From the NCBI GenBank assembly GCA_036504735.1, contig DASXUQ010000017.1, forward strand, positions 33,349 to 97,348: a DNA stretch of 64,000 bases, given 5' to 3'. This document shows, one piece after another, positions 1-64,000 of the stretch (the stretch's first letter is position 1; each line of letters opens with the position of its first letter). The notes below the pieces were generated by a model. That model did no database searches. It saw nothing but the letters and a program-made list of their open reading frames with translations, and was not told the origin of the DNA. The position numbers and the translations under genes were made by a program. Source of the DNA: a bacterium (GTDB lineage: Bacteria > Electryoneota > RPQS01).

Positions 1-378
1 AACTGGATGCCGATCGCGTGGGGCAACTGCATGATTCGCGCGGGCGTCGGCGATGCTCTGATCAACGGCACGAAGGGCGACGGCACTCCGGCAGTGGCGC
101 ATCAGTTCCGTCTGATGACCAACTATCCGAATCCGTTCAACCCGGAGACGATGATACCGTTCGAACTGGCGGAATCCGGCCAGGCGTCCCTGACCATTTA
201 CAACGTGATGGGCCAGAAGGTTGCCACGCTGATCAGCGGTGTGCAGCAGGCGGGTTATCACGTGGTGCAGTGGAAGGGGCATGATGATCTGGGCAGTTCC
301 GTCGCCAGCGGCGTCTACCTGATGCGCCTCGAAGCGGGCAACCACGTCGCGACGCAGAAGATCATGCTGCTTCGCTAA
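1..378 (+). CDS. C-terminal fragment of a secreted protein ending in a T9SS (Por) type-A C-terminal sorting domain
   Basis: Frame 1 is open to the window edge. The tail NYPNPFNPETMIPFEL..ASLTIYNVMGQKVATL..SGVYLMRLEAGNHVATQKIMLLR fits the T9SS CTD pattern. Confidence 0.75.
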   Translation, partial: NWMPIAWGNCMIRAGVGDALINGTKGDGTPAVAHQFRLMTNYPNPFNPETMIPFELAESGQASLTIYNVMGQKVATLISGVQQAGYHVVQWKGHDDLGSSVASGVYLMRLEAGNHVATQKIMLLR

Positions 379-487
379 TCATCTGCAGGTAACTCAGAGG
401 GCTGAGGGATAAGGGATGAACAAGATCCCTTGGCCTCAGCCCTCTTCTCTTTTCAGGTCGACGGCAACCTATTCTGCGAAAGGCCCC

Positions 488-1039
488 ATGAAAACATCCT
501 TGCCGCCCTTTGTGCATTCCTTTCCGGCCCCGGCGGTGCTGGTAGGATGCGGAACCGTGGACCGGCCCAATCTGATTACGATCTCCTGGTTTGGAACGGT
601 CTGCTCCGAGCCGCCGATGATCAGCATCTCCATCCGTCAGTCGCGGCACAGTTACCGTCTTGTGCATGAGAGCCGGGAGTTCACGGTGAATATCCCGCGG
701 GCCAGCGATCTGAAAGCGGTGCATTACTGTGGCGCGGTTTCCGGCAGAAGCCTCAACAAGTTCGACGAGCTGGGCCTCACGGCGGTGCCTTGCCCGCCGC
801 TGGAAAACGCGCCGATGATCGCCGAGTTCTTTCTCGTCCTCGCCTGTCAGGTGAAACATGAGATTCACCTCGGCTCGCACCACATGTTCATTGCCGACGT
901 CGTCGGCATACACGGAGAACGGCAGGCAGGTGATTTGCCGCACAGACCGCAACTCCGCCCCCTCGAGCAGATTGCCTATCTGGACGGCAAGTATTGGGGC
1001 CTGAAAGCCATTGAGCAAAGTCCGCTTAAGAAGGGTTGA
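488..1039 (+). CDS. flavin reductase-like FMN-binding (split-barrel) protein
   Basis: VLVGCGTVDRPNLITISWFGTV..REFTVNIP..HHMFIADVV resembles the flavin reductase-like domain. ATG at 488 is preferred over the longer 416 ORF start. Confidence 0.65.
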   Translation: MKTSLPPFVHSFPAPAVLVGCGTVDRPNLITISWFGTVCSEPPMISISIRQSRHSYRLVHESREFTVNIPRASDLKAVHYCGAVSGRSLNKFDELGLTAVPCPPLENAPMIAEFFLVLACQVKHEIHLGSHHMFIADVVGIHGERQAGDLPHRPQLRPLEQIAYLDGKYWGLKAIEQSPLKKG

Positions 1040-1053
1040 AAAGAAGATAAACG

Positions 1054-1086
1054 AACAGCCGGCTTGAAAGGCCGGCTGTTTTGTAT
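1054..1086 (+). terminator. intrinsic terminator after flavin reductase gene
   Basis: Stem aacagccggc / gccggctgtt with loop ttgaaag, followed by tttgt. Confidence 0.6.
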
Positions 1087-1242
1087 GGACACATTGAACA
1101 TATGGATAGGTTATCATGGATATTCCGGTCAGAATATCCAGCAAATTTGTGGATGGATTCTTGCTTCGTGAACGAGAGTATCCTGTGCGGTCAGTTGCCC
1201 TACGGCAACCTCGTACACTAAAAACTTAATAGGTAAGACTTT

Positions 1243-4200
1243 ATGGGTGCGTTGCGACGGTGGGTTACGCAGTGGGCGGACAAAGAAGGTTTCCGGCCAA
1301 TGATCATTTTGTGGCTGGGGGTCAGTGTGACTTTGCTGTTCTTTGTCGCGGCTGGAGTGAGCGTTTGGAAAGCGAACTTCAGCATGATCCACGCCGAAGC
1401 CAGTGCGAGTGCCTTGCATGATCAGCTAAGGAGCCTAAGCTCCGACCACGAGCGGCGCTCCAATCTTCTCATGGATGCGGTGGAACAGCGTGATACCGTG
1501 TCCTGGGCAGATACCCCGCCGGATATGGCGATTGGTGTGATCGGCGCGCTGACGTTGATGGATGCGAGCACAGCCCTTACTTCGGCACGCAGCTACGTTG
1601 CGCCACTTCGGCTGGCAGCCGTACAGCTGCTTCACATGCAGGACACTGCCGTGCGTCTGCTCGGCAGCGGGAACTATGCTGCGGCACGCACGCTCATGGA
1701 GAGTGCGGCGTATGTCGCCGAGTGCCGCACTCTGCATGAGAACGTGCGCGCCATCATGCGCATCGCGAACGCACAAACGGATCGCGCCAACCGGATTTTT
1801 ACGGCGCACCTGATGTGGATCAGCGTGGTCGCCAGCATCTTCTTCCTGGCGTTGACTACCGCCTGGCTGGCCGTAATGCGCCTGATGAGCAGCCATCTCG
1901 ATGTGCGCAAAAAAACGGAAGCGGACCTGCGGGAGAGTGAGGAGAAGTACCGCACGCTGATCGACGCGCTGCCGCAGGCTGTGCTGATCGCCAAGGACGG
2001 GATCTTTGTCTTCTGCAATCCGCGTGCCGCCGTCATCTTAGGCGCTACCGGCGCCGGGAGTCTGATCGGCCTTCCCGCGGAAACGATTGTCCGTGAAGAA
2101 GACCGGGAGGGGCTGCTGGCGAACGTTGCGGCGCAGGCGCGACAGGATAGCGATCTGCCGGACCATTACACCGTGATGCTGCGCCGGCTGGATGGCTCCG
2201 AGTTTCCCGCCGAAGTGTTTGTGCGCTCTGTTTTGTACAAGGGTGCCGTGGCGGCCCAATACGTGCTGTCGGATATTACGGAACGCCAGCGTGGCGAGTC
2301 TGCGCTGCGCGAGAGCGAAGAGAAATACCGCACCCTGATCGACTCCCTGCCGCATTCGGTGGTGATCCTGCAGGATGGCAAAGTCGTTTTCGCCAACAAC
2401 GCAACCGCGGCGGCGCTGGGCTTTCAAAGTTCACAGGACTTGATCGGTCTGGACCGGGATGCCTTTGTGGCGCCGCGGGAGCGGGAACGCCTTAACAGTT
2501 ATACCACACGGCGTGTTGGCGGCGAGGGCGGGGCGCCCGATCACTACTCGGCAACTCTGCGCCGGCGCAATGAAGAAGAATTTCCCGCCGAGGTGTTTGT
2601 TCAGACCGTGGCGTACGGCGGAAAGCCGGCGTTGCAAACCGTGATTCTGGACGCGACGGAACGGCAACGGGCGGAGCATGCGCTGCGGGAGAGCGAAGAG
2701 CGATTCCGCAATCTGTCGGATACCGCGCCGGTATTGATCTGGATGGGCGGCGTCGGACGTCATACCTTCTACTTCAACAAATCCTGGCTGCGGTTTACGG
2801 GACGCTCCGTCAGTCAGGAATATGGCCACGGCTGGAAGCAGGACGTGCATCCGGACGATCTGCCCCGCTGCATGGCTGCCTATGAAAGCGCCTTCGAATC
2901 CCGCACCGCGTTCACCGTCGAATACCGCCTGCGCCACATGGATGGCACGGATCATTGGGTGCTGGACACCGGCGTGCCGCGTTTTACGATCGACGGCAAT
3001 TTTGCGGGGTACGTCGGATCCTGCGTGGACATCACCACGCGCCGGGGAACGGAAGAGGCGCTGCGCGAAAGCGAGCGACGGTTCCGCGAATTGGCGGATC
3101 TGCTGCCGCACACCATTTTTGAATCGGATGATCACGGTGCGCTGACGTTTGCCAACCGCAAGGCCCTGGAGGTCTTCGGCTACAGCGTGCAGGACATTGA
3201 GCGTGGCCCGAATCTTCTGGACATGTTGATTCCCGCCGACCGCGAACGCGCGCGAGAGAACATGTCGCGGATCATGCGCGGCGAGACCCTGCAAGGCAGT
3301 CAATACATGGCCCGGCGCAAAGACGGCCAACCGTTCCCTGTGGTGATCGATTCCAACGTGCGCATCGAGGACGGCAGGCCCTGTGGTCTGCGTGGCATGG
3401 TGATCGACGTTACCGAACGCCAGCGAACGGAAAATGAACTTCGGCACCTTAACCGCGCGCTCAAAACCACCGGTGAGTGCAGCCAGGCAGTGGTCCATGC
3501 TACGGACGAGGCCGCATTGCTGCACGACATCTGCCAGATTATGGTCCAGAGCGGCGGCTACCGCATGGTCTGGGTGGGCAAGATCGACCAGAATGGCGAC
3601 AAGACCGTTAAGCCGGCCGCGTTTGCGGGCAAAGAGCAAGGGTATCTGGAAAGCATCACCATTACGTGGGACGACAGCGTGGCGGGCAACGGGCCGACCG
3701 GCATGGCGATCAAGACCCTGAAGCCCTGGGTCAACCGGGACGTCGCCGGCACGGACTTCAATGCGTGGCAGGAAGAGGCCTTGAAACGCGGCTATCGCTC
3801 CTCGGTGGCGCTTCCGCTGGTCGGCGATGGGCGCTGTTTCGGTGTGCTGAGCATCTACTCGGCCCAGACCGACCATTTCGATCCTGCAGAGGTGAAACTG
3901 CTCAGCCAGCTCGCCGACGATCTGGCGTACGGCATCACCGCGCTGCGGGTGCGGCAGGAGCAGATGCGCACCGAAACCGCCTTGCGGGAAAGCGAAATCA
4001 CGCTGCGCCGCACCTTCGATCAGTCGCCCATCGGCGCGGGCATTGTTTCTCTGGAGGGCCACTTCCTGCGCAGCAATGATACACTCTGCCAGATGCTCGG
4101 CTACACCCGCGAGGAGTTGGAAACGCTGACCTACGTCGAAATCACTCACCCGGATGACTCGCCGCGCGACATGCGTAACGTGGCGCTGCTGGCGACGGGT

Positions 4201-5283
4201 GACCTCGAACTGTACGAAACCGACAAGCGTTATATCCGTAAGAACGGCACGGTGATGTGGGGCCATCTCTCGCTCAGTGCCGTCAAGGATCCGGCGGGCA
4301 AGGCCGTCTATTACCTGCCGATGGTGCAGGACATCACCGAACGCAAGCGGGTAGAAACCGCCTTGCTCGAGAGCGAGGAACATTTCCGCACGCTCTATGA
4401 TCAGGCGCCGGTGGGCTATCAGTCGCTGAATGAAGAGGGCTGCCTGATTGACGTCAACGAAACCTGGCTCAGCACTCTCGGCTATTCCCGCGAGGATGTT
4501 CTGGGACACTGGTTCGGGGACTTCCTTGCCCTGGCCGACAAGGATCTCTTTCGTCAGCGCTTTCCCATGTTCTGCAAGATCGGCGAAGTGCACGGCGTGG
4601 AATTCGACATGATCCGCAAAGACGGCTCGCGCATGACTGTCTCCTATGAAGGCCGCATCGCCCGGAACATAGACGGCGGCTTCAAACAGACCCATTGTAT
4701 CTTCCATGACATCACACGGCGCAAGGACGCGGAGAATCTGCTGCGTGAGCAGGCGGCGGCGTTCGACGCGGCCATGGACGGCATGGCGATTCTCGACTCG
4801 CAAGGCCGCTATCTGTATTTGAACGGCGAGCACGCGCGGCTCTATGGCTATGACAGTCCCCAGGAACTGGTCGGCAAGAGCTGGATGGTGCTGTATGATG
4901 ACGAGGAATTACGGCGGATGAAGACGGACGTGATCCCCGAGGTGTGGCGCAAGGGATGCTGGCACGGCGCGGCGGTTGGCAAACGGCGCGATGGCAGCCG
5001 GTACCGTCAGGAACTCTCCCTCTGCCGGACAGAGACCAATGGACTGGCTTGCGTGGTGCGCTACATCAGCGAGCGGGACGTCGCCGATCTTGAACCCTCC
5101 CCGCCTTCCGGCAAGCAGGAACGCGCCGTATCGCCCGAGGAGATCGAGTATCTCGCCGCCAAAGTCCTTCGGCAGCTCGAAGCTTTCGGCGGCTACCCCT
5201 GCAAAACGGAAGATCCTAACCTCCCGGCGGCCTCTCCAGAGGCACCGTCAGCGCAGGACGCCGCGCCGCCGACGAAAGAGTGA
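1243..5283 (+). CDS. membrane-anchored multi-PAS/GAF sensor protein without recognisable output domain
   Basis: Two N-terminal TM segments flank a ~150-aa helical region. About seven PAS units are introduced by repeated LRESEE(K/R)(Y/F)R linkers, plus one GAF domain. The C-terminus is P/A-rich, with no HisKA/HATPase, GGDEF or HD motifs seen. Confidence 0.8.
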   Translation: MGALRRWVTQWADKEGFRPMIILWLGVSVTLLFFVAAGVSVWKANFSMIHAEASASALHDQLRSLSSDHERRSNLLMDAVEQRDTVSWADTPPDMAIGVIGALTLMDASTALTSARSYVAPLRLAAVQLLHMQDTAVRLLGSGNYAAARTLMESAAYVAECRTLHENVRAIMRIANAQTDRANRIFTAHLMWISVVASIFFLALTTAWLAVMRLMSSHLDVRKKTEADLRESEEKYRTLIDALPQAVLIAKDGIFVFCNPRAAVILGATGAGSLIGLPAETIVREEDREGLLANVAAQARQDSDLPDHYTVMLRRLDGSEFPAEVFVRSVLYKGAVAAQYVLSDITERQRGESALRESEEKYRTLIDSLPHSVVILQDGKVVFANNATAAALGFQSSQDLIGLDRDAFVAPRERERLNSYTTRRVGGEGGAPDHYSATLRRRNEEEFPAEVFVQTVAYGGKPALQTVILDATERQRAEHALRESEERFRNLSDTAPVLIWMGGVGRHTFYFNKSWLRFTGRSVSQEYGHGWKQDVHPDDLPRCMAAYESAFESRTAFTVEYRLRHMDGTDHWVLDTGVPRFTIDGNFAGYVGSCVDITTRRGTEEALRESERRFRELADLLPHTIFESDDHGALTFANRKALEVFGYSVQDIERGPNLLDMLIPADRERARENMSRIMRGETLQGSQYMARRKDGQPFPVVIDSNVRIEDGRPCGLRGMVIDVTERQRTENELRHLNRALKTTGECSQAVVHATDEAALLHDICQIMVQSGGYRMVWVGKIDQNGDKTVKPAAFAGKEQGYLESITITWDDSVAGNGPTGMAIKTLKPWVNRDVAGTDFNAWQEEALKRGYRSSVALPLVGDGRCFGVLSIYSAQTDHFDPAEVKLLSQLADDLAYGITALRVRQEQMRTETALRESEITLRRTFDQSPIGAGIVSLEGHFLRSNDTLCQMLGYTREELETLTYVEITHPDDSPRDMRNVALLATGDLELYETDKRYIRKNGTVMWGHLSLSAVKDPAGKAVYYLPMVQDITERKRVETALLESEEHFRTLYDQAPVGYQSLNEEGCLIDVNETWLSTLGYSREDVLGHWFGDFLALADKDLFRQRFPMFCKIGEVHGVEFDMIRKDGSRMTVSYEGRIARNIDGGFKQTHCIFHDITRRKDAENLLREQAAAFDAAMDGMAILDSQGRYLYLNGEHARLYGYDSPQELVGKSWMVLYDDEELRRMKTDVIPEVWRKGCWHGAAVGKRRDGSRYRQELSLCRTETNGLACVVRYISERDVADLEPSPPSGKQERAVSPEEIEYLAAKVLRQLEAFGGYPCKTEDPNLPAASPEAPSAQDAAPPTKE

Positions 5284-5397
5284 GCGCCGCAAGCGGGTGG
5301 GAAACCGGGCAACTCCTGTGCGAGTTGGTCATAATCCACCAATAGACCATAGAAAAGCCGCTCTGACGGATTCGAGCGGCAAAATCAAGGAACATTT

Positions 5398-5430
5398 GTC
5401 AGGCAAGCTCACCGCTTGCCTGACTTTTTT
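5398..5430 (+). terminator. intrinsic terminator after PAS/GAF sensor gene
   Basis: gtcaggcaagc-tcacc-gcttgcctgac followed by TTTTTT. Confidence 0.75.
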
Positions 5431-5675
5431 GTGCAAAATCATGTTTGCCTTCTACCGCTTCACCCTTGCTTTTCCCCCTGTCAAACTGTAGATTTCGAAG
5501 TCGTTAATTCAGCGAACGTTGGCCCACATTTTTTGATATAGTTAGAATAATTGGAGCCGCGTTGAATCGCCGAATTCACTGTTCCTCCATCCGTTTTGAG
5601 CCGTGGGTAACCTTGCGATTCGAGGAGCCATCCGCAGCCCTCTTTCCTTCCGTCCGAGTATGGAGTTGATGACTC

Positions 5676-8600
5676 ATGAAGATGAAGCCGAAGACAATGC
5701 CAAACACTTTAGTCAGGAAACCGCGCAAAACAGCAAAGGAAGCCAACACAGACACTTCAGACTCGTTGCTCCGGAATGTTTTGGCAGATGCGCCCGTCGC
5801 CTTGTGGGCGGTGGACAAAGACGGGCTGTATACGGTTTTTGAGGGGCGGGCCCTGCAAGAGGTCGGGCTGAACCCGGAGGAGCGCATCGGGCAGTCGATT
5901 TTCGAGATTTTTGCAGACCGCCCCGATGTTCTGGACCCGGTGCGCCGCGCTTTGGCTGGAGATGAGTGCTCCGCCGTGCTTGAGAATCGCGGCGCTGTGA
6001 GTGAGACTCGCTTTTCCCCGCAGAGGGATACTGCGGGCAACATCATTGGGGTGGTGGCTGTTTCCACGCTGATTACCGAGCGGGTGCGGGCTGAAGCCGA
6101 TTTGCGCCGCGTGAACCGCGCGCTCAGGCTGATCAGCGAATGCAATCAGGCCTTGGTGCGCGCAACGGATGAAAACACTCTGCTGCAGGACATTTGCTAC
6201 CTGCTGGTGGAGCACGGCGGCTACCGCTTTGCCTGGGTGGGGTACGCCCAGCGTGACAGCGGGAAAACCGTCTGGCCCATCGCGCACGCCGGGGTGGAAG
6301 ATGGCTACCTCGATACGGTGAATATTACCTGGTCCAACACACCGCATGGGCGGGGGCCAACCGGCACGGCGATCCGCACCGGCAAGCCTGTGGTCTCACG
6401 GTTCATCGCAACCGATCCGGTCACGGCACCCTGGCGCGAGAACGCGCTGAAACACGGTTACCAGTCCTCCTTTGTGCTGCCCCTTGCCGTCCATGGCGAG
6501 ACCTTTGGCGCTCTCACCATCTTTTCGAGTCAGCCGGACGCCTTCGACGAGTCCGAACAGCGTCTCCTGTCCGAACTGGCGGGCGACCTTGCTTTCGGCA
6601 TTATCGCGCTGCGTGACCGCGTGGCGCGCGAGCGCGGAGACGAACTGATCCGGGCCGCTAATGAGCGGCTCGAGCAGGATGTGCAGGAACGCACCGCCGC
6701 GCTGGAAGAACTGAATACCGAACTCGAAGCCGAAGTTCGCGAGCGGATCCGCACCGAGGATGCGCTCCGCGAATCCGAGCTGAAATACCGCATCGTCGCC
6801 GACAACACCTACGACTGGGAATTCTGGCTGGACGCCGAAGGCCAGTGCATCTACGTCTCGCCGTCATGCGAACGCATCAGCGGCTACAGTGCGCGGCAAT
6901 TTGCAGCCGATCCGCAGCTGAACACGAGCATCGTACATCCTGAAGACGCCGCCGCATTCCAGCGTCACTGCAACGCGGCGCTGCGGGGCGAGAGCACGCC
7001 GCCGATAGAATTCCGGATTATGCGGCACGATGGCGAGCTGCGCTGGATCGAGCAGGCCAGCCTGCCCGTGTTCGACAGCGGTGGCAGGTTTCTGGGCACG
7101 CGCGGCAGCAATCGGGATATCACCGAGCGCAAGAGAGCGCAGGACGAACTGGCCAGCGTGGCGCTGTTCCCGGCGGAGAATCCCAGTCCGGTGCTGCGTA
7201 TCGGGCGCGGCGGACAGTTGCTCTACGTGAACGCCGCCGGCCAGACGCTGCTGCGGGAGGAAGGCTGCACCCCGGATGAGCCCGTAACGGATCGTCTGCG
7301 GAACATGGCAAAGCAGGCACTGGAACAAGAGGAGAAACGGGAGACGGACTATGTTTGCCGCGACGGGCATTTCCTGATTATCTCCTGCATGCCCGTGCCG
7401 TCTCGCGGCTACGTCAACCTGTATGCCCGGGACATCAGTGAACGGCGGCGGATAGCGGAAAAACTGCGGGAACGCGAAGCCGCATTGCGCGTCGCCCAGC
7501 GTGTCGCCCACATTGGCCACTGGTTCTGGGACCCCGCTACCGATGAAGGGTTTTGGTCCGAAGAACTGTTTCGGATTTATGGCCGTGATCCCAACACCGG
7601 AACTCCCAGCTATTACGCGGAAGATGTGCGGCGTTCCTACGCTCCGCAGAGTCTGGAGGCCTTGAATGCCGCCGTGCAACGCGCCCTGCAGAACGGATCG
7701 CCGTGGGAACTCGAACTGGAGTTGGACACTCCGGACGGCCGGCATAAATGGCTGGACGCACGCGGGGAAGCCGACCGGAATGGCGAGGGCAAAATTGTCC
7801 GGCTGTATGGCACCGTGCAGGATATCACCCAGCGCAAACAGGCCGAAGAGGCGCTGCGGGAAGCCGAAGAACGGCTCAAACTCGGACTGGAAGCCACCAA
7901 TATCGGCATGTGGCATTGGGATGTTCCGAAGAATGTGGCTACCTACACACCCACCTGGTACACCATGCTGGGTTACGAGCCCTATGAATTGCCGCAATCC
8001 ACCGAAGCGTGGGAAAAGCTGCTTCACCCGGACGACCTCGGACCAACCAATGAAAAGGTGGCCGCGGCCTGGCGCGGAGACGTCAAGGAATTCGAAACAG
8101 AAGTTCGTATGAAAGCCAAGTCGGGAGAGTGGCGCTGGATCCTCAGCCGCGGCAAGGTAACGTCGCGCGACGCCGGGGGCAAGCCGCTGCGGATGATCGG
8201 CACTCACACGGATATTACGGCACTGAAGGAAACCGAGAACAGCCTGCGCTGGGAGCTGCAGGTGAACGCCGCGCTGGCCAATCTGCATTCGCCGCTTGTC
8301 AGCGCGTCCACTGCCGTGCGTGACATCGCCGACGCCGTCCTCAAACAGGCTCAGGACCTCACAGGCAGCCGTTTCGGCTTCGTCGCGACGATTGATTCGC
8401 TTACCGGCGAATGCCGCACCCACGCCATGACCGGCGACGCGCGGAAGGTGTGTGGAATCCGCACGGAACCCGGCTCGCTGATCTTCTCGCGCGGCGCGGA
8501 CGGCCAATATCATGGATTATGGGGACACTGCCTGAATACGCGGCAGGGCTTTCTGACCAATGCTCCGGCGTACCATCCGGCTTCCGGCGGTGTGCCGGAT

Positions 8601-9926
8601 GGCCATATCGCCATCAAGCGCTTCATCGGCGTGCCTGTCCATCTGGAAGGGAAACTGATCGGCGCGCTTTGCCTGATCAATTCCGACCGCGATTACACGG
8701 AAAGGGATCTGGTGGCGATCCAGCGGCTCGGCGACGTCTATCTGCTGGCGGTGCAGCGGATGAAGTCCGAGGAAGCCTTGCGGGAGAGCGAAGACCGCTA
8801 CCGGAGCCTCGTCGAAACCGCGCCGATTCCCATGATCATGAGCAGCAAAAGCCGCATTATCCTCGCCAATCGCGCCTTCCATACGCTGATCGGCACGGAT
8901 CAGATTGAGGATGATCTGGATCTGGAGATGCAGCGTTTCGTCCACCCGAAAGATTACGACAAACTCGCCGCCATTAAGCAGACGGTCCTCTCCCGGCGCG
9001 CGAAGACCGGCGTCGTCGAATTCCGCATGAAGCGGCTGAACGGCGCGATCCGTCATGTCGAAGCCGTGGCGCAGCCGATTGACCGCAACGGTGTGAACAG
9101 CACGCTGGTGGTCTTCCGGGACGTCACCGAACAGAAACACGCCGAGGACCTCATCCGCAAACATGCCATAGAGCTGGAGCGGCAGGTGGCCGAGCGCACG
9201 GCCCACATTCAGAAACTCGAACGACTGCGGGTAGAGGCCGAAAAGCAGGCGGCGATTGGCCGCATGGCGGCGCGGATCGCCCACGAGATCAACAACCCGC
9301 TGGCCGGCATCAAGAACAGCTTTCTGCTGGTGAAGAAGGCGATTCCCCCCACCTTCAAGCACTACGAGTTTGTGGGCCGGATCGACAAGGAACTGGACCG
9401 CATCGCCCGCATCGTCCGCCAGATGTTCGAAGTCTACAAACCCGAACGCAGCGCTCCTGCGCCGGTAGACGTTCCCGAGGTGCTGCGGGACGTGACGGCG
9501 CTGCTCCAAGGCAACGCGCGCGCACAGGGCGTCACGCTGGAAATGGATGCGTCCGGTGTGGACGGCACGGTTCACCTCCACGAAGACTCGCTGCGCCAGG
9601 CGCTCTTCAGCATCATCCAGAACGCCATTGAAGCGTCCGGGGCCGGCATGGTCGTCCGCATCAGTGCCACCGCGCGAGATCAGGTGCTGTCCGTTTCGGT
9701 TGCCGATCAGGGCTGCGGCATTCCGCCGGAAGTGGGCGCGCGGATTTTCGAACCCTTCTTCACCACCAAGGATGATCTGGTGTCGGGCGGGCTCGGCCTG
9801 GGCCTGTCCATCACCAAGGGCGTGGTCGAAGCTATGGGCGGCGTGCTCAATTATGAAAGTGAAGTGGGCAAGGGCACCACGTTTCAGGTGATCCTGCCCA
9901 ATCAATCTGTCCAAAGGACCGCATAA
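5676..9926 (+). CDS. multi-PAS/GAF sensor histidine kinase
   Basis: Several PAS units and two GAF-like regions. HisKA H-box is AARIAHEINNPLAGI. HATPase_c motifs are QNAIEAS, DQGCGIPPE..IFEPFFTTK and GGLGLGLSI. Confidence 0.85.
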   Translation: MKMKPKTMPNTLVRKPRKTAKEANTDTSDSLLRNVLADAPVALWAVDKDGLYTVFEGRALQEVGLNPEERIGQSIFEIFADRPDVLDPVRRALAGDECSAVLENRGAVSETRFSPQRDTAGNIIGVVAVSTLITERVRAEADLRRVNRALRLISECNQALVRATDENTLLQDICYLLVEHGGYRFAWVGYAQRDSGKTVWPIAHAGVEDGYLDTVNITWSNTPHGRGPTGTAIRTGKPVVSRFIATDPVTAPWRENALKHGYQSSFVLPLAVHGETFGALTIFSSQPDAFDESEQRLLSELAGDLAFGIIALRDRVARERGDELIRAANERLEQDVQERTAALEELNTELEAEVRERIRTEDALRESELKYRIVADNTYDWEFWLDAEGQCIYVSPSCERISGYSARQFAADPQLNTSIVHPEDAAAFQRHCNAALRGESTPPIEFRIMRHDGELRWIEQASLPVFDSGGRFLGTRGSNRDITERKRAQDELASVALFPAENPSPVLRIGRGGQLLYVNAAGQTLLREEGCTPDEPVTDRLRNMAKQALEQEEKRETDYVCRDGHFLIISCMPVPSRGYVNLYARDISERRRIAEKLREREAALRVAQRVAHIGHWFWDPATDEGFWSEELFRIYGRDPNTGTPSYYAEDVRRSYAPQSLEALNAAVQRALQNGSPWELELELDTPDGRHKWLDARGEADRNGEGKIVRLYGTVQDITQRKQAEEALREAEERLKLGLEATNIGMWHWDVPKNVATYTPTWYTMLGYEPYELPQSTEAWEKLLHPDDLGPTNEKVAAAWRGDVKEFETEVRMKAKSGEWRWILSRGKVTSRDAGGKPLRMIGTHTDITALKETENSLRWELQVNAALANLHSPLVSASTAVRDIADAVLKQAQDLTGSRFGFVATIDSLTGECRTHAMTGDARKVCGIRTEPGSLIFSRGADGQYHGLWGHCLNTRQGFLTNAPAYHPASGGVPDGHIAIKRFIGVPVHLEGKLIGALCLINSDRDYTERDLVAIQRLGDVYLLAVQRMKSEEALRESEDRYRSLVETAPIPMIMSSKSRIILANRAFHTLIGTDQIEDDLDLEMQRFVHPKDYDKLAAIKQTVLSRRAKTGVVEFRMKRLNGAIRHVEAVAQPIDRNGVNSTLVVFRDVTEQKHAEDLIRKHAIELERQVAERTAHIQKLERLRVEAEKQAAIGRMAARIAHEINNPLAGIKNSFLLVKKAIPPTFKHYEFVGRIDKELDRIARIVRQMFEVYKPERSAPAPVDVPEVLRDVTALLQGNARAQGVTLEMDASGVDGTVHLHEDSLRQALFSIIQNAIEASGAGMVVRISATARDQVLSVSVADQGCGIPPEVGARIFEPFFTTKDDLVSGGLGLGLSITKGVVEAMGGVLNYESEVGKGTTFQVILPNQSVQRTA
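9171..9443 (+). repeat. 273-nt segment near-identical to 13579-13851 (DHp-coding part of kinase)
   Basis: Hand alignment gives 7 mismatches in 273 nt, all synonymous. The encoded 88 aa, ELERQVAERTAHIQKLERL...RQMFEVYKP, are identical in both kinases. Confidence 0.9.
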
Positions 9927-9969
9927 TTTTTCGCGGCGCCTGCCGCCGCAATTTATAAAGACGGAGTCA

Positions 9970-11733
9970 ATGTTCATGGCGAAGAAGAAGATTGAGGCTG
10001 ACCGCACCTTGGGAGCACTCGCCAAGCTGCCGACAGGAATTTCGGGATTCGACGAAATTACGGGAGGCGGCCTGCCGGAGGGGCGCATCGCGCTCATCAC
10101 CGGCGGACCGGGAAGCGGAAAGACGCTGTTCAGCATGGAATTTCTCGTGCACGGCGCGGTGGATTTCGGTGAGCCCGGCCTGTTTGTGGCCTTTGAAGAG
10201 ACCGCCGAAGAGCTGGAAAAGAACGTTGCCTCGCTGGGCTTCGATCTGAAGGACCTCGAGCGGCGCAAAAAACTGCTGGTGGATTACATTCCCATCGAAC
10301 GCAGCGAAATCGAAGAGACCGGCGACTACGACCTCGAAGGGCTGTTCATCCGGCTCGGCATGATGATCGATTCCATCGGCGCCAAGCGCGTGGTGCTGGA
10401 CACGCTTGAGGCGCTGTTCTCCGGCTTTCCCAATGAACTGATTCTGCGCGCCGAACTCCGCCGCCTGTTCCGCTGGCTGAAGAGCAAGGGTGTGACCAGC
10501 ATCGTCACCGCCGAGAAGGGCGGAGGCGCCCTCACGCGCCACGGGCTGGAAGAGTATGTGTCCGATTGCGTGATTGTGCTCGACCATCTGGTGAAGGAAA
10601 ACGTCGCTACGCGCCGCCTGCGCGTCGTCAAGTATCGCGGCTCGCGCCACGGCACCAACGAATATCCGTTCCTTATCGGCAGTACCGGCCTTTCGATTCT
10701 GCCCATTACGTCGCTGGAACTGAACTACAACGTCTCTTCGGAGCGGATCTCCAGCGGCGTGCCGCGTCTCGACACCATGCTGGGCGCCAAGGGATTCTAC
10801 CGCGGCAGCAGCATTCTGGTATCGGGGACCGCTGGCACCGGAAAATCCAGTTTCGCCGCCACCTTCGTCGATTCCGTCTGCCGGCGCGGCGAGAGCTGTC
10901 TCTACCTTGCCTTCGAGGAGTCTCAGCATCAGATCATTCGCAACATGCGCTCCATCGGCATCGACCTCGAACAGTGGGTCAGGAAGGGACTGCTGCACTT
11001 CCACACCGTGCGTCCCACGCTCTATGGTCTGGAAGCTCATCTGGTGTCCATCCACGATCTGGTGGTCAAGTTGCAGCCGTCAGCCGTGGTGTTCGACCCC
11101 ATCTCCAATCTGATCAGCGTGGGCGATACCACCGAAGTGAAGTCCATGCTCACGCGGCTGATCGATTATTTGAAAATGTGCCAGGTGACGACCTTTTTCA
11201 CCAACTTGAGCATTGACGCAGCGAACCACGAGACGGCGGATGTGGGGGTTTCCTCCCTGATGGACGCATGGATTGTGCTACGCGATACGGAGAGCGAAGG
11301 CGAGCGTAATCGCGTCATTCATATTATGAAAGCGCGGGGTATGCCCCATTCCAATCAACTCCGCGAATTTCTGCTCACCGACAACGGCGTCGTGGTCAAG
11401 GACGTCTATATCGGTGAAGGCCGGGCGTATACCGGATCGGCGCGAGTCAAGCAGGAGGCGCAGGATCTTGCCGATGAGATCCGGCGCAAGCAGGACGTCG
11501 AGCGCAAGGTGCGGGAAAATGAGCGTAGCCGCAAGGTGATCGAGGCTCAGATTATCGCGCTGCAGGCGCAACTCGAACGCCAGGCGGACGAAGCGGAGCA
11601 ATATATAGAGCAGGAGAAGAGCACCGAGCGCCTTGCAGACGAGAATCGCCGGCGGCTGGCGGCTTCCCGCCACAGCGATGACTCGGAACCGGCGCCGGAA
11701 GGACGAAGGAAAAATGGGAGAAGACAAGTATGA
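9970..11733 (+). CDS. kaiC: circadian clock protein KaiC homologue with long C-terminal coiled-coil-like extension
   Basis: Duplicated RecA-like domains with Walker A GGPGSGKT and GTAGTGKS, and EE pairs in FVAFEETAE and YLAFEESQH. Also ...[14 protein letters not shown]... and ...[14 protein letters not shown]... blocks. The last ~110 aa are charged and heptad-like. Confidence 0.9.
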
Positions 11734-12134
11734 GTAAATCCGCCGCGACCACAGACGCCAAGAGCAGCGGCGCCAAAACCGGCAGCCGTTCTTCGAACTC
11801 ATCGAAAGCCAAGTCCCCCGGAACGCCTATTATCAAAACCGAGTTGCCAAGTAAGGAAGACTTCTGGGAACTGCGGCTCTATGTGGCCGGACAAAGCACC
11901 AAGTCCCTGACCGCCTTTGCCAATCTCAAACGGATGTGCGAAGAGCATCTCGAAGGCAAATACCGCATTGAAGTCGTTGACCTGCTCGAAAATCCCCAAC
12001 TGGCGAAGGGAGACCAGATCCTGGCCATCCCCACCCTCGTGCGCAAATTACCCGAACCCCTGAAGAAGATTATCGGCGACTTATCCAATACCGAGCGCAC
12101 CTTGGTCGGCCTCGACATCCGTCCGCGTTCGTAA
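11730..12134 (+). CDS. kaiB: KaiB homologue with ~45-aa Ser/Lys-rich N-terminal extension
   Basis: Core [67 protein letters not shown]. The ATG overlaps the kaiC stop (ATGA). Confidence 0.85.
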
Positions 12135-12149
12135 GGAAAGACCTGACTC

Positions 12150-12530
12150 ATGACAAAATCCATCAGCGCGGTGACCCAGCAGTTCGAGGCTGCCCTTAAG
12201 AAAAGTACTCGCGAGGGAGAATCCTATGTGCTGCGGTTATACGTGGCCGGAACCACGCCCCGCTCCACGAGTGCCATTCGGAACATCAAAGACATCTGTG
12301 AAGCGCACCTCAAAGGACGCTACGACCTCGAAGTGATCGACATCTATCAGCAGCCGGTGCTGGCCAAAGGCGAACAGATCATCGCCGCGCCCACGCTGAT
12401 CAAACAACTGCCTATGCCGCTGCGCAAGTTTATCGGCGATATGTCGGATACTGAAAAAATTCTGGTCGGTCTGGACTTACGACCGAAAAAGGATACCGCA
12501 AGTGCTGGAAGAAAAGAAGAAAATAGCTAA
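12150..12530 (+). CDS. kaiB: KaiB homologue (second tandem copy)
   Basis: LRLYVAGTTPRS..NIKDICEAHLKGRYDLEVIDIYQQPVLAKGEQIIAAPTLIKQLPMPLRKFIGDMS. It starts 15 nt after the first kaiB. Confidence 0.9.
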   Translation: MTKSISAVTQQFEAALKKSTREGESYVLRLYVAGTTPRSTSAIRNIKDICEAHLKGRYDLEVIDIYQQPVLAKGEQIIAAPTLIKQLPMPLRKFIGDMSDTEKILVGLDLRPKKDTASAGRKEENS

Positions 12531-14337
12531 ACGGGACCTCGACGGCGGAAGCGATGAGATGGCCGAACTTCGCGCCCGGCTCGAGGAGGCCGAGGAGACA
12601 TTGCGCGCCATTCGCGAAGGCGAAGTGGATGCGGTGATCATGTCCGGCGCGCGGGGCGATCAGGTCTACACCCTGATGGGCGCCGATGCGCCCTATCGCG
12701 TGATCCTGCAAACCATGAGCGAGGGCGCGTGCACGCTCGATGCTGCCGGAACCGTGATGTACTGCAACCGCCGCCTGGCCGAGATGCTCAAGCTGCCCAT
12801 CGAACAGGTCATCGGCTCCGATGTGTTCCGTCATATCCCACAGCAGGATCGCGGAAGCTTTGGCGCGTTTCTCAGTCAGGCGGGCAACCAAGCGGTTCAC
12901 CATGAGGCCTCGCTCCGGCTGGCTGGCGGGGACACGCTGCCGGTGCTGTTGTCCGCCAGTCCCCTCGCGTTGGATGGCACGCGGCATGTCTGCGTCATTG
13001 TGACGGATCTTACCCAGCGGAAACAGATCGAGGAAGAACTCCGCTGCGCCCGCGATGAACTGGAACTGCGCGTGGCGGAGCGCACCGCCGAGCTGACCGA
13101 AACGAATTTCCGGCTCGAACAAGAGATTCAGGAGCGCACACAGGTCGAAGAGGAACTCCGCCAGAGTGAAGATGAACTCCGCCGCAGCGAACACAACCTG
13201 ATTCAGGCGCAGCGCATCGGCCACACGGGAAGCTGGGAGTGGGACGTGCGCACGAGTGACGTCTTAGCGTCCGAGGAGTTTCACCGCCTGTTTGGCATGG
13301 GAAAAGAGGCCGCGCTCTCGCTGCCGACGCTGCTGGCGCGTGTTCACCCGGAAGACATGGACCTGGCGACGAGTATGCTGGAGAAGGTGCGTGCGGGTCT
13401 CCCTCGGGTAAATGTTGATATCCGGCTCCCGCTGCCGGACGGCGCGGTGCGGATCCTCAACGTCGAAGGTGAAGTCACCGACGCCGATGCCGCTGGCAAA
13501 CCGCGCTGCATGGCCGGTACCGTGCAGGATGTCACCGAGCGCAAGCGCGCTGAAGATCAGATCCGCCGCTACAACGAAGAGCTGGAGCGGCAGGTGGCCG
13601 AGCGCACGGCCCACATTCAGAAACTCGAACGGCTGCGGGTGGAGGCGGAGAAGCAGGCGGCGATTGGCCGTATGGCGGCGCGGATCGCCCACGAGATCAA
13701 CAACCCGCTGGCCGGCATCAAGAACAGCTTTTTGCTGGTGAAGAAGGCGATCCCCCCCACCTTCAAGCACTACGAGTTTGTGGGCCGGATCGACAAGGAA
13801 CTGGACCGCATCGCCCGCATCGTCCGCCAGATGTTCGAAGTCTACAAACCCCAGCGCAACGCCCCGGCGCTGTTCAGCGTGTCCGATGCCGTGCGCGATG
13901 TGGTGGCGCTGCTCCACGGCAATGCCCACGCCAAGCACGTCACGCTGGAAATCGGAGCGGAAGCCGCTTCTGCCGTGGTGTATCTGCACGAAGATTCGGT
14001 GCGCCAGGTGCTGTTCAGCATCATCCAGAATGCCATTGAAGCGTCGCCGGAAGGCGGAACTGTTCGGATTGGCGCCGAGTTGCAGGATCATATGTTGAAA
14101 CTGGATATCGTGGATCAGGGCTGCGGCATTCCGCCGGAGGTGGGAGCGCGGATTTTCGAACCGTTTTTCACCACCAAGAATGAACTGGCCTCCGGCGGTC
14201 TCGGCTTGGGTCTGTCGATCACCAATGGCGTGGTGGAAGCCATGGGCGGCCATCTCAGTTACGAAAGCGCAGTCGGCAAGGGGACGGCCTTTAAGGTCAC
14301 TCTGCCGCTCAACCATACCAACAAGGAAGTCCAATGA
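12502..14337 (+). CDS. PAS sensor histidine kinase downstream of kaiB
   Basis: Coiled-coil N-terminus, two PAS units, then an H-box and HATPase_c motifs as in the 5676-9926 kinase. The start is either GTG 12502 (overlapping kaiB) or ATG 12559. Confidence 0.85.
   Translation: MLEEKKKIAKRDLDGGSDEMAELRARLEEAEETLRAIREGEVDAVIMSGARGDQVYTLMGADAPYRVILQTMSEGACTLDAAGTVMYCNRRLAEMLKLPIEQVIGSDVFRHIPQQDRGSFGAFLSQAGNQAVHHEASLRLAGGDTLPVLLSASPLALDGTRHVCVIVTDLTQRKQIEEELRCARDELELRVAERTAELTETNFRLEQEIQERTQVEEELRQSEDELRRSEHNLIQAQRIGHTGSWEWDVRTSDVLASEEFHRLFGMGKEAALSLPTLLARVHPEDMDLATSMLEKVRAGLPRVNVDIRLPLPDGAVRILNVEGEVTDADAAGKPRCMAGTVQDVTERKRAEDQIRRYNEELERQVAERTAHIQKLERLRVEAEKQAAIGRMAARIAHEINNPLAGIKNSFLLVKKAIPPTFKHYEFVGRIDKELDRIARIVRQMFEVYKPQRNAPALFSVSDAVRDVVALLHGNAHAKHVTLEIGAEAASAVVYLHEDSVRQVLFSIIQNAIEASPEGGTVRIGAELQDHMLKLDIVDQGCGIPPEVGARIFEPFFTTKNELASGGLGLGLSITNGVVEAMGGHLSYESAVGKGTAFKVTLPLNHTNKEVQ
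13579..13851 (+). repeat. second copy of the 273-nt DHp-coding segment
   Basis: See 9171-9443. The flanking sequence diverges sharply at both ends. Confidence 0.9.
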
Positions 14338-15089
14338 TGACCAACGGAAAAATCCTGATCGCGGATGACGAAGAAACCTTCCTGATTTCGACATCCGCGC
14401 TTCTCACGGATGAAGGGTATGAATGCGCTACAGCTTCCAATGCCGCCGATGCGGCCACGCTGCTGCGCGACAATGAATTCGATCTGCTCATCGCCGACAT
14501 CAAGATGCCGGGCAATGCGGAACTTGAACTGGTGCACGAACTGCCGATCCTCGCCGAGGGTATGCCCGTGATTCTCGTCACAGGCTATCCCACGGTCAAT
14601 ACCGCCATTCAATCCATTCGCCTGCCTGTGGTGGCCTATCTGATCAAGCCGGTGGACTTCGGAGAGCTTCTGGCTATGGTTCACAGCGGCGTAGAATACA
14701 CCCGGGTTCACCGCGCCGTCAAGAACACCCGCAGCCGTCTCGGGCAATGGGAGGCCTCTCTGCATGATCTGCAGCGGGGATATGAGGTATCGCCCAAGGT
14801 GAACTCCGCCGGATCGGTGGACAGTTTTCTCAAACTGGCTCATGATAACATCATGCGCTCGTTCGGTGACCTCCTCAATGTCTCGCGGGCTCTTGCCAAT
14901 CAATCAAAAGTGCAGTTTGTTTGCCACCTCGCCAACTGCCCGAAGCTTCAGATGTACGAGCAAGCCATTGAAAATACTGTAAAGACCCTTGAACGTACGA
15001 AGTCCGCATTTAAGTCTAAAGAATTAGGAGATTTACGGAAGAAGCTTGAGGAGCTTCTGGAGAGCGAGAGGCGCGCCGAGAGTGTCTAA
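14334..15089 (+). CDS. response regulator receiver protein with uncharacterised ~130-aa helical C-terminal domain
   Basis: REC motifs KILIADDEE, DLLIADIKMPG and AYLIKP. The start overlaps the kinase stop (ATGA). No HTH or enzymatic output motif was recognised in the C-terminal half. Confidence 0.8.
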   Translation: MMTNGKILIADDEETFLISTSALLTDEGYECATASNAADAATLLRDNEFDLLIADIKMPGNAELELVHELPILAEGMPVILVTGYPTVNTAIQSIRLPVVAYLIKPVDFGELLAMVHSGVEYTRVHRAVKNTRSRLGQWEASLHDLQRGYEVSPKVNSAGSVDSFLKLAHDNIMRSFGDLLNVSRALANQSKVQFVCHLANCPKLQMYEQAIENTVKTLERTKSAFKSKELGDLRKKLEELLESERRAESV

Positions 15090-15163
15090 GTGGCAGAGCC
15101 TCGTGCCGCTTTGCCTCCTCCAACTGCTTCCCACGTTCGCCAAAACGTCCTAAACATCTATTT

Positions 15164-15197
15164 AAACACAGTATTTACTTATATTAATACTGTGTTT
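15164..15197. other. 12-bp perfect AT-rich inverted repeat (AAACACAGTATT-N10-AATACTGTGTTT) 75 nt after the receiver gene
   Basis: Read directly from the sequence. It could be the operon terminator stem (it ends in TTT) or a protein-binding palindrome. Confidence 0.35.
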
Positions 15198-15280
15198 GAG
15201 AGCCCACTCGAACTCTCTTGGAGTACCACGACCCGCGCAGGGGTCAACCGAACTTTTTTAGATTTTCTTGTTCAAGCTAC

Positions 15281-15309
15281 TTGACAAAGTGCTGGTAGGT
15301 CTATTATAT
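15281..15309 (+). promoter_or_regulatory. sigma70-like promoter
   Basis: TTGACA, a 17-nt spacer, then TTATAT (the overlapping TATTAT/TATATT alternatives are also possible), in an AT-rich island. Confidence 0.45.
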
Positions 15310-15541
15310 TGTGTCAGCATACGGTTTGACAAGGTTCGCGGCTCGCGCGGACCGCCTTGTCGAGTAGGTACAGGCCTGCAAGTCGAAGGCGCAACCCTCC
15401 CCATTTCTGCCTCTAAGGGCATCCGACATGGGTTGTAGGTTGGGCCTTTTTTGTTGTCTTTAAATTTCTGTAAAGTTGCATTATTTAAATAGATAAAGCC
15501 CCACTTAGGGCGATTGGAACTTGCGCTGGCCGGAGGTAGTT

Positions 15542-15643
15542 ATGCTAAGACAGGAATGGGAATATATTACTCGAGTATTCGGATTTACCGGTGTGACGCT
15601 TGGTGTGATCTTAGCCCTGCTCCTTCTTGCAGTTACCAAGTAG
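15542..15643 (+). CDS. 33-aa small membrane protein candidate (MLRQEWEYITRVFGFTGVTLGVILALLLLAVTK)
   Basis: GGAGG sits 5 nt upstream of the ATG. The ORF has a single hydrophobic helix and is below the ORF-track length cutoff. Confidence 0.4.
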   Translation: MLRQEWEYITRVFGFTGVTLGVILALLLLAVTK

Positions 15644-15747
15644 CTGGCGCACGTCAATGGCGACCCCAAGCCGTATCAGGCCTTGGGGAGGACTTCTAAG
15701 GTGTTCACAAAATCAGGGCTGATATACAAAGCAGGAAGGGTAGTACC

Positions 15748-15990
15748 ATGGCTTCTTTCAACGAAGGACTATTGACACTGGAAGATGCAGCGCGTCTGCT
15801 CGGCGTATCCAAGATTACATTGCGTCGCTGGACGAGAAGCGGGTCGCTGGGTTGTGTTCGGGTTGGCCAGAGAGGGGATCGTCGCTTCCGTCGGGAAGAT
15901 CTCGAAGAATATGTTTCGACTCGCGTGCGTTCCAGTTCCATGATCTCCGAGAACGTGCCGCGTACTGATATTACGGCGGTGGCTGGATAA
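15748..15990 (+). CDS. excisionase-family / MerR-like helix-turn-helix DNA-binding protein
   Basis: LLTLEDAARLLGVSKITLRRWTRSGSL..VRVGQRGDRRFRREDLEEYV is the typical HTH_17/excisionase pattern. Confidence 0.7.
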   Translation: MASFNEGLLTLEDAARLLGVSKITLRRWTRSGSLGCVRVGQRGDRRFRREDLEEYVSTRVRSSSMISENVPRTDITAVAG

Positions 15991-16037
15991 GCAGAGGAGA
16001 GGGAGAAGAGGGGATTTACCGGCGGGAGGGAATTTCA

Positions 16038-16083
16038 CCGATGGGATGGGATGCGGCCAATCTGGTATCCCCCGTCCCATCGG
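16038..16083. other. 13-bp stem hairpin (one G-U pair) with 20-nt loop downstream of the HTH gene
   Basis: cccgatgggatggg ... cccgtcccatcgg, read from the sequence. No T-run follows. Confidence 0.4.
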
Positions 16084-16409
16084 GAAAATACCCGCCGCAG
16101 CGCAGGATGCCCGGACTGCGGAGCCGGACATCCACACCATCGAACCGGTTGACCTGCTTTCCTATGAAAGCGGTTCTGGATATCGGTGGTTGAGGCTGGT
16201 GGTGGGCGGAGATTCACGTGAAGGCTGTATGCAGGTAGCTTTTTCTCGTATAATAGCAATGGTCGGATGGCGCTTTCTTATCGGTCCGGGTCAAATAGGT
16301 TCCTTATGATTTCCGCCCGCCGCAGCCGTTGAATCCTGACTCTTTACATCCATCGTTGATCGGAAGCCGCCACACCTAAGGGTGGGGCGGGAAATAGGCA
16401 AGGTTCGAA

Positions 16410-16436
16410 GGGCTTGGGACAATCCTGAGCCCTTTT
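16410..16436 (+). terminator. orphan intrinsic terminator-like hairpin
   Basis: gggcttggg-acaat-cctgagccc followed by TTTT. No convincing ORF ends just upstream. Confidence 0.45.
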
Positions 16437-16466
16437 GATTCCGCGCGGTGCATGAGTTCGTCATAG

Positions 16467-16513
16467 TTGACTTTGTTGACGGGAAGGCCTATCTTGTTGT
16501 TCGAAAGAACAAC
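16467..16513 (+). promoter_or_regulatory. sigma70-like promoter plus 7-bp-arm palindrome at the predicted transcript start of the M48 gene
   Basis: TTGACT, 17 nt, TATCTT, immediately followed by GTTGTTC-GAAA-GAACAAC. Confidence 0.4.
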
Positions 16514-16573
16514 CGAACATTTTGAGGCCCGCCTATGTTGATTTCCATTTATTCAGCCATAGTAAAGACCATC

Positions 16574-17365
16574 ATGAAACGTGCACATGTCTTGACTGTG
16601 ATTGCCACGCTACTTGTAATCAGCGTGATCGTAGCCGCCTGCTACACCAATCCCCTGACCAAGCGCAAGGAGTTCATGCTCTTCAGTCCCCAGGAAGAGG
16701 TCAGCCTTGGCATTGCTACGTTCGATACCCTGAAGCGTCAGACTCCGATTTCGACGGATCCCCAGCAGGTCGAGGCCGTGCGGCGGGTGGGCCAGCGCAT
16801 CGCTTCGGCGGTCACGCTGCCCGGCGCCCAGTGGGAATTCGTCTGCTTTAAAGATGATAATACGGCTAACGCCTTCTGCCTCCCCGGAGGCAAGATCGGT
16901 GTCTACACCGGCATTCTGCCTCTTACGCAGGATGATAACGGCTTGGCCGTGGTGCTGGGCCATGAAGTCTCCCATGCCGTTGCGCGGCACGGCGGAGAGC
17001 GCATGAGCCAGCAGCTTGCTCTTCAGCTCGGCGGGGTAGGTTTGGCCGTGGCGCTGCAGCAGCAACCCCAATTAACGCAGCAGCTCGCCATGGCCGCCTA
17101 CGGAGTCGGCACCACCGTGGGCGTCGCCCTGCCCTTCAGCCGGCAGGAAGAATCCGAGGCCGACCATATGGGCCTGCTGACCATGGCCAAGGCTGGCTAT
17201 AACCCGCAGAATGCCATTACGTTCTGGCAGCGTTTCAAAGCCTACAGCGATGCTCACGGCGGACAGCCTCCCGCATTTCTTTCCGACCATCCGCTGGACT
17301 CGAAACGCATTGCCGATCTGCAAAAGGAACTGCCCGAAGCCCAGAAGCTCTATACCGGGAGATAG
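16574..17365 (+). CDS. M48-family zinc metallopeptidase, probable lipoprotein
   Basis: HEVSHAVARH (HExxH), the downstream EESEADHMG motif, and a signal/lipobox-like LLVISVIVAAC. ATG 16574 is preferred over 16535. Confidence 0.8.
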   Translation: MKRAHVLTVIATLLVISVIVAACYTNPLTKRKEFMLFSPQEEVSLGIATFDTLKRQTPISTDPQQVEAVRRVGQRIASAVTLPGAQWEFVCFKDDNTANAFCLPGGKIGVYTGILPLTQDDNGLAVVLGHEVSHAVARHGGERMSQQLALQLGGVGLAVALQQQPQLTQQLAMAAYGVGTTVGVALPFSRQEESEADHMGLLTMAKAGYNPQNAITFWQRFKAYSDAHGGQPPAFLSDHPLDSKRIADLQKELPEAQKLYTGR

Positions 17366-17493
17366 TGACGGCTCCATGCGTGGATGCTAATCCTGAATTT
17401 TCCCGAAGACTAAGTTAATCAAGCCTCGCTCCAGTTGGTCATAAGACCGCTAGGGCGAGGCTTCGACACATTATCGCTCCTCCGATCCGCCCC

Positions 17494-18390
17494 ATGCTGT
17501 CTTCCATCCCTCATTTTGGTGAAATCCTCTCCCTGTCCACTGCCGTGGTCTGGGCCTTTGCGGTCATCCTGTTTAAGAAGAGCGGCGAGACGGTCCATCC
17601 CATCGCCCTCAACCTGTTCAAGAATACACTCGGCGTACTGCTGTTCATTCCTACGCTGTGGCTCGCCGGCGAGGATTTCTTCCGTCCCGTTCCCGTGCAG
17701 GACTATCTGCTCCTCCTGCTGAGCGGCGCGCTGGGCATCGGCATTGCCGATACCTTCTTCTTCATGAGCCTCAATCTGCTGGGCGCGGGCCTCTCGGCGA
17801 TTGTAGACTGCCTCTACAGTCCGTTCGTGATTGCCACGGCCATGCTCTGGCTGGGAGAGCGGCTCAAGCTGCTGCAGATTGTCGGCGTGTGCCTGATCGT
17901 CTCGGCGGTGCTCGAAGCGACGCTGCGCCGCCACTCGTCACATATTTCCCGGCGGAATTTGTGGCTGGGTATCCTCTTCGGCGCTCTCTCCATGGCCATT
18001 ATGGCGGTGGGAATCGTCATGGTCAAGCCGCTGCTGGAGCAGTCGCCGGTGCTCTGGGTTACGGAGGTGCGTCTGATCGGCGGCGCGCTGACGCTCTGCA
18101 TCGTCCTGCTCTTCCATAAGCAGCGCCGCGACATTCTGAAATCTGCGCTCATCTCCCGGGGTTGGGGGTATATGTTCAGCAGCTCTTTCATCGGCGCCTA
18201 TCTGTCGCTGATGCTCTGGATCGGCGGCATGAAGTACGCCCAGGCCTCCGTGTCCGCCGCGCTGAACCAGACCAGCAATGTCCTTGTCTTCGTGTTTGCC
18301 GCGATCTTCCTCCATGAACGCATCACGCGCCAGCGAGCCTTCGGTATCCTGCTTGCCGTAGCCGGCGTGTACTTGGTGACGTTCGGATAA
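17494..18390 (+). CDS. EamA/DMT-family transporter
   Basis: About ten hydrophobic helices in two EamA-like halves. Confidence 0.7.
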   Translation: MLSSIPHFGEILSLSTAVVWAFAVILFKKSGETVHPIALNLFKNTLGVLLFIPTLWLAGEDFFRPVPVQDYLLLLLSGALGIGIADTFFFMSLNLLGAGLSAIVDCLYSPFVIATAMLWLGERLKLLQIVGVCLIVSAVLEATLRRHSSHISRRNLWLGILFGALSMAIMAVGIVMVKPLLEQSPVLWVTEVRLIGGALTLCIVLLFHKQRRDILKSALISRGWGYMFSSSFIGAYLSLMLWIGGMKYAQASVSAALNQTSNVLVFVFAAIFLHERITRQRAFGILLAVAGVYLVTFG

Positions 18391-18408
18391 TTACACCGAT
18401 GCCTGACC

Positions 18409-18966
18409 TTGCAAATTCTTGAAATTCTCATCCTCTCGTTAGCGTTGTCCGCTGATGCCTTCACCGTGGCCACCTCCATCGGCGTCCGGCATCGCAGTGC
18501 GCGGCAAATCTTTCGCCTCGCCTTTCACTTCGGCCTCTTTCAGAGCCTGCTGGCGTTAGCGGGCGCGCTTGCGGGCACGCTGTTCGTTTCGCTGATGTCG
18601 AACTTCGACCATTGGATCGCCTTCGCCCTGCTGGCGCTGATCGGCCTGCACATGATTTACGCTGCCATCAAGCACACGCCCGAAGAGTACGCCAACGTAG
18701 ATCTGACGCGGGGCTTCTCTCTGGTTGGGCTGTCTCTTGCCGTCAGCATTGACGCGCTGGCCGCTGGAGTGGGCATTCCCGCCGCCGGAGGCTCCTTCTG
18801 GCTGGCTGTAGTGATGATTGGCCTCACTGCCGCCGCCGCGACGCTTCTGGCCATGCTGGTTGCCGGACGCATTGCTGACCGCGTGGGCAAAGGACTGGAA
18901 ATCGCCGCCGGACTGGTGCTCATCGGCTTAGGCGTCTGGACCCTCTACACCCATATGACACCATGA
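18409..18966 (+). CDS. mntP: manganese efflux pump MntP-family protein
   Basis: LALSADAFTVA and LAVSIDALAAG duplicated motifs in a six-TM protein. TTG start. Confidence 0.7.
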   Translation: MQILEILILSLALSADAFTVATSIGVRHRSARQIFRLAFHFGLFQSLLALAGALAGTLFVSLMSNFDHWIAFALLALIGLHMIYAAIKHTPEEYANVDLTRGFSLVGLSLAVSIDALAAGVGIPAAGGSFWLAVVMIGLTAAAATLLAMLVAGRIADRVGKGLEIAAGLVLIGLGVWTLYTHMTP

Positions 18967-19092
18967 GGAAGATAGCGTAATTTAAGCAATAATAGCGCGC
19001 TATGATTTCACCCAAATCCCTGTTTGTTATCCCGGAATCCCATACCGTTTATGTCAGTATAAAAGGCAGACAATCTGGATGCCCTCTTCATA

Positions 19093-19139
19093 CTCCCCTT
19101 TCCCAATTCTATGGGGAAAGGGGCGGAGGATAGAGGTCT
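19093..19139. repeat. REP-like element, family 1 (CTCCCCTTTCCC..GGGGAAAG..GGATAGAGGTCT)
   Basis: A second copy lies at 40429-40500. A related G-rich hairpin element lies at about 26320-26375. Confidence 0.6.
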
Positions 19140-19153
19140 TCCCTTTAACCCAT

Positions 19154-19180
19154 TAGCCGGCACGCTCCTGCGTGCTGGAT
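19154..19180. repeat. palindromic element, family 2 (TAGCCGGCACGCTCCTGCGTGCTGGAT)
   Basis: 25/27 identical to 23281-23307, with a 9-bp stem CC(G/A)GCACGC / GCGTGCTGG. Confidence 0.7.
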
Positions 19181-19199
19181 TCCCGATGTGCACTACTCT

Positions 19200-21917
19200 A
19201 TGACGAACGATTTCTCTTTTATCGGCAATGCGGAACCTTCGGTCATTGAAGGGTTCTACGAAGACTACCTGAAGGATCCGGCATCCGTCGACGTAAGCTG
19301 GCGCTCTTTCTTCGAGGGCTTTGACTTTGCGCGCCGCACCTTCGGCGACGGCATCGCACAGGCGCCGGAGATGTTCGTCAAAGAGTCCCGCGTGCTGAGC
19401 CTCATCGGCGCCTACCGCACGCGCGGCCATCTGTTCACGCGGACCAATCCGGTGCGCACCCGCCGCAAGTATGAGGATCCGCTGACGCTGGAGAGCTTCG
19501 GCCTCGCCAAGAGTGATCTGGGCACCGTCTTTCAGGCCGGACGTGAAGTGGGCCTTGGCCCCGCGCCGCTGAGCGAAATCGTGGCGCTGCTGGAGCAGAC
19601 CTACTGCCGCAGTGTCGCCGTGGAATTCCGCTACATGCGGGATCCCAAAGTCGTGAGCTGGCTGCAAACCCGCATGGAGTCCTGCCGCAACACGCCGAAC
19701 TTCAGCCATGAAGAGCGGCTGCATATTATCGAGAAGCTTACCGAAGCGGAGGTCTTCGAGAAGTTCATGCACACGCGTTTCGTCGGGCAGAAGCGGTTTT
19801 CGATTGAAGGCGTGGAATCTGTTGTCCCGGCCATTGACGCGATTGTCGAAAAGGGCGCGGACCTCGGCATCGAAGAGTTTATTATCGGCATGGCGCACCG
19901 CGGGCGGTTGAATATTCTGGCCACCATTCTGGACAAAAGCTTCGCCCGAATCTTCGCCGAGTTCGAAGGCAAGGGCTACACGCTGTCCGAATACGCGGGC
20001 GATGTCAAATACCATCTCGGGCACAGTTGCGAAAAACTGACCCGCGGCGGCAAACGCGTACGGCTCAGCGTGGCGCCGAATCCGTCCCATCTTGAAGCCG
20101 TAGACCCCGTGGCTGAAGGCATCGTGCGCGCCCGTCTCGATCAGGAATATCGCGGCGACGTACGGCGCATAGCGCCCATCCTGATTCACGGCGACGCCTC
20201 GCTGGCGGGGCAGGGAATTGTCTATGAAGTGTTGCAGATGTCACAGCTCGACGGCTACGGCACCGGCGGCACCATTCACATTGCCCTGAATAATCAGGTC
20301 GGCTTTACCACCAACTATCTGGATGGCCGCTCCAGCACCTACTGCACGGACGTTGCCAAGGTCACACTCTCTCCGGTCTTTCATGTCAACGGCGACGACG
20401 TCGAAGCGGTGGTGTATGTCATCAACCTCGCCCTCGAATTCCGCGAGGCCTTCAAGCGCGACGTCTTTGTGGACCTGCTCGGCTACCGCCGCTACGGCCA
20501 CAATGAAGGCGATGAGCCGCGCTTCACGCAGCCCATCCTCTACAAGACCATCGCCCAGCATCCGCACCCGATTGAAATCTACGCCAACCAACTGGCCGAG
20601 TCCGGCGCGCTGGACATCAGCGTTTCGCAGAAGCTCGACGAAGAATTTCGCGTCTATCTGGATCAGCAGTATCAGGCTTCGAAGGACCTGACGCTCGTTC
20701 CCGATACGACCTTTCTGGCCAGCACATGGAAGCCGTACCGCACCGCCACGCACGCCGACTTTCAACAATCGCCCGAGACCGGCGTCGAGCTGAAGGATCT
20801 GAAGCGGATCGCCGAACGCATGAACACGCTCCCTGAAGGGCCGAAGTTCTTCGCCAAAATTCAGAAGATCTTCGATGAGCGCCAGCGGATGATCACTGAA
20901 AACCGTCTTGACTGGGCGTTGGGTGAACTTCTCGCCTACGCTACGCTGGTGGCGGGCGGTGTGCCCGTGCGCATTACCGGGCAGGATACCGAGCGCGGCA
21001 CCTTTTCCCATCGACATGCCGTGGTGAAGATCGAGGACTCGGAAGAAGAATATATTCCGCTGGAAAACGTCAGCGAGAAGCAGGCCAGTTTCCGCATCTA
21101 CAACTCGCCGCTCTCCGAATACGGTGTGCTGGGTTTCGAATACGGCTATGCCCTTGCGCTGCCGCGCGGCCTGACCGTCTGGGAAGCGCAATACGGTGAC
21201 TTCGCCAGTGGCGCGCAGACCATCACCGATGAGATGATCTCCAGCGGCGAAACCAAGTGGCAGCAGATGAACGGCCTCGTGCTCTTTTTGCCGCACGGTT
21301 ATGAAGGCCAGGGGCCGGATCACTCCTCGGCGCGCATGGAACGCTACCTCTCGCTCTGCGCCGATGACAACATGCAGGTCGTGAACATCACCACGCCCGC
21401 CAATATGTTTCACGTGCTCCGCCGCCAGGTCTACCGCCCCTTCCGCAAACCCTTGGTGGTGATGACTCCCAAGAGCCTGCTCCGCCATCCGCAAGCCGTC
21501 AGCCCGCTGGAAGATTTCGCCGTGGGCACGCGCTTTCAGGAACTGCTGGACGACGTCACCGCGGATCCCGCCGCTGTCAAGCGCGTGCTGATGTGTTCCG
21601 GCAAGATCTACTATGAACTTGTGGACAGGCAGCAGAAGCTGAACCGCAACGATGTCGCCATAGTGCGCATCGAACAGCTTTATCCCCTGCCGGAAGACCA
21701 GATCCAGGCCACTGTCAACCGATACAAGTATGCTCGCGAGTATTTTTACGTTCAGGAAGAGCCTGAAAACATGGGTGCCGGGCCGTTCATGCATGACTAC
21801 CTGAATGTGCCGTCCCTGAAAATCATCGCCCGCCGCCGCTCAAGCACCACGGCCACCGGATTCCCCGCGCAGCATGTTGCAGAGCAGCAGGCCATTCTGG
21901 AAAAGGCATTTGCATAG
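19200..21917 (+). CDS. sucA: 2-oxoglutarate dehydrogenase E1 component
   Basis: N-terminal FIGNAEPSVIEGFYEDYLKDPASVD..WRSFFEGF and a ~905-aa length typical of E1o. ATG 19200 is preferred over GTG 19188. Confidence 0.9.
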   Translation: MTNDFSFIGNAEPSVIEGFYEDYLKDPASVDVSWRSFFEGFDFARRTFGDGIAQAPEMFVKESRVLSLIGAYRTRGHLFTRTNPVRTRRKYEDPLTLESFGLAKSDLGTVFQAGREVGLGPAPLSEIVALLEQTYCRSVAVEFRYMRDPKVVSWLQTRMESCRNTPNFSHEERLHIIEKLTEAEVFEKFMHTRFVGQKRFSIEGVESVVPAIDAIVEKGADLGIEEFIIGMAHRGRLNILATILDKSFARIFAEFEGKGYTLSEYAGDVKYHLGHSCEKLTRGGKRVRLSVAPNPSHLEAVDPVAEGIVRARLDQEYRGDVRRIAPILIHGDASLAGQGIVYEVLQMSQLDGYGTGGTIHIALNNQVGFTTNYLDGRSSTYCTDVAKVTLSPVFHVNGDDVEAVVYVINLALEFREAFKRDVFVDLLGYRRYGHNEGDEPRFTQPILYKTIAQHPHPIEIYANQLAESGALDISVSQKLDEEFRVYLDQQYQASKDLTLVPDTTFLASTWKPYRTATHADFQQSPETGVELKDLKRIAERMNTLPEGPKFFAKIQKIFDERQRMITENRLDWALGELLAYATLVAGGVPVRITGQDTERGTFSHRHAVVKIEDSEEEYIPLENVSEKQASFRIYNSPLSEYGVLGFEYGYALALPRGLTVWEAQYGDFASGAQTITDEMISSGETKWQQMNGLVLFLPHGYEGQGPDHSSARMERYLSLCADDNMQVVNITTPANMFHVLRRQVYRPFRKPLVVMTPKSLLRHPQAVSPLEDFAVGTRFQELLDDVTADPAAVKRVLMCSGKIYYELVDRQQKLNRNDVAIVRIEQLYPLPEDQIQATVNRYKYAREYFYVQEEPENMGAGPFMHDYLNVPSLKIIARRRSSTTATGFPAQHVAEQQAILEKAFA

Positions 21918-21929
21918 CGCCGGATACGT

Positions 21930-21967
21930 TTGTCATCCTGCATTTGAAGACAAATGCAGGATGACAA
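21930..21967. other. 17-bp perfect stem-loop between sucA and sucB
   Basis: ttgtcatcctgcatttg-aaga-caaatgcaggatgacaa. Confidence 0.7.
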
Positions 21968-22021
21968 CTAAGTGTCTGTTTCTCACGATGAGTTTAGAAC
22001 ATCACCACAACGGACATACAC

Positions 22022-23182
22022 ATGATCGTTGAAGTCCACATACCCAGTCCCGGCGAATCCGTCAATGAAGTTACGCTCTCCAGTTGGCTGAAGAAGAGCG
22101 GCGACATTGTGCGCAGGGATGAAGAACTGTTCGAAGTGGAATCGGAAAAGGCGACGCTCTCCGTCGCCGCCTCCGACGCAGGCAAGCTGGAAATCCTTGT
22201 GCCCGAAGGCGAGACCGTAAAGGTCGGCGCGGTAGCGGCAAAGATTGATACCAGCGTCGCCGCGCCCGCAGGCGGTGCCGAACCGCCCAAGCCGCAATCC
22301 GGCAGCGCTCCCACTCCGAAGCAGGCCGAGAGCGGCAGGAAATCTTCTGCACCCACTCCGGTTGCCGCAGCCGCCGCGCCCAAGCCCGCGCCCAAACGCG
22401 AGGCCGCCTCGCCACCTGTTGCCACGGGCAATGGCAGCCCGCCGCCACCGGTTGAACATGAGCCGGTGATCGTTGAAGGAGAGCGTGGTATTCGCCGCCA
22501 GAAGCTTTCTGCGTTGCGCCTTAAGGTCGCCGAGCGGCTGGTCGCCGCCAAGAACCAGACCGCCATGCTCACCACCTTCAATGAAGTGGACATGAGCGCC
22601 ATCATGGCCGCGCGCGCCAAGTACAAGGAGCAGTTCCAGAAGGAATACAATGTGTCTTTGGGCTTCATGTCCTTCTTCGTAAAGGCAGTCTGTGAAGCCT
22701 TAAAGGATTCCCCGCCGATCAATGCCATGATCGAAGGCGAGGAGATCGTCTATCATGATTACGTGGACATGGGCATCGCCGTCAGTGCGCCGCGCGGTTT
22801 GGTGGTTCCCGTCATCCGCAACGCGCAGTCCCTGACCTCGGCCCAAATCGAAGCCGAGATCGCCCGCCTCGCCGACCGCGCCCGCCGCAATCAACTGACC
22901 CTCGATGAGATGACCGGCGGCACGTTTACCATTTCCAACGGCGGAGTGTTCGGTTCGCTGCTGTCGACGCCGATTTTGAATCCTCCGCAGAGCGGCATCC
23001 TTGGAATGCACAATATCGTCAAGCGCCCGGTCGTCGTGGATGATCAGATCGTGATCCGTCCCATGATGTATCTGGCCTTCTCCTATGACCATCGCATCAT
23101 TGATGGCCGCGAGTCCGTCACCTTCCTCGTCCGCGTCAAACAATTGTTGGAAGACCCGATGCGGCTGCTGCTGGAAGTGTAA
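22022..23182 (+). CDS. sucB: dihydrolipoyllysine-residue succinyltransferase (E2o)
   Basis: N-terminal lipoyl domain, a P/A-rich linker, and a catalytic domain ending in [13 protein letters not shown]. Confidence 0.9.
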
Positions 23183-23204
23183 GCGCCAAACACAGCAAAA
23201 TACA

Positions 23205-23234
23205 AAACGGCTCAGGAGTACTCCTGAGCCGTTT
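23205..23234 (+). terminator. intrinsic terminator after sucB
   Basis: AAACGGCTCAGGAG-TA-CTCCTGAGCCGTTT palindrome with a T-rich tail. Confidence 0.8.
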
Positions 23235-23280
23235 CCGTTTCTCGCGGGAACGGGGTCTGTCCCCATCCCCCAACAAATAC

Positions 23281-23307
23281 TAGCCAGCACGCTCCCGCGT
23301 GCTGGAT
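23281..23307. repeat. palindromic element, family 2, second copy
   Basis: TAGCCAGCACGCTCCCGCGTGCTGGAT. See 19154-19180. Confidence 0.7.
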
Positions 23308-23431
23308 GCCTTGGTGGTCGCGGCCCTCGGGCTGACGGCCGGAGGCCGCCGCTAGGGTTCATCTCGGAAGGGACCGCGCGTTCTCCACATAAAACTCCTA
23401 AGACGCCGAGCAGGCGACCCGGGTGCAGGCG

Positions 23432-24766
23432 TCACGTCTGCTGCGCCATTTCTCTTTCCATCTGTTCCGCTTCCGAAATCGTGCCGTGCAATTTGCGAAG
23501 CACCAGCATCAGCACCGCAAAGGCGGCCAGAGATGCAACCACGAGGATCAGGAAGAACGTGCTATGGTCCATCCTATCCCAGAAGCCGCCAATGAGCCCC
23601 GCCAGATAGCTTCCCAGCGCCGTGAAGGCGAACCACGTTCCCATCAGCATGCCCGCCATGCGCGGCGGCGCCAGCCGCGACACCAGCGACAGCCCCATGG
23701 GTGACAGCAGAATTTCCGCCACCGTAATCACCCCGTACGTACCCACCAGCCAGCCCACGCCCACCCGGCCATGGTCGCCCCCCGACCATCCCGCCAGTGT
23801 CATCACTCCGTAGGCCGCCGCCGTCAGCAGCATGCCCAGCGCAATTTTCGTCGCCGTTGCGGGCTCCTTGCCGATCTTCCGCAACCGGTTCCAGAACCAC
23901 ACTAAAAGCGGCGTGAGCAGCAGAATGAACACCGGATTCACCGACTGGAAGATCTCCGGCGAGATCGTCGTTTCGGTGTTGTCACGCGCCCAGAAGGTCA
24001 GCGTGAAGCCGTTCTGCTCAAAGACCATCCAGAACACCACCACCACGGCAAAGATCGTCAGCAGGGCCACGATGCGGTCCTTCTCCTGCCGTTTCGTCAG
24101 TTGCACCGCTTTTCCCGTAGGCTGATTGGCCCGCTCTGCGGCGCTGATCTCCCCGCTGGCTACCGTCTTGCGGAAAATCGTAAACACCGCCAGCGCGATA
24201 ATCATTCCCACACCCGCCGCGCCGAACGCATAATGCCAGCCGAAGTTGTTCCGCAGATAGGAGGCCACCAGCGGCGAGAAAAACGCTCCCAGATTGATGC
24301 CCATGTAAAAAATATTGTAGGCGTCATCGCGTTTCTCCGGCATGTCGCGGTACAGGTTGCCCAGAATCGTCGAGACATTCGGCTTGAACATCCCATTGCC
24401 CGCGATCAGAAACGCCAACCCTGAAAAGAAGAATGTCAGCGGCGTAAACGCCAGGCACAGATGCCCGATGCCCATCAGCACACCGCCGATCAGAATCGCC
24501 TTGCGGAAGCCCAGATAGCGGTCCGCCAGCCAGCCGCCGATCAGCGGCGTGAAGTACACCAGGCCGATGTACGCGCCGTAAATCTGGCCGATGGTGCCCG
24601 TGCTGAAATGCAGACTCTCATCCATGTAAAGAGCAAGAATGGACAACATGCAGTAAAAACTGAATCGTTCCCACATTTCCGTGAAGAACAGCACCGCAAG
24701 GCCGGGGTGGTGCCGGCGGCGCACTGCAACCGCAGGAGGGGCAATGGTCATTAGAGGCATCCGCAA
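23432..24766 (-). CDS. POT/PTR2-family proton-dependent oligopeptide transporter
   Basis: FFTEMWERFSFYCMLSILALYM signature near the N-terminus, in a ~14-TM MFS-like protein. Confidence 0.8.
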   Translation of the reverse strand: MRMPLMTIAPPAVAVRRRHHPGLAVLFFTEMWERFSFYCMLSILALYMDESLHFSTGTIGQIYGAYIGLVYFTPLIGGWLADRYLGFRKAILIGGVLMGIGHLCLAFTPLTFFFSGLAFLIAGNGMFKPNVSTILGNLYRDMPEKRDDAYNIFYMGINLGAFFSPLVASYLRNNFGWHYAFGAAGVGMIIALAVFTIFRKTVASGEISAAERANQPTGKAVQLTKRQEKDRIVALLTIFAVVVVFWMVFEQNGFTLTFWARDNTETTISPEIFQSVNPVFILLLTPLLVWFWNRLRKIGKEPATATKIALGMLLTAAAYGVMTLAGWSGGDHGRVGVGWLVGTYGVITVAEILLSPMGLSLVSRLAPPRMAGMLMGTWFAFTALGSYLAGLIGGFWDRMDHSTFFLILVVASLAAFAVLMLVLRKLHGTISEAEQMEREMAQQT

Positions 24767-25260
24767 ATGATGAGGTTTTGAAACAGGACAAAATACGTCC
24801 TTGAATCTATGAAGTCAAGTGACCAAGGCGATAAACTATACTTCATATACCCCTTATCGGAGCAAGGGCGCAACGATATGCTGTAGCATCTGTGCTCATC
24901 GGCCTTCGCTGACCGCGATTCTCCTGGGAGCGTAACTCTTTACCGACGAAAGGAAACCTTCGGTATTTTTTGCACAAAGTGGCCGATTCACAACCTCTCC
25001 GGCACCGCAATTTGCAAGGGTCGTCAGAACCCCGATCCTCCCTCCCCCGGCTAAGTGCTTGTTGCTTGGCGGAGTACAAACCATTTTCTCAACTGTCATA
25101 ACCCGCAGGCCGATAATGTGAGTAGCTGGAGTGGAATTTGGTAAACCGCATTGCGCACTCAATGTGGTTTGCTCGCACCTATTTCTGCGGGATCCGGCAT
25201 CATCGGTGTGGTATGGCCGGAAACTGCGTAACCCCCAAACAACATTACGGGAGGCAAAGA

Positions 25261-25737
25261 ATGAAATCGTATGCAGCATTCTTGACGAGCATTGTATTGA
25301 TCTTTGGTTGCGTCGGGCTGGTCACAGCCTCCAACACATCCAATCATCAAGTGACCGTACACGTAGATGCGATTAATGAAGCGGCGGTAACCGGTGGTGA
25401 TATTACTCTCACCATTAATGCCGCCACTGCAGGTTCGCAGCCGAATAACGCGACGGACGCCACGTGTCATCTGAACTGGACCACCAACGAAGCGGGTAAG
25501 AAGATCACCGTCGAGACCGATCAGGCCGCCCCGGTGTACACGCTCAAGGTGACCGCCACGGCGATCAGCGGCGGCACCGCTGCCGCCCAGGTGACCGTCA
25601 GCAATGTCGCGCAGGACTTCGTCACCGCCGTGGCCACCACGATTGGAACCTGTACTCTGAGCTATGTGGCCTCGGCCACCGCCGCGCAGGGAACGGGTGA
25701 GGATGTCCACGTGGTCACCTATACCCTGACCAACTAA
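25261..25737 (+). CDS. small secreted protein, pilin-like paralogue 1 (hypothetical)
   Basis: Signal peptide MKSYAAFLTSIVLIFGCVGLVTA, a T/A/V-rich beta-type sequence and two Cys. Paralogous to 25766-26227 through ATAG.QP, TC.L.WTT, KKIT and GTCTL.Y.ASATAA.GTG. Confidence 0.6.
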   Translation: MKSYAAFLTSIVLIFGCVGLVTASNTSNHQVTVHVDAINEAAVTGGDITLTINAATAGSQPNNATDATCHLNWTTNEAGKKITVETDQAAPVYTLKVTATAISGGTAAAQVTVSNVAQDFVTAVATTIGTCTLSYVASATAAQGTGEDVHVVTYTLTN

Positions 25738-25765
25738 ACTTGAGGACGGAAGCGGATACCCAGCG

Positions 25766-26227
25766 ATGAAGATCGCCTTCCATAGCGTTTCCGTGCTGAC
25801 CGCTATTCTGCTCTTGACCGCCGTGGTTCGAGGAGCCGACCTTGCCGTGTTAAACGGTGACGTCGAGCTAACGGTCTCTTCGGCCACGGCGGGACAGCAA
25901 CCCATTGCGGCAACCAGCGAAACCTGTCAGCTCCAGTGGACGACACTGGTGGCCGACGCCACGAAGAAAATTACCGCGCAATCCAGCCTGGCCACTCCCA
26001 GCTTTGTGCTGACTGTGAACGCGGTAAGTATTTCCGCCGGGGATGGAACGGCGGCTGGACCTGTCACACTGAGCACTTCGGCCGGGGATTTGATTGTCAA
26101 CATCCCGGCCGGAGTGCTGGTGTCGGACCCCGGAACCTGTACTCTGCGCTATACGGCCTCTGCCACTGCTGCGAACGGCACCGGATCGGACAGCCATACA
26201 ATTACTTTTACAATCGTCGATCAGTAG
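25766..26227 (+). CDS. small secreted protein, pilin-like paralogue 2 (hypothetical)
   Basis: Signal peptide MKIAFHSVSVLTAILLLTAVVRGA, with the same conserved blocks and Cys pair as paralogue 1. Confidence 0.6.
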   Translation: MKIAFHSVSVLTAILLLTAVVRGADLAVLNGDVELTVSSATAGQQPIAATSETCQLQWTTLVADATKKITAQSSLATPSFVLTVNAVSISAGDGTAAGPVTLSTSAGDLIVNIPAGVLVSDPGTCTLRYTASATAANGTGSDSHTITFTIVDQ

Positions 26228-26357
26228 GAGCACGGTGTACATGCGACGGCTACAAACTGCATTAAGTGTGGGAAACCAGACGTCCCCATTCGTCCTCCCT
26301 CTGACAAGGGGGTTCTGCTCTCGTCTCCTTCCCCTGCTTCAGGGGGGGAAGGCCGGG

Positions 26358-27179
26358 GTGGGGGTGGGGGAAGGCGGACGGGGGTGGCTTTTTAGCTTTT
26401 TGGCTTTTTGGCTTTTAAGCTTTTGCCTTCCCGCTTCCGCCGGCGTCGTCATCGGCTCGCTGACTCTGGAGCGGGAAGCGCGGGCGGGTGAGACCTATCA
26501 GGGTTCGGTGGTGATGACCAACAATGAGGACACTCCGCAGGATGTTATCATCTACCAAACCGATTACCTGTTTGCCAGCGACGGCAGCAACCAGTACGGC
26601 AAACCCGGAACACACACGCGCTCCAATGCCAATTGGATTACCTTCAGTCCCCGGCAACTTCAGGTTCCGCCGCACCAGAGTTCACAGGTCAGTTATGTGG
26701 TGCATGTTCCTGTGGATAGCGCGCTGACCGGCACCTACTGGAGCATGATCATGGTGGAGGAAGTGCCGCCGCCGCTGCCCGACAGCATGCTGCAACTGGC
26801 GCGCAACGTCGCCGCCGTGCGGCAGGTCATGCGCTATGGAGTGCAGTGCGTCACCCACATCGGCGAGAGCGGCGCGACCAAAGTCACCGTAACCGGCGCA
26901 CGGCTGGAAGAACTGGAAAACCACAAGCGCGAACTGCAGGTCGATGTCGAAAACACCGGCGAGCGCTGGATCGTCCCCGCCGCGTGGATGGAACTGTATG
27001 ATACCGAAGGCCGCTATGTAGGCCGCTTCGAAACATCGAAGAAACGAATCTTCCCCGGGACGTCGGTCCGCTTCCACATCGAGTTGGACGGAACCTTTTC
27101 CGGGAGATATAAGGCGCTGGTGGTGCTGGACAACGGCGACCAGAGCGTCTTTGGCGCGAAATACAATTTGGAATTCTAA
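26358..27179 (+). CDS. secreted two-domain beta-sandwich-like protein, chaperone-like (hypothetical); start uncertain
   Basis: Hydrophobic leader WLFSFLAFWLLSFCLPASA, followed by Ig-like strand patterns (ETYQGSVVMTNNEDTPQDVIIYQTDYLF.., QVSYVVHVPVD). Candidate starts are ATG 26241 and GTG 26358/26364. Confidence 0.5.
   Translation: MGVGEGGRGWLFSFLAFWLLSFCLPASAGVVIGSLTLEREARAGETYQGSVVMTNNEDTPQDVIIYQTDYLFASDGSNQYGKPGTHTRSNANWITFSPRQLQVPPHQSSQVSYVVHVPVDSALTGTYWSMIMVEEVPPPLPDSMLQLARNVAAVRQVMRYGVQCVTHIGESGATKVTVTGARLEELENHKRELQVDVENTGERWIVPAAWMELYDTEGRYVGRFETSKKRIFPGTSVRFHIELDGTFSGRYKALVVLDNGDQSVFGAKYNLEF
26387..26426 (+). repeat. five tandem 8-nt units GCTTTTTR inside the leader-coding region
   Basis: gcttttta gctttttg gctttttg gcttttaa gcttttgc, read directly from the sequence. 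Confidence 0.85.
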
Positions 27180-27187
27180 GTGTGTTG

Positions 27188-29968
27188 ATGCGACGGCCTT
27201 ATCTGATTGCGTATCTTCTGCTGCTGATCTCCGCCGCGGTGTGCCAGGCACAACCGCCTGCGGTGTCCGCAGCAGATTCCGCGCGTCTGGAGATCGTCGC
27301 TCCCAAGCTCCTCACCCGGGCTTTTGTCGTATCCAATCCTTCGGAAAACCGCCGCAAACTGATCGAACAGCTTGAACTGCCCGAAGGCTGGCGCACCGTG
27401 GCGCAGGACAACTCCTTCACTCTGCTGCCCGGCGCACAGGATGTGCGCCTCGTTGCGATCTCGGTTCCCCTTAGCGCGCTGCCCGGTCCCTACAAGGTCA
27501 CCTACATGGCGCAGGACAGCGCCGATGCAACTCAAAGCGCGCAGGCCCAAACCGAAGTGCTCGTGCTGCCGGTCTTTAAACTGGAAATTGCCACACGTGA
27601 GACGCCGCGCCGCGTGATTGCCGGTCAAGACTACACCGTACAATTTGCGGTTACCAGCCGCTGCAATTCGCCCACTCCGGTCTCTGCCGTACTGACCGGC
27701 AGCGGCGGCTCAACCTTCGTGCTCAGTGACAGCGTCTGGCTGGCAAACCCCGGCGAATGCAAGTTGCTCACGGCCGTCGTGCGAACCGATCCCCGCTGCA
27801 CCGCCGCGTTCACACAGCGTCTGACCCTTAAGCTGAGAATCTCCGATCATGAAGCCCGGCAGCGGGAATCCACCGCGCATTCGTTCGTGGACGTGATTCC
27901 CCGTGGCACGCCTGCGGGAGATTTCTACCATCGAGTGCCGTCTCTGATTGCCGCCCGGTTTGTCAGCGAAGCGGGACGCAGTGGATTTCAGGTGGAGTAT
28001 TCGGGCAATGGCTCGCTCGATTCCCGCGGCGCCACACGCATCGGCTATCTGCTTCGCGGGCCGCGCGACCTTACGCAGCACACCTACGGCCTGCAGGATG
28101 AGTATTATGTCTCGGTGGAAAACCGTATCGGCGAGGCGCGGGCCGGAGATCTGTCGTTCAATCTGTCGCCGTTGATGGAGCAGAACCGCATGGGCCGCGG
28201 CGCCCGCGCGCGTGTCAGCAATGGCCCGTTCACCGCCGGCGGCTATGCCTTCCGCATGCGGCCCAAGTATGCGGATCTGCAGGAATCCGCCGGATTCATC
28301 GGTTTTTGTCCCAGCCCGCGCCTGAGCATCTATGCAAATTACCTGCAAAAATCCTCCCGCGCACTCAATGGGCAACTGCTGGGGCTGTCCTCGAGCATTT
28401 CGCCTGTTCGCGGCATGAATCTCGATCTGGATTTCAGCGCCGACGCCGCCGCATCGAAAAGTGTGAGCCCGCAGAACAGCGCCCTCTTCGCGCGCTTCAA
28501 TGGCGGCCTTGGCGGTCTGCGCTTGTCCTTCGAGCGAGTCTATGCCGGACGCGATTTCTCCGGATACTATCACGATGAAAACCACTCGGCTCTGTCCGTG
28601 TCTTTCCCGGTGGCTCCCGGAATGCAGTACCATGCGTCCTACCGCTCTGTCGCGCAGAACCTGAGCCGGGATACCCTCCGCGCGACCGCGCTGCGCGAGG
28701 CCGATGTTCAGTCGGGCATCAGCGCCACCTTGCCCCTCCGCATCGCCGCGAGCCTTGACGTCGAGAAGCTCACGCGCACCGATGAATTGCAGCGCACCGA
28801 TCTGGATTATGACGAACGCGCCGCCACGATGCGGCTGCGCCAATCTTTCGGAGTGGTGTCGCTGACCGGCTCCGCCAAGCGCGGCCTGTGGAACAACCAC
28901 CGGCTCAGCCTCTCGGGTGACGTCGAGCGCTACGGTCTTGGCGTCACTTTCGCGCCGGATAAGCGCCAGACTTACAGCGCAGGCTTCCAGACGGGAAATT
29001 CCAGCGTGGGCAGTGGCGGGCATCGCAGCCGCTCGCTCAATCTTGCCTCCACGCTATGCCTTGCGAACCGGCTGACCTTCAGCGCCAACTTCCAGACCAC
29101 AGGCTTCGACGATCCGGCGGCATTCCAGAATGACCAGTTCTCGGCGGAACTGCGCTGCGAAACCTTCCGGCGGCAGGCAATTACACTGCGCGCCCGCAAG
29201 GTCAACTATGGGCCAACCGGCATCCGCGACGGCTTCTCCTGCATGGCGGGCTATGAGATTCCCATCGGCGTCCCGGTAAGCAGGCAGAACGATGTCGGCT
29301 GTCTCAGAGGCAAGGTTTTCGATTCGGAAGATCCCAAACAGAAGGGCGTGGCCAATATCGTGCTGATCCTCGACGGCCTCACCGCCATCAGCGACAGCCG
29401 GGGATACTATGCGTTCCCCTCCGTCAAGCCCGGCGTACATTACCTTCAGGTGGATCATGCCAGCATGGGCTTGCACCGCATTACCACCCAGCCCGTACCG
29501 GTGGAACTCAAGGTGCGCGGCGGGAAGACGGAAATGCTGAACATCGGTATCGAACGCGCCGGGTCCGTCAATGGCCGGATGACGCTGCTTTCCAAGGGAG
29601 GAAACAGTGCCCGCGGCTACCTCCTCGAAGCCGATAGCGCCGCTTCCTCCAAGGCCGAGCCCACCCTGCAGGTCGCAACGGGTCTGGCCAATGTCGAGGT
29701 CCTGCTCTACCGTGACGGCGAATCTTTCCGCGCCGCCAGTGACCGCGACGGCAATTTCGCCTTTACCGGCCTGCGCCCCGGCCGCTGGCTGCTGAAAGTC
29801 ACCCCGGAAAGCCTGCCGGCCTTCCACCAGCCCGAACGCAGCAACTACGAGGTCTTCGTCCAACCCGGCAACCCCGAAGACCTGACCGTCCGCGTCATTC
29901 CCCGTACCCGCTCTCTGATCATCGTGGACCAAGGCACCGTTCCCATCACCACCTCTTCCCGCAAATAG
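27188..29968 (+). CDS. large secreted protein: N-terminal Ig-like domains, central beta-barrel-like region, two C-terminal carboxypeptidase-regulatory-like domains (hypothetical, usher-like)
   Basis: Signal peptide MRRPYLIAYLLLLISAAVCQA. The central ~470 aa have amphipathic strands ending in aromatics (LSIYANY, LSFERVY, MQYHASY, LTFSANF). The C-terminus has GKVFDSED..GYYAFPSVKPGVHYLQV and VLLYRDG..DGNFAFTGLRPGRWLLKV. Confidence 0.6.
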   Translation: MRRPYLIAYLLLLISAAVCQAQPPAVSAADSARLEIVAPKLLTRAFVVSNPSENRRKLIEQLELPEGWRTVAQDNSFTLLPGAQDVRLVAISVPLSALPGPYKVTYMAQDSADATQSAQAQTEVLVLPVFKLEIATRETPRRVIAGQDYTVQFAVTSRCNSPTPVSAVLTGSGGSTFVLSDSVWLANPGECKLLTAVVRTDPRCTAAFTQRLTLKLRISDHEARQRESTAHSFVDVIPRGTPAGDFYHRVPSLIAARFVSEAGRSGFQVEYSGNGSLDSRGATRIGYLLRGPRDLTQHTYGLQDEYYVSVENRIGEARAGDLSFNLSPLMEQNRMGRGARARVSNGPFTAGGYAFRMRPKYADLQESAGFIGFCPSPRLSIYANYLQKSSRALNGQLLGLSSSISPVRGMNLDLDFSADAAASKSVSPQNSALFARFNGGLGGLRLSFERVYAGRDFSGYYHDENHSALSVSFPVAPGMQYHASYRSVAQNLSRDTLRATALREADVQSGISATLPLRIAASLDVEKLTRTDELQRTDLDYDERAATMRLRQSFGVVSLTGSAKRGLWNNHRLSLSGDVERYGLGVTFAPDKRQTYSAGFQTGNSSVGSGGHRSRSLNLASTLCLANRLTFSANFQTTGFDDPAAFQNDQFSAELRCETFRRQAITLRARKVNYGPTGIRDGFSCMAGYEIPIGVPVSRQNDVGCLRGKVFDSEDPKQKGVANIVLILDGLTAISDSRGYYAFPSVKPGVHYLQVDHASMGLHRITTQPVPVELKVRGGKTEMLNIGIERAGSVNGRMTLLSKGGNSARGYLLEADSAASSKAEPTLQVATGLANVEVLLYRDGESFRAASDRDGNFAFTGLRPGRWLLKVTPESLPAFHQPERSNYEVFVQPGNPEDLTVRVIPRTRSLIIVDQGTVPITTSSRK

Positions 29969-29982
29969 CCTCAAGGTTCACC

Positions 29983-30021
29983 CAACCCGAATCGGCGCTT
30001 TGTGATCGCCGAGCCGGGTTG
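29983..30021 (+). terminator. long imperfect hairpin after the four-gene cluster
   Basis: caacccgaatcggcg ... cgccgagccgggttg (13/15 paired). No T-run follows. Confidence 0.35.
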
Positions 30022-30230
30022 AGCCGGATCGCGTGTCCACATCGACCATGTACACAACCCGGCCGAAACCCCGTGTCACTGCCTATTGTACATAAATTCA
30101 AATGACTGCGCACTTCTCCCTCGTGACTTCTACCGAATTTATCCGTAAATTATGGTCCGATCTGCAACTTTTCCCTCCGGAATCGCTCCTACTTGTAATA
30201 CCTTTTTCCCTAACACGTTCGAGGATGTGC

Positions 30231-32945
30231 ATGAAGAGTCTCTCCTGGGTTGTGGCCGCTGTGCTGATCTTCGCACTGGCCGCCGCCGCGCCTGCCGCCA
30301 AGCTTCCCGAATTGAAGTTTGTCAAGGACACCCTGTCCAACGGCCTGCAGGTCATCTACTATGAAGACCACACGCTCCCCACGGTGGCCATCAACACCTG
30401 GTACCACGTCGGTTCCAAAAACGAAAAGCCGGGCAAAACCGGATTCGCGCACCTCTTCGAGCATCTGATGTTCGAAGGCTCCGAGCATCGTGCCGGCGAT
30501 TTCAGCTTCGAAAAAGTCGGTGGCTCGGACAATGCCTCGACCAGCGAAGACCGCACCAACTACTTCGAAGTCATTCCGTCCAACTATCTCGAGTATGCGC
30601 TGTGGATGGAATCCGACCGCCTGGGATTCCTGCCTCCGGCCATCACGCAGGAGAAGCTCGATATCCAGCGCGACGTCGTCAAGAATGAACGCCGCCAGCG
30701 CATGGACAACCAGCCCTATGCCAAGGCCGAAGAACTGCTGTTGACGGCGATCTATCCGCCCAGCCATCCCTATTCCTGGCCCGTTGTCGGCAGCATGGAA
30801 GATCTTTCCCGTGCCAGCCTCGATGACGTCAAGGACTTTTTCCATACCTACTACACACCGAACAATGCGTCGCTGATTATCGGCGGCGATTTTGACCTTG
30901 CCGCCACGCGCAAGCTCGTCGACAAGTATTTCGGATCGATTCCCGCCGGACCGCCCATTGACCGTACGACCGGATGGATTCCGCAGATTGACGGCGTCAA
31001 GCGCGTCACCGCCGAAGACCGCGTCAACCTTCCCCGCTACCACTGCGCGTGGACCAGCCCCGCCAACTTCAAGCCGGGCGATGCCGAACTCGACATGCTC
31101 TCCAGCGTCCTCGCCGCCGGCAAGACCTCGCGCCTCTACAAGGCTCTCGTCTACGACAAGCAGATCGCGCAGGACGTCAGCGTCTATCAGTCCAGCAATG
31201 AACTGAACGGCACCTTCGACGTCGAAATCACCGCCAAGCCCGGACACAGCCTCGAAGAGATCGAAGCCGCCTCCGATGCGATCCTGAAGGACGTCATCGA
31301 GAAGGGCATCACCGCCGAAGAACTGCAGAATGCCAAGAACGGCTATGAGACCCAGTTCATTCGCCGCCTGCAGCGCATTGGCAGCTACTACAGCATTACC
31401 GACATCGCCAATGAGTACAACACGTACCTCGGCGATCCGAACAAGTTCCAGTGGGATCTCGACCGCCACATGAATCTCACTCCCGCGGACCTTCAGCGCG
31501 TGGCCCGGCAGGTGCTGGATTTCAACCGCCGCGTCATCGTCAATATCGTTCCGCAAGGTGACTTCAAAGCCGCGACGGACGAGCTTGACCGCTCCAAAGC
31601 TCCCGCCGCCGCTGCGGAACCGTCCTTCGCTCCGCCGCCCATCCAGACGGCCACGCTCTCCAACGGTCTGAAGCTCTATCTGGTTGAGAAGCACACTCTG
31701 CCCCTCGTGCAGGCCAATATCGTCATCAAGGCCGGCTGGGCCGACGATCCCAATGGCAAGCTCACCAGCGCCCGCCTCACCGCCGAACTGCTCGATGACG
31801 GCACCACCACTCGCAACGCGCTGCAGATTTCCGAAGATGCCAAGAAGATCGGCGCCACGATGGGATCGTCCAGCAGCATGGATGGCTCGTTCGTCAGCCT
31901 GAACGTGCTCAAGAAGAACCTCGATCAGGGTCTTTCGCAGATGACCGACGTGCTGCTTCATCCCAATTTCCCCAAGGAAGAACTGGAGCGCCAGCGCAAG
32001 ACCTATCTGGCCCGCCTGCTGCAGGAAAAGAAGGAGCCGATGTCTCTGGCCAGCAAGGCCTACGCCAAACTGCTCTACGGCGCGGATCATCCCTATGCCC
32101 AGACCGGTTCCGGCACCGAAGCATCGCTGAATTCGATTACCCGCGAAGACCTCGTCGCCTTCTACCAGACCAACTACGTGCCCAACAACGCCGCGGTCGT
32201 GGTCGTCGGTGACATTACCATGGCCGAAGCCAAGGACAAATTCGAAAAGGCTCTGAAAGACTGGAAGCCCGGCAAAGCCAACGTACGCGAGATTCCCGAG
32301 CCGCAGGCTCTGACCTCCACCAAAATCGTTCTGGTGGACAAGCCGCGCGCTCCGCAGAGCGTTGTGATCGTCGGCAATCCCGGCATCAAGCGTTCGGATC
32401 CCGATTACGTGGCCTGTGACGTCGTAAACAACGCTCTCGGCGGCACATTCGGCAGCCGTTTGAACACCAACCTGCGCGAGCAGAAGGGCTACACCTACGG
32501 TGTGCATTCGCAGTTCGCCGCCCGTCGCGGCACCGGCCCGTTCCTTGCCAGTGCGATGGTCAAGACTGACGTCACCGACAAGTCCGTGACCGAGTTCATC
32601 AAAGAACTGCGCGACATCACCGTCTCGCGGCCGCTCTCCGATGAGGAACTCACGGCGAGCAAGGACAATCTCATCAAGGGCTATCCGCAGGATTTCGAAA
32701 CCTTCAATGCCCTCGCCGGACAGCTCAACAGCATTTTCCTCTACAATCTCCCCGCCGATGAATGGACCTCGTACGTCGGCAAGGTGAAGACGGTGTCCTC
32801 GGATGTGGCCTCCGGCATTGCCAAGAAGCACATCCATCCCGACAACCTGCTGATCGTCGTCATCGGCGACCGTCAGAAGGTTGAAACGGAATTGAAGAAT
32901 CTCAAGCTGGGTGACGTCACCGTCCTCAAGCCCGAAGACCTGTAA
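30231..32945 (+). CDS. M16 (pitrilysin/insulinase) family zinc peptidase, fused double unit
   Basis: HLFEHLMFEGSEH (HxxEH) in the first half, a second M16-like half, and signal peptide MKSLSWVVAAVLIFALAAAAPA. Confidence 0.85.
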   Translation: MKSLSWVVAAVLIFALAAAAPAAKLPELKFVKDTLSNGLQVIYYEDHTLPTVAINTWYHVGSKNEKPGKTGFAHLFEHLMFEGSEHRAGDFSFEKVGGSDNASTSEDRTNYFEVIPSNYLEYALWMESDRLGFLPPAITQEKLDIQRDVVKNERRQRMDNQPYAKAEELLLTAIYPPSHPYSWPVVGSMEDLSRASLDDVKDFFHTYYTPNNASLIIGGDFDLAATRKLVDKYFGSIPAGPPIDRTTGWIPQIDGVKRVTAEDRVNLPRYHCAWTSPANFKPGDAELDMLSSVLAAGKTSRLYKALVYDKQIAQDVSVYQSSNELNGTFDVEITAKPGHSLEEIEAASDAILKDVIEKGITAEELQNAKNGYETQFIRRLQRIGSYYSITDIANEYNTYLGDPNKFQWDLDRHMNLTPADLQRVARQVLDFNRRVIVNIVPQGDFKAATDELDRSKAPAAAAEPSFAPPPIQTATLSNGLKLYLVEKHTLPLVQANIVIKAGWADDPNGKLTSARLTAELLDDGTTTRNALQISEDAKKIGATMGSSSSMDGSFVSLNVLKKNLDQGLSQMTDVLLHPNFPKEELERQRKTYLARLLQEKKEPMSLASKAYAKLLYGADHPYAQTGSGTEASLNSITREDLVAFYQTNYVPNNAAVVVVGDITMAEAKDKFEKALKDWKPGKANVREIPEPQALTSTKIVLVDKPRAPQSVVIVGNPGIKRSDPDYVACDVVNNALGGTFGSRLNTNLREQKGYTYGVHSQFAARRGTGPFLASAMVKTDVTDKSVTEFIKELRDITVSRPLSDEELTASKDNLIKGYPQDFETFNALAGQLNSIFLYNLPADEWTSYVGKVKTVSSDVASGIAKKHIHPDNLLIVVIGDRQKVETELKNLKLGDVTVLKPEDL

Positions 32946-32988
32946 AGAGAACAGCGCAGCGCCGCCTGGCGGTGCGCATTAAAAATCA

Positions 32989-33020
32989 AAAGAGGCTCAG
33001 GATTCGTCCTGAGCCTCTTT
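32989..33020. terminator. bidirectional terminator between M16 peptidase and hemerythrin genes
   Basis: AAAGAGGCTCAGGA-ttcg-TCCTGAGCCTCTTT. Confidence 0.8.
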
Positions 33021-33040
33021 GCATGGGATAAGGGTGGAAA

Positions 33041-33454
33041 TTACCGGCGGTTCATTTCCGCCGTCTGCAGGGTCAACTCCCTGTCCATTCCGCCGATATG
33101 GTCAATCAGCCAGTCGCATAGCATGGTCTGCAGCTTCAGACAGACGGTCTCGGAGGTGCCTTCACTCTTCACGAACTCGTCTTTTAGGGCGAAGTATTGG
33201 CGCACAAAGTCCGCATGGGCGGCGTGGTGCGCTTCGAAGTTCGGCATGTGCTGCGCTTTCATGAAGCGCTCCTCGTTGCCGAAATGCTTCAACACGTAGT
33301 CTTCAAGAAACGAAAAAATGTCGCCGAGTGACGACGTCCCCGGTTCTTTCATTATCGCATCCAGCAGCACATTGACGCGGTTGAACAACTCCTGGTGCTG
33401 GATATCCTGCCATTCCAGCCCTGTCGAGAGCCGCGGATTCCATACTAAGCTCAT
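33041..33454 (-). CDS. hemerythrin-like metal-binding protein
   Basis: WNPRLSTGLEWQDIQHQELF..HFGNEERFM..HHAAHADF..DWLIDHIGGMD. Confidence 0.85.
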   Translation of the reverse strand: MSLVWNPRLSTGLEWQDIQHQELFNRVNVLLDAIMKEPGTSSLGDIFSFLEDYVLKHFGNEERFMKAQHMPNFEAHHAAHADFVRQYFALKDEFVKSEGTSETVCLKLQTMLCDWLIDHIGGMDRELTLQTAEMNRR

Positions 33455-33528
33455 AGGTCGTCTCCGTGTTCACATAGTTTGTCAGCCTGACTCTCGCAAA
33501 ATCCGTGCTTCAACGTTCCCGACACATA

Positions 33529-33562
33529 AAAGACGGCTCAGGATTTCTCCTGAGCCGTCTTT
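33529..33562 (-). terminator. intrinsic terminator after second hemerythrin gene
   Basis: AAAGACGGCTCAGGA-(gaaa on the minus strand)-TCCTGAGCCGTCTTT with flanking T/A runs. Confidence 0.75.
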
Positions 33563-33583
33563 GCCTCAGCCGGAATCGAGGGA

Positions 33584-33994
33584 TTACTTTTTTCCCAGCG
33601 CGACCGTCTGGTCCGCCAGCTCCTTATCGAGGGTCCCGATATGGGTGGTCAGCCACTTGCTGAGCATCGTCTGCAATTTCAAGCAGACGCTGTTTTGCGA
33701 CGTGCTGGTGTTGAATTCCTTCTTCAACTCCGTATAGGTGCGGATGAATTCTTCGTGTGCCGCCTTGTGTTTAGCGTAGCACGTGAGACTATTCAGTTTC
33801 ATAAAGCGCTCCTCGTTGCCGAAGTGCTTTACGACATATTCTTCGAGAAACGTAAATACTTCGCCGACGGAAGTTACTCCCTGCCCGTTGAGCATCGCAT
33901 CCAGAAGCCTGTTCACGCGTTTGAAGAGTTCCTGATGCTGCGCATCCTGCCAATCCAGTCCCGTCGACAGGCGGGGATTCCACACTAAGGCCAT
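33584..33994 (-). CDS. hemerythrin-like metal-binding protein (paralogue)
   Basis: WNPRLSTGLDWQDAQHQELF..HFGNEERFM..HKAAHEEF..KWLTTHIGTLD. Confidence 0.85.
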   Translation of the reverse strand: MALVWNPRLSTGLDWQDAQHQELFKRVNRLLDAMLNGQGVTSVGEVFTFLEEYVVKHFGNEERFMKLNSLTCYAKHKAAHEEFIRTYTELKKEFNTSTSQNSVCLKLQTMLSKWLTTHIGTLDKELADQTVALGKK

Positions 33995-34082
33995 CTGCTG
34001 ACTCCGCTTTGGTAAAAGGTGTGCTCCCGCTTTTGCAAATTGTGTGCTTGAACCCTATGAACCCGCGTCACCCTTTAGCAAC

Positions 34083-34110
34083 AAAAAAGCCGCCTTCGCA
34101 GGCGGCTTTT
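34083..34110 (-). terminator. intrinsic terminator after gatD (bidirectional shape)
   Basis: AAAAGCCGCCT-tcgc-AGGCGGCTTTT. On the minus strand it is followed by a T6 run. Confidence 0.8.
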
Positions 34111-34130
34111 CCACAGGCCGTTTCCCGGGC

Positions 34131-35525
34131 TCAGCGCCGGTTTTTAAGCAGATACTGCTCGATCTCCGGCAGGCCGCCCTGCATAATCATATAGCCGTCA
34201 ATCGGCTCGCGCTCGGTCAGTTCGCCGCAGATCGGTGTCAGCATCAGCTTCTTCACCTCTTCGCGGTCGTGGGTATGTCCCAGCGCCCAGCCGAGCTTCA
34301 CATACGCCGTTTCGGGAATCATGTTCCCCGCGGGGATGACGCCGAGGTCCATGATGTCGCGCCCGGTGTCGTAGACATACATCTGCACATAACCCCACAG
34401 CGTCTCCACGCACATGTAAATATGCACGCCCGCGTCTATCGCGCGTTTGATGGACGGGTAGAGGGGCTTGTTGAAATGCCCCAGGCCCGTTCCCGCGAAC
34501 ACGATGCCCTTGTAGCCGTTGTCCACCAGCGAATCGATCATGTCCGGCTTCATATTCGGATAGTAATACAGAATCGTCACCCGGTCATCGAACACCGCGT
34601 CCAGCTTCAGTGTGCGGCTCTTGTCGCGCTTGCGGTAATCGGTCTTGATGTGCCGGATCTCGCCGTTGCGCACCGTGGCCACGGGAGTGTCGGAAATGGT
34701 GCGGAAGGTCGAGCGATACGACGAGTGCATCTTGCGCACGCGCGTGCCGCGGTGCAGCAGATCATACTGGTCCGATGTCGGACCGAACATGCACACCAGC
34801 ACTTCGGCGATATCCCCGTGCGCGGCGGCGTACGTCGCGTCAATCAGGTTCAACGCTGCGTCCGAGGAAGGACGGTCCGAGGAACGCTGCGAGCCCACCA
34901 TCACAATCGGCACCGGCGGATCCTGCACCATGAACGTCAGCGCCGCCGACGTGTAGTGCATCGTATCCGTGCCGTGTCCGATCACAATCCCGTCCGCGCC
35001 GTTCTCGATCTCTTCCTTGATCGCGTTCGCCGTGCCGATCCACGCTTCCGGAGTCATGTTCTCCGAAAAGATCGCATAAATTCGTTTTGTCGTCAGGTTG
35101 GCGATGTCCGCCAGCTCCGGCACCGCGCCGTACAGTTCTCCGGGCGAGAACGCCGGAATCACCGCGCCCGTACGGTAGTCGAGGCGGCTGGCAATCGTGC
35201 CGCCCGTTCCCAGCAGCGTCACGTTCGGCTTGACCGGATCGTAGGGGAATTCCTTCTCGGGAATCTTGTAATTGGCCTTCTTGTAGCCGGTCTCTTTTAT
35301 CGTGCGGACACGGTCCACATTGATGCCGACATTATACCCGGTGCACAATTTGAGCACAATGTGATGCGGATTGCCCGTCTCCGCGCGCGGCAGAATCAGC
35401 CCTTCAAAATGCCCGTCGAGCGTCTCGATCTGGACATCCGACCACACGCGCACCTTGTTCTTTTTAAGCACGCTGAGTGCCGGATCGCGATAGCCCGGAT
35501 AATCCTGTTGCTGTTGTTCAGTCAT
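34131..35525 (-). CDS. gatD: Glu-tRNA(Gln) amidotransferase subunit D (archaeal-type, asparaginase-like)
   Basis: LLGTGGTIASRLDYRTGAV, IGHGTDTMHYT and VGSQRSSDRPSSDAALNL signatures, plus a ~100-aa N-terminal extra domain. Confidence 0.8.
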   Translation of the reverse strand: MTEQQQQDYPGYRDPALSVLKKNKVRVWSDVQIETLDGHFEGLILPRAETGNPHHIVLKLCTGYNVGINVDRVRTIKETGYKKANYKIPEKEFPYDPVKPNVTLLGTGGTIASRLDYRTGAVIPAFSPGELYGAVPELADIANLTTKRIYAIFSENMTPEAWIGTANAIKEEIENGADGIVIGHGTDTMHYTSAALTFMVQDPPVPIVMVGSQRSSDRPSSDAALNLIDATYAAAHGDIAEVLVCMFGPTSDQYDLLHRGTRVRKMHSSYRSTFRTISDTPVATVRNGEIRHIKTDYRKRDKSRTLKLDAVFDDRVTILYYYPNMKPDMIDSLVDNGYKGIVFAGTGLGHFNKPLYPSIKRAIDAGVHIYMCVETLWGYVQMYVYDTGRDIMDLGVIPAGNMIPETAYVKLGWALGHTHDREEVKKLMLTPICGELTEREPIDGYMIMQGGLPEIEQYLLKNRR

Positions 35526-35588
35526 GGTAATCTATAGTCTCGTAGAAGAAAAATCAAACAGTCGCCGTCATGCCGCCGAAACTCTGTC

Positions 35589-35613
35589 GTAGGGGTACGA
35601 CATGTCGTGCCCG
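35589..35613. repeat. palindromic element, family 3 (GTAGGGGTACGACATGTCGTGCCCG)
   Basis: 23/25 identical to 37659-37683. Both lie in intergenic spacers of the gat operon. Confidence 0.65.
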
Positions 35614-35628
35614 CGTTTCCAAAGTATC

Positions 35629-36279
35629 CTACTTCTCCACCCGGTACCTCACCCACACCACGCCGCCCGGCAGCTTCTCGCTGTGCGTCAGCGTCACCGG
35701 CAATTCGCTGTGCACCGTGCGGAACAGCGCGCGCGCCCCGTCCCCCGCCAGAACCGGACTGATCAGCAAACTAATTTCGTCCACCAGCCCTTCGCGCAGC
35801 AAGATACCGTTCAGCACCCCGCCGCTGTCCACGCGCACGGTCCTTACGCCGTACAGATCGTGCAGCGTCTCCAGCGCGCTCTTCAAATCCACCTGCTCTT
35901 TGCCCGCAATCACGCACACCACGTTCTTCTTCGACAGGTATTCGCAGTGGGCAGGAGGTGTTGCCATGGACATCAGCGCCACGCCGCCGCGCCAATAGGA
36001 CTGCTTCAACAAATGCTCCCAGCAGCGGACTCTCCCTCTGCTGTCAGGGATCACCAGCAGCGGCCGTTCGTCATGCGCACCGCTCGCGCGCGGTGTCACC
36101 TTGCGCGGATCGTCGACATTCGCCGCACTGGGCGAGGCCAGAATGGTCTCGCTCCCCGCCAGCGTCGCGTCTTCCTTCCACGTCCCCGCGAGTTCATAGA
36201 ACAACCCGACGTCGGGCGTAAAACCATCGATACGTCCGTCTAAACTGACAATATTATGCAGAACAATTTTGGGTAGCAT
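35629..36279 (-). CDS. RibD C-terminal-domain / dihydrofolate-reductase-like reductase
   Basis: IVLHNIVSLDGRIDGF..ATLAGSETIL..LVIPDSRG..VRVDSGGVLNGILL pattern. Confidence 0.6.
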   Translation of the reverse strand: MLPKIVLHNIVSLDGRIDGFTPDVGLFYELAGTWKEDATLAGSETILASPSAANVDDPRKVTPRASGAHDERPLLVIPDSRGRVRCWEHLLKQSYWRGGVALMSMATPPAHCEYLSKKNVVCVIAGKEQVDLKSALETLHDLYGVRTVRVDSGGVLNGILLREGLVDEISLLISPVLAGDGARALFRTVHSELPVTLTHSEKLPGGVVWVRYRVEK

Positions 36280-36292
36280 AAGAATATGAGCA

Positions 36293-36320
36293 CAGGGGCG
36301 GGCACTTCGGCCCGCCCCTG
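36293..36320 (-). terminator. GC-rich hairpin between asnA and the reductase gene
   Basis: caggggcgggc-acttcg-gcccgcccctg, an 11-bp stem. Confidence 0.45.
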
Positions 36321-36345
36321 TCTGGGATGAACCGTTGTGTATCTC

Positions 36346-37479
36346 CTATTCGAGCACAAAGATATTGCGCTTGGCGCAGAGGTCCTTCAGAACCTTCGGC
36401 CATACCGTGACGCTGACTTCGCCCAGGTGAGCCTTTTTCAGAATGGACATCGTCGTGCGAGCCTGGCCGATGCCGCCGCCGATCGAGAGCGGAATCTCAT
36501 CGTTCATGATCGCCTGATGGTACGGCAGCTTAAGGAAGTCAAGCTGGCCCGTCGCTTCGAGCTGCTGCTTCAGGGTATCTTTGGTGACGCGGATACCCAT
36601 CGAGGTCAGTTCGTGGCGGCGCTTCGTCACATGGTTCCACACCAGAATGTCGCCGTTGAGCCCGTGCATCAACTGGCCATTCTTGGTGACCGTCGGCGTA
36701 ACCCAATCGTCATAGTCCGCGGCGCGCATTTCGTGCGGGTAGCCATCCTTCAGCGTCCAGCCGATGCCGACAATAAATACGGCGGGATACTTTTCGGAGA
36801 GCACCTTCGTTTCGCGCTGCTTGCGCGGCAGATCGGGATACATATCCAGCAATTCTTCGGCGTGCAAAAAGACCAGTTCCTTCGGCAGGTTCGGCCACTT
36901 CGGGTCCTTCAGTTTCGGGAACTCGCTCTGCACAAAATCCTCGGCGTCCGTCAGAACTTTCCATTCCTTGCGGACGATGTCTTTGAGAAACTCGAGATGG
37001 CGATCCTTGTCTTCGATCACGCGCTCCCAGTCCCACTGATCGACGTATGCGCTGTGATCGTGGTCAAGGAAATAGTCCTTGCGCACGGCGCGCATGTCGG
37101 TAATAATGCCTTCGCCCACCTTGCAGTTGAACTGCTTCAGGGCGACCCTCTTCCACTTGGTGGCGGCTTGAACCACCTGGGCGTCAATCGGGTTCTTGTT
37201 GTAATCGTTGTTGATGTGGAACTGGATCGGTGTGCGGGAGCCATCCCGATCCAGATAGTCATTGACTCCGCTCTCCACATCTACGATGAGCGGAACTTCC
37301 ACGTCGAACAGATTCAGAGCCTTGCACATCCCGTCCTCGATGAAGCGTTTCAGCTTCGAAAGGGCGATCTGCGTTTCCTTGGGATCCAGCAGCGAGCGGT
37401 AGTCCGTGGGAAGAACCTTTTCCACGTCCTCATAGGTACCAATACCTGGTCCAGCGAGATCAGCTTTCTTGTCTGCCAT
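36346..37479 (-). CDS. asnA: aspartate--ammonia ligase (AsnA-type asparagine synthetase)
   Basis: ETQIALSKLKRFIEDG.., the YVDQWDWERVI block, and SIGGGIGQAR near the C-terminus. GGGAGAAAAC precedes the ATG. Confidence 0.75.
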   Translation of the reverse strand: MADKKADLAGPGIGTYEDVEKVLPTDYRSLLDPKETQIALSKLKRFIEDGMCKALNLFDVEVPLIVDVESGVNDYLDRDGSRTPIQFHINNDYNKNPIDAQVVQAATKWKRVALKQFNCKVGEGIITDMRAVRKDYFLDHDHSAYVDQWDWERVIEDKDRHLEFLKDIVRKEWKVLTDAEDFVQSEFPKLKDPKWPNLPKELVFLHAEELLDMYPDLPRKQRETKVLSEKYPAVFIVGIGWTLKDGYPHEMRAADYDDWVTPTVTKNGQLMHGLNGDILVWNHVTKRRHELTSMGIRVTKDTLKQQLEATGQLDFLKLPYHQAIMNDEIPLSIGGGIGQARTTMSILKKAHLGEVSVTVWPKVLKDLCAKRNIFVLE

Positions 37480-37658
37480 TGTTTTCTCCCAAAAGATTGT
37501 GTGAATGAGGGTACGTTAACTATCCGCAAGCCGATCTCATTTAGCCGGCGGATGAAAAACAGTCATTCAGAAATCAGTCAGCGATCAGTAAGCATTCTCC
37601 TTTCTAAGAGTCCCTTCCCCTTTCAGTGGGAAATGGGATTCCTTTCCTATACTCCGCA

Positions 37659-37683
37659 GTAGGGGTACGCCATGCCGTGCCCG
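37659..37683. repeat. palindromic element, family 3, second copy
   Basis: GTAGGGGTACGCCATGCCGTGCCCG. Confidence 0.65.
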
Positions 37684-37692
37684 TCTTATCTG

Positions 37693-39633
37693 TTAAACGT
37701 GTCCGTTCGCTTCAATCTTCTTCTTCAGCATCTCCGCCACCTGCTTTCCGGGGATCCGTCCTGCCGGCCTCTGCAATTGGCCCATCAGCCAGCGCACACG
37801 GCCCTCGATGGTCTTGGCGCGCGAGGGTACCCGCAGCATGCCGTCTACCATCGACGTCCATTCGGCTTCATCCAGCGGAACCAGATGCTGCTTGGCGGCA
37901 ATGGTCATCCATTCGGTGCCCGAACGGCGGCTGCGATACTGAATCAGCAGCGGCACCGCTTCCCACAGCAGTTCGCCCTTCCGCAGATGCTCGAACAGCT
38001 TGCGCCAGGCGTCTTCGGGAATCTTGTCCGGATTGCCGCCGCGGCGCTTGGCCGAGCGGATATCCTGCACCAGCACGCGCGCCACACGATTGGCGGGAAT
38101 GCGTCCGTCCTCTTCGATCTTCCAATACAGTCCGAAATACGGCGACATCACGAGCTGCTCGGCCAGCACCGCGCTCATGCCCGTATCCAGCAGGCGCTTG
38201 CGCTGATCCCACCGCGTCGCGGGCAGATGCTCGCGGATGCGGTTGACGCGTCCGGTGGAAATCACCGTCGGCGGAGTGTCCGTATCGGGATACATGCGGT
38301 TCGGTCCTGCCAGCAGTCGCTCGAAATCCGTCCAGCCACCCTTGCGCGCCTGACGGGTCTCCGACGGCACTCCCTGCGTAGCTTCCCGAATGCGCCCCAC
38401 GATCTCGTTGATCGCTGTCGTCACGTCCTCATCCGGTCCCCACACCACGATCACCGCGTCATCGAGCCGCGCATTGGTGATCGAACGCACCGCGGTGCGT
38501 TCTTCGGGGAAGAGCGAGAACTCGCCGTCCGTGTCCGTGTGGAACATGTTCGGCTTCTCATCGAGGCAGGCAATCACGCGCACGCGCCCGGCGACTTCAT
38601 GCGCGAACGTCCGTCCCGGCTGCACATCGGTGGACAGCAGTCCGGCAATGCCCATTACCTTCACCGCTACCATACGCTGCCCGGTTTCGTGGGCCTTGGC
38701 CAGCTTGGCCGTGCGGAAATGGATCTGCTCCTTGGGAAGCTCGTACACGGCGTACTCGAGTGTGCTCTCCGTGATCCGCCGCTGCTTCAGCATCTCGCGG
38801 ATGTCCAGCAGCCGCTTCTGGCGGAAGGCTTCCACCGAGACCAGTCGCGGAAACATGGGAATGCGCGGCACGCCCTTGATCTCGACTCGGGTGCTCCCGT
38901 TAATCGAGACATTCACATCCTGCCGCACGCTGCCGATGCCGCGCCGCACCTTGCCCGTCGACCTCAGGATCTGCGAGATGATGTGTCCCGCTTCGGCTAC
39001 CTCGTAGGGATGCCTCATCTCCGCCTCGGTCACCACTTCAATCAGCGGCATGCCTAAGCGGTCGGTGCGGAACTGAATCGTGTGCCGCTCATCGGAGACT
39101 TCCCGGCACGAATCCTCCTCAAGGCCGAGCTGGACAATACCCAGCCGCCTGTCCTTGAAGGGAATGTTGCCGGTGACGCCCACCAGAGTGGTGCGCTGAA
39201 AGCCCGTGGGAATGGAGCCGTCGAGGTACTGCTTGCGGGCAATATGGGCCTCACCCACGATCTGGCAGTCGAACAGCATCGCGATTTCCAGCGCGATGTC
39301 CACCGCTTCCTGATTGATCGGGAAGGGCGGGGTGTCGTCCATCTCGTAGGTGCAGACCGACTCCTTGTTCAGGAGGTAGACGATCTCTTTTTTGGTTTTG
39401 AACTCCATCAGCGCGCAGGGATCGTACTCTCCCAGTTCGCTAAGGGTGGGACGCATGTGTCTCAGGACCTGTGCATCCACTTTCTCGGAATAAAGTCCTG
39501 CGGGGCAATTGCAGAACAACTTACGCTGTGTCAGAATCTGATGATGGACTTCAAGCCCGCAGCGAAAGCCCAAGGCCTTATAGTCTAAATCGAGGATCTG
39601 GTACGGATTATCGGAACCGCCGGAAGATTGCAT
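37693..39633 (-). CDS. gatE: Glu-tRNA(Gln) amidotransferase subunit E (archaeal-type, GatB paralogue)
   Basis: LGFRCGLEVHHQILTQRKLFCNCP at the N-terminus and a 646-aa length with an insertion domain, which fits GatE rather than the ~480-aa GatB. Confidence 0.8.
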   Translation of the reverse strand: MQSSGGSDNPYQILDLDYKALGFRCGLEVHHQILTQRKLFCNCPAGLYSEKVDAQVLRHMRPTLSELGEYDPCALMEFKTKKEIVYLLNKESVCTYEMDDTPPFPINQEAVDIALEIAMLFDCQIVGEAHIARKQYLDGSIPTGFQRTTLVGVTGNIPFKDRRLGIVQLGLEEDSCREVSDERHTIQFRTDRLGMPLIEVVTEAEMRHPYEVAEAGHIISQILRSTGKVRRGIGSVRQDVNVSINGSTRVEIKGVPRIPMFPRLVSVEAFRQKRLLDIREMLKQRRITESTLEYAVYELPKEQIHFRTAKLAKAHETGQRMVAVKVMGIAGLLSTDVQPGRTFAHEVAGRVRVIACLDEKPNMFHTDTDGEFSLFPEERTAVRSITNARLDDAVIVVWGPDEDVTTAINEIVGRIREATQGVPSETRQARKGGWTDFERLLAGPNRMYPDTDTPPTVISTGRVNRIREHLPATRWDQRKRLLDTGMSAVLAEQLVMSPYFGLYWKIEEDGRIPANRVARVLVQDIRSAKRRGGNPDKIPEDAWRKLFEHLRKGELLWEAVPLLIQYRSRRSGTEWMTIAAKQHLVPLDEAEWTSMVDGMLRVPSRAKTIEGRVRWLMGQLQRPAGRIPGKQVAEMLKKKIEANGHV

Positions 39634-39785
39634 GAAGATGGGGTCTAAAACGCCGAAGCACGTGGATTAAGGAAGGATTTCACATCTATCAAGATGCGAA
39701 AATTCGAGCAGAAAATCAACTTAACCGGCACAAATTCCCGCCAATCGGCCATTCGGGGTGATTCCGGCACCCCCCAAAATACGCA

Positions 39786-39805
39786 AGGCGGCCATAGGGC
39801 CGCCT
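39786..39805 (-). terminator. hairpin downstream of the 37-aa ORF
   Basis: aggcggcc-atag-ggccgcct. On the minus strand it is followed by tgcgtatttt. Confidence 0.4.
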
Positions 39806-39865
39806 CCGTTGGAGGGCACATTCTTATTCTGCCGGGTCGTAAAAAGCGGTTCTGAGGGGCGGATG

Positions 39866-39979
39866 TCAGCCCATCTGGCGCTTCAGGCGCAGATGGATGC
39901 AATAGGCGCGGTAGCTGCACACAAACGACATCAGCACGAGTCTCCACCACGGCGTGCGTCTGGCAAAGCCTTGGTTCAC
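39866..39979 (-). CDS. 37-aa cationic/hydrophobic small protein candidate (fM-NQGFARRTPWWRLVLMSFVCSYRAYCIHLRLKRQMG)
   Basis: GTG start with GGAG 7 nt upstream, a consensus promoter ~45 nt upstream and a hairpin ~60 nt downstream. This is the 3' part of track ORF 39866..40102. Confidence 0.4.
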   Translation of the reverse strand: MNQGFARRTPWWRLVLMSFVCSYRAYCIHLRLKRQMG

Positions 39980-40009
39980 TGTCGGACTCCGTTTAATACC
40001 CGTTCCAGT

Positions 40010-40053
40010 ACATACGGTATAGTAAGTATACCGTATGTTCCGGGAAAAGTCAA
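40010..40053 (-). promoter_or_regulatory. sigma70 consensus-like promoter overlapped by a 12-bp perfect inverted repeat
   Basis: On the minus strand: TTGACT (40053-40048), 17 nt, TATACT (40030-40025). The repeat ACATACGGTATA-N5-TATACCGTATGT (40010-40038) covers the -10 element and the predicted start site. Confidence 0.55.
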
Positions 40054-40428
40054 TATAGAGTCTGCAACATTTTGAACAAGGCAGATTTTCTAAATTTATC
40101 AAATAAAAACTGTTAAAACCAGACCAGACACGAATGATATGGAAGGATCAAGCACTGAGAGGAATGCCTCTTGCAAAACCCTTCACCTGAATACCCCGCA
40201 CCGCAGCCCAACCCTTCGCGGCGGCAGGCCTCTTGGGACTCGGGCCTGCCCCGCTTGACCCCATCTAAGAAGAGGGACGGCCCGCCTTGGGCGAGATCTC
40301 GGCTTCGCTGGACCGTCCGGCACTCCCCATCCGGATGCCGCGCACCCTCCTGCCATAGCCGGGCATGCGAAATTCCAAGACGCATACCGCGGCGAAGCAT
40401 AGGGCAACGGTGATGCACAACTCTTATG

Positions 40429-40500
40429 CTCCCCTTTCCCTATTTCATGGGGAAAGTCCTTAGACCTCGACGAAGGCGGGGGGCCGGGGGATAGAGGTCT
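40429..40500. repeat. REP-like element, family 1, second copy
   Basis: ctcccctttccctatttcatggggaaag...gggggatagaggtct. See 19093-19139. Confidence 0.6.
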
Positions 40501-40542
40501 GTGGGCACAAACACAAAAAAGATAAGGGTGTTTTTCGCCTTT

Positions 40543-40580
40543 TTTCAGCCTTTCAGCGTTTCAGTATTTCAGCATTTTCT
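40543..40580. repeat. 8-nt periodic repeat (TTTCAGNN x4)
   Basis: tttcagcc tttcagcg tttcagta tttcagca ttttct. Confidence 0.7.
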
Positions 40581-40655
40581 TAAACTTCCCCAGTTCGTTC
40601 GGTACAAAAACATTTTCCTGTTAAGACAGCCGGTTTTTGAACTCCAAACAAAGCA

Positions 40656-40681
40656 AGCGCCCGCATTTGCATGCGGGCGCT
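40656..40681 (-). terminator. intrinsic terminator after the hydrogenase operon
   Basis: agcgcccgcat-ttgc-atgcgggcgct. On the minus strand it is followed by tgctttgttt. Confidence 0.65.
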
Positions 40682-40710
40682 AAAGTCCGTCGGATACACG
40701 ATCCGGCTGC

Positions 40711-42000
40711 TCAGTCTCTCAAGATATCCAGGCGGATGGCGTGAGTGGCGCAGGAGATGCAAGGATCATAATTCCGGATGGCTTGCTCACATTGCCATGT
40801 CAGCTTGTCATGCGGCTGATCCAGGTTCTGCTCGACATAGGCTCGCAGATCGTCTTCCATCTGCTTCTGATTCTGTGATGTGGGAGGAGTAATTTTCGCG
40901 TCGAGCACGTAGCCGTTCTCATCCAGACGATACCGGTGATACAGAATGCCGCGCGGAGCCTCGCTCATGCCGCTGCCCATCGAAGCCTTCGGCGTCATTT
41001 CGATAAACGGCTTCTCGGGCACTTCATAGCTCTCGCAAATCCGCAGAGCCTCTTCAATCGCCCACAGCAACTCTACCGCGCGAACCACGATGCCCTTGAA
41101 GGGATTCTTCACGACTTTTTCCAGCCCGGCCTTCTTCGCCTCGGATTGGGCCAGCGGCGTCAGACGGTCGTAGTTCAAGGCATAGCGGGCCAGCGGACCA
41201 ACCAGATACGCGCCCGTGCCCAGCATCTTCGAATGCAATGCGTTGGCGTGCGGGATATGCTCTTCCTGGAAATGCTTCTCGTAATCGGAGACGGGGATGT
41301 TGAGCCCGTTGGACGAGACCACATTGCCTTCGCACAGCGGGTATTCTGTCGGATGCCGCAACGACACGAACACATAGTCCTGCTCGAAGTTGGGGAACTT
41401 CAAAGTGGCCATGAGCCGCAGCGTTTCCACCGCTTCATCGCGCGCCTTCTTCAGCGGCTCAATGTAGGCGCGGATGTCCTTCTTGGACGGCGACTTATAA
41501 AACCCGCCGACACGCACGTTGATCGGATGGATCTCCCGTCCGCCCACCGTGGTCATGATGTCGTTGCCCAGCTTCTTGATCCGCAGGCCGCGTTCCACTT
41601 CCTTGGGGAAGTCCTTGGCCATCGCCAGCGCGTCCTGGTATCCCAGAAAGTCCGGCGCATGCAGCAGGTGAATGTGCAGGGAGTGGCTTTCGATCCACTC
41701 GCCGCAGTACAGCAGGCGGCGCAGTTCGCGGATCATGCCGTCCGGCTTCTGGCCGAAGGCACTTTCAATCGCGTGGCAGGAACTCATCTGGTACGCCACC
41801 GGGCAGATGCCGCAGATGCGCGCCGTCAGATCCGGCACTTCTTTATACAGACGTCCCCGCAGCCAGGCTTCGAAAAAGCGCGGCGGTTCGAAGATGTTCA
41901 GTTTGACTTCCGTGACCTGATCGTCTTTGACCTTGACCAGGATTCCGCCCTCGCCTTCCACGCGGGCCAGATAATCGACCTTGATGGTTCTACTTTTCAT
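40711..42000 (-). CDS. [NiFe] hydrogenase large (alpha) subunit, group 3b-like
   Basis: RVEGEGGI.., N-terminal [10 protein letters not shown] and C-terminal [10 protein letters not shown] metal-binding motifs. ATG 42000 ([10 protein letters not shown]) is preferred. Confidence 0.85.
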
Positions 42001-42769
42001 GGGCCTCGCTCTCCTTGCGGAACGGGTCCGCGCAGGCGTTGAAACTGCGGAACGCGCGCACGATGTCATCATCTTTCAGTCCCATCTTCTGGAACTGGCT
42101 GCTCATAGAGGCGGTGTTGGGAGTCTCCTTCGGACCGAAGCAGCCGAAGCAGCCGCGGGCAAAGGACGGACAAAGCGCGTTGCAGCCCGCGTGGGTGACC
42201 GGGCCGAGACAGGGCATACCCTGCGCGACCATCACACACGGCGTGCCGCGCATCTTGCACTCCATACAGACACTGTGCGGGAAGATGTTCGGCTTGCGGC
42301 CGTTCAAAAACGCGTTCAGCACTTCAAGCAACTGCATCTTGTTGATCGGGCAGCCGCGCAGTTCATAATCCACGCGCACGTGATCGGAAATCGGCGTGGA
42401 CTTGGCCAGCGTCTCGATGTAGTGGGGCGACGCGTACACGGTATTGAAAAAGTCCTTGACGTCCTTGAAATTCCGCAGCGCCTGAACACCGCCCGCCGTG
42501 GCACACGCCCCGATGGTGATCAGCACCTGCGAATCGCGGCGGATCTTGTGAATGCGCTCGGCGTCGTGCGGCGTGGTGATCGAGCCTTCCACCAGAGACA
42601 CCGTGTACGGCCCGGGCTGCATCGCGCGCGACGCTTCAGCGAAGTTGGCGATTTCCACCGTGCCCGCTACGGCCAGAAGTTCATCTTCACAGTCCAGCAG
42701 GCTGAGTTGGCAGCCGTCACAGGACGCGAACTTCCAGACCGCTATTCTTGGCTTGGATTGTTTTGCCAT
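41990..42769 (-). CDS. [NiFe] hydrogenase small (delta) subunit, NuoB-like
   Basis: [24 protein letters not shown] plus further Cys clusters. It overlaps the alpha start by 11 nt. Confidence 0.8.
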
Positions 42770-42770
42770 G

Positions 42771-43604
42771 TCAAATTTCCCGCTTTCTCATCCAGTCCCG
42801 GATGGTCTCGTAAGAGTACACCGGTCCGTCCTTGCAGACGAAGCTCGGCCCGCACTGGCAGTGGCCGCAGAGGCCGACGCCGCACTTCATGTTGCGTTCC
42901 ATCGAGACGTAAATGTCCTTGTCGGCCATGCCGGCCTTCTGCAGGTCCGCGATCGTAAAGCGCATCATGATCTCGGGGCCGACCAGCATCGCCACGGCAT
43001 TCTTCGGATCGAATACGGCCTTGGGAATCAGGCGCGTGACCACTCCCACATTGCCCAGCCAGCCGTCCGTCGCCCGGTCCACGGTGATCGTGACGTCCAT
43101 ATCGAACCGTCCGCGCCACTGCTCCAGCTCCTTGGGGAAGAGCAGATCGTCGGGAGTGCGCGCGCCGTAGAGCAGTACGAACTTGCCGTACTCTTCCCGA
43201 TTGGCGAGGATCTGATAAATGGCCGGGCGTAGCGGGGGAAGCCCGATACCGCCGGCGACGATGACCACATCCTTGCCCTTGGCCTGTTCTACCGGCCATG
43301 CGGAGCCGAACGGGCCGCGCATACCCAGCACATCGCCCTTCTTGAGCTTCTGCAGGGCCTTGGTGACCGTGCCGACCGCTCGCGTGGTGTGGATCAGCGG
43401 CAGTGGATCCGTCGGATCGCCGCTGATGCTGATGGGCACTTCGCCCACACCGAAAACATACAGCATGTTGAACTGTCCGGGAGCAAACGTAAATTCTCCG
43501 CTGCCCGCCGGCTCCAGTTCCATGGTAAACGTATCGTAAGTGTCCTGCGCCGTTCGCCGGATGCGGAACGGACGCATGGTCATGGAATCCTGATTAGTCG
43601 CCAT
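42771..43604 (-). CDS. FAD/NAD(P)-binding oxidoreductase with C-terminal 2Fe-2S motif (hydrogenase gamma subunit-like)
   Basis: PyrK-like fold pattern ([33 protein letters not shown]) and C-terminal [11 protein letters not shown]. Confidence 0.75.
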
Positions 43605-43624
43605 AGTTGCTACTCGCCTTGAGG

Positions 43625-44080
43625 TCAGTCGGAATAGACATCGAGCAGTTGCATGGTCATCGCTTCCACCCGGTCCACGATGATCGGCACAAACCGCTTG
43701 TAAAGTTCGAGTTCGAGTTGGGGATCTTTGGTGCACTTTTCGCGCAGGCACTTGGCGTCAATGCGGATCGCCCGCGTGATCTGAATCGCCCGCACGTCGC
43801 CGTGCACCCGGTAGGGGGAAACCAGCCAGGACCAGCCGACCACTTCGCCTTCACGCAGCGTCAGATAGGTGATCTCGCCCTTGGTGGGGGAGTACACGTC
43901 CAGCGCCACCGAGCCGGCACGGATCAGATAAAACTCGTCCGCCTGATCGCCGTCCCGCGTGATGAATTCGCCCTGGTTGAAACGGACGTTGGACGCGCAG
44001 CCGACCATCAATTTGATATACTGCGGATCCAATCCCTTAAAGACCGGATGTTCGGCCAGGATCGGTTCAAGCGTTTCCAT
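43625..44080 (-). CDS. stand-alone cyclic-nucleotide-binding-domain protein (151 aa, no HTH)
   Basis: [44 protein letters not shown] fits the cNMP-binding beta-roll. The upstream part of track ORF 43625..44410 was rejected. Confidence 0.7.
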
Positions 44081-45227
44081 GTTGAGGCTCCTTGACTGCG
44101 GGTTTGACGCGGAGAGCGGCGGCTTCTTCGGTGATGTCGATGCCGACCGGACACCAGGTGATGCAACGGCCACAGCCGGTGCAGCCCATCTCGCCGAACT
44201 GATCCTGCCAGGCCGCGAGCTTGTGGGACAGCCACTGGCGATACCGCGACTTGGCGCTGGTACGGATGCTTCCGCCGTGGATGTAGGAGAAGTCCAGCGT
44301 GAAACAGGAATCCCAACGCTTGACCCGCGAGGCCGTCTTGCCGTGCAGATCGGTGTGGTCTTCCATGGTCGTGCAGAAGCAGGTCGGGCAGACCATGGTG
44401 CAGTTGCCACAGGTCAGGCAGCGGGAACCGACGTTATCCCAGCGCGGATGCTCGGAATTTTCATAGATCACTTCGCGCAGGCCGTCGGTATTGAGCTTGC
44501 GGCCCATCTGCTTTTCGGCTTCGGCAACGACGCGTTCGGCGGCGGCAAGATCTTCCGCCGTGGCTTCACGGTGGGGGATCTCTTTCAGCACCTCTTCACC
44601 GCGCTTGGAACCGGTCTCGATCACAAAGCGGTGTTTGCCTTTTTCCACGATCTCGGTCAGGCTCAGGTCAAAGTCGCCGGTCACCTCCGGTCCGGTCTTC
44701 ATGGAGGCGCAGAAACACGTGCCGCCGGCCTTGCCGCAGTTCAGTGCGACAATAAAGGTCCGCTTGCGCATCGCGGCATAGCCGGGATCCACATACGGCC
44801 CTTCGAGCAGCACCTTATCCTGAATGGCAATAGCCCTCAGTTCGCAGGCGCGCACACCCAGCAGGGCATAGCTCGGCAGATCATGATTCGGTGCGATCGG
44901 CTGAAGGCCTTCCCGCTTACCCTGCCACACGGTGACGTGGGGTGGACGCAGAAACTGCTTCCACGAGTGCTGCGGGACGGTGTAGCCGAACAGGGCATCA
45001 TCGGGACGCTTCTTGAGCGCATACTGGCCGTTGGACTGTTCATCGGTCCATCCGGCAGGCAGTTGCGTCGCGTCATCCAGCTCATCATAGACAATCGCCC
45101 CATCGCGCACTTGCGGTCCGATGACGCGAAAGCCTTTCTTTCTCAGAGCTTCAATCAGATGAGAGAAATTGCCGCGGTCAAGTGCGGCACGGGTTGGTTT
45201 AGATGCAGCTTTGGCCATTGTATCCAA
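44067..45227 (-). CDS. 4Fe-4S cluster protein (hydrogenase beta subunit-like / AsrA-like)
   Basis: [16 protein letters not shown] and [16 protein letters not shown] ferredoxin-type motifs. Confidence 0.75.
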
Positions 45228-45294
45228 TACGTTTCAATTCTGAGGCTCTGCACCGAAAATCGGCAGAGCAGAGGGAGGAAAGCTGACTTGTGAA

Positions 45295-45323
45295 AATATA
45301 CGCAAAAGGCGTGACATTGTCAA
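45295..45323 (-). promoter_or_regulatory. sigma70 consensus-like promoter of the hydrogenase operon
   Basis: On the minus strand: TTGACA (45323-45318), 17 nt, TATATT (45300-45295), about 65 nt upstream of the first start codon. Confidence 0.55.
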
Positions 45324-45625
45324 GCGTACTTTTTCACGTGCCTTTCGGTCTTTTCCGGTGCAAAAATGCTCTACAAAAATCGTGCTAATGATTCTGACCA
45401 CAGCCTTTGCTTTTCAACGGCCCGGCGGCGGAGGCATGGTGCAGGAGCGTTGTCCGGTTTGTCTGCCGGGAATCCGCAGGTTGTCAAAAATCAGTGCCCA
45501 GCGGCTTTTAGCGGGTCATGTTGCCACGGGAAGTGACCCTTGATGGATGCCGAAAGTTGTGGCAAAGGGGTGCCTGTCGATAGTATATTGATGGATTACC
45601 TGCCGGCCCATCTTTGAGGACACCT

Positions 45626-48151
45626 ATGCGCCTGAATAACGTCATTTTCTGTATGATTCTGCTGGGGCTGATGCTCACCTTGGGCTCTGCCTCGGCTGTG
45701 CCCCGCCACAATAGTAGTCTGGTGGGAGCAGAATATTCGAAGATCGTTATCAAGTCGAAAGTAGATTTGCCGCAGATTGATGAAGTCGGCGGCATTATCG
45801 ATAATGTGGCGGGGGACACGGCCTGGGTCTACATCCGGCCCGACGCGGCGAAGATCCTGAAGGCGCGTGGCTTTGTAATCATCAAGGTGGAGCAGCCCCG
45901 GGGCGGGCGCAACACGCTGGACGATTATCACAATAATGATCAGATTCAGGCACAGTTCGACGCCTGGCAGACGCAGTATCCGACGCTGTTTTCTTATGAG
46001 TCCATCGGCACCAGCGCGGGCGGACGCAGCTTGTGGGTATGCAAGCTTTCCAATGGCATCGACAATGACAGCGGTAAAATTGAGGTCAAGTACATTGCCG
46101 CGATACATGGCGACGAGAGTGTGGGCACGGAAAACTGCCTGCGCTTTGCCGAGGAACTGCTGACCACTTATCAGACGGACTCGGCGCTGGGCGTGCTGAT
46201 GAACAATTATGACATCTACCTGCTGCCGCTGATGAATCCCGACGGCAACGCAGCCAGCCCGCAGACGCGCGGGAATGGGCACGGCGTGGACATGAATCGC
46301 GCCTTTCCCGACCGGATCGATGACTCCACCAATAGCACGGTAGGCCGCGAGCCGGAAATCGCCGCGGTAATGAACTGGACGGCACAGCACAATTTTATTT
46401 TGTCCGCCAATTTTCACGGTGGCGCCGTGGTGACGAACTATCCGTTCGATGGGAGCTACAGCGGGCAGAGCGTGAACACTCCCACGACCGAAGACGCGCT
46501 CTTACGCTACATTTCGCTGCGCTATTCCCAGTACAATACTCCCATGTATAACAGCACGGAGTTTGCGCAGGGGATCACCAACGGCTGCGCATGGTACAAT
46601 ATCAACGGCGGAATGCAGGACTGGAACTATGTGTGGATGGGCGACCGGGAAGTGACGATCGAACTCAGTACCATCAAGCATCCGGCGGTTTCGACACTCG
46701 AAGGGTTCTGGCAGGACAACCGTCTCTCCATGAGAAATTATCTGTTGGAGGCGCAGTACGGTGCGCGAGGGGTGGTGACCGACAGCGTGACCGGGCAGCC
46801 GCTGCGGGCCAATATCAGCTTGAACGGCTCCACCTATTTGACCTACAGCGCGGGCGCGCATGGCGAGTATTTCCGCATGTTGCGGCCTGGAACCTACACC
46901 TTGACGTTCTCCGCGCCGGGCTATGTGACCAAGACGTTCAACAACGTCACGGTGACCGGCAGCACACCGACGATGCTGAATGTGCAGCTTCTGTCCGCAC
47001 CGCGACCTGACATTGCGGTCGTGCCGGCGGCCATCAACAGCACCATCAATCCTTGCTCACAGCAGGACCTGCCCTTTGCCATCAGCAATACCGGAGAAGT
47101 CGCGCTCACATGGTCGGCGGCGGAAGCATATGAGAATCACACGGGCTACGGCAGTTCGACCGGCGGCGGATGGAGATTTGTGGACAGCGACCATGCCGGC
47201 GGTCCGACCTATTCCTGGGTGGACATTTCGGCCAGCGGCACGGCGGTGACCTTTGCCGGTGATGACCAGACGCTGGGACCGTTTCCGGTGGGCTTCACTT
47301 TTCCGTTCTATGGACAGAACTTCAGCACGTTCCGCCTGTGCTCCAATGGCTGGATCTCCTTCAGTTCGGCCTCTACGGCGTATGGGAATACATTTCTGCC
47401 GTCCAGTGCATCTCCCGAGAATCTGATTGCGGCATGGTGGGATGATTTGAGTCCGCAGCGCACGGGAACGGTGATTCGCCGCTGGACCAACAATGTAGAC
47501 AGCCTGGTGGTTTCGTTTGCCAATGTGCAGAGCTACAGCGGCAGCGGCGTGTACACGTTCGAGATGATTCTGTTGTCCTCGGGCAAGATTGTCCTCCAGT
47601 ACAACAGCATGGGCACGAACCGCTTGACCTCGGCGACCATCGGTTTGCAGAACAGCGACCGCACCAAGGGGACGACAGTGGTGCAGGACGCGGCGTATAT
47701 TCATAACAGCCTGGCGGTCTCCTTCTGCCCGAGTTCAATGGTGGCACTGGCGCCATCCTCCGGAACGGTGCAACCGCACAGTTCGGTGAATGTGGTGGCT
47801 CACCTGAATTCCTGCTGCGTGCCCAATGGAGCCAGTGGGGGCACACTGGCGATTGCTTCCAACGATCCGACGACGCCCGTGCTGAATGTGCCCGTAACGC
47901 TCACCGTGACGACGGTGCCGCCGGATGCCGTGGCGGACCTGACGGTTTATCCGGTTGGCGACAACTACCGTTTGGCGTGGAGCGCGTCTGTCAATGCGGC
48001 GGGGTACAAGGTATTTCGAATGGATGGCTTTGCACAGGATTATACCACGGGCGCACTGCTGACCGCCGTGCCGATTACGAACACCTTCTTTGTAGATTCC
48101 ACGGGCGGAGTGACCGCGACCACGTATTATCAGGTGGTGGCCGTGCAGTGA
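45626..48151 (+). CDS. secreted M14-family zinc carboxypeptidase with regulatory-like and additional beta-rich C-terminal domains
   Basis: AAIHGDESVG (HxxE) and SANFHGGAVVTNYPFD. The CarboxypepD_reg-like block is GVVTDSVTGQPL..GEYFRMLRPGTYTLTFSAPGY. Signal peptide; GAGGA precedes ATG 45626. Confidence 0.8.
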   Translation: MRLNNVIFCMILLGLMLTLGSASAVPRHNSSLVGAEYSKIVIKSKVDLPQIDEVGGIIDNVAGDTAWVYIRPDAAKILKARGFVIIKVEQPRGGRNTLDDYHNNDQIQAQFDAWQTQYPTLFSYESIGTSAGGRSLWVCKLSNGIDNDSGKIEVKYIAAIHGDESVGTENCLRFAEELLTTYQTDSALGVLMNNYDIYLLPLMNPDGNAASPQTRGNGHGVDMNRAFPDRIDDSTNSTVGREPEIAAVMNWTAQHNFILSANFHGGAVVTNYPFDGSYSGQSVNTPTTEDALLRYISLRYSQYNTPMYNSTEFAQGITNGCAWYNINGGMQDWNYVWMGDREVTIELSTIKHPAVSTLEGFWQDNRLSMRNYLLEAQYGARGVVTDSVTGQPLRANISLNGSTYLTYSAGAHGEYFRMLRPGTYTLTFSAPGYVTKTFNNVTVTGSTPTMLNVQLLSAPRPDIAVVPAAINSTINPCSQQDLPFAISNTGEVALTWSAAEAYENHTGYGSSTGGGWRFVDSDHAGGPTYSWVDISASGTAVTFAGDDQTLGPFPVGFTFPFYGQNFSTFRLCSNGWISFSSASTAYGNTFLPSSASPENLIAAWWDDLSPQRTGTVIRRWTNNVDSLVVSFANVQSYSGSGVYTFEMILLSSGKIVLQYNSMGTNRLTSATIGLQNSDRTKGTTVVQDAAYIHNSLAVSFCPSSMVALAPSSGTVQPHSSVNVVAHLNSCCVPNGASGGTLAIASNDPTTPVLNVPVTLTVTTVPPDAVADLTVYPVGDNYRLAWSASVNAAGYKVFRMDGFAQDYTTGALLTAVPITNTFFVDSTGGVTATTYYQVVAVQ

Positions 48152-48187
48152 GCTGACGGTCTGTCTTTTCACCTATGCGACACACGA

Positions 48188-48217
48188 AGAAAGGGCACCC
48201 AACGGGTCGCCCTTTCT
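48188..48217 (+). terminator. hairpin after the M14 gene
   Basis: agaaagggcaccc-aac-gggtcgccctttct. Confidence 0.5.
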
Positions 48218-48231
48218 CATTATCCCAGCGC

Positions 48232-48303
48232 GGCAAAGCCGATACGGGTGCAGGGCTTAGCCCTGCCGGCGAAGCCGATACAGGTGCAGGGCTTAGCCCT
48301 GCG
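48232..48303. repeat. two tandem 36-nt units each containing the hairpin GCAGGGC-TTA-GCCCTGC
   Basis: 33/36 identity between units. The second unit overlaps the stop codon of the 990-aa gene. Confidence 0.85.
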
Positions 48304-51265
48304 GTTTGAGGATTACGCCCTGGTTGCGGTGGCCGTTCATGCGCACCGTGAGGGGAGAGCCGAAATGCAGATGCCGGACGAAACTGGTTTCTTCGACGGC
48401 GGGCTGCTCCTTCAGCCATTGCCAATCGAGCAAACCGTCGCCGCTATCGGGATTGACGGTGAAATAACCGATGCGATAGGCGATGATGTTCTGAAAGAAA
48501 TGCGCGCCTTGCGAGGGCTCGACTTTGAAATCTTTGAAGCCGGATTCGATGATGATTTTTGCTCCGGAGAGTTGGTCCCACGAGGCGGGAATGCCCAGCC
48601 ACGGATCGGCACTCCCCCAGCGGCCCACGCCGATCAGCAGATACGGAATGTCCTTCTCCAGCAGCACGGCATTGAAATGCCCTACGTCGCGCGCGACGTC
48701 ATGGCTGCGGCTGCGGTCAAAGCTGTCGATGTCCACCACCACAATGTCCCGCAGATCATCGACTTTGCCGACGCCCAGCACGCGCGAACTGTGGCAGAGC
48801 AGAGTCTGCGGTTCGTGGTCGCCGATCTCCAGTTCCTCCAGTTCACGGCTGAGGACGAAGGGCCGTACCTGCAGGATGCCGAATTCCCGCGGAGTGTCGC
48901 GTGGCACAGAGAGATTGACGGCGAACTCGATCTCTACCGGGCCATTCATTCCCCACGTGCCCATCTCCAGAACCCGTGTGGCGATTTCCGGAAGCGGAAA
49001 GAGTTTGTGCTTGAGGATCGGTGCAAAGTTCACCAGACGCATGCCTTCCCGGCCAAGGCCATCGTGCATGGAATCATCTTCCACACAATATGTGGAGCCC
49101 ACGGCATGCAGCGTGCCATCCCGCTCGGCGGTATCCAGCGTGTACTGCTCCAGATCGATCTCCTGTGCGGGATCGTGGCTTTCGGTGCTGTCGCAGACCT
49201 TCAGAGCGTAAAAGGACTTTTGCGCGTATTCGAGCAGATCCTGCGTGGTGGAGAACTGCATCAGGTGGCGCGGATATTTGGGGCAGAAACGCATGGCGGA
49301 GCCGCCTTCGACGACGGTTTTGCCCAGACCGAGCGCCACCACCACGACGCCATCTTCAGAGGTGAGAGGTGGCGCGGGATAGAAGTTGTGGGAGCGCGCC
49401 ACGCCGGAGACATCGGGGTAGAAGCGGGAGCCATGACAGGCGCCCATGAGCTTCTGAATGATGACCGCCATCTTCTCTTCTTCGAGACGGTAGGGAGTGG
49501 AGCGGATGTAACGCCGCGCTGCCGGGGAAAAGGTAGAGGCATACACGCGCTTGATGGCGGCTGCGAGCTGCTCCAAACGTACATTGGAATCAGGATCGTT
49601 GTTGGGCAGCATGAAGGTACGGTAGACGCCGGCGAAGGGATGGAATTGCGAATCTTCGAGCAGGCTCGAGGAGCGAATCGCGAGCGGGTATTGCGCCACA
49701 TCGAGCAGCACCGCCAGTTCGGCCAGCAGGCCGGCGGGGAGGTTGGCCTCGAGGAAGCGGCGTTCGATATCTTCCTCTTCGAGCGCCGAGAGTGCGAATT
49801 CCCGCAGATGATTGTCATCGAGGAAGCGGTCGAAGATGTCGCTGCACAGTACGACACAGGGCGGTACCATGATGCGGATGTGGTCGAAGTTCTGGCCGAA
49901 ATCGTAGTGATGCAGCACATGATTGGCAAAGGCCAGTCCGCGCGCCTTGCCGCCCAGAGAGCCGCTGCCGATGCGGGCAAAGCCGTCCGCAGGATCGAAG
50001 ACTTCCCGGCTGAAATCCGATACGTGCCCCCGCGCGCGTTCGATGCGGAAGTTGCCTATCGACTGAACCAGATCGTTGCGCAGGTCTTCAAGGGTCGGAT
50101 AGTCGGAAACCTTGCGCGGCTTAAGCATGTCGGCGAGTTCGAATTCGGTGCGCGCCTTCAGCCAGTTGGAGAAGTGATCGCGTTCGGCATGGTAGCGGAT
50201 GCTAAGCGCGTCCACGGTGCGGAGTTTCTGCTCCAGTTCCCGCATGTCCCGGGCACGGGCGACCTCCCGCCCATCGGGCAGATGGAAGACGAAATCCCCG
50301 AAGCCGAAGGCGACTTCCATGAAGTGCCGCAGATCGAGCAGTAAGGTAGGCGAGGATTTGAGCGCGAACTGCACGCCAAGCTTGCCGGCCAGCGCGGCCG
50401 TGTTCGGATTGGATGATTGGAGCAGGACTGGAATATCGGGCCGCCGCGCTTTAAGCCGCTGTACGAATTCCGCTCCGGCTTCGGGGTTGAGCTTGCCATC
50501 TTTGGGAAATTCCACATCGGAGATGACGCCGAGCACGGAGTGCTCATAGCGGGAATAGTAGTCCCACGCCTCTTCGAAGTGATCGCAAAGCAGAATCTTG
50601 GGCCGTGCGCGCATGCGCAGCAGCTTGTGGTAAAGGTTGACACTTTCGGAAATCAGGCTCTGCGAGTGCCGCATCAGCTCCGTGTAGGCCATGGGCAGAT
50701 AGGAGGAGTAGAAGCGGATGTTGTCCTCGATGAGGAGAATCGTTTGCACGCCCATCATCGACGCATCATGCTCGACATTCCAGCGGTCTTCGATGTATTT
50801 GACGATGGCGAGCAGAATTCGAAAATCTCCCTGCCAGATGAAGACGCGTTCAAGCAGCGGTTCCGTGCGGATGCGCAGCAGCTCGCGAAACTCGCGGTTG
50901 TCGAAGGCCAGCAGCACTACCGGCATGCCCGGCCGCAGGTCCCGCATGGCGCGCACGAAGTCCAGCACGGGCAGATCCCCGAGATGCATGGTGGTGATCA
51001 CCAGATCGAAGCACGGATTTTCGGCGGCCAGTTGCAGCGCCTGTGAGGCATGGGAAACGCGGGTGAGATTGGGCTCGCGGCTGAGGTTCAGCTCCATGAA
51101 CTCGGTGGTGAGCTGCTCGTGAAGCTGCCCGTCCTGCGCAAGGAGGAAGGAATCATAGAGGCTGGACACGACGAGAATCTCCTGCACACGGAGGCGCATG
51201 AGATTCTGAAAATCGGTGGTGCGGTTCTGGGAACCGAGCGGTGGAAAACGGTCAAGATCGGTCAT
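48293..51265 (-). CDS. receiver-domain / PPDK_N (PEP/pyruvate-binding ATP-grasp) domain protein, 990 aa
   Basis: Two receiver-like domains: the second has ILLIEDN and GVISDVEFP, and the first looks degenerate. Also GSLGGKARGLAF, AIRSSSLLEDS, KMAVIIQ, and the C-terminal GVGRWGS..SQGAHFFQN module. Confidence 0.75.
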   Translation of the reverse strand: MTDLDRFPPLGSQNRTTDFQNLMRLRVQEILVVSSLYDSFLLAQDGQLHEQLTTEFMELNLSREPNLTRVSHASQALQLAAENPCFDLVITTMHLGDLPVLDFVRAMRDLRPGMPVVLLAFDNREFRELLRIRTEPLLERVFIWQGDFRILLAIVKYIEDRWNVEHDASMMGVQTILLIEDNIRFYSSYLPMAYTELMRHSQSLISESVNLYHKLLRMRARPKILLCDHFEEAWDYYSRYEHSVLGVISDVEFPKDGKLNPEAGAEFVQRLKARRPDIPVLLQSSNPNTAALAGKLGVQFALKSSPTLLLDLRHFMEVAFGFGDFVFHLPDGREVARARDMRELEQKLRTVDALSIRYHAERDHFSNWLKARTEFELADMLKPRKVSDYPTLEDLRNDLVQSIGNFRIERARGHVSDFSREVFDPADGFARIGSGSLGGKARGLAFANHVLHHYDFGQNFDHIRIMVPPCVVLCSDIFDRFLDDNHLREFALSALEEEDIERRFLEANLPAGLLAELAVLLDVAQYPLAIRSSSLLEDSQFHPFAGVYRTFMLPNNDPDSNVRLEQLAAAIKRVYASTFSPAARRYIRSTPYRLEEEKMAVIIQKLMGACHGSRFYPDVSGVARSHNFYPAPPLTSEDGVVVVALGLGKTVVEGGSAMRFCPKYPRHLMQFSTTQDLLEYAQKSFYALKVCDSTESHDPAQEIDLEQYTLDTAERDGTLHAVGSTYCVEDDSMHDGLGREGMRLVNFAPILKHKLFPLPEIATRVLEMGTWGMNGPVEIEFAVNLSVPRDTPREFGILQVRPFVLSRELEELEIGDHEPQTLLCHSSRVLGVGKVDDLRDIVVVDIDSFDRSRSHDVARDVGHFNAVLLEKDIPYLLIGVGRWGSADPWLGIPASWDQLSGAKIIIESGFKDFKVEPSQGAHFFQNIIAYRIGYFTVNPDSGDGLLDWQWLKEQPAVEETSFVRHLHFGSPLTVRMNGHRNQGVILKPQG

Positions 51266-51307
51266 GGGGGAAAAGGTGTTGTTCCGCTAACCCTGTGCAT
51301 ACACCAC

Positions 51308-51333
51308 GGCGCGGAGGGTTGCCCCTCCGCGCC
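51308..51333 (-). other. 11-bp GC hairpin between gdhA and the 990-aa gene
   Basis: ggcgcggaggg-ttgc-ccctccgcgcc. No T-run follows. Confidence 0.5.
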
Positions 51334-51359
51334 GCTCGCACTGACCCGTCAGCATACAA

Positions 51360-52769
<1,410 letters not shown>

Positions 52770-52859
52770 CTACTCCTTGCTTCTGGTGTTAACTTATCTT
52801 AACGACAAGCAAAAAAACACAGAGATCAGACTGCCGTCTGAATAAGGCGTCCCGCTTTT

Positions 52860-53056
52860 GGGGTCACTTCCGTCGCCCGCCAGCAGTCCGTAGAGTAGCC
52901 GTTTCCGGGGTCATATTCCGTCGCCCGTTACGGCAGATAGAAATCTATCGAGAGATTCTACTGTCCGTGAGGAGGGAGGGGCTTCCGCAGTCGGGGTCTT
53001 TTCCGTCGCCCTTTGCGGTCAGCAATTTTGCGCCGACGGGGTCTTTTCCGTCGCCC
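52860..53056. repeat. four direct copies of a ~19-20-nt motif GGGGTC(N3-4)TTCCGTCGCCC
   Basis: Copies at 52860-52878, 52907-52926, 52993-53011 and 53038-53056. The last two are identical. Confidence 0.8.
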
Positions 53057-53363
53057 GGTGCACAAATGGTAGGGTCCGTGGGTTAGGCTGCTACTGAACA
53101 CTCCTTCTGATTGGGCGGCGCGGAGGCATAATCCTCTAAGATTCTGCCGGTTGCCGCAGGTGATACGCATTGTGAAAAAATGCGCATTTGGTGTAAAAAC
53201 AGAAACTAAGTCTGCCGCTACGGCGAGCGTAATCGGCCCTGATGCGGCAGTTTAGCTTGACAGTACAATATGCGAAATATAAGGTAACTTGTCAAGTGAT
53301 AAAACTATATCGTCCATAGGGAGTCATGATAAACTCAGTTCACGAAAAGCAAAGACGAATCTT

Positions 53364-53379
53364 CGGCACGGCACTTGCA
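53364..53379 (+). promoter_or_regulatory. sigma54-type promoter candidate
   Basis: cGGCACGgcacTTGCA matches TGGCACG-N4-TTGCW with correct GG-N10-GC spacing. It lies about 63 nt upstream of GTG 53442. Confidence 0.5.
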
Positions 53380-53441
53380 ATATTGCGGGACAATGCGTTT
53401 ATTAACAAGTACAACGCACATTTGATGGGCATAGCATAAGT

Positions 53442-54305
53442 GTGATCAACTCATTCTTCACGTCGGATCTGCATGGCCACCCGCATCGCTATGAAAAACT
53501 CATCGCGGCTATCGAGCACGAGACGCCCAAGGCGGTCTTTCTGGGAGGCGATTTGCTGCCGCATCATCTGGCATCGCCCGCTTCGAGAGGCATTGTAGAT
53601 CAGGACTTTATTGTCGACTATCTGGTGCCGCTGTTTGCCGAACTGCGGGGGCGACTCGGTGAAGCGTATCCGGCGGTGTTTGTGATTCTCGGCAATGATG
53701 ATCCGGGCTTTGAAGAAGAGATGATGCTGGCCGGGGAAGAGGCCGGGTTGTGGAATTACGTCCATAACCGCTGCTATGAACTTGAAGGCTTCCCGGTTTA
53801 CGGCTATGCCTTTGTGCCGCCGACGCCGTTTCTGCTGAAGGACTGGGAGCGGTATGATGTGTCGCGGTATGTGGAGCCCGGATCGGTTTCACCCGAAGAA
53901 GGAATCCGCACAGTGGCCGTTTCGGACACGGAGAAGAGATACGGCACCATCTGGAGTGATCTGGCGGCGCTGGCCGGCGAGAGCGATCTTTCCCGCGCGG
54001 TATTTCTGTTTCATTCACCGCCGCACGACACGCCGCTGGACAGAGCCGCACTGGACGGCAGAAAGGTGGACTATGTGTCCATGGACGTCCACGTGGGCAG
54101 CATCGCGATTCGCCGCTTCATCGAAGAGCGCCAGCCGCTGCTGACTCTGCACGGGCATATTCACGAATCGGCGCGGCTGACGGGATCGTGGCGCGAGCGG
54201 ATCGGCACCACGCTCTGCTTCGGCGGTGCACATGACGGGCCGGAGTTGCCGCTCATCCGGTTTGATCTGGAGAATCCGGAAGGGGCGACACGGGAACTGC
54301 TTTAG
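53442..54305 (+). CDS. calcineurin-like metallophosphoesterase
   Basis: FFTSDLHGH near the N-terminus, GGDLLPH, LGNDD, FHSPP and HGHIHE motifs. Confidence 0.7.
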   Translation: MINSFFTSDLHGHPHRYEKLIAAIEHETPKAVFLGGDLLPHHLASPASRGIVDQDFIVDYLVPLFAELRGRLGEAYPAVFVILGNDDPGFEEEMMLAGEEAGLWNYVHNRCYELEGFPVYGYAFVPPTPFLLKDWERYDVSRYVEPGSVSPEEGIRTVAVSDTEKRYGTIWSDLAALAGESDLSRAVFLFHSPPHDTPLDRAALDGRKVDYVSMDVHVGSIAIRRFIEERQPLLTLHGHIHESARLTGSWRERIGTTLCFGGAHDGPELPLIRFDLENPEGATRELL

Positions 54306-54323
54306 CGCCCGGCTTGCCGGGCG
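54306..54323. terminator. short palindromic hairpin between convergent genes
   Basis: cgcccggc-tt-gccgggcg. Confidence 0.45.
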
Positions 54324-54328
54324 ACGTT

Positions 54329-55012
54329 CTATTCGCCCACCACAAGCCGCAGAGTGTCGCGTCCCGGTACACCGCGGCTGTCGCAGACGCTGGCCCAGAC
54401 GAGGTTCTCGCCGGAGTGACGGAAGGTATAGCTGACGCGATAGAGCCAACGACTCATATAATAGAGCGTGGTGTCAAACCCCGCATAAAAGATATAGCCA
54501 TTCCCTTCGCCGGCGAAGGTGAAGGTGGAGTCCACCATGCCGTATGGACCGGGGTACGTGTCCACCATCAGCGTGCATGGCAGCAGGGCGCGGACCGAAG
54601 CGGATTGCACCTGTATCCGTAAGTCCGGCGGCGGGTCAAGGCGGGCTCCGATGGTGATTTCATGGGTTGCAATCTGTGGTTCGGACATGCCATCGCCGAT
54701 CCGCGCCGTTACGAAATAGGATCCGGTCTCATAGAAGCAGTGGGGCAGCGAAAAGGTGCGGGGGCGCAGTTCCGGGAGCGAGGTGTCCACATGCCCGGCG
54801 TCCTCGAAACAGATTTCGAACAGACGCACGGGATTTGTTCCATTGGTGACAGTGAAGGTGAAACTCACGGAATCGTCGGGATAGGCGAGGTCAGGTCCTG
54901 AGATCTCTACCGTGGAGGGAGTCGCGTCCATACGTCCGCGATGATCGGCGCAACCATAAAGTATACTCATCGCCAGCAGCAGCAGTCCGGTGAACGTCCA
55001 TCGATTACGCAT
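54329..55012 (-). CDS. lipoprotein with two Ig/PKD-like beta domains (hypothetical)
   Basis: MRNRWTFTGLLLLAMSILYGC lipobox. ATG 55012 is preferred over the 55117 ORF start. Confidence 0.55.
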   Translation of the reverse strand: MRNRWTFTGLLLLAMSILYGCADHRGRMDATPSTVEISGPDLAYPDDSVSFTFTVTNGTNPVRLFEICFEDAGHVDTSLPELRPRTFSLPHCFYETGSYFVTARIGDGMSEPQIATHEITIGARLDPPPDLRIQVQSASVRALLPCTLMVDTYPGPYGMVDSTFTFAGEGNGYIFYAGFDTTLYYMSRWLYRVSYTFRHSGENLVWASVCDSRGVPGRDTLRLVVGE

Positions 55013-55113
55013 TTTTACATTTCCTGTGTGTGCAAAGTTCACGGGGCCACACCCCAAATGGTCGTGATGCAAGCGGGACCGATACGGATCCGGTTCCGGT
55101 CTTCCTTCATCCC

Positions 55114-55135
55114 TCATCCTTCCGCCTTCATCCTT
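55114..55135. repeat. 22-nt element TCATCCTTCCGCCTTCATCCTT (copy 1)
   Basis: Identical to 60180-60201. It encodes the last residues and the stop of the 1063-aa gene on the minus strand. Confidence 0.85.
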
Positions 55136-58100
55136 CTCTTCAGGGGCAGAGGCCGGGCGGCATCGGTGACGGCGCCGATTTTGGCGGCAAAGGGGCCGCG
55201 GGCGGCAATGTCCTGGTCGGTGACGATGTGGGCGTCGAGCAGTTTGCCGCTGCGGTATCCGGTGCGCAGGTAGTTCATCTCATCGAGGCAGAGGCTCCAG
55301 CCTTCCAGCCATTCTTCCAGCATCTGCCGCTGGCAATCATCACCCGCAAAATGTACCAACAGATCAATGTCACTGCCGGGTCCGGCGGTGGCATTTTTTG
55401 CGCTGCCGAAGACATACAGGGCCTTGACGCCGAAGCGGTCCGCGTCGAGGTGCTCGGCAATCTTCTCGGCCATCTGCAATCTCCAGCGCCAGTGCTCTTC
55501 GGCGGGCTGTTCCGAAGCTGGCGGCATGTAGCCGCTGCGCGATTCGACCGTGGCGGCGGGGCGCGCCAGAATGCCCACGGCCTGCTCCAGATCGGCGTTC
55601 ATCAGAATGCGCAGGATGCGTCCATTGGCGACTTTCGGCACATCGATCACGCGGATGATCGGTGCCAGGTCCGCGTATTCGGGAGCCAGATCGGCCAGCA
55701 TGTTCGGCGAGCCGCTCAAGAACTCCTCGTTGAACACCACGTCCGGATCATCCGGGTAGAGCGGCAGATAGCGGATGGAAGATTCCACCAGATCCTGAAA
55801 GAAATGAGTGCCGAAGGAGAGGTCGGGAATGTAATTTCCCTGTTGGCGCGCGATTTCGATCAGCATTGCGGTGTTGGAAATATCCGAATAGGTGACACTG
55901 ACGCCGAGCTTGACATCGCCGCGGCTGCCCCAACGGCCCGGGCCCATCAGCACGAACTGGCGTTTGGGAAGAGTCTTGTTCAGAAATCCGACGGCGCGCC
56001 CGACGGCGGTCAGTGTAGCCAGGTCGCGGATCTCGCTGTAACGCTGTGGGTCGACGTAGACAAGGTGAGTGATGTCGGGAGTCTTGCCGTTGGAAACATA
56101 GCGATTCGCCGAGAAGATCATGCTCTGGGGTGGAATGTCGGTGGGGATCACCGCCGGAACGGCATCCTCGCTGTAGCTTTGCGGGCGGCACTGCAGCAGA
56201 TAAAAATCCTTGCCGTCGTGGGCGAATTCGATGTCCACCGGAGTGCCGAGTTTGGCTTCAAGCGCCCGGAGGATGGTTTGCATCTGCTTGATGAACGGCG
56301 TGCGGGAGATCAAGCCGTCAAAGGTCACTACACACTCATCGCGCCGGGGATTGAAATACAATCCTGTCGGAACCTGCAGCGTGTGCTCCTTGTAAATGGA
56401 TACGAGCTGATTCAGCCAGGGAATTTCGTGACCGTATTCGCGGACGAAGCGGCGGACGTCCACGGTCTCGAAGGAGTTGGTCTCGAGATTGATGACGTCC
56501 ATCTTGTTGGGCGAATAGCGCACCACCTCTTCGGGAGAGACATTGACTTGCAGGCCGGGCTGTCCGGGGGCAATGAGCACCGGGTAATCATCGCTGAGGC
56601 GGTCGACCGCACGCGTGCCGAGACCCGGCACCATGCGAATCAGGCCATCCTTGCGGCGGATGCGCGGCGACCAGCGGAACTCATTATTGCTGAAGGCGAC
56701 GCCCGCAAAGGCCGGCAGAAAATACTTGCCGATCTGAGTGCCGACCACCTCTTGAATCATGATACCCATTTCTTCGCGGTAGTCGAGCAGGCCGCGCTCA
56801 GCGCGGTACTGAATGGGATCGGGACCGAAGGTAGATGAGTAAACCTCGGCGATGGCGTCCATCAGGGCATCGAGCCGCTCGCGCTTGGTGCCCTGATTGG
56901 CGAGAAAGAGGCTCTTATACTTGCCGGAGAATGCGCTGCCGAAGCGGTCTTCGAGCAGGGAGGAGCTGCGGACAATCAGCGGACGGTTGCCGAAATCATC
57001 CAGCGCCATGGAAAGCCCTTGAACGATCTCCGGCGTGAAGGTGGAATGCTTGAAGACCTGCACGATCTGGCTGTACTCGCGGCGGATCTCATCGATCTCT
57101 TTGTACTTGTGCTCGACCAGTTCCTCGAGATTATTGTAGGTGACAAAGCTCAGGAGCGTGTCGGAGGTGATGTACCACGTCTTGGGGGTGCGGATCTCGC
57201 GGAGAATTTCGGCGTCCTGGCTGATCTTGCGGATAATGCGCGAGGCCAGAAACAGTCCGGCGCTCTTGCCGCCGAGCTTGCCGTGGCTGCCGGCGGGGAA
57301 GACCAGCCGCTGCAGCAGCTCATAGAAATCCCCGACGTCCACAAACTGCTTGGCGACATTGATGTATTCGAGCTGATCGGTGAAAAAGCGGCGGATGAGG
57401 GAGACGCGCACCTCCTTCTCGGTGGTGTCGGAGAGTTCGATGCCTTCCGAGGAGAGGGCGGTGAAGCGGCGGATGGCGTCGGAAATTTCCGTGAGGGACG
57501 TGCCGAAGCTTTCGAGGGCGGTAATGAGGAAGTTGGACTTGTCTTCCTGAATCCATTTCTGAATCCAGGAGAGAATCTCCGGATCGCTGTAGTATACAGA
57601 GGCAATGTCGAAGACTTCCTCATTCAGCCGCGCCGACATGTCCAGGGTTTTGCGCATGGGACGGTTCTCATCGGGCGCCTTGCCGTCGTTGCCCCGTTCT
57701 TCCACCAATCGCTCCTGCAAAGCCTGCGCCTCGCGGATGCCGCTGGAACAGAGCCGCACGAACATCTTGCGGGAGATGCGGCGGTAGAGGTTCTGATCGG
57801 TGCGCCGCAGCAGATCCGCCACCACGCGCCACTCTTCCTTGCGGCTGTGCGAGAGGTTCTCCTTGGCGGATTCCCAGTCCTTCTTGACTTGCCGCAGCGT
57901 CAGGTACTGGATGAAGTGCCCGATGCGGTCGGCGATGGTGGCAATGAGCTTGGCCTCCTCTTTCAGGAACGGCCCGATGTCCGCCGTGGGCATCTCCCGC
58001 GTGTAGTAGACCTCCACGCTGCCGACAATAGTGTCCTGCAGAGAAATATCGGAGCATTGTCTCCACGGCGTTGGCTGGAAATTGACCGGCGCGTAGACGG

Positions 58101-58305
58101 AATCGTTGCAGATGATCCGCGTCTGACAGACATCCGGGTACTGCCAGCCGGGTGGAATCGCGCGGATGATCCCTTCGAAGACCGCGTGCACGTCGGCCTC
58201 GGGATCGGTGAGCAGTTCCTCGATTTTGTACAGGCAGTTCAGCTCCTTGGCCCGCTCCTGCAGCGCCCAGAGCAGTTTGTCAATCGGCCTCGTCTGGTCA
58301 CTCAT
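55114..58305 (-). CDS. sensor-like domain / PPDK_N ATP-grasp / Pol-beta-type nucleotidyltransferase fusion protein, 1063 aa
   Basis: N-terminal LQERAKELNCLYKIEEL sensor-type motif. Also GKLGGKSAGLFLA, IVRSSSLLEDRFG, GPGRWGS..SFGTHFFQD, and the C-terminal YVFGSAKNATAGPGSDIDLLV NTase motif. Confidence 0.75.
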   Translation of the reverse strand: MSDQTRPIDKLLWALQERAKELNCLYKIEELLTDPEADVHAVFEGIIRAIPPGWQYPDVCQTRIICNDSVYAPVNFQPTPWRQCSDISLQDTIVGSVEVYYTREMPTADIGPFLKEEAKLIATIADRIGHFIQYLTLRQVKKDWESAKENLSHSRKEEWRVVADLLRRTDQNLYRRISRKMFVRLCSSGIREAQALQERLVEERGNDGKAPDENRPMRKTLDMSARLNEEVFDIASVYYSDPEILSWIQKWIQEDKSNFLITALESFGTSLTEISDAIRRFTALSSEGIELSDTTEKEVRVSLIRRFFTDQLEYINVAKQFVDVGDFYELLQRLVFPAGSHGKLGGKSAGLFLASRIIRKISQDAEILREIRTPKTWYITSDTLLSFVTYNNLEELVEHKYKEIDEIRREYSQIVQVFKHSTFTPEIVQGLSMALDDFGNRPLIVRSSSLLEDRFGSAFSGKYKSLFLANQGTKRERLDALMDAIAEVYSSTFGPDPIQYRAERGLLDYREEMGIMIQEVVGTQIGKYFLPAFAGVAFSNNEFRWSPRIRRKDGLIRMVPGLGTRAVDRLSDDYPVLIAPGQPGLQVNVSPEEVVRYSPNKMDVINLETNSFETVDVRRFVREYGHEIPWLNQLVSIYKEHTLQVPTGLYFNPRRDECVVTFDGLISRTPFIKQMQTILRALEAKLGTPVDIEFAHDGKDFYLLQCRPQSYSEDAVPAVIPTDIPPQSMIFSANRYVSNGKTPDITHLVYVDPQRYSEIRDLATLTAVGRAVGFLNKTLPKRQFVLMGPGRWGSRGDVKLGVSVTYSDISNTAMLIEIARQQGNYIPDLSFGTHFFQDLVESSIRYLPLYPDDPDVVFNEEFLSGSPNMLADLAPEYADLAPIIRVIDVPKVANGRILRILMNADLEQAVGILARPAATVESRSGYMPPASEQPAEEHWRWRLQMAEKIAEHLDADRFGVKALYVFGSAKNATAGPGSDIDLLVHFAGDDCQRQMLEEWLEGWSLCLDEMNYLRTGYRSGKLLDAHIVTDQDIAARGPFAAKIGAVTDAARPLPLKRRMKAEG

Positions 58306-60055
58306 GATAGATCACTCCCCGTCCGCTTCGACCGTCTACAACGATGCGCAAGGGTTTCTCCAGATGCACGTGCCTGACGAACGGTGTTTGGGCCACCGTA
58401 TGCTGCTGATCCAGCCAATCCCAATCCACGTGATACATGCCGTCATGCCGCACGGCAAAATAGCTCACCTGAAAGCTCGAAAGATTGTGGAAGAAGTGGG
58501 AGCCCTGACTCAGGTCCACATTCATCTCCGGCAGAGTGGCTTCCACAATCGCTTTGGCTGCGGAAATATCGCTCCAGTTCACAGGGATCCCCAGCCACGG
58601 ATCGCTGCTTCCCCAGCGACCGAAGCCGACTAAGAGATAGGGACGTTTAGCGTCAACAAGGGCGCGATTCATAGTGGCGATCTGTGCGGCAACCTGACGG
58701 GTGTGACGGGCTTCAAAGACCTCGGGCCGCACGTAGATGACGTCGCACAGGGTGTTGACCGTGCCGTTGCCAAGCACCGTGGAGGAGGCGGCGAGAACAT
58801 TGGGGCCTTCCAGGTTCTCTTCCTCCAGATCCACCTGCTCATGGGAGACCATCATGGGCCGCACCTGTAGAAAACCGAAACGCGGCGGCACCCGGCGGCG
58901 GGAATCGAGCGTCATGGCGAACTCGATCTCGACGGGCGCGCCGATGGCCTCTTCGCAGCGCTTCAGCAGGCGCTTCAGCAGATTGTTCAGTGGCACTTCG
59001 TTCAAGTCGAGAATCGGCGCAAAATCGAGCACACGCGGGCCATCCACGCCCGTGCCGGGGGAGAGACGGTCGGAGGCGGCGTCATAGGTGGAGGCCACAA
59101 AGCGCAGCGCGTCGTCTTCCTCGGCTTCCCGCAGTCCGGGTTGCAGCATGTATTCGGTTTCTTTGATCGGGTCGAAGGCCGGCGGCTTGCCCATATTCAC
59201 GGCCCAGAATTCCGACTGCGTGAGCTTGACCATATCCCGCGCGGAGGCGAACGGCGGCCGGGTGCGGGGAAAGGCGGGAGAATAGGTCCAGACCACGCCG
59301 CCGTCGACGATGGTTTTGCCGAGGCCCAAAGCCAGATCCACCACGCCCTGTTCCGGTTTGGCGTGTCCCTGCGGATAAAAGTTGTAGGAGCGCGCGACAC
59401 CGGAAAGGTTGGGATAGAATCGCTCCCCGTAGCGCTGGCCGACGACTTCCTGAATGATCACCGCCATCTTTTCGCTCTGGATGGACTGCTCGGTGCTGCG
59501 GATGTAGGCCTTAGCTTCCTGAAAGAAGGTGGACGCCCACACGAATTTCACCGCTTCCACCAATCGGCGGAACCGGGCATCGGGATCAAACGGGTTATTG
59601 GGAATCATTTTGGTGGCGTACACCCCGGCGAAGGGATGATAGAGCGCGTCTTCGAGCAGACTGGAGGAACGCACGGCCAGCGGCTGATGCACTTTGCGGA
59701 TGAGGGCCATCAGGTCGCCGACGAATTCCGAGGGGAAATCGGCCTTCTGAAAGGCATGGGCGATGCGGTCATCAGGAGCGTCCGAGAGAGCAACCTCATA
59801 GAGCCGGTTGCGGGACATGAAGGCGTCGAACACGTCTGTCGTGACCACCGTAAGGCGCGGGATGTTGATCAGCAAGTCGCCGAAGTCATCGGCACTGAAC
59901 CCGCTGGAGAGCAGAGCGCGCGCGAACGCCAGCCCGCTGGCTTTGCCGCCGAATTCTCCCGATCCGATGTAAGTGAAGTCCTCACTCGAATCGAAGAACT
60001 CGCGCTGAAACCGCGCGGCGTGATGTGGGGTGGAAAATTTGCGTTGCTCAGGCAT
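58298..60055 (-). CDS. PPDK_N (PEP/pyruvate-binding ATP-grasp) domain protein, 585 aa
   Basis: GEFGGKASGLAFA, AVRSSSLLEDA, KMAVIIQ and GFGRWGS..SQGSHFFHN. ATG 60055 is preferred. The stop overlaps the start of the 1063-aa gene by 8 nt. Confidence 0.75.
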   Translation of the reverse strand: MPEQRKFSTPHHAARFQREFFDSSEDFTYIGSGEFGGKASGLAFARALLSSGFSADDFGDLLINIPRLTVVTTDVFDAFMSRNRLYEVALSDAPDDRIAHAFQKADFPSEFVGDLMALIRKVHQPLAVRSSSLLEDALYHPFAGVYATKMIPNNPFDPDARFRRLVEAVKFVWASTFFQEAKAYIRSTEQSIQSEKMAVIIQEVVGQRYGERFYPNLSGVARSYNFYPQGHAKPEQGVVDLALGLGKTIVDGGVVWTYSPAFPRTRPPFASARDMVKLTQSEFWAVNMGKPPAFDPIKETEYMLQPGLREAEEDDALRFVASTYDAASDRLSPGTGVDGPRVLDFAPILDLNEVPLNNLLKRLLKRCEEAIGAPVEIEFAMTLDSRRRVPPRFGFLQVRPMMVSHEQVDLEEENLEGPNVLAASSTVLGNGTVNTLCDVIYVRPEVFEARHTRQVAAQIATMNRALVDAKRPYLLVGFGRWGSSDPWLGIPVNWSDISAAKAIVEATLPEMNVDLSQGSHFFHNLSSFQVSYFAVRHDGMYHVDWDWLDQQHTVAQTPFVRHVHLEKPLRIVVDGRSGRGVIYHE

Positions 60056-60065
60056 TCGAATCACC

Positions 60066-60153
60066 GAAGGAAGAAGGAAGACGGAACAAGGATGAAGGAA
60101 GAAGGAAGACGGAACAAGGATGAAGGAAGAAGGATGAAGGATGAAGGATGAAG
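60066..60153. repeat. purine-rich tandem repeat: 28-nt unit x2.5 followed by GAAGGAT x3
   Basis: gaaggaagaaggaagacggaacaaggat at 60066-60093 and 60094-60121, then gaaggaagaaggat gaaggat gaaggat gaag. Confidence 0.9.
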
Positions 60154-60179
60154 TGAAGAATGAGATCACCTCTCATCCT

Positions 60180-60201
60180 TCATCCTTCCGCCTTCATCCT
60201 T
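60180..60201. repeat. 22-nt element TCATCCTTCCGCCTTCATCCTT (copy 2)
   Basis: Identical to 55114-55135. It is complementary in register to the adjacent purine repeat. Confidence 0.85.
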
Positions 60202-60204
60202 GCC

Positions 60205-61491
60205 TTACACCCATCCTCTATCTTTGCAGGCTTGCGCGACGCGGCTGACGGCAATCACATACGCGGCGTCGCGCATGTAGAGTTTGCGTTCGCGGGCCAG
60301 TTCACTGACGGCGATGAAGGCGCTGGTCATGGCGACGTCGAGCTTGCCCAGCACTTCATCCTTTTCCCAGTAATAGTTCATGTTGGACTGCACCTGCTCG
60401 AAGTAGGAGCAGGTCACACCGCCGGCGTTGGCCAGAAAATCGGGGATGAGGAAGATGCCACGCTGCTTGATGATCTCATCGGCCTCGGGAGTGGTAGGTC
60501 CGTTGGCGCCTTCGGCAATCAGACGCACGCGCTTGCCGATCTTGCCGACGTTTTCGGTGGTGATCTGGTTTTCGATGGCGCCGGGAATCAGAATGTCCAC
60601 GTCCTGCTCCAGCCAGGCATCGCCGCCGAGGACTTCATAGCCCAGTGCGCGTGCCTGCTCTTTTTCGATACCGCCGAAACGGTCGGTGATGTCGAGCAGT
60701 TGATCAAGGTCAATGCCGCCGGCCTTGCGGAAGGAGTAGGAGGTCTGATCCTTCTGATCCCAGCAGGACACACAGATGACCTTGCCACCAATCTGCTGCA
60801 ACAGGCGGATCGCGTACTGCGAAACATTGCCGAAGCCCTGCACACTGGTTTGGGTTTCCTCGGGCCGCATGCCCAATTCTTTCAGCGCCTCGCGAATAGT
60901 GAAGACGACGCCGAAGCCGGTGGCCTCGGTGCGGCCCAGCGAGCCGCCCATGCCCACGGGTTTGCCGGTGATGAAGCCCGGGAAATGCCCGCCGTGAATG
61001 TGCTCATACTCATCGAGCATCCAGAGCATGTGCTGCGCGTTGGTCATGATGTCCGGCGCGGGCACGTCGGCCAATGGTCCCACCACCTTGGCAAGCTGCC
61101 GCACCCAGCCGCGACAGATGCGTTCCTGTTCGTGCGGGGTCAGGTTGTGCGGATCGCAGATGACGCCGCCTTTGCTGCCGCCGAGGGGAATGTCCACAAC
61201 CGAGCATTTCCACGTCATCCACATCGCCAAGGCGCGCACGGTGTCAATGGTCTCCTGCGGGTGAAAGCGGATGCCGCCTTTTCCCGGGCCGCGCGCATCA
61301 TTGTGCTGGACACGGAAACCGCGAAAGATGCGCATGGTGCCGTCATCCATCCGCACGGGAATGGTAAAATGGTATTCGCGCAGCGGCTGACGGAGCATTT
61401 CCCGCGTGGCGCTGTCCAGCGAGAGAAGATCCGCCACCCTATCGAATTGCGTTTGAGCCATTTCAAACGGATTGAAAGCACTGCTGCTCAT
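60205..61491 (-). CDS. glutamate dehydrogenase, short (~420-aa) Glu/Leu/Phe/Val dehydrogenase class
   Basis: GPGKGGIRFHP, PLGGSKGGVICDP and QGFGNVSQYA. ATG 61491 (MSSSAFNPFEMAQ) is preferred. Confidence 0.85.
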   Translation of the reverse strand: MSSSAFNPFEMAQTQFDRVADLLSLDSATREMLRQPLREYHFTIPVRMDDGTMRIFRGFRVQHNDARGPGKGGIRFHPQETIDTVRALAMWMTWKCSVVDIPLGGSKGGVICDPHNLTPHEQERICRGWVRQLAKVVGPLADVPAPDIMTNAQHMLWMLDEYEHIHGGHFPGFITGKPVGMGGSLGRTEATGFGVVFTIREALKELGMRPEETQTSVQGFGNVSQYAIRLLQQIGGKVICVSCWDQKDQTSYSFRKAGGIDLDQLLDITDRFGGIEKEQARALGYEVLGGDAWLEQDVDILIPGAIENQITTENVGKIGKRVRLIAEGANGPTTPEADEIIKQRGIFLIPDFLANAGGVTCSYFEQVQSNMNYYWEKDEVLGKLDVAMTSAFIAVSELARERKLYMRDAAYVIAVSRVAQACKDRGWV

Positions 61492-61571
61492 AGGGCACCT
61501 TCTGTATGTGTGGGAAGGGGAAAATGCTGAAAGGCTGATAGAAAAAGAAGAGGCTACGGGATGGGAGATAG

Positions 61572-61612
61572 AAAGCCGGGTCTGCACTCAAAGAGGAGCA
61601 CGACCCGGCTTT
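61572..61612 (-). other. 11-bp stem hairpin with 19-nt loop between the Cys-rich gene and gdh
   Basis: aaagccgggtc ... gacccggcttt. Confidence 0.45.
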
Positions 61613-61618
61613 TACGAT

Positions 61619-61876
61619 CTACCGAAAATCCGCGCAGCGCCAGACGCCGCTTTCGGGACGCACCCGGGTGCAAACGCTTTCGGCGTCGCACTGCGGACAC
61701 AATCCCATGTCCGTGACCTCATGCCATTGCAAAGATTCGTGCACGGTTCGGGAGGGCGCATAGGCGTAGCCTTCGAACTGCGCGCAGTCCATCACGGCGG
61801 CGCCGTGATGATTCGAACATTGCGGCCCGTACTTGCAGGAAACACAGATGCCGCGAATCACCATCGCTTTCGACAT
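61619..61876 (-). CDS. 85-aa Cys-rich protein with duplicated CxxC-x5-C-x10/11-C motif (hypothetical)
   Basis: AAGGAGG lies 7 nt upstream of the ATG. The two halves are ICVSCKYGPQCSNHHGAAVMDCAQF and LCPQCDAESVCTRVRPESGVWRCADF. Confidence 0.6.
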   Translation of the reverse strand: MSKAMVIRGICVSCKYGPQCSNHHGAAVMDCAQFEGYAYAPSRTVHESLQWHEVTDMGLCPQCDAESVCTRVRPESGVWRCADFR

Positions 61877-62130
61877 ACCATGGCCTCCTTACAACGAATC
61901 CGGCTTTTTAGTCCACTTGTAATCTAAGAAGAAAGTCCTGAAAATCAAGTGAAAGTCTCCGCAAGATCAATCTCTGCCTGACCCTGTCTAAAGCTACCAG
62001 CGAATCCCATTGGGCATCGCGAAACCTCTCGAAACCGTAAAGATTCAAGAGCTTATTCCACACGGATAACGGCATTTGCCGCTGGAGGAGGCATGTCTAT
62101 TTGTTCAAAGCGGATCGACGGCGGGACATG

Positions 62131-62173
62131 AAAACGGCCACGCGAACTCGAGGTTGCCCTCTCCGCGTGGCCG
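62131..62173 (-). terminator. intrinsic terminator after the surface-protein gene
   Basis: cggccacgcg ... cgcgtggccg (10 bp), followed by TTTT on the minus strand. Confidence 0.65.
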
Positions 62174-62203
62174 CAATCCGACCTGCTGGCTGCAAGCGGT
62201 GGT

Positions 62204-64000
62204 CTAATTCGCGATGGGCGACACCTCGTAAAAGCGAATGGCGTTGGTATTGGCCCCATTGACAATCGTGTAACTATTGGTCGCAGCGGTCCCTTCAAGC
62301 GTGTTGAACGGCCCACTGGGGGTGGCTGAACTATAAACGCGATAGTGGGGCGCACCCAGATTCGCCCACCGCAGCACGACGTCATTTCCGTTGCGATAGG
62401 CGGTAAGGCCGAAGGGAGCGCCGTTAGCCCGGATCATCCGGTTGCCGGGATGGGCATTGGTGCTCACCACGCTGTCATCTTCGCTATGCCAGTGATTTTC
62501 GCAGGCATCGAAGAAGTAGGAGCGGTGATTGCGCGCGCCGTTGGCGTCGCGGCCAAAGGCTTCATAGCTGCCGAACTCATTGTTGGCCACCGCAATGTAG
62601 AACTCCGGAACGCGAATAATGGGCGCGGTGCCCAGCGTGTCCTTGAAGGTGACGGTGGTCCAGTTGGTGCCTGTGGGGAGTCCGCCAACGACGTTGCCCA
62701 CGGATCCGGCAAGGCGGCTGTAGATCACCGTCCCGGGCAGGCCGCCGGGGCCATCGGCGGCGTAGATCGTCACCTTAATTGGCGTGTGGGTCTGTTCGGG
62801 AAGGCGGCGCGAAATGGCAATCTGCGCGCCGCACAAGGCGTAGGGAGTGGTGACCGGACCGAATTTTACCGCCCACTGATAACGCAGGCTGTCGGGCGCG
62901 GTCACCCAGTTGAAGCTCTCCGCCGTGCCGTCGTCATAGGCCAGAGTCTGCGGACCCGGTGAATAGACATTGAAGCGGTAGAGGCCCGTGGGGGCATTGG
63001 CCGGCACAAACGCGGTCAGTCCGCCGTCATCGGCAGCGCGCAGGTAGTAGTCGTAGGTGCCTTCGGTCAGCGACGCGAGGCTGGCCGAATATTCCTGATA
63101 GTTGGCTGTTGCAGGAAGCAAGAGAGAATCGAAAGAGGCCAATCCCCGTTTCCGGTAGAACATCTTCACGGAAGCGATGGACAGCGTGGCTCCCGGATCG
63201 TAGGCGTTTGCCACGACGGTTCCGGTATGCGGGGTGATGTCGTGCAGCGGCGTATGGCGGAGCACCGGGGCGAGGTTGGGCTCCTGAATCACGAAATTGG
63301 TGGCGGAAAAATCCATCGCGGAAGGATACACTTCACTGGTCACGCGAATGCGGGCCAACACGCTGCCGGGAGGCAGAACGTGCCAGGCATAGGAGCCGCT
63401 GTCGGGAAGGTTGCTGCCGATCAATTCCCATGATCCTGTCGGATAGTTGCGGTTCAGATGAATATCCACCGAACCGGAAAGATTCAGCGACGTCCAGCGG
63501 ATCATGCCGGTCTGCCCCGCGACGTACGTCTCACCGCCATTGGGTGCGGTCAGCGTAATCTGCCGTGCGGTGAGGGTAAAGCTTGCATTTGAGGTGTCGC
63601 CGGCCAGAGGATGTACCGTGCCCTGGACCCGCAGGCGCGCGGCAGTGGAAAGCGGCGTGGTGACGGTCCAAGGGAACATGCCGCTATTCGGCGTACTGGC
63701 GGCAATGGTCTCCCATGCTCCGCCCGGATAGGTGCGGTTCAATTCCACGCGCACGGCTTCGGTCATGGCGGGCGCAAGCCAGCGAATGGTGTCGACATCG
63801 CCCGCGGTCCAGGTTTCTCCGCCGTTCGGCATTGTAACAGCCACGCCGCCGATGCTGAAGACCGCAGCAGAGGTGTCGGCCACCAGCATCTGTGTGGCGC
63901 CGGACAGGCGAATCCGCGCGGCAGCACTGCCCGGGGACGTCACCGTCCAGGTGTAGCTGCCCGTATTGGGCACATTGGCGGCGATGGTTTCCCAGGCGCC
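62204..64000 (-). CDS. large secreted/surface protein, C-terminal part (5' end outside window), with repeated ~85-aa Ig-like modules
   Basis: Repeats of the form GETWTAGDVDTIRW...V.LNR.YP.G.WE.I....PNSG...W.V......ARIRV. The reading frame is open to the window end. Confidence 0.7.
   Translation of the reverse strand, partial: GAWETIAANVPNTGSYTWTVTSPGSAAARIRLSGATQMLVADTSAAVFSIGGVAVTMPNGGETWTAGDVDTIRWLAPAMTEAVRVELNRTYPGGAWETIAASTPNSGMFPWTVTTPLSTAARLRVQGTVHPLAGDTSNASFTLTARQITLTAPNGGETYVAGQTGMIRWTSLNLSGSVDIHLNRNYPTGSWELIGSNLPDSGSYAWHVLPPGSVLARIRVTSEVYPSAMDFSATNFVIQEPNLAPVLRHTPLHDITPHTGTVVANAYDPGATLSIASVKMFYRKRGLASFDSLLLPATANYQEYSASLASLTEGTYDYYLRAADDGGLTAFVPANAPTGLYRFNVYSPGPQTLAYDDGTAESFNWVTAPDSLRYQWAVKFGPVTTPYALCGAQIAISRRLPEQTHTPIKVTIYAADGPGGLPGTVIYSRLAGSVGNVVGGLPTGTNWTTVTFKDTLGTAPIIRVPEFYIAVANNEFGSYEAFGRDANGARNHRSYFFDACENHWHSEDDSVVSTNAHPGNRMIRANGAPFGLTAYRNGNDVVLRWANLGAPHYRVYSSATPSGPFNTLEGTAATNSYTIVNGANTNAIRFYEVSPIAN

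Follow-up and report, generated by a model that had tools for sequence, protein, structure and literature searches.

A KaiA-free KaiC2-type kaiC-kaiB-kaiB-PAS kinase cassette seated in a predicted resident two-component locus of a non-cyanobacterial bacterium

Introduction

KaiC homologues of Legionella and Pseudomonas have roles in stress responses, and we know of no demonstrated timing role for them. The characterised system closest to the locus described here, the KaiBC hourglass of Rhodobacter sphaeroides (8DBA, 8FWI, and 8FWJ; PMC10076222), has an extended KaiC with a Ser-Ser phosphosite, a single KaiB, and an operon-linked PAS kinase, and it has no KaiA. The definition and properties of the KaiC2, or extended-tail, clade are given in the same source (PMC10076222). 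In Rhodopseudomonas palustris, a kaiC-kaiB-PAS histidine kinase operon with a single predicted promoter encodes a KaiA-free proto-circadian timer with a demonstrated effect on fitness (PMC4794148). The KaiC-like proteins of Pseudomonas fall into other KaiC groups, lack a linked KaiB, and serve stress resistance rather than timing; they are encoded beside a kinase and a single-domain, non-DNA-binding regulator, and KaiC binds both the N-terminal PAS domain of that kinase and the regulator (bioRxiv 10.1101/2022.01.26.477890). In Synechococcus elongatus, KaiABC is read by the histidine kinases SasA and CikA, which act on one regulator, RpaA. The multi-PAS protein KidA is a binding partner of fold-switched KaiB (PMC11665890). 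The KaiA3 protein of Synechocystis, in which a REC-like domain is joined to a KaiA-like four-helix C-terminal domain, is encoded next to kaiB3 and kaiC3 and partners a tail-less KaiC3 (PMC11372060).

Here we describe a kai gene cluster in a 64,000-nucleotide stretch of DNA from an uncultured bacterium (the window). An earlier note on this DNA had singled out the cluster. Its arrangement is not unusual, because kaiC-kaiB-PAS histidine kinase operons had already been described for R. palustris and R. sphaeroides (PMC4794148), as had the linkage of KaiC, kinase, and regulator in Pseudomonas (bioRxiv 10.1101/2022.01.26.477890). KaiA-free, KaiC2-type operons of this kind have been recognised and annotated before and are extremely common. 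A single such locus by itself adds little; its value is comparative.

Gene cluster and flanking signals

Six tightly packed genes occupy positions 5676-15089 of the forward strand. They encode HK1 (5676-9926), a multi-sensor kinase of 1416 amino acids; a KaiC2-type KaiC (9970-11733; 587 amino acids, alternative start at 9976); a type 1 KaiB, KaiB-1 (11730-12134; 134 amino acids); its type 2 paralogue, KaiB-2 (12150-12530; 126 amino acids); HK2 (12502-14337; 611 amino acids from a GTG start, with an alternative ATG at 12559); and a response regulator (14334-15089) composed of a REC domain and a helical C-terminal domain. When checked against the open reading frames and their junctions, all coordinates in the earlier note were exact, including the ATGA overlaps of kaiC with kaiB-1 (11730-11733) and of HK2 with the regulator gene (14334-14337), the 15-nt spacing of the two kaiB genes, and the 43-nt gap between the HK1 stop at 9926 and the kaiC start at 9970. 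Within this gap a GGAG lies 5' of the kaiC ATG, and no terminator was found between HK1 and kaiC. The tight spacing suggests that the six genes form one operon. The window shares the same-strand, closely packed kaiC, kaiB, and PAS histidine kinase genes by which the R. palustris and R. sphaeroides operons are recognised; the R. palustris operon has no paralogous kinase upstream, and an adjacent regulator is not reported for it in PMC4794148; relative to R. sphaeroides the window adds an upstream kinase and a dedicated regulator, in a different phylum.

The 5' boundary of the unit is an intrinsic terminator on the forward strand (5398-5430; stem at 5398-5424 plus T-run), which ends an upstream PAS/GAF gene (1243-5283). 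Its presence was borne out: the stem has 11 bp, of which seven are GC pairs, is followed by TTTTTT, and ranks best in 16 kb. The 245-nt gap 5' of HK1 holds a weak sigma-70-like promoter candidate (5519-5548, forward strand; TTGGCC-18-TAGAAT, 9/12 matches to a consensus that may not be the host's). The hairpin previously noted 3' of the cluster is real (15162-15199, forward strand; 14 bp, 73 nt past the regulator stop codon; dG -16.6 kcal/mol, z -5.3), but its AT-rich sequence and lack of a U-tract set it apart from canonical intrinsic terminators; it is possibly a terminator or a protein-binding palindrome. An Rfam scan of the whole window returned zero RNA families.

KaiC and the two KaiB paralogues

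KaiC is genuine, as had been claimed: it matches PF06745 twice (E=4e-113), scores 717.7 bits on NF006799 (cutoff 408), and has both Walker A boxes (residues 45-52 and 286-293) and both catalytic EE pairs (residues 76-77 and 316-317). We checked whether it groups with non-clock RecA-type ATPases and found that it falls instead with the characterised timer KaiC. Its best solved relative is R. sphaeroides KaiC (629 bits for 8DBA; 625-629 bits for 8DBA/8FWI), to which it is about 60 per cent identical as estimated by eye from the alignment, whereas the match to S. elongatus KaiC reaches only about 326 bits. On the cyanobacterial KaiC1 equivalog TIGR02655 it scores 335.2 bits, below the cutoff of 546.25.

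The alignment to 8DBA spans query residues 17-568, tail included, and ends at chain residue 555. Within it, GVSSLMDAW (GVSSLMD being residues 426-432) aligns with GLSSLMDGW of the R. sphaeroides protein, which contains S413/S414, the pair replaced by an EE phosphomimetic in 8FWI. Ser428-Ser429 (codons at 11251-11256, forward strand) are accordingly the predicted phosphorylation pair, with Ser-Ser in place of Ser-Thr as in the KaiC2 clade. The protein also has the roughly 50-residue extension past the A-loop that marks this clade. Its C-terminal extension (residues ~492-587; 11443-11730, forward strand) is a predicted coiled coil: it aligns without large gaps to the coiled-coil tail of 8DBA through residue 568 and shows a heptad-like hydrophobic pattern. 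Judged by its sequence, KaiC is a member of the known KaiA-independent KaiC2 (extended-tail) clade; extended KaiC homologues number more than 8000. No further KaiC-like sequence was detected in any frame of the window.

Both KaiBs are likewise genuine (PF07689, 94.3 bits for KaiB-1 and 92.5 bits for KaiB-2; Pfam gathering cutoff 27), and a KaiB HMM search of the six-frame translation of the window found these two genes only. KaiB-1 carries a 45-residue low-complexity N-terminal extension, has R. sphaeroides KaiB as its top PDB match (8FWJ_M, 103 bits), and is 63-87 per cent identical to the first KaiB of the surveyed loci. KaiB-2, which matches 4KSO (96.9 bits) and 8FWJ (96.8 bits) almost equally, has the type 2 marker residues Y7, L41, Y47, Q49, and K66. 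Neither reaches the cutoffs of the cyanobacterial KaiB equivalogs NF006798 (cutoff 110; KaiB-1 92.4, KaiB-2 104.7) and TIGR02654 (cutoff 145.3; 88.3 and 101.6). Both keep G88 and D90 (S. elongatus numbering), residues tied to fold switching, where R. sphaeroides KaiB has N/K. In an unrooted neighbour-joining tree of KaiBs, a single split separates type 1 from type 2 plus the references, with one exception. The pair contrasts with the single KaiB of R. sphaeroides and the single kaiB of R. palustris, and we found no account of a tandem KaiB pair in the searchable open-access literature.

Response regulator and absence of KaiA, SasA, and CikA signatures

The sixth gene does encode a receiver protein (REC domain, PF00072, 75.1 bits). 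The C-terminal domain is conserved and helical, with an invariant C-x4-C-P motif, and the family has more than 1100 full-length homologues. In a fold search with the whole protein (AF2 model, pLDDT 80), the REC domain dominated the matches, with no KaiA or RsbU-type match among them, and Foldseek with the isolated C-terminal model (pTM only 0.42) gave a best E of 2.0, again with no KaiA or RsbU. Because it has no recognisable DNA-binding domain, the regulator probably acts through protein-protein contacts.

That KaiA is missing from the window was upheld by Pfam scans of the cluster proteins (E<=0.01) and of 30 other large open reading frames (E<=1e-5 or 1e-3), none of which matched KaiA. A SasA-type N-terminal KaiB-like (thioredoxin-fold) domain is on neither kinase, as judged from the six-frame KaiB HMM search; the N-termini of HK1 and HK2 are PAS domains. 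No CikA-type pseudo-receiver was identified. Compared with the S. elongatus system, then, the window has homologous KaiC and KaiB and, by inference, two histidine kinases that would read state into one regulator, but it lacks KaiA and these kinase domains, and its regulator has no DNA-binding domain.

Two kinases with near-identical DHp segments

Pfam confirmed PAS, HisKA, and HATPase_c domains in both kinases and GAF domains in HK1, which has several PAS domains, two GAF domains, HisKA, and HATPase_c. HK2 consists of a cap+PAS module, PAS_3, HisKA, and HATPase_c. The Kai-linked cap helix and PAS module (residues 18-188; 12553-13065, forward strand) bears the signature RLEEAEETLxAIRxGxVDAxV...QVYTLxGADxPYR and scores 218.6 bits on the cap+PAS profile, compared with 35.5 bits for the best PAS domain of HK1. 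The conserved Kai partner is HK2, whose kinase core is of the local HisKA type; the Kai-linked kinases of two close relatives (L084 and L085) have HisKA_2 instead. HK1 is a resident kinase of the lineage, outside the conserved Kai module.

The phospho-acceptor and dimerisation (DHp) segments of the two kinases (9177-9446 in HK1 and 13585-13854 in HK2, both on the forward strand) differ at one residue in 90 (98.9 per cent identity), whereas HK1 is only 84-87 per cent identical to its full-length orthologues in this segment. At the DNA level the identity is 93-100 per cent; 80 codons contain 7 synonymous differences, and the flanks are 63-85 per cent identical. The ATPase domains, by contrast, are 66 per cent identical, a difference that indicates homogenisation of the DHp segments by gene conversion. 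Such conversion predicts that HK1 and HK2 serve the same regulator: the DHp identity points to a shared partner even though the ATPase and sensor domains of the two kinases differ.

Relatives with and without the Kai cassette

The host is not a cyanobacterium, in agreement with the earlier reading. Its nearest named relatives by SucA are Calditrichota and KSB1, and it encodes a 2-oxoglutarate dehydrogenase and proteins with T9SS-type sorting tails. Two close relatives, L083 and L082 (84 and 81 per cent SucA identity, respectively), have no kai genes. In L083 an HK1 orthologue is directly followed by the regulator; in L082 two kinases precede the regulator; and in both the downstream genes are the same as in the window. 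The nearest KaiC relative, L086, has the HK1-KaiC-KaiB-KaiB-capPAS order in common with the window. Because the kai-less relatives have the HK1 orthologue, the same regulator, and the same downstream genes, HK1 and the receiver protein are best read from these gene neighbourhoods as a resident two-component pair, within which the Kai cassette is seated. The earlier assignment of both proteins to the Kai layout itself needs revision, given that the same pair is found without kai genes. The second kinase of L082 has a cap-less PAS domain that scores 92 bits on the cap+PAS profile; it could be the remnant of a lost cassette, and gain here and loss in the relatives both fit.

Conservation of the module across genomes

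We surveyed the synteny of 80 loci from many phyla. At 50 of 73 loci, genes for two distinct KaiB paralogues, type 1 and then type 2, come after kaiC, and a gene that starts with the signature cap+PAS module comes after the last kaiB at 64 of 69. The KaiC-KaiB-KaiB-PAS arrangement is not due to chance, because dozens of genomes share this gene order. Scores on the cap+PAS profile follow a bimodal distribution, with 113 PAS domains below 60 bits and 72 at >=80 bits. A first tblastn screen, with the HisKA core of the window as the query, found downstream kinases at 25 of 56 loci, an underestimate because the partner kinases use HisKA_3, HisKA_2, or HWE cores. These counts were replaced by Pfam scans of neighbouring open reading frames, in which the gene after kaiB encodes PAS at 59 of 65 loci and HATPase_c at 49 of 65, with varying DHp families. 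The kinase output part of this PAS protein is freely exchanged, which suggests that coupling to Kai resides in the cap+PAS domain. The idea of a type 2 KaiB serving as an adaptor that the PAS kinase needs finds no support, since a cap+PAS gene is present at 15 of 16 loci with type 1 KaiB only.

A kinase upstream of kaiC is rare (6 of 47 loci), and of the two kinases here HK2, the downstream one, alone has the Kai-linked signature. An input-timer-output layout with sensing on both sides, as the earlier note had it, is therefore not conserved as a design.

Proposed mechanism and alternatives

We consider it reasonably likely that the locus encodes a KaiA-independent, KaiC2-type KaiBC timer module (kaiC with its tail, kaiB types 1 and 2, and the cap+PAS kinase) placed between HK1 and the regulator of HK1. 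By homology with R. sphaeroides KaiBC, KaiC would autophosphorylate at Ser428/Ser429 without KaiA, would probably form a coiled-coil-joined double hexamer, and would be dephosphorylated faster upon KaiB binding; extrapolating further from that system, the cellular ATP/ADP ratio would drive it between phosphorylated and dephosphorylated states. A phosphostate driven by ATP/ADP, with dephosphorylation sped by KaiB, would make the system an hourglass of metabolic or day-night state and not a free-running clock. Conserved gene order and two precedents, the binding of Pseudomonas KaiC to the PAS domain of its kinase and of KidA to KaiB, suggest that the cap+PAS module of HK2 reads the state of KaiC/KaiB and sets the kinase/phosphatase balance of HK2. 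Given their matching DHp segments, HK1 and HK2 may act on the same regulator and may heterodimerise, in which case timer information (through HK2) and environmental PAS/GAF sensing (through HK1) would converge on one output.

One alternative is that KaiBC is no timer here but a stress or stationary-phase ATPase that modulates the two-component pathway, as proposed for the Legionella and Pseudomonas KaiC homologues, with phosphorylation that tracks culture age or stress instead of day-night metabolism. Pseudomonas KaiC interacts with the adjoining kinase and regulator, and it is phosphorylated according to culture age, not to circadian cues (bioRxiv 10.1101/2022.01.26.477890); moreover, the host lies near Calditrichota/KSB1, the window shows no phototrophy genes, and the regulator family also occurs without kai genes. 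However, the Pseudomonas proteins are KaiC-like and have no linked KaiB, whereas the KaiC of the window, with its Ser-Ser site, coiled-coil tail, and two KaiBs, is far closer to the R. sphaeroides hourglass KaiC. We regard this alternative as rather unlikely, bearing in mind that one system could be both an ATP/ADP-driven hourglass and a metabolic stress sensor. Somewhat less probable still is that HK1 is a mere neighbour, transcribed and acting independently of a kaiC-kaiB-kaiB-HK2-regulator unit. The rarity of upstream kinases, the lack of the cap+PAS signature in HK1, and the 43-nt gap and separate ribosome-binding site before kaiC agree with such independence, but a DHp segment held near-identical to that of HK2 by gene conversion is hard to explain without selection for the same partner. 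In addition, the HK1 orthologue is the kinase paired directly with the regulator in relatives, the HK1-kaiC interval has no terminator, and L086, the nearest KaiC relative, retains the HK1 orthologue immediately upstream of kaiC.

A self-sustained circadian oscillator, in which the second KaiB or the receiver takes the place of KaiA and the receiver is a KaiA3-like REC-KaiA chimera, is disfavoured, and we consider it highly improbable. The regulator does resemble KaiA3 in adjoining the kai genes and in joining a REC domain to a helical domain, here one with no assigned function. A KaiA3-like identity was nevertheless rejected: the regulator has no Pfam or PDB sequence match to KaiA, the fold searches gave none for the whole protein or its C-terminal domain, and the kai-less relatives carry the same regulator. 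KaiA3 also partners KaiC3-type proteins that lack the C-terminal extension, whereas KaiCs of the extended KaiC2 clade need no KaiA for autophosphorylation and act as hourglasses (PMC10076222). The label 'oscillator' in the earlier note has nothing to back it, as the closest characterised system is an hourglass.

Implications for non-cyanobacterial Kai systems

Across bacterial and archaeal phyla, the conserved module has a second KaiB paralogue and the signature cap+PAS domain. Both are missing from the experimental models, R. sphaeroides and R. palustris, each with one KaiB. More broadly, and tentatively, the dominant non-cyanobacterial Kai system may be a four-part module of an extended KaiC, two functionally distinct KaiBs, and a dedicated cap+PAS protein, a proposal that we find possible but doubtful. 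Under this proposal, the type 1 KaiB would regulate KaiC, and the type 2 KaiB would tune the signal or route it to the cap+PAS protein, a role that would be the KaiA-free counterpart of the cyanobacterial hub in which fold-switched KaiB recruits CikA and KidA. If it is true, the window would also show that the module can be inserted into a resident two-component pair and coupled to it through conversion of a phospho-acceptor domain between genes.

The lineage offers a natural comparison of one kinase-regulator locus with and without a Kai cassette. It also provides a clear case of gene conversion that would keep a pair of sensor kinases suited to a single regulator. Together, the comparative findings are testable leads on how non-cyanobacterial Kai timers relay their state to the cell.

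Composition of the kai gene cluster

Six genes on the plus strand encode, in order, a multi-sensor kinase with PAS, GAF, HisKA and HATPase_c domains (HK1; 5676–9926), KaiC (9970–11733; 717.7 bits against NF006799, for which the cutoff is 408), KaiB-1 (11730–12134) and KaiB-2 (12150–12530), both above the Pfam cutoff, a second kinase with PAS, HisKA and HATPase_c domains (HK2; 12502–14337 from a GTG start, or from an ATG at 12559), and a protein with a REC receiver domain, here called the regulator (14334–15089). These positions and domain assignments had been proposed in an earlier note and were upheld by ORF and domain searches; the two ATGA overlaps and the gaps of 43 and 15 nt are all present in the sequence, and GGAG precedes the kaiC start. 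The terminator at 5398–5430, said to close the upstream unit, is the strongest within 16 kb. The hairpin reported near 15164–15197 was confirmed (dG -16.6 kcal/mol, z -5.3), although it lacks a U-tract. KaiC carries the two Walker A motifs and the two catalytic EE pairs attributed to it. In line with the same note, KaiA was not found in the window. The searches gave no SasA-type or additional Kai-like sequence either.

Both flanks of the cluster have features of their own. A gene at 1243–5283 (plus strand), which stops shortly 5' of the terminator at 5398, encodes a protein of 1346 aa that has a membrane-like N-terminus, seven PAS domains and one GAF domain but lacks an output domain; in L083, a related locus from another genome, the counterpart of this region is divided between two genes, for proteins of 450 and 673 aa. 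On the other side, the interval 15281–15460 holds near-consensus promoter-like sites on both strands (11/12 matches; plus strand, 15281–15310; minus strand, 15332–15303). The plus-strand site is followed by a GC-rich structured stretch of 150 nt (dG -63.6 kcal/mol, z -3.6), which ends in a hairpin and T-run at about 15430–15455. No Rfam family matches this stretch, which may be a small RNA.

The closest solved relative of the window KaiC is the KaiC of R. sphaeroides (8DBA/8FWI; 625–629 bits), with an alignment that spans KaiC residues 17–568 and thereby takes in the C-terminal tail. The score against cyanobacterial KaiC is about 326 bits, and the cutoff of the cyanobacterial equivalog model TIGR02655 is not reached (335 vs 546). 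The phosphosite is Ser-Ser (GVSSLMD). Judged by its sequence, the window KaiC falls in the clade that Pitsawong et al. 2023 characterised, in which a C-terminal extension of ~50 aa is a coiled coil joining two hexamers, autophosphorylation is KaiA-free and the hourglass is driven by ATP/ADP (PMC10076222). This extended-KaiC clade is very large (at least 8000 homologues, all with E<=1e-50), and the nearest non-self KaiC among the matches listed is 74 per cent identical. KaiB-1 is nearest to KaiB of R. sphaeroides (103 bits), and KaiB-2 is equidistant from the KaiBs of S. elongatus and R. sphaeroides (about 97 bits).

A conserved unit of kaiC, kaiB and a cap+PAS gene

We compared the cluster with 80 loci from species-representative genomes whose KaiC is 56–62 per cent identical to that of the window. 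These loci include Acidobacteriota, Bacteroidota, Desulfobacterota, Planctomycetota, Nitrospirota, Chloroflexota and Pseudomonadota, as well as archaea of methanogenic or Methanoperedens type. Where enough downstream sequence is available, two kaiB genes follow kaiC in a fixed order in 50 of 73 loci, and in these tandem pairs the first is always nearest to KaiB-1 (type 1; markers W7/F24/I41/L47/N49/R66) and the second always nearest to KaiB-2 (type 2; markers Y7/I24/L41/Y47/Q49/K66). Type 1 is much more conserved than type 2 (mean pairwise identity of 72 vs 56 per cent).

Of 65 loci, 59 have a PAS domain encoded by the next gene downstream of kaiB, and 49 have a kinase ATPase domain there. The phospho-acceptor families of this gene vary (HisKA in 28, HisKA_3 in 17, HisKA_2 in 2 and HWE in 2), and 16 of its products are fused to REC. 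Common to these proteins is an N-terminal cap helix followed by PAS, with the signature RLEEAEETLxAIRxGxVDAxV...QVYTLxGADxPYR (cap+PAS). On a profile of this module, the gene after kaiB scores about 165–235 bits in most loci and 92–130 bits, as a weaker or truncated match, in a few; no other PAS domain of the same loci exceeds 55 bits. In the window, HK2 scores 218.6 bits and the best HK1 PAS 35.5. The last kaiB has the cap+PAS module directly behind it in 64 of 69 loci, and the type-2 KaiB is dispensable for the presence of this module. The gene upstream of kaiC varies from locus to locus, and only 6 of 47 loci have a kinase there. What is conserved is therefore kaiC with a type-1 kaiB and a cap+PAS signalling protein, in most cases with a type-2 kaiB as well; bracketing by two kinases, which the earlier note had emphasized, is not a trait of the family.

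The two cyanobacterial extended-KaiC loci of the set (L053 and L064, from Coleofasciculus and Floridaenema) have one type-2-like KaiB each and no cap+PAS gene, in contrast to nearly all non-cyanobacterial loci. Another locus, L017, has two extended kaiC genes ~1 kb apart, each with its own kaiB gene(s) behind it.

Origin of the locus and relationship of the two kinases

The two closest relatives of the regulator on long contigs (loci L082 and L083) come from close relatives of the host (SucA 84 and 81 per cent identical) and share the genes downstream of the cluster (HTH_17, M48 peptidase, EamA, MntP, sucA and sucB). In L083, an HK1 orthologue (50 per cent identity in the sensor region and 76 per cent in the kinase core) is followed directly by the regulator, and in L082 the regulator is preceded by two kinases; no kai genes occur at either locus. 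In the nearest KaiC relative (L086/L087; 74 per cent), an HK1 orthologue lies immediately 5' of kaiC (210 aa aligned at 81 per cent identity), and a gene for a cap+PAS protein lies downstream. In L084 and L085 (KaiC 71 and 68 per cent identical), KaiC, two KaiBs and a cap+PAS kinase with a HisKA_2 core are found in unrelated neighbourhoods. By these comparisons, the Kai cassette is present or absent at one site in this lineage, flanked by a resident kinase and the regulator of that kinase; this may reflect either gain at this site or loss in the relatives. The second kinase of L082 has a cap-less PAS that scores 92 bits on the cap+PAS profile and may be what is left of a lost cassette.

The phospho-acceptor/dimerisation (DHp) domains of HK1 (aa 1168–1257) and HK2 (aa 362–451) are 98.9 per cent identical in protein and 93–100 per cent identical in DNA, with 7 synonymous differences in 80 codons, whereas the DHp of HK2 is 84–87 per cent identical to those of full-length HK1 orthologues. 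The ATPase domains of the two kinases have diverged much further (66 per cent identity in protein and 63–85 per cent in DNA); that of HK1 is 71–75 per cent identical to its own orthologues and that of HK2 58–66 per cent to any. This disparity argues that the kinase core of HK2 is an old local paralogue, of which only the DHp was recently homogenised with that of HK1. In two-component kinases, the DHp domain is the seat of dimerisation and partner specificity, and its near-identity suggests that HK1 and HK2 serve the same regulator; HK1/HK2 heterodimers could also form.

The regulator

The regulator is one of a large family of proteins (>1100 homologues of about 250 aa) in which REC is joined to a conserved helical domain, with members in Zixibacteria, Latescibacteria, Nitrospinota, Scalindua and others. 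Its AF2 model (pLDDT 80) shows REC and then long helices, with the invariant C197 and C202-P203 (a C-x4-C-P motif) in a low-confidence loop. No DNA-binding domain was detected in the protein, and neither a Pfam model nor a PDB fold match was found for the helical C-terminal domain: a fold search with the whole regulator was dominated by REC, and the best fold match of the isolated C-terminal model (pLDDT 77, pTM 0.42) had E = 2.0. Because Synechocystis KaiA3 joins REC to a KaiA-like domain (PMC11372060), we examined a KaiA-like reading of the regulator and rejected it, as a KaiA match is absent both by sequence and by fold. The helical domain with its C-x4-C-P motif may be an output domain that senses redox state or metals.

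Other genes in the window

On the minus strand, 34131–39633 groups a GatD-like gene (asparaginase and GatD_N; 34131–35525), AsnA (36346–37479) and a GatE-like gene (37693–39633), whose 646-aa GatB_N product contains a large insertion. Such genes would not be expected in a bacterium close to Calditrichota/KSB1, because GatDE is the Glu-tRNA(Gln) amidotransferase of archaeal type. Four minus-strand genes at 40711–45227 resemble a soluble NiFe hydrogenase: a large subunit (40711–42072), a small subunit with Oxidored_q6 (41990–42769), an NAD-binding/Fe-S subunit (42771–43751) and a 4Fe-4S subunit (44067–45227). A cyclic-nucleotide-binding ORF (43625–44410) overlaps them. Also on this strand are three paralogues with a PPDK_N (PEP-utilising, ATP-binding) domain (48293–51265, 55114–58305 and 58298–60169), one with an N-terminal REC and one with a C-terminal nucleotidyltransferase domain, and two glutamate/leucine-type dehydrogenase paralogues less than 9 kb apart (51360–52766 and 60205–61587).

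Relation to known Kai systems and proposed mechanism

The locus is a further example of an already known type of system, the rarity of which the earlier note overrated. Operons of kaiC, kaiB and a PAS/HK gene have been described in R. palustris and R. sphaeroides (PMC4794148), linkage of KaiC, kinase and regulator has been described for Pseudomonas (bioRxiv 10.1101/2022.01.26.477890), and Schmelling et al. noted Bacteroidetes with only KaiB2/KaiC2-type proteins. In the open-access papers searched, we found no description of the conserved tandem KaiB pair or of the cap+PAS signature, a pattern that is plainly visible in annotated genomes.

By homology, the window KaiC would autophosphorylate on Ser428/429 without KaiA and, with KaiB aiding its dephosphorylation, would act as an hourglass driven by ATP/ADP. 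The cap+PAS module of HK2 probably reads the state of KaiC/KaiB, given its conserved linkage and two precedents: the KaiC of Pseudomonas binds the PAS of its kinase (bioRxiv 10.1101/2022.01.26.477890), and KidA is a multi-PAS protein that binds fold-switched KaiB (PMC11665890). The DHp identity further suggests that environmental input, through the PAS/GAF domains of HK1, and timer input, through HK2, would converge on one regulator.

What the first reader, a model, noticed from the sequence alone, without database searches (positions are those of the whole stretch)
25261..29968. Four-gene secreted cluster resembling a non-canonical chaperone-usher-like surface-fibre pathway
These are tightly linked plus-strand genes, all with signal peptides.
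- **Two ~155-aa paralogues:** rich in T/A/V/S beta-strand sequence, with a conserved Cys pair and conserved blocks (ATAG.QP, TC.L.WTT, KKIT, GTCTL.Y.ASATAA.GTG..H..T.T). Their mature N-termini have alternating hydrophobics (HQVTVHVDAI / DLAVLNGDVELTV) of the kind used as donor strands by pilins.
- **A ~270-aa protein:** two beta-sandwich-like halves.
- **A 926-aa protein, 8 nt downstream:** two Ig-like N-terminal domains, a ~470-aa region with outer-membrane-barrel-like amphipathic strands, and two carboxypeptidase-regulatory-like domains.

The composition parallels the subunit, chaperone and usher logic, but none of the proteins shows motifs of the classical families that I can recognise.
Basis: inference. 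Interest (0 to 1): 0.7.

Follow-up and report, generated by a model that had tools for sequence, protein, structure and literature searches.

The report
Divergent chaperone-usher-like pilus gene cluster
Four adjacent genes most likely build a surface fibre the way chaperone-usher pili are built, but with proteins so divergent that no database labels them, and the same cluster occurs in hundreds of mostly uncultured bacterial species from many phyla.

Summary

- **Genes:** A (25261-25737) and B (25766-26227) are 47% identical secreted paralogues. C (26358-27179) is a 273-aa two-domain protein. D (27188-29968) is a 926-aa protein that starts 8 nt after C.
- **Subunit A:** the AlphaFold2 model (pLDDT 90.7) best matches chaperone-usher pilins (CfaB, Caf1, FimA) and other donor-strand polymers.
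- **Usher-like D:** the model (pLDDT 90.6) has two N-terminal Ig-like domains, about 26 long transmembrane-type strands and two C-terminal beta-sandwiches. Its best PDB matches are the FimD and PapC ushers (E=1.9e-14).
- **Chaperone candidate C:** it is a remote homologue of the Gram-positive WxL-interacting protein (DUF916/DUF3324), not detectably of PapD.
- **Conservation:** the order small subunit(s), C, D holds in about 80 fetched loci from more than ten diderm lineages. D's family has 2081 clusters at 50% identity.
- **Donor strand:** A-type subunits carry a conserved 15-residue N-terminal extension. The last small gene before C always lacks it, as expected of a distal tip subunit.
- **Sequence level:** no classical usher, PapD or fimbrial model matches.

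Polymerisation by donor-strand exchange is inferred, not shown.

The parts
25250..25254 (+). Shine-Dalgarno-like GGAGG upstream of gene A
   Evidence: Read directly from the sequence; 6 nt before the ATG at 25261.
25261..25737 (+). Gene A: 158-aa secreted pilin-like subunit, the type that carries the N-terminal extension. Probable major polymerising subunit.
   Evidence: ORF. AF2 pLDDT 90.7. Foldseek top hits are CfaB, Caf1, the PapG pilin domain, FimA, CsuA/B and cannulae. More than 120 close homologues, with no Pfam family.
25261..25329 (+). Signal peptide of A (aa 1-23, cleavage after VTA)
   Evidence: By inspection. Helix at residues 3-16 with low pLDDT in the AF2 model.
25330..25374 (+). 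N-terminal extension of A (aa 24-38, SNTSNHQVTVHVDAI): candidate donor strand with alternating hydrophobic residues
   Evidence: Absent from B in the A/B alignment. H29, V31, T32, V33, V35 and I38 are at least 90% conserved in 119 sequences. Not assigned as a strand of the monomer core by DSSP. Present in the upstream subunit genes and absent from the last small gene in 69 of 76 loci.
25766..26227 (+). Gene B: 153-aa paralogue of A that lacks the N-terminal extension. Probable distal tip or initiator subunit.
   Evidence: 47% identity to A, with the alignment starting at A residue 40. In other loci its position next to C is held by B-type or E-type small proteins, which also lack the extension.
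26358..27179 (+). Gene C: 273-aa secreted protein of two beta-sandwich domains, WxLIP (DUF916/DUF3324)-like, with no C-terminal membrane helix. Probable periplasmic chaperone.
   Evidence: 647 homologues, some named 'P pilus assembly chaperone PapD' by JGI. Profile against PDB EfmWxLIP1 gives E=7.6e-4. hhalign against six WxLIPs gives 71% probability, E=3.7e-5, 218 columns. Sub-threshold Pfam hits to WxLIP_PGBD (8 of 30 members) and WxLIP_HBD (2 of 30).
27188..29968 (+). Gene D: 926-aa usher-like outer-membrane protein
   Evidence: AF2 pLDDT 90.6, pTM 0.69. Foldseek top hits are FimD 3rfz_E at E=1.9e-14 over 798 columns, and PapC. The family has 2081 clusters at E<=1e-3.
27260..27898 (+). D residues 25-237: two tandem Ig-like (CARDB/NPCBM_assoc, ASH/MSP-like) domains, probably periplasmic
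   Evidence: Pfam NPCBM_assoc. Homologues hit Ig_VWA7, FixG_C, HYDIN-like Ig, Motile_Sperm and weakly PapD_N. The two domains are related to each other (hhalign 95%) and to domain 1 of C (88%).
27926..29284 (+). D residues 247-699: about 26 long antiparallel strands, a large outer-membrane beta-barrel with no inserted plug domain
   Evidence: DSSP of the AF2 model. Amphipathic alternation in the 42-sequence alignment. Pfam Porin_4 above its cut-off in the L036 homologue and in 9 of 42 homologues, and BBP2 in another. Foldseek hits to the FimD and PapC pore domains, LptD and AlgE.
29297..29596 (+). D residues 704-803: first C-terminal transthyretin-like (CarboxypepD_reg) beta-sandwich
   Evidence: Pfam CarbopepD_reg_2 and CarboxypepD_reg; AF2.
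29666..29902 (+). D residues 827-905: second C-terminal CarboxypepD_reg beta-sandwich, after a disordered linker at 806-821
   Evidence: Pfam CarboxypepD_reg E=1.3e-12; AF2. Bacteroidota and Ignavibacteria homologues add a peptidoglycan-binding SPOR domain after it, which places this end in the periplasm.

Best explanation
The four genes most likely form one operon for a divergent pilus or surface-fibre assembly system that works like the chaperone-usher pathway.

1. A and B are exported by Sec as pilin-like Ig-fold subunits.
2. In the periplasm, the two-domain protein C binds each subunit and probably completes its fold with one of its own strands. This is what has been predicted for its Gram-positive homologue WxLIP acting on WxL proteins.
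3. C:subunit complexes dock on the periplasmic Ig-like domains of D. D is an outer-membrane protein with a barrel of about 26 strands and two periplasmic C-terminal beta-sandwich domains.
4. B has no N-terminal extension. It would enter first and become the distal tip.
5. A subunits would then add one by one. Each inserts its conserved N-terminal extension (NHxVTVxVxAI) into the previous subunit in place of the chaperone strand, and the growing fibre passes out through the barrel of D.

Shown here: the genes, their conservation and order, the pilin-like fold of A, the usher-like architecture of D, the WxLIP relationship of C, and the presence or absence of the N-terminal extension.

Inferred: chaperone strand donation, donor-strand exchange, polymerisation, extrusion through D, and the final function (adhesion or biofilm fibre).
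For: - **Fold of A.** AF2 gives pLDDT 90.7. CU pilins, pilin domains and other donor-strand fibre subunits dominate the Foldseek PDB list: CfaB (three hits at E<=7.3e-4), Caf1, the PapG pilin domain, FimA, FimI, CsuA/B, CupB6 and HdaB, plus cannulae CanA and the Hyper2 tube.
- **Fold of D.** AF2 gives pLDDT 90.6. Nine of the first ten hits are the FimD usher, plus PapC at rank 10, E=1.9e-14 to 3.6e-11, aligned over about 760-830 columns. These score far better than pore-only ushers, LptD, AlgE or porins (E about 1e-7).
- **Barrel.** Porin_4 and BBP2 Pfam hits in homologues, and a periplasmic SPOR domain at the C-terminus in some lineages.
- **C.** WxLIP homology. JGI gives a PapD (COG) name to several homologues. 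For WxLIP, AF2 predicts a strand that completes the WxL beta-sandwich (PMC10599100).
- **Co-occurrence.** A D-like gene lies directly after C in 81 of 83 loci, and the two exceptions are contigs that end there. 75 of 76 loci with enough upstream sequence have small subunit genes.
- **Extension pattern.** 69 of 76 loci have one or more genes with the extension, followed by a last small gene without it next to C. The extension is nearly invariant.
- **Hosts.** All named host lineages are diderm, to my knowledge.
Against: - No sequence-level similarity to the Usher, PapD_N/C or Fimbrial families, even profile against profile. Homology with classical CU systems is therefore unproven, and convergence is possible.
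- D shows no inserted plug domain, and has about 26 strands rather than 24.
- Global TM-scores are modest: 0.3-0.5 for A, about 0.3 for D and 0.40-0.44 for the pore alone.
- I could not inspect coordinates. The missing-strand groove in A was not seen, and no multimer prediction was possible.
- The chaperone candidate resembles WxLIP. WxLIP is described as a surface scaffold for non-polymeric WxL proteins.
- No experimental data exist for any member, and no paper on this cluster was found.
Confidence: 0.72

Rival explanations
1. A surface-display or secretion system without polymerisation. This would be a diderm counterpart of the Gram-positive WxL cluster. C escorts the small Ig-like proteins A and B, and D exports or anchors them as monomeric or oligomeric surface adhesins rather than as a fibre.
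For: The only detectable sequence relative of C is WxLIP, which is thought to hold WxL proteins on the cell surface (PMC10599100). The Gram-positive gene order (small WxL, WxLIP, large WxL) parallels S, C, D. Polymerisation was not demonstrated here.
Against: The S family shows no similarity to WxL domains and no Pfam WxL hit. The nearest folds of A are polymerising pilins. The conserved N-terminal extension, and its absence from just one subunit per locus, is hard to explain without head-to-tail assembly. D resembles ushers, not anchors.
Confidence: 0.13
2. A substrate-specific uptake complex. D is a large specific porin or transporter with periplasmic accessory domains. A, B and C are surface or periplasmic binding proteins, perhaps for peptides, given the neighbouring POT symporter and M16 peptidase.
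For: Porin_4 and BBP2 hits in the central region of D homologues. The window flanks encode an oligopeptide:H+ symporter and an M16 peptidase.
Against: The flanks are conserved only in the closest relative (L001) and not across the 80 loci. Full-length ushers match D far better than porins do. About 26 strands is much larger than the 16-18 of a porin. The small proteins have pilin-like folds, not binding-protein folds.
Confidence: 0.05
3. An envelope-structural module. D tethers the outer membrane to peptidoglycan, and A, B and C form a periplasmic or outer-membrane-associated lattice rather than an extracellular fibre.
For: A C-terminal SPOR domain in the D homologues of Bacteroidota and Ignavibacteria. 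WxLIP domain 1 is proposed to bind peptidoglycan.
Against: SPOR occurs only in a subset and is absent from the window's D. The usher-like architecture and pilin-like subunits point to export.
Confidence: 0.05

Closest known systems
Chaperone-usher pili: classical Fim/Pap, alternate class 5 CFA/I (CfaABCE), Caf1 (F1 antigen), archaic Csu/CupE
   Same: - A compact operon of small secreted Ig-fold subunits, a two-domain periplasmic protein and a protein of about 900 aa.
- That large protein has N-terminal domain(s), a large barrel and two C-terminal beta-sandwich domains.
- The nearest structures to subunit A are CfaB, Caf1 and FimA. The nearest to D are FimD and PapC.
- The major subunits carry an N-terminal extension with alternating hydrophobic residues, and one subunit per locus lacks it, as tip subunits do.
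   Different: - No sequence match to Usher (PF00577), PapD_N/C or Fimbrial models, even profile against profile.
- About 26 strands and no inserted plug domain.
- Two N-terminal Ig-like domains instead of one NTD, and transthyretin-like C-terminal domains.
- The chaperone candidate is WxLIP-like, not detectably PapD-like.
- The tip candidate has a single domain with no lectin domain.
- Hosts are KSB1, Calditrichota, Zixibacteria, Ignavibacteria/Bacteroidota, Planctomycetota, Deltaproteobacteria, Spirochaetes, Nitrospirae, Armatimonadetes and others, rather than mainly Proteobacteria.
WxL clusters of Firmicutes (small WxL protein, WxLIP = DUF916+DUF3324+TM helix, large WxL protein; PMC10599100; PDB 9i1y/9i25 EfmWxLIP1)
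   Same: C aligns with both WxLIP domains. The gene order is the same: small secreted protein, then WxLIP-like protein, then large protein. WxLIP is predicted to donate a strand that completes the WxL beta-sandwich, which is the chaperone step proposed here.
   Different: C lacks the C-terminal membrane helix. The S proteins are not WxL domains. The large protein is an outer-membrane barrel rather than a WxL- or LPXTG-type wall protein. All matches are below the Pfam thresholds.
Pam pili of Candidate Phyla Radiation bacteria (bioRxiv 10.64898/2026.03.03.709456)
   Same: A recently described donor-strand-exchange pilus outside the classical CU families. It has Ig-like pilins, a single-domain tip pilin and PapD/FimC-like chaperones.
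   Different: Pam chaperones are membrane-anchored, and there is no outer-membrane usher, because the hosts lack an outer membrane. Its pilins have two domains. No sequence relationship was tested here.
Chaperone-free donor-strand polymers (archaeal cannulae CanA 9h8b, Hyper2 tube 9bab)
   Same: These give the highest TM-scores to the A model (0.44-0.53), and they assemble by donor-strand complementation (abstract of 10.1101/2024.12.30.630787).
   Different: They need no chaperone or usher. Here the subunit genes are always linked to C and D.

Membership tests
Chaperone-usher pathway: usher (Pfam Usher PF00577) | Sequence membership in the usher family | tested here: not met
   D has no Usher hit at E<=1. 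Usher is not among the families listed for the 42 homologues (25 of 45 shown). hhalign of a 90-sequence D profile gives 0.9% against FimD and 3% against six E. coli ushers.
Chaperone-usher pathway: usher | Architecture: periplasmic N-terminal domain, large (24-strand) barrel, two periplasmic C-terminal beta-sandwich domains | tested here: met
   The AF2 model (pLDDT 90.6) has Ig-like domains at 25-237, about 26 strands at 247-699 and beta-sandwiches at 704-803 and 827-905. FimD and PapC are the top Foldseek hits, E=1.9e-14, about 800 aligned columns. The strand count is taken from DSSP, not from coordinates.
Chaperone-usher pathway: usher | Plug domain inserted between barrel strands 6 and 7 | tested here: not met
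   No inter-strand insertion longer than about 13 residues in the DSSP of the model.
Chaperone-usher pathway: chaperone (PapD_N PF00345 / PapD_C PF02753) | Sequence membership in the PapD-like chaperone family | tested here: not met
   C has no PapD_N/C hit, and neither family is among the 25 of 26 families listed for its 30 homologues. hhalign gives 2% against FimC and 14% against seven E. coli chaperones. JGI's COG-based name 'PapD' on some homologues is only a hint.
Chaperone-usher pathway: chaperone | Two Ig-like domains that donate a G1 strand to the subunit | not testable with these tools
   The two-domain beta-sandwich nature follows from homology to WxLIP. Strand donation is predicted for WxLIP in PMC10599100.
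Chaperone-usher pathway: pilin subunit | Pilin-type Ig fold | tested here: met
   Foldseek of the A model gives CfaB at E=1.4e-4, then Caf1, the PapG pilin domain, FimA, FimI, FimG, CsuA/B, CupB6 and HdaB. No antibody or fibronectin-type domain appears in the top 50. TM-scores are only 0.32-0.50.
Chaperone-usher pathway: pilin subunit | Missing G strand (acceptor groove) complemented by the N-terminal extension of the next subunit | tested here: inconclusive
   Indirect only. The conserved 15-residue extension is not part of the DSSP core and is absent from B- and E-type subunits. No coordinates and no multimer model.
Chaperone-usher pathway: pilin subunit (Pfam Fimbrial PF00419, SCPU PF05229 and others) | Sequence membership in a known pilin family | tested here: not met
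   A, B and 10 diverse relatives have no significant Pfam or NCBIfam hit, only a few sub-threshold matches to unrelated families. The PDB profile search found no pilin. hhalign against 15 E. coli pilins matches only the signal peptide.
WxL cluster (Firmicutes) | WxLIP: DUF916 (PGBD) plus DUF3324 (HBD) domains | tested here: inconclusive
   Profile of C against PDB EfmWxLIP1 gives E=7.6e-4 over 167 residues. hhalign gives 71% probability, E=3.7e-5, 218 columns across both domains. Pfam WxLIP_PGBD hits 8 of 30 members and WxLIP_HBD 2 of 30, all below the gathering cut-off. This is a remote homologue, not a family member by Pfam's criteria.
WxL cluster (Firmicutes) | C-terminal transmembrane helix on WxLIP | tested here: not met
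   C ends about 11 residues after the last aligned column of domain 2 (...GAKYNLEF), with no hydrophobic tail.
WxL cluster (Firmicutes) | Partner proteins carry a WxL domain (dual Trp-x-Leu motif) | tested here: not met
   hhalign of A-, B- and E-type profiles against six small WxL proteins gives at most 5.5% probability. No Pfam WxL hit.
General porins (Pfam Porin_4) | 16-18-strand trimeric diffusion porin matching Porin_4 | tested here: inconclusive
   9 of 42 D homologues hit Porin_4 (best E=6.7e-10, 39.7 bits against a cut-off of 27, residues 268-541 of the L036 D). The window's D does not. The model has about 26 strands plus four extra domains, so it is barrel-related but not a classical porin.

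The most novel reading that the evidence does not exclude
The S-C-D cluster may be a previously unrecognised, ancient and widespread branch of donor-strand-exchange fibre machinery. Its chaperone (C) is the soluble diderm counterpart of the membrane-anchored WxLIP of Firmicutes. If so, Gram-positive WxL clusters, and perhaps the Pam pili of CPR bacteria, would be monoderm derivatives of a chaperone-usher-type system or sister lineages to it. Chaperone-usher-like assembly would then not be essentially a proteobacterial invention, but would span most diderm phyla.
Probability: 0.3. Interest if true: 0.9.

Novelty: new variant of a known kind. Interest (0 to 1): 0.78.

Why it matters
Chaperone-usher pili are the textbook model of ATP-independent fibre assembly across the outer membrane. 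They are known almost only from Proteobacteria and a few other groups, through recognisable usher and PapD families.

This cluster would show that the same logic runs on proteins no current Pfam or NCBIfam model recognises. The logic is a pilin with an N-terminal donor strand, a periplasmic two-domain escort, and a large gated barrel with periplasmic docking domains.

- **Scale.** It occurs in at least 410 GTDB species, and D's family has about 2000 clusters at 50% identity. The hosts include KSB1, Calditrichota, Zixibacteria, Ignavibacteria/Bacteroidota, Planctomycetota, Nitrospirae and Spirochaetes.
- **Annotation.** It would give a function to three large families of 'hypothetical proteins'.
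- **Ecology.** It would provide candidate adhesion and biofilm fibres for many uncultured environmental lineages.
- **Evolution.** It offers a testable link between Gram-negative CU pili and the poorly understood WxL/WxLIP surface clusters of enterococci, lactobacilli and Listeria.

Tried and rejected
- **Sequence searches of A, B and D.** Pfam, NCBIfam and PDB sequence searches returned nothing informative for A and B. D alone gave nothing in the PDB.
- **Word-indexed search with D.** It found only 3 relatives. That was a limit of the index, not rarity. The exhaustive search later found 2081 clusters.
- **Fused A + D-block profile.** I tuned it locally to recover both families in the last word-indexed search. 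It returned only S-family proteins.
- **S family against WxL domains.** No similarity.
- **The Limnochorda 198-aa small protein against the S family.** No detectable relationship.
- **C, D and S profiles against E. coli K-12 chaperones, ushers and pilins.** All negative.
- **Sigma-54 promoter upstream of A.** No canonical match. The GG-N11-GC motif at about 25000-25016 has the wrong spacing.
- **Sigma-70 and terminator scan.** Nothing above chance.
- **RNA structure in the B-C spacer.** z=-0.05.
- **Conserved extra neighbours.** None apart from NtrC-type activators in a minority of loci.
- **Source of the window.** Looking it up through C's protein found no record.
- **Literature.** No description of this cluster was found.
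- **A as a lipoprotein (IFGC motif).** Rejected, because the Cys is not conserved in homologues.

Full report
**1. What is in the sequence**

The region holds four plus-strand genes.
- **A:** 25261-25737, 158 aa, with a GGAGG 6 nt upstream of the start.
- **B:** 25766-26227, 153 aa.
- **C:** 273 aa, starting at 26358 by the database gene call.
- **D:** 926 aa from the ATG at 27188, 8 nt after the stop of C.

The spacers are 28, 130 and 8 nt, which fits one operon. A consensus scan found neither promoters nor terminators above chance. A and B are 47% identical (E=2e-32). All four start with signal-peptide-like sequences, judged by inspection.

The flanks are ordinary: sucA and sucB, a POT peptide symporter, an M16 peptidase and two bacteriohemerythrins. 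These flanks are shared only with the closest relative, L001.

**2. Is the cluster real and recurrent?**

C has 647 or more relatives in the word-indexed protein database, and JGI names a few of them 'P pilus assembly chaperone PapD'. A profile of C found relatives in 410 stretches of the GTDB species-representative genomes. I fetched the best 80 loci.

Local phmmer on six-frame ORFs of these loci gave the following.
- A D-like ORF lies directly downstream of C in 81 of 83 loci. The two exceptions are contigs that end right after C.
- A/B-like genes lie upstream in 71 loci.

Many loci carry a further small gene next to C, which I call E-type, with the motif ITVTGSWSETID..DL..GAGSDL. It is a remote member of the same family (hhalign 94.6%, E=7e-8). 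Counting it, 75 of the 76 loci with enough upstream sequence have small subunit genes.

The record titles name KSB1, Calditrichota, Zixibacteria, Ignavibacteria/Bacteroidota, Planctomycetota, Deltaproteobacteria/Desulfobacterota, Spirochaetes, Nitrospirae, Armatimonadetes, Verrucomicrobiota, Acetomicrobium, Dictyoglomaceae and Limnochorda. To my knowledge all of these are diderm.

The first search with D found only 3 relatives. That was an artefact of the word index. The exhaustive search found 2081 clusters at 50% identity with E<=1e-3, of which 857 have E<=1e-30. Most of the 150 best hits listed match D over nearly its full length.

The only other recurrent neighbour is an NtrC-type sigma-54 activator, in roughly 20-25 loci. 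The window has none, and no canonical sigma-54 promoter.

**3. The small proteins**

No Pfam, NCBIfam or PDB sequence match exists for A, B or ten diverse relatives.

With a 119-sequence alignment, AlphaFold2 gives a confident model of A (pLDDT 90.7, pTM 0.75). It has seven core strands. Foldseek against the PDB returns a list dominated by subunits that polymerise by donor-strand complementation.
- CfaB of CFA/I pili (E=1.4e-4 to 7e-4).
- Caf1, the PapG pilin domain, FimA, FimI, FimG, CsuA/B, CupB6 and HdaB.
- Archaeal cannulae (9h8b) and the Hyper2 tube (9bab, TM 0.50/0.53).

Ordinary complete Ig domains are absent from the top 50. TM-scores are modest (0.32-0.53), so this is fold-class similarity and not proof of homology.

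A-type subunits have a 15-residue segment after the signal peptide (SNTSNHQVTVHVDAI in A) that B lacks. Six of its positions are at least 90% conserved in 119 sequences. DSSP does not count it among the core strands of the monomer, although residues 33-38 are confidently placed.

Across 76 loci, 69 show one or more genes with this extension, followed by a final B- or E-type gene without it immediately upstream of C. In chaperone-usher pili, each subunit's N-terminal extension fills the groove of the subunit assembled before it. The only subunit that can do without one is therefore the distal tip (established knowledge of Fim/Pap systems). The pattern here fits that logic. This is inference: I could not see the groove or run a multimer prediction.

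**4. Protein C**

Pfam gives only sub-threshold hits: fn3_5 in 24 of 30 members, WxLIP_PGBD in 8 of 30 and WxLIP_HBD in 2 of 30.
- A profile of C hits the crystal structures of Enterococcus faecium WxLIP1 (9i25_C, 9i1y_A) at E=7.6e-4 over 167 residues.
- I fetched six WxLIP genes from Firmicute plasmids. hhalign of the two profiles gives 71% probability, E=3.7e-5, over 218 columns spanning both domains.

C is therefore a remote homologue of the DUF916/DUF3324 protein, but without its C-terminal membrane helix.

[quoted passage not shown] That is the chaperone step of donor-strand complementation. The Gram-positive gene order (small WxL, WxLIP, large WxL) also parallels S, C, D.

No similarity to PapD-type chaperones is detectable. 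The S family is not detectably related to WxL domains.

**5. Protein D**

Sequence tools see only the flanking domains: NPCBM_assoc-type Ig at the N-terminus and two CarboxypepD_reg domains at the C-terminus.

Among 42 homologues, 9 hit Porin_4. The best is 39.7 bits against a cut-off of 27, at residues 268-541 of the L036 protein. One hits BBP2, and the Bacteroidota/Ignavibacteria versions end in a peptidoglycan-binding SPOR domain. That places the C-terminus in the periplasm.

Proteins from the exhaustive search were accepted as an alignment for structure prediction. The resulting AF2 model is confident (pLDDT 90.6, pTM 0.69).

| Residues | Feature |
|---|---|
| 25-237 | two Ig-like domains |
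| 247-699 | about 26 strands of 7-18 residues, arranged as hairpins |
| 704-803 | beta-sandwich |
| 806-821 | disordered linker |
| 827-905 | beta-sandwich |

The two N-terminal domains are duplicates of each other and are related to domain 1 of C.

Foldseek puts the FimD usher first (3rfz_E, E=1.9e-14, 798 columns). More FimD and PapC complexes follow, down to E about 1e-11. Only then come LptD (4.5e-8), the usher pore domains alone (TM 0.40-0.44 on the target), AlgE and OccK porins (about 1e-6).

So the whole architecture resembles an usher, not just the barrel. The differences are these.
- No Usher Pfam match, and no profile-profile signal.
- About 26 strands rather than 24.
- No inserted plug domain.
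- Two N-terminal domains.

**6. Most likely mechanism**

The steps are marked as shown or inferred.
1. Sec export of all four proteins. The signal peptides are shown by inspection.
2. C binds nascent A and B in the periplasm and completes their fold. This is inferred from WxLIP homology and gene linkage.
3. C:subunit complexes dock on the periplasmic domains of D. This is inferred from the usher-like architecture.
4. B, which lacks the extension, initiates and ends up at the tip. The absence of the extension is shown. The role is inferred.
5. A subunits add by exchanging the chaperone strand for the next subunit's N-terminal extension, and the fibre leaves through D's barrel. This is inferred.

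My confidence in this reading is about 0.72.

The rivals are as follows.
- **A WxL-like display system without polymerisation (about 0.13).**
- **A specific uptake porin complex (about 0.05).** The flanks are not conserved, and ushers match D far better than porins do.
- **An envelope tether (about 0.05).** SPOR occurs only in a subset.

**7. Comparison with known systems, and novelty**

Functionally and architecturally this is a chaperone-usher-type system. By the sequence definitions of its three protein families it is not a member, since all three tests failed.

Its chaperone candidate links it to the Gram-positive WxL clusters. A 2026 preprint on CPR 'Pam pili' describes donor-strand pilins with membrane-anchored PapD-like chaperones and no usher. 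That shows such divergent systems are only now being recognised. I found no paper describing this S-C-D cluster, though the searchable library is incomplete.

I rate it a new variant of a known kind. It is widespread, unannotated and experimentally untouched.

**8. Limits**

- All structural evidence is predicted.
- Foldseek similarity between beta-rich proteins can arise by convergence.
- Signal peptides, operon structure and diderm status are inferred.
- The source organism of the window is unknown. The closest relatives of the cluster are MAGs labelled KSB1, Calditrichota, Eisenbacteria or simply 'bacterium'.

Noticed in passing
window 1243-5283 and 5676-9926 (+): Two adjacent very large (1346 and 1416 aa) multi-PAS sensor proteins. 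The second has a complete histidine-kinase C-terminus. No link to the cluster was tested.
   Followed up: partly
window 33041-33454 (-) and 33584-33994 (-): Two tandem bacteriohemerythrin paralogues (137 and 136 aa) about 3 kb downstream of the cluster.
   Followed up: partly
window 19188-24766 and 30102-32945: The flanks are sucA, sucB, a POT oligopeptide:H+ symporter (minus strand) and a tandem M16 peptidase. The POT transporter and M16 peptidase are syntenic only in the closest relative, L001 (sucA/sucB lie outside that contig). They are not conserved in the other loci.
   Followed up: yes
related loci, e.g. L014:5943-7310, L047:7089-8462, L024:1314-2693, L032:4087-5475(-), L074:3112-4497(-): In roughly 20-25 of about 80 loci, an NtrC-type sigma-54 activator (REC, AAA+, HTH_8) lies 2-5 kb from the subunit genes. 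That suggests sigma-54 control of the pilin genes in those lineages. The window has none, and no canonical -24/-12 motif.
   Followed up: partly
L032:9155-12190, L045:4754-7804, L050:10751-13732, L065:2178-5171, L074:10769-13837: The D homologues of Bacteroidota and Ignavibacteria carry an extra C-terminal SPOR (peptidoglycan-binding) domain. Other D homologues reach 1100-1380 aa with additional unexamined domains.
   Followed up: partly
L002:8475-12895 (Limnochorda pilosa AP014924.1): A cultured diderm Firmicute has the same small, C-like, D-like arrangement. Its C is 28% identical (E=4e-31). Its 198-aa small protein is not detectably related to the S family, though it ends in a similar Tyr/Thr-rich strand.
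   Followed up: partly
window 26228-26357: The B-C spacer is G-rich with imperfect inverted repeats. Its predicted RNA folding energy is no better than that of shuffled sequence (z=-0.05).
   Followed up: yes
window 27260-27898 versus 26418-26750: The two N-terminal Ig-like domains of D are duplicates of each other (hhalign 95%). The second is related to the first domain of C (88%). The docking domains of the usher-like protein and the chaperone candidate may therefore share an origin.
   Followed up: partly

Follow-up and report, generated by a model that had tools for sequence, protein, structure and literature searches.

Glutamate dehydrogenase genes and the question of the locus

The question raised by this locus is why two glutamate dehydrogenase (GDH) genes of different classes should each be followed by a gene for a PPDK_N-type ATP-grasp protein. 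The arrangement was noticed in an initial annotation of the window (the whole 64,000-nucleotide stretch analysed here). The genes, coordinates and motifs reported there were recovered as described, and the 94-nt spacer, the 149-nt spacer and the 8-nt gene overlap proved exact.

GDH1 (468 aa, 51360..52766, minus strand) is a GdhA-type enzyme of the NADP-specific class with the Pfam domains ELFV_dehydrog_N and ELFV_dehydrog. It passes the NCBIfam NADP-GDH model NF006929 (758 bits versus a cutoff of 536), and its best solved match is 5gud/5ijz (E 6e-177). A search of GDH1 for a conserved N-terminal tail found none. GDH2 (428 aa, 60205..61491, minus strand) belongs to the ~420-aa hexameric class and carries both GDH Pfam domains; among solved structures, the Thermococcus/Pyrococcus GDH comes nearest to it (best match 1euz, E 1e-125). 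It is part of a tight clade with ~80% identity over nearly all 428 aa. Two insertions, WDQxDQxSY and KAxxLGY, are specific to the clade and lie just past the GDH2 segment VCVS, which is aligned with VVAVS of Thermococcus GDH 1EUZ. In these insertions W244 is found in 76 of 76 sequences, Y252 in 68 and S251 in 56; no Ser, Thr or Tyr is universally invariant in the 76 sequences. GDH1 and GDH2 are only 33% identical and are not the products of a recent duplication, which bears out the earlier statement that two GDH classes are present without a simple segmental duplication.

Domain organization of the PPDK_N paralogues

The 990-aa protein (48293..51265, minus strand) has its PPDK_N ATP-grasp domain at residues 436-808 (Pfam E 7.5e-34). 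The initial reading of its N-terminal half as REC-REC is weakly supported. The degenerate receiver-like module at ~27-150 scored 29.5 bits with Response_reg, under the cutoff of 30.2, and its aligned acceptor position appears not to be Asp; the second receiver-like module (~173-305) gave only sub-significant matches, to the RssB and Spo0F receivers. In favour of the assignment, D181, D250, S284 and K303 are invariant in this protein and five orthologues, as are E180 and H922. A short helical linker (residues 336-404, weak DUF5752 match) precedes the grasp domain, and GVGRWGS and SQGAHFF lie in a C-terminal His domain specific to the family (~820-990).

The 585-aa protein (58298..60055, minus strand) consists of a PPDK_N ATP-grasp domain (Pfam E 6.9e-36) and the C-terminal His domain with GFGRWGS and SQGSHFF, in which H520 is invariant; no sensor domain was found in it. 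The best Foldseek matches of its AlphaFold2 model (pLDDT 86) are rifampin phosphotransferase (RPH), HpeI, PEP synthase (PEPS) and PPDK. Its gene overlaps by 8 nt that of the 1063-aa protein (55114..58305, minus strand). The latter has a GAF-like domain and a long helical region on its N-terminal side, a PPDK_N ATP-grasp domain at 343-716 (Pfam E 6.6e-61), a C-terminal His domain with GPGRWGS and SFGTHFF, and at its end a minimal MNT-type nucleotidyltransferase (NTP_transf_2 at 956-990). With G967-S968 ... D979-x-D981 the nucleotidyltransferase is active-looking. Foldseek matches of the AlphaFold2 model (pLDDT 66) were RPH, MntA/MNT and PDE5/phytochrome GAF, the GAF fold match being weak. In some lineages the 585-aa and 1063-aa proteins are fused into one of ~1630-1655 aa with two copies of the C-terminal domain.

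The three proteins are paralogues, as first proposed: the 585-aa protein shares 43% identity with the 990-aa core over 573 residues and 27% with the 1063-aa protein. GGK, RSSSLLED, V(E/D)IEFA and LQxRP are invariant in the alignments, and the PPDK/PEPS/RPH-type active-site motifs, judged from sequence, are complete in all three. The common C-terminal domain (~170 aa) contains an invariant His in S-x-G-x-H-F-F and the invariant polar residues N, R, D, E, S, H and Y. It matched no Pfam family, and sequence comparison detected no resemblance to the PF00391 swivel domain or to PDB entries. Among the domains to be expected from the initial annotation, profile searches confirmed PPDK_N, the GDH domains and NTP_transf_2; neither PF00391 nor PF02896 was found in the paralogues by Pfam. 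The nearest NCBIfam models are PEP synthase, PigC, RedH and Rph, and the PEPS cutoffs are far above all paralogue scores (e.g., 61 bits versus 883).

RPH, HpeHI, CreHI and phenylphosphate synthase PpsAB are the closest known systems, with the best sequence and fold match in the ATP-grasp domain. They share the layout of a grasp domain followed by a C-terminal domain with a conserved His, and two paralogous or partner polypeptides side by side, sometimes fused. Unlike these systems, the paralogues lack the swivel domain with its T/S-x-x-G-G-x-x-x-H motif and have S-x-G-x-H-F-F preceded by G-R-W-G-S. No RPH- or HpeH-type substrate-binding domain was matched beyond the grasp domain; the paralogues carry sensor domains and a nucleotidyltransferase, and the partner is GDH, not an aromatic or antibiotic pathway. 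PEPS and PPDK are alike in the PF01326 domain and the motifs GGK, RSS-motif Arg, D/E-x-E-F and L-Q-x-R, and differ in the missing domains and NCBIfam scores given above. At the end of the 1063-aa protein, the nucleotidyltransferase domain with its G-S ... D-x-D motif has fold matches to MntA, MNT and aminoglycoside nucleotidyltransferases, and the solved MNT-HEPN complexes among the matches include a mono-AMPylated HEPN toxin. In contrast to MntA/MNT of the HEPN-MNT toxin-antitoxin systems, the domain here forms one polypeptide with 900 aa of sensor and ATP-grasp protein, and profile scans of the cluster and neighbouring genes found no HEPN partner. PADLOC gave weak domain matches only: the genes stand in a housekeeping context rather than in a toxin-antitoxin or defence locus.

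Conservation of the GDH/PPDK_N pairing

Gene order around the 585-aa family was scored in 80 species-level genomes, counting only loci with room for the neighbour. A GDH2-type gene lies directly upstream at 66 of 68 loci, and the 1063-aa GAF-like/PPDK_N/nucleotidyltransferase gene directly downstream at 56 of 59. When GDH2-clade genes were picked by GDH similarity alone, PPDK_N genes were found downstream in all four cases. The gdh linkage of the 585/1063 pair is near-universal and is seen from both search directions. For the 990-aa receiver-PPDK_N family, the gene immediately upstream is a GdhA-type GDH1 gene at 33 of 54 metagenome loci; the other 990-type genes of this set (~40%) do not adjoin gdh and showed no other recurrent neighbour. 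Divergent paralogues (~25% identity) also stand beside gdh genes (loci L031, L038 and L044). Enrichment of the subfamily next to gdh had been set beforehand as the test that could refute a coupling, and it was found in each of these counts. It was concluded that the pairing is a conserved, non-random association.

The pairing is seen in hundreds of species of about ten bacterial phyla, including Acidobacteriota, Ignavibacteriota/Bacteroidota, Calditrichota, Planctomycetota, Zixibacteria, Gemmatimonadota and Krumholzibacteriota, and more than 8000 homologues of the 585-aa protein were found at ~60% identity. Beyond the cluster, flanking genes are unrelated from locus to locus; neither a further conserved pathway enzyme nor a conserved effector or receptor gene was found in the examined loci. 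The pairing is subfamily-specific (990 type with GDH1, 585 and 1063 types with GDH2), which fits protein-level specificity better than a common small-molecule substrate.

The initial description of the second module holds for GDH2 and the 585-aa and 1063-aa genes. It omitted a calcineurin-like metallophosphoesterase (287 aa, 53442..54305, plus strand; Pfam Metallophos E 2.6e-09; faint MPPED2 similarity), the fourth conserved gene of the GDH2 cluster, which is mostly convergent to the 1063-aa gene and follows it, within 6.5 kb downstream, at 42 of 57 loci of the 585-aa family. It included an 85-aa Cys-rich ORF (61619..61876, minus strand) that matches no family in Pfam or NCBIfam; this ORF has no counterpart in 160 related loci and thus lies outside the conserved system.

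Spacers downstream of the gdh genes

Downstream of the gdhA stop codon, the 94-nt spacer that leads to the 990-aa gene contains a 12-bp G+C hairpin (51307..51334, minus strand), here with no T-run after it; the predicted fold of the spacer is very stable (-47.7 kcal/mol, z -3.4). In other genomes most gdhA/receiver-PPDK_N spacers have a terminator-like hairpin, which makes strict co-transcription of the first module doubtful and suggests separate or attenuated transcription. The 149-nt spacer right after the GDH2 stop (60056..60204, minus strand) is composed of 7-nt purine/pyrimidine repeats, as a (GAAGGAA)n array, and is predicted to form a long and likewise very stable hairpin (-62.8 kcal/mol, z -7.1). 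The aceBAK operon offers a parallel: there, secondary structure that separates the regulator gene from the enzyme genes reduces expression of the regulator. The hairpins after the gdh genes are a similar trait.

Possible control of GDH and alternative explanations

Like the initial annotation, we found no description of a GDH-PPDK_N system in the searchable literature. The recurrent pairing suggests that a central enzyme of nitrogen metabolism has a control or partner system that has yet to be described. Our favoured reading, offered tentatively and at somewhat below even chances, is that the locus holds two versions of one such system, in which dedicated signal-gated ATP-grasp phosphotransferases would control GDH post-translationally. 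From ATP bound in the grasp domain, the invariant His in the C-terminal domain may become phosphorylated or pyrophosphorylated. The partner GDH, or a site bound to it, would then receive this phosphoryl group, an NMP supplied by the nucleotidyltransferase, or both, with a switch in GDH activity or coenzyme use, and the mark would be removed by the metallophosphoesterase. Timing could be set by histidine kinases acting through the receiver-like modules and by a metabolite, perhaps 2-oxoglutarate, sensed by the GAF-like domain, and strong hairpins 3' of each gdh may keep expression of the regulators well below that of the enzyme. Presumably, assimilation by NADP-GDH1 and catabolism by GDH2 would thus be kept from running simultaneously.

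Counted for GDH control are the synteny and its subfamily-specific pairing, the invariant catalytic motifs, the signal-input modules on the ATP-grasp enzymes (weak receiver and GAF fold matches), the 585-1063 fusion, the GDH2 clade loops, the hairpins after each gdh, and the presence of MntA, with a mono-AMPylated HEPN toxin in its solved complexes, among the closest relatives of the nucleotidyltransferase. Against it count the missing invariant Ser/Thr/Tyr in the GDH2 insertions, the missing GDH1 N-terminal tail, the lack of a GDH fused to a PPDK_N protein among the 150 hits listed, the 990-type genes away from gdh, and the terminator-like hairpins of the first module. The phospho-His relay is an assumption, given the lack of PF00391 or PDB similarity in the C-terminal domain. 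The observation behind the initial annotation is confirmed and its interpretation partly supported; ATP-dependent covalent or allosteric action on GDH itself, raised there as one possibility, is an inference here too. GlnE/GlnD (glutamine synthetase), named there as an analogy, and AceK (isocitrate dehydrogenase) are functional analogues only, as dedicated ATP-using, signal-responsive modifiers. The analogy is loose: there is no sequence relationship, and the minimal nucleotidyltransferase domain is MNT/MntA-like rather than of the GlnE or GlnD kind. GDH of Thermus thermophilus is regulated through an adenine phosphoribosyltransferase homologue. It is alike in its ~420-aa class and in regulation by an accessory protein, which is only proposed for the GDHs here; the accessory family is unrelated and has no ATP-grasp or nucleotidyltransferase domain.

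The substrates of phenylphosphate synthase, glucan water dikinase and PigC are small molecules or glucans, and we know of no characterised PPDK_N enzyme that modifies a protein rather than a small molecule or glucan, which also counts against GDH control. The main rival, which we consider less likely than GDH control, is that the paralogues are small-molecule dikinases or phosphotransferases at the GDH node, with GDH a pathway neighbour and not the target. As RPH, HpeHI or PEPS do with their substrates, they would use ATP to phosphorylate a product or substrate of GDH, such as a nicotinamide cofactor or a derivative of glutamate or 2-oxoglutarate; hydrolysis of the phosphorylated compound would fall to the metallophosphoesterase, and flux would be tuned through the sensor domains. 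The intact catalytic residues, the nearest Foldseek and NCBIfam matches, the operon-like spacing with GDH2 that is typical of pathway genes, and the polar constellation of the C-terminal domain, which resembles an active site, all fit this explanation. It meets difficulty in the missing PF02896 barrel and other known substrate-binding modules, in a cluster without a further pathway enzyme, and in the use of one GDH class per subfamily, though both GDHs have the same substrates. A receiver, moreover, is typically fused to signalling outputs, not to pathway enzymes. The characterised relatives all use small molecules or glucans; PEPS, PPDK, RPH and HpeHI have small-molecule substrates (PMC12167813).

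The receiver-like and GAF-like modules could also belong to signalling enzymes that respond to nitrogen or carbon status with another output, gdh being merely co-regulated. A nucleotide messenger made by the nucleotidyltransferase and ATP-grasp domains would then be degraded by the metallophosphoesterase, or other targets would be controlled. A nucleotidyltransferase with a phosphodiesterase-type enzyme is the usual writer/eraser layout of nucleotide signalling, and the MPPED2 similarity and the 990-type genes away from gdh agree with it. This is nevertheless quite improbable, given the near-universal 585/1063 linkage, the lack of a conserved effector or receptor gene, and the gdh link of the 990 type, which has no nucleotidyltransferase. 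To our knowledge, MNT-type domains are not messenger synthases. It is very improbable that the synteny reflects no functional coupling at all, a horizontally spread cassette having kept its gene order by inheritance. Identity across phyla is unusually high (~80% for GDH2, ~60% for the 585-aa and 1063-aa proteins), which suggests lateral spread of the block, and the terminator-like hairpins after gdhA would fit. However, the link has arisen or been kept in at least three paralogue subfamilies and two GDH classes with differing orders and orientations, other flanking genes are unrelated among loci, and the 585-1063 fusions and clade-specific GDH2 loops argue for selection on the combination.

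Other features of the locus

A 262-aa ORF (54329..55117, minus strand) has no domain match in Pfam or NCBIfam and no tblastn match in 160 related loci; it probably lies outside the system. The long gdhA upstream region contains four direct copies of GGGCGACGGAA(N2-3)GACCCC (52850..53063, minus strand). They have no Rfam match or significant fold and are not found upstream of GDH1 at other loci, and on this comparison of sequences they are taken to be lineage-specific.

Gene neighborhoods of the two modules

The initial annotation had proposed a pairing of GDH with PPDK_N (PF01326 ATP-grasp) genes from its double occurrence in the window, to be given up if no association with gdh was seen in other genomes; the association is present and strong. 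One genome per GTDB species was scanned with an alignment of homologs of the 585-aa protein (58298-60055, minus strand). Relatives are encoded in at least 576 species, and neighbors were counted by tblastn of all window proteins against the best 80 loci of this larger list, with approximate gene starts. Among these loci, which are phylogenetically related and, as for module 1, the best 80 of a longer list (all counts are descriptive and do not represent independent trials), a GDH2-type gene lies directly upstream of the 585-aa gene in 66 of the 68 with room for it (64 on the same strand and two divergent). The 1063-aa type (55114-58305 in the window, minus strand) is found directly downstream in 56/59 loci, and a homolog of the metallophosphoesterase (53442-54305, plus strand) comes next, usually convergent, in 42/57. 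By our own estimate, with one or two of a genome's several thousand genes being gdh, a gdh neighbor is expected by chance at about 0.1%, and the GDH2/PPDK_N association is far beyond chance even with shared ancestry allowed for. In the reverse test, four of four GDH2-clade proteins picked by GDH similarity alone have PPDK_N genes directly downstream; one of the four is a variant without the 585-aa gene. At locus L165 (GCA_030622545.1), which has no 585-aa gene, GDH2 is followed by a 1065-aa GAF-like/PPDK_N/nucleotidyltransferase gene and, after this, by a metallophosphoesterase gene.

The module 2 loci represent Acidobacteriota (Aminicenantes among them), Ignavibacteriota/Bacteroidota (with a Melioribacter roseus MAG), Calditrichota, Planctomycetota, Zixibacteria, Gemmatimonadota, Krumholzibacteriota and Eisenbacteria. 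Outside the block the genes vary from locus to locus. Two small ORFs of the window were considered as system members and dismissed, since tblastn found no counterpart in related loci for either the 85-aa Cys-rich ORF or the 262-aa ORF. The latter (54329-55117) is lineage-specific, is without a domain match and begins 4 nt before the stop codon of the 1063-aa gene. It splits this gene from the metallophosphoesterase gene; elsewhere those two abut directly.

For module 1, metagenomes were scanned with aligned orthologs of the 990-aa protein (48293-51265, minus strand), which gave at least 586 matches; the best 80 of these were used. Of the 54 loci with room, 33 have a GdhA-type gene directly upstream of the 990-type gene and in the same orientation, and seven further loci carry a gdh gene elsewhere in the flank. 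The loci without gdh have unrelated neighbors (MFS transporter, transglutaminase, macroglobulin, HypC-like protein, PIN protein and others). An alternative partner was therefore rejected, as these loci share no neighbor, which leaves GDH as the sole recurrent partner of the 990-type protein. Both modules stand side by side, as in the window, at loci L055, L056, L076, L083, L119 and L143 of other genomes. At L086-L088, L094 and L095, tandem 990-type genes are located between GDH1 and a third GDH type, which is 45-47% identical to GDH2. Divergent PPDK_N paralogs (~25% identity) also adjoin gdh genes (L031, L038 and L044). The third GDH gene was seen directly downstream of 990-type genes at L086, L087, L088, L094, L095, L103, L122 and L152, some of these loci having the tandem genes, in the order GDH1, REC-PPDK_N, GDH3.

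The two glutamate dehydrogenases

An ORF check of the window found the ORFs listed in the initial annotation present as described, and the assignment of the two GDHs to different classes agrees with their identity of 33%. GDH1 (51360-52766, minus strand) passed the NADP-specific GdhA model NF006929 (758 bits versus a cutoff of 536), and its nearest solved structure is 5gud/5ijz (E ~1e-177). GDH2 (60205-61491, minus strand) is a member of the hexameric class of ~420 aa and is nearest to Thermococcus/Pyrococcus GDH (E 1e-125); it stays under the NCBIfam equivalog cutoffs (480 bits versus 750). Each has both ELFV domains and the catalytic GG(G/S/A)KGG Lys motif, according to Pfam and motif counts. 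GDH1 is an ordinary GdhA without a conserved extension. Its Ser/Thr-rich N-terminal tail was considered as a modification site and rejected because the tail is not conserved. The Ser beside the catalytic Lys (GGSKGG) was set aside as a GDH modification site too, as this position varies among G, A and S.

A tight clade is made up by the PPDK_N-linked GDH2 proteins, which are ~80% identical across phyla and in nearly all cases 428 aa long. The alignment revealed two clade-specific insertions: W-D-Q-x-D-Q-x-S-Y, with Trp in 76 of 76 sequences, at residues 243-254 (window ~60730-60765), and K-A-x-x-L-G-Y at residues 279-285 (60637-60657). All PPDK_N-linked GDH2 proteins have both insertions; neither occurs in Thermococcus GDH (sequence of PDB 1EUZ) or in the third GDH type of related loci. 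The first insertion starts right behind a VCVS segment aligned with VVAVS of 1EUZ, which we interpret as betaB, a strand of the dinucleotide-binding fold. The loop after betaB in this enzyme family touches the adenosine ribose of NAD(P). Read from the alignment, the GDH2 insertions would thus lie near this coenzyme loop. The clade alignment contains no strictly invariant Ser, Thr or Tyr in the insertions, which may be the sign of a docking or coenzyme loop but are no proof of a site of modification.

PPDK_N proteins and their putative sensor modules

Profile searches for the domains named in the initial annotation confirmed PPDK_N, the nucleotidyltransferase and both GDHs, whereas PF00072 fell below its cutoff and PF00391 was absent. 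PF01326 matched the 990-aa, 1063-aa and 585-aa proteins with E values of 7.5e-34, 6.6e-61 and 6.9e-36, respectively. These proteins are indeed paralogs: the 585-aa and 990-aa proteins share 43% identity over 573 residues and the 585-aa and 1063-aa proteins 27%. Judged from the alignment, the 585-aa protein is essentially the predicted catalytic core of the 990-aa protein. The catalytic motifs GGK, RSSSLLED, V(E/D)IEFA and LQxRP do not vary within any of the three families. The 585-aa family has more than 8000 homologs; those listed are ~570-610 aa long, ~60% identical across phyla, and annotated solely as "PEP/pyruvate-binding domain-containing protein" or "hypothetical protein". The 1063-aa family gives a similar picture.

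AlphaFold2 modeled the 585-aa protein with confidence (pLDDT 86). The best Foldseek matches of the model are rifampin phosphotransferase (RPH, E 5.6e-14), HpeI (E 5.6e-11), PEP synthase and PPDK. The model of the 1063-aa protein matched the RPH ATP-grasp domain (E 2e-08), MNT/MntA nucleotidyltransferases and, weakly, GAF at the N terminus; these assignments are tentative because the model is moderate (pLDDT 66). Pfam and NCBIfam identified the C-terminal end of this protein as a minimal NTP_transf_2/MntA-like nucleotidyltransferase. In some lineages the 585- and 1063-types are fused into proteins of ~1630-1655 aa with two C-terminal His domains (P0145-P0155, P0182 and P0241-P0243 of other genomes, one fusion being labeled Ignavibacteriae). 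Such fusions are Rosetta-stone evidence for a putative joint action of both proteins.

The receiver-receiver (REC-REC) label of the 990-aa protein can be kept only tentatively: receiver-like invariants are present, but Pfam scores are under the cutoff or absent. The first of its two modules reached 29.5 bits against a PF00072 cutoff of 30.2, and the aligned acceptor position appears to be a residue other than Asp. The second had no Pfam match and weak, sub-significant matches to RssB/Spo0F receivers (E 0.04-0.16); the invariant residues E180, D181, D250, S284 and K303 stand where a receiver is expected to have its acidic pocket, Asp, Ser and Lys.

C-terminal His domain and comparison with known systems

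The 990-, 1063- and 585-aa proteins have in common a C-terminal domain of ~170 residues with the invariants N, G-x-G-R-W-G, D, E, S-x-G-x-H-F-F and Y. Searched in isolation, it matched no Pfam family, PF00391 included, at E values up to 10 and no PDB sequence. No relationship to the swivel domain was detected: Pfam/PDB profile searches gave chance longin-domain matches only; canonical GGxTSH swivel motifs were absent from the 2.3 Mb of loci searched, and the RPH swivel domain gave a single alignment to the 585-aa C-terminal domain, at -3.5 bits. At 50% identity, 2267 clusters among 1.84 billion representatives contain the domain, and among full-length matches it ends proteins of ~585, ~990, ~1060 and ~1640 aa. 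In the 585-aa protein, the invariant His is located 66 residues from the C terminus. Its loop is the least confidently predicted stretch of an otherwise well-predicted domain (AlphaFold2, 585-aa protein), which is consistent with a mobile catalytic loop. In RPH/HpeHI dikinases, a C-terminal swivel domain bearing the motif T/S-x-x-G-G-x-x-x-H carries the His through which phosphate is shuttled (PMC12167813). By analogy, a phospho-His relay through the C-terminal domain is plausible; it is putative because the His motif differs from that of RPH/HpeHI.

PEP synthase and PPDK share with the three window proteins the PF01326 ATP-grasp domain and its catalytic Lys, Arg, Glu and Gln. The window proteins fail two of the three defining features: in place of the PF00391 swivel phosphohistidine domain (GGxT[SC]H) they have S-x-G-x-H-F-F, and Pfam found no PF02896 PEP/pyruvate TIM barrel. 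NCBIfam PEPS models align over just the first ~200 positions, far under their cutoffs. RPH-type dikinases (RPH, HpeI) have the nearest ATP-grasp fold among the model matches, yet beyond this domain the window proteins cannot be assigned to a type with a helical domain for substrate binding plus a swivel domain whose catalytic His is within ~50 residues of the C terminus. The nucleotidyltransferase of the 1063-aa protein matches NTP_transf_2, Polbeta and MntA types only, with no GlnE/GlnD domain. No HEPN partner was seen in the Pfam/NCBIfam results for the cluster and neighboring genes. A defense or toxin-antitoxin role was discarded, PADLOC giving only weak domain-level matches to PDC-S09 and PDC-S10. 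We found no description of the GDH/PPDK_N association or of this C-terminal domain in the searchable literature. It was concluded that the proteins are an uncharacterized branch of the dikinase ATP-grasp superfamily in which the C-terminal domain, the architectures and the strongly conserved partner enzyme are all new.

Spacers, hairpins and upstream repeats

The reported spacer lengths (94 nt and 149 nt) and the 8-nt gene overlap proved exact. The spacers downstream of the gdh genes fold into hairpins of -47.7 kcal/mol (z -3.4) in module 1 and -62.8 kcal/mol (z -7.1) in module 2. In most genomes the gdhA-to-990 spacer contains a strong hairpin, often with a T-run (median z -3.7; 74% of spacers with z < -2, against mononucleotide shuffles). 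Despite the conserved gene order, separate transcription or attenuated read-through is therefore the likely mode of expression in module 1. The GDH2-to-585 spacer holds an array (60066-60201) of purine/pyrimidine 7-mers, (GAAGGAA)n, in a 28-nt super-repeat, whose opposed halves pair into the hairpin of ~-63 kcal/mol. If read through, this spacer would encode SSFILHPSSF repeats. At the corresponding position, other genomes have shorter spacers of unrelated sequence.

Upstream of gdhA (52850-53063, minus strand), a 20-nt core, GGGCGACGGAA(N2-3)GACCCC, is repeated in four direct copies, which are spaced 45, 85 and 48 nt apart within a 675-nt intergenic region that also has a promoter-like site at 53295-53267. 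Their flanks are not conserved, and the upstream regions of GDH1 in other loci lack the motif. Rfam gave no known family in the window, including the gdhA leader and the spacers; with no significant fold either, a known riboswitch was rejected. The repeats may serve as operators or may be bound by an RNA-binding protein.

Possible function of the GDH/PPDK_N modules

GDH stands at the junction of carbon and nitrogen metabolism. We know of no dedicated enzymatic modifier of bacterial GDH, unlike glutamine synthetase or isocitrate dehydrogenase. Taken together, the GDH/PPDK_N genes resemble a writer/eraser module for the control of GDH, and we tentatively favor the view that each GDH is under signal-gated phosphoryl and/or nucleotidyl control. 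This preference is based on the class-specific pairing of PPDK_N subfamilies with GDH classes, on the fusion of signal-input domains to the catalytic core and on the solved relatives of the fused nucleotidyltransferase, which include a protein-AMPylating antitoxin. The conserved phosphoesterase, the fusion of the two ATP-grasp proteins and the hairpins, which would lower expression of the downstream genes, point in the same direction. A plausible purpose would be to prevent the assimilatory NADP enzyme and the catabolic enzyme from running together. Pure hitch-hiking of the genes and a role in messenger signaling are less likely.

The strongest rival is that the PPDK_N proteins are small-molecule dikinases acting on some metabolite at the GDH node. 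Every characterized relative known to us is of that kind; we consider it rather doubtful for these proteins. A more specific form of signal-gated control, in which PPDK_N serves as protein modifier, the MNT nucleotidyltransferase as second writer and the phosphoesterase as eraser of a covalent GDH switch, is unlikely as a complete scheme. Such a switch would be for GDH what the adenylylation cascade is for glutamine synthetase. Its phosphohistidine would be carried by a new domain, and its target might be the loop in the GDH2 coenzyme-binding domain that is specific to the clade. If the protein-modifier reading is true, it would be a categorically new regulatory system, and the switch would be widespread in Acidobacteriota, the FCB group and Planctomycetota. 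Whichever reading is true, the cluster defines a new family-specific domain and a new activity in the PPDK_N superfamily.

Distribution and genomic surroundings

A highly conserved four-gene cluster (GDH, two ATP-grasp/His-domain proteins and a phosphoesterase) is built around a distinct GDH clade. The phyla that have it dominate in the environment and are mostly uncultured. One of its ATP-grasp proteins has a GAF-like sensor and a nucleotidyltransferase; in module 1, a further, receiver-linked paralog goes with the assimilatory GdhA. The cluster offers a testable handle on the switch between ammonium assimilation and amino-acid deamination in peptide-degrading soil and sediment bacteria. The gene surroundings fit a peptide-degrading lifestyle: the region 27182-48151 encodes many likely secreted peptidases and Ig-like proteins, among them an M16 peptidase (30102-32945), an M14 carboxypeptidase (45614-48151) and CarboxypepD_reg-domain proteins. 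A GatB_N-domain gene and a NiFe-hydrogenase fragment are found in the same region.
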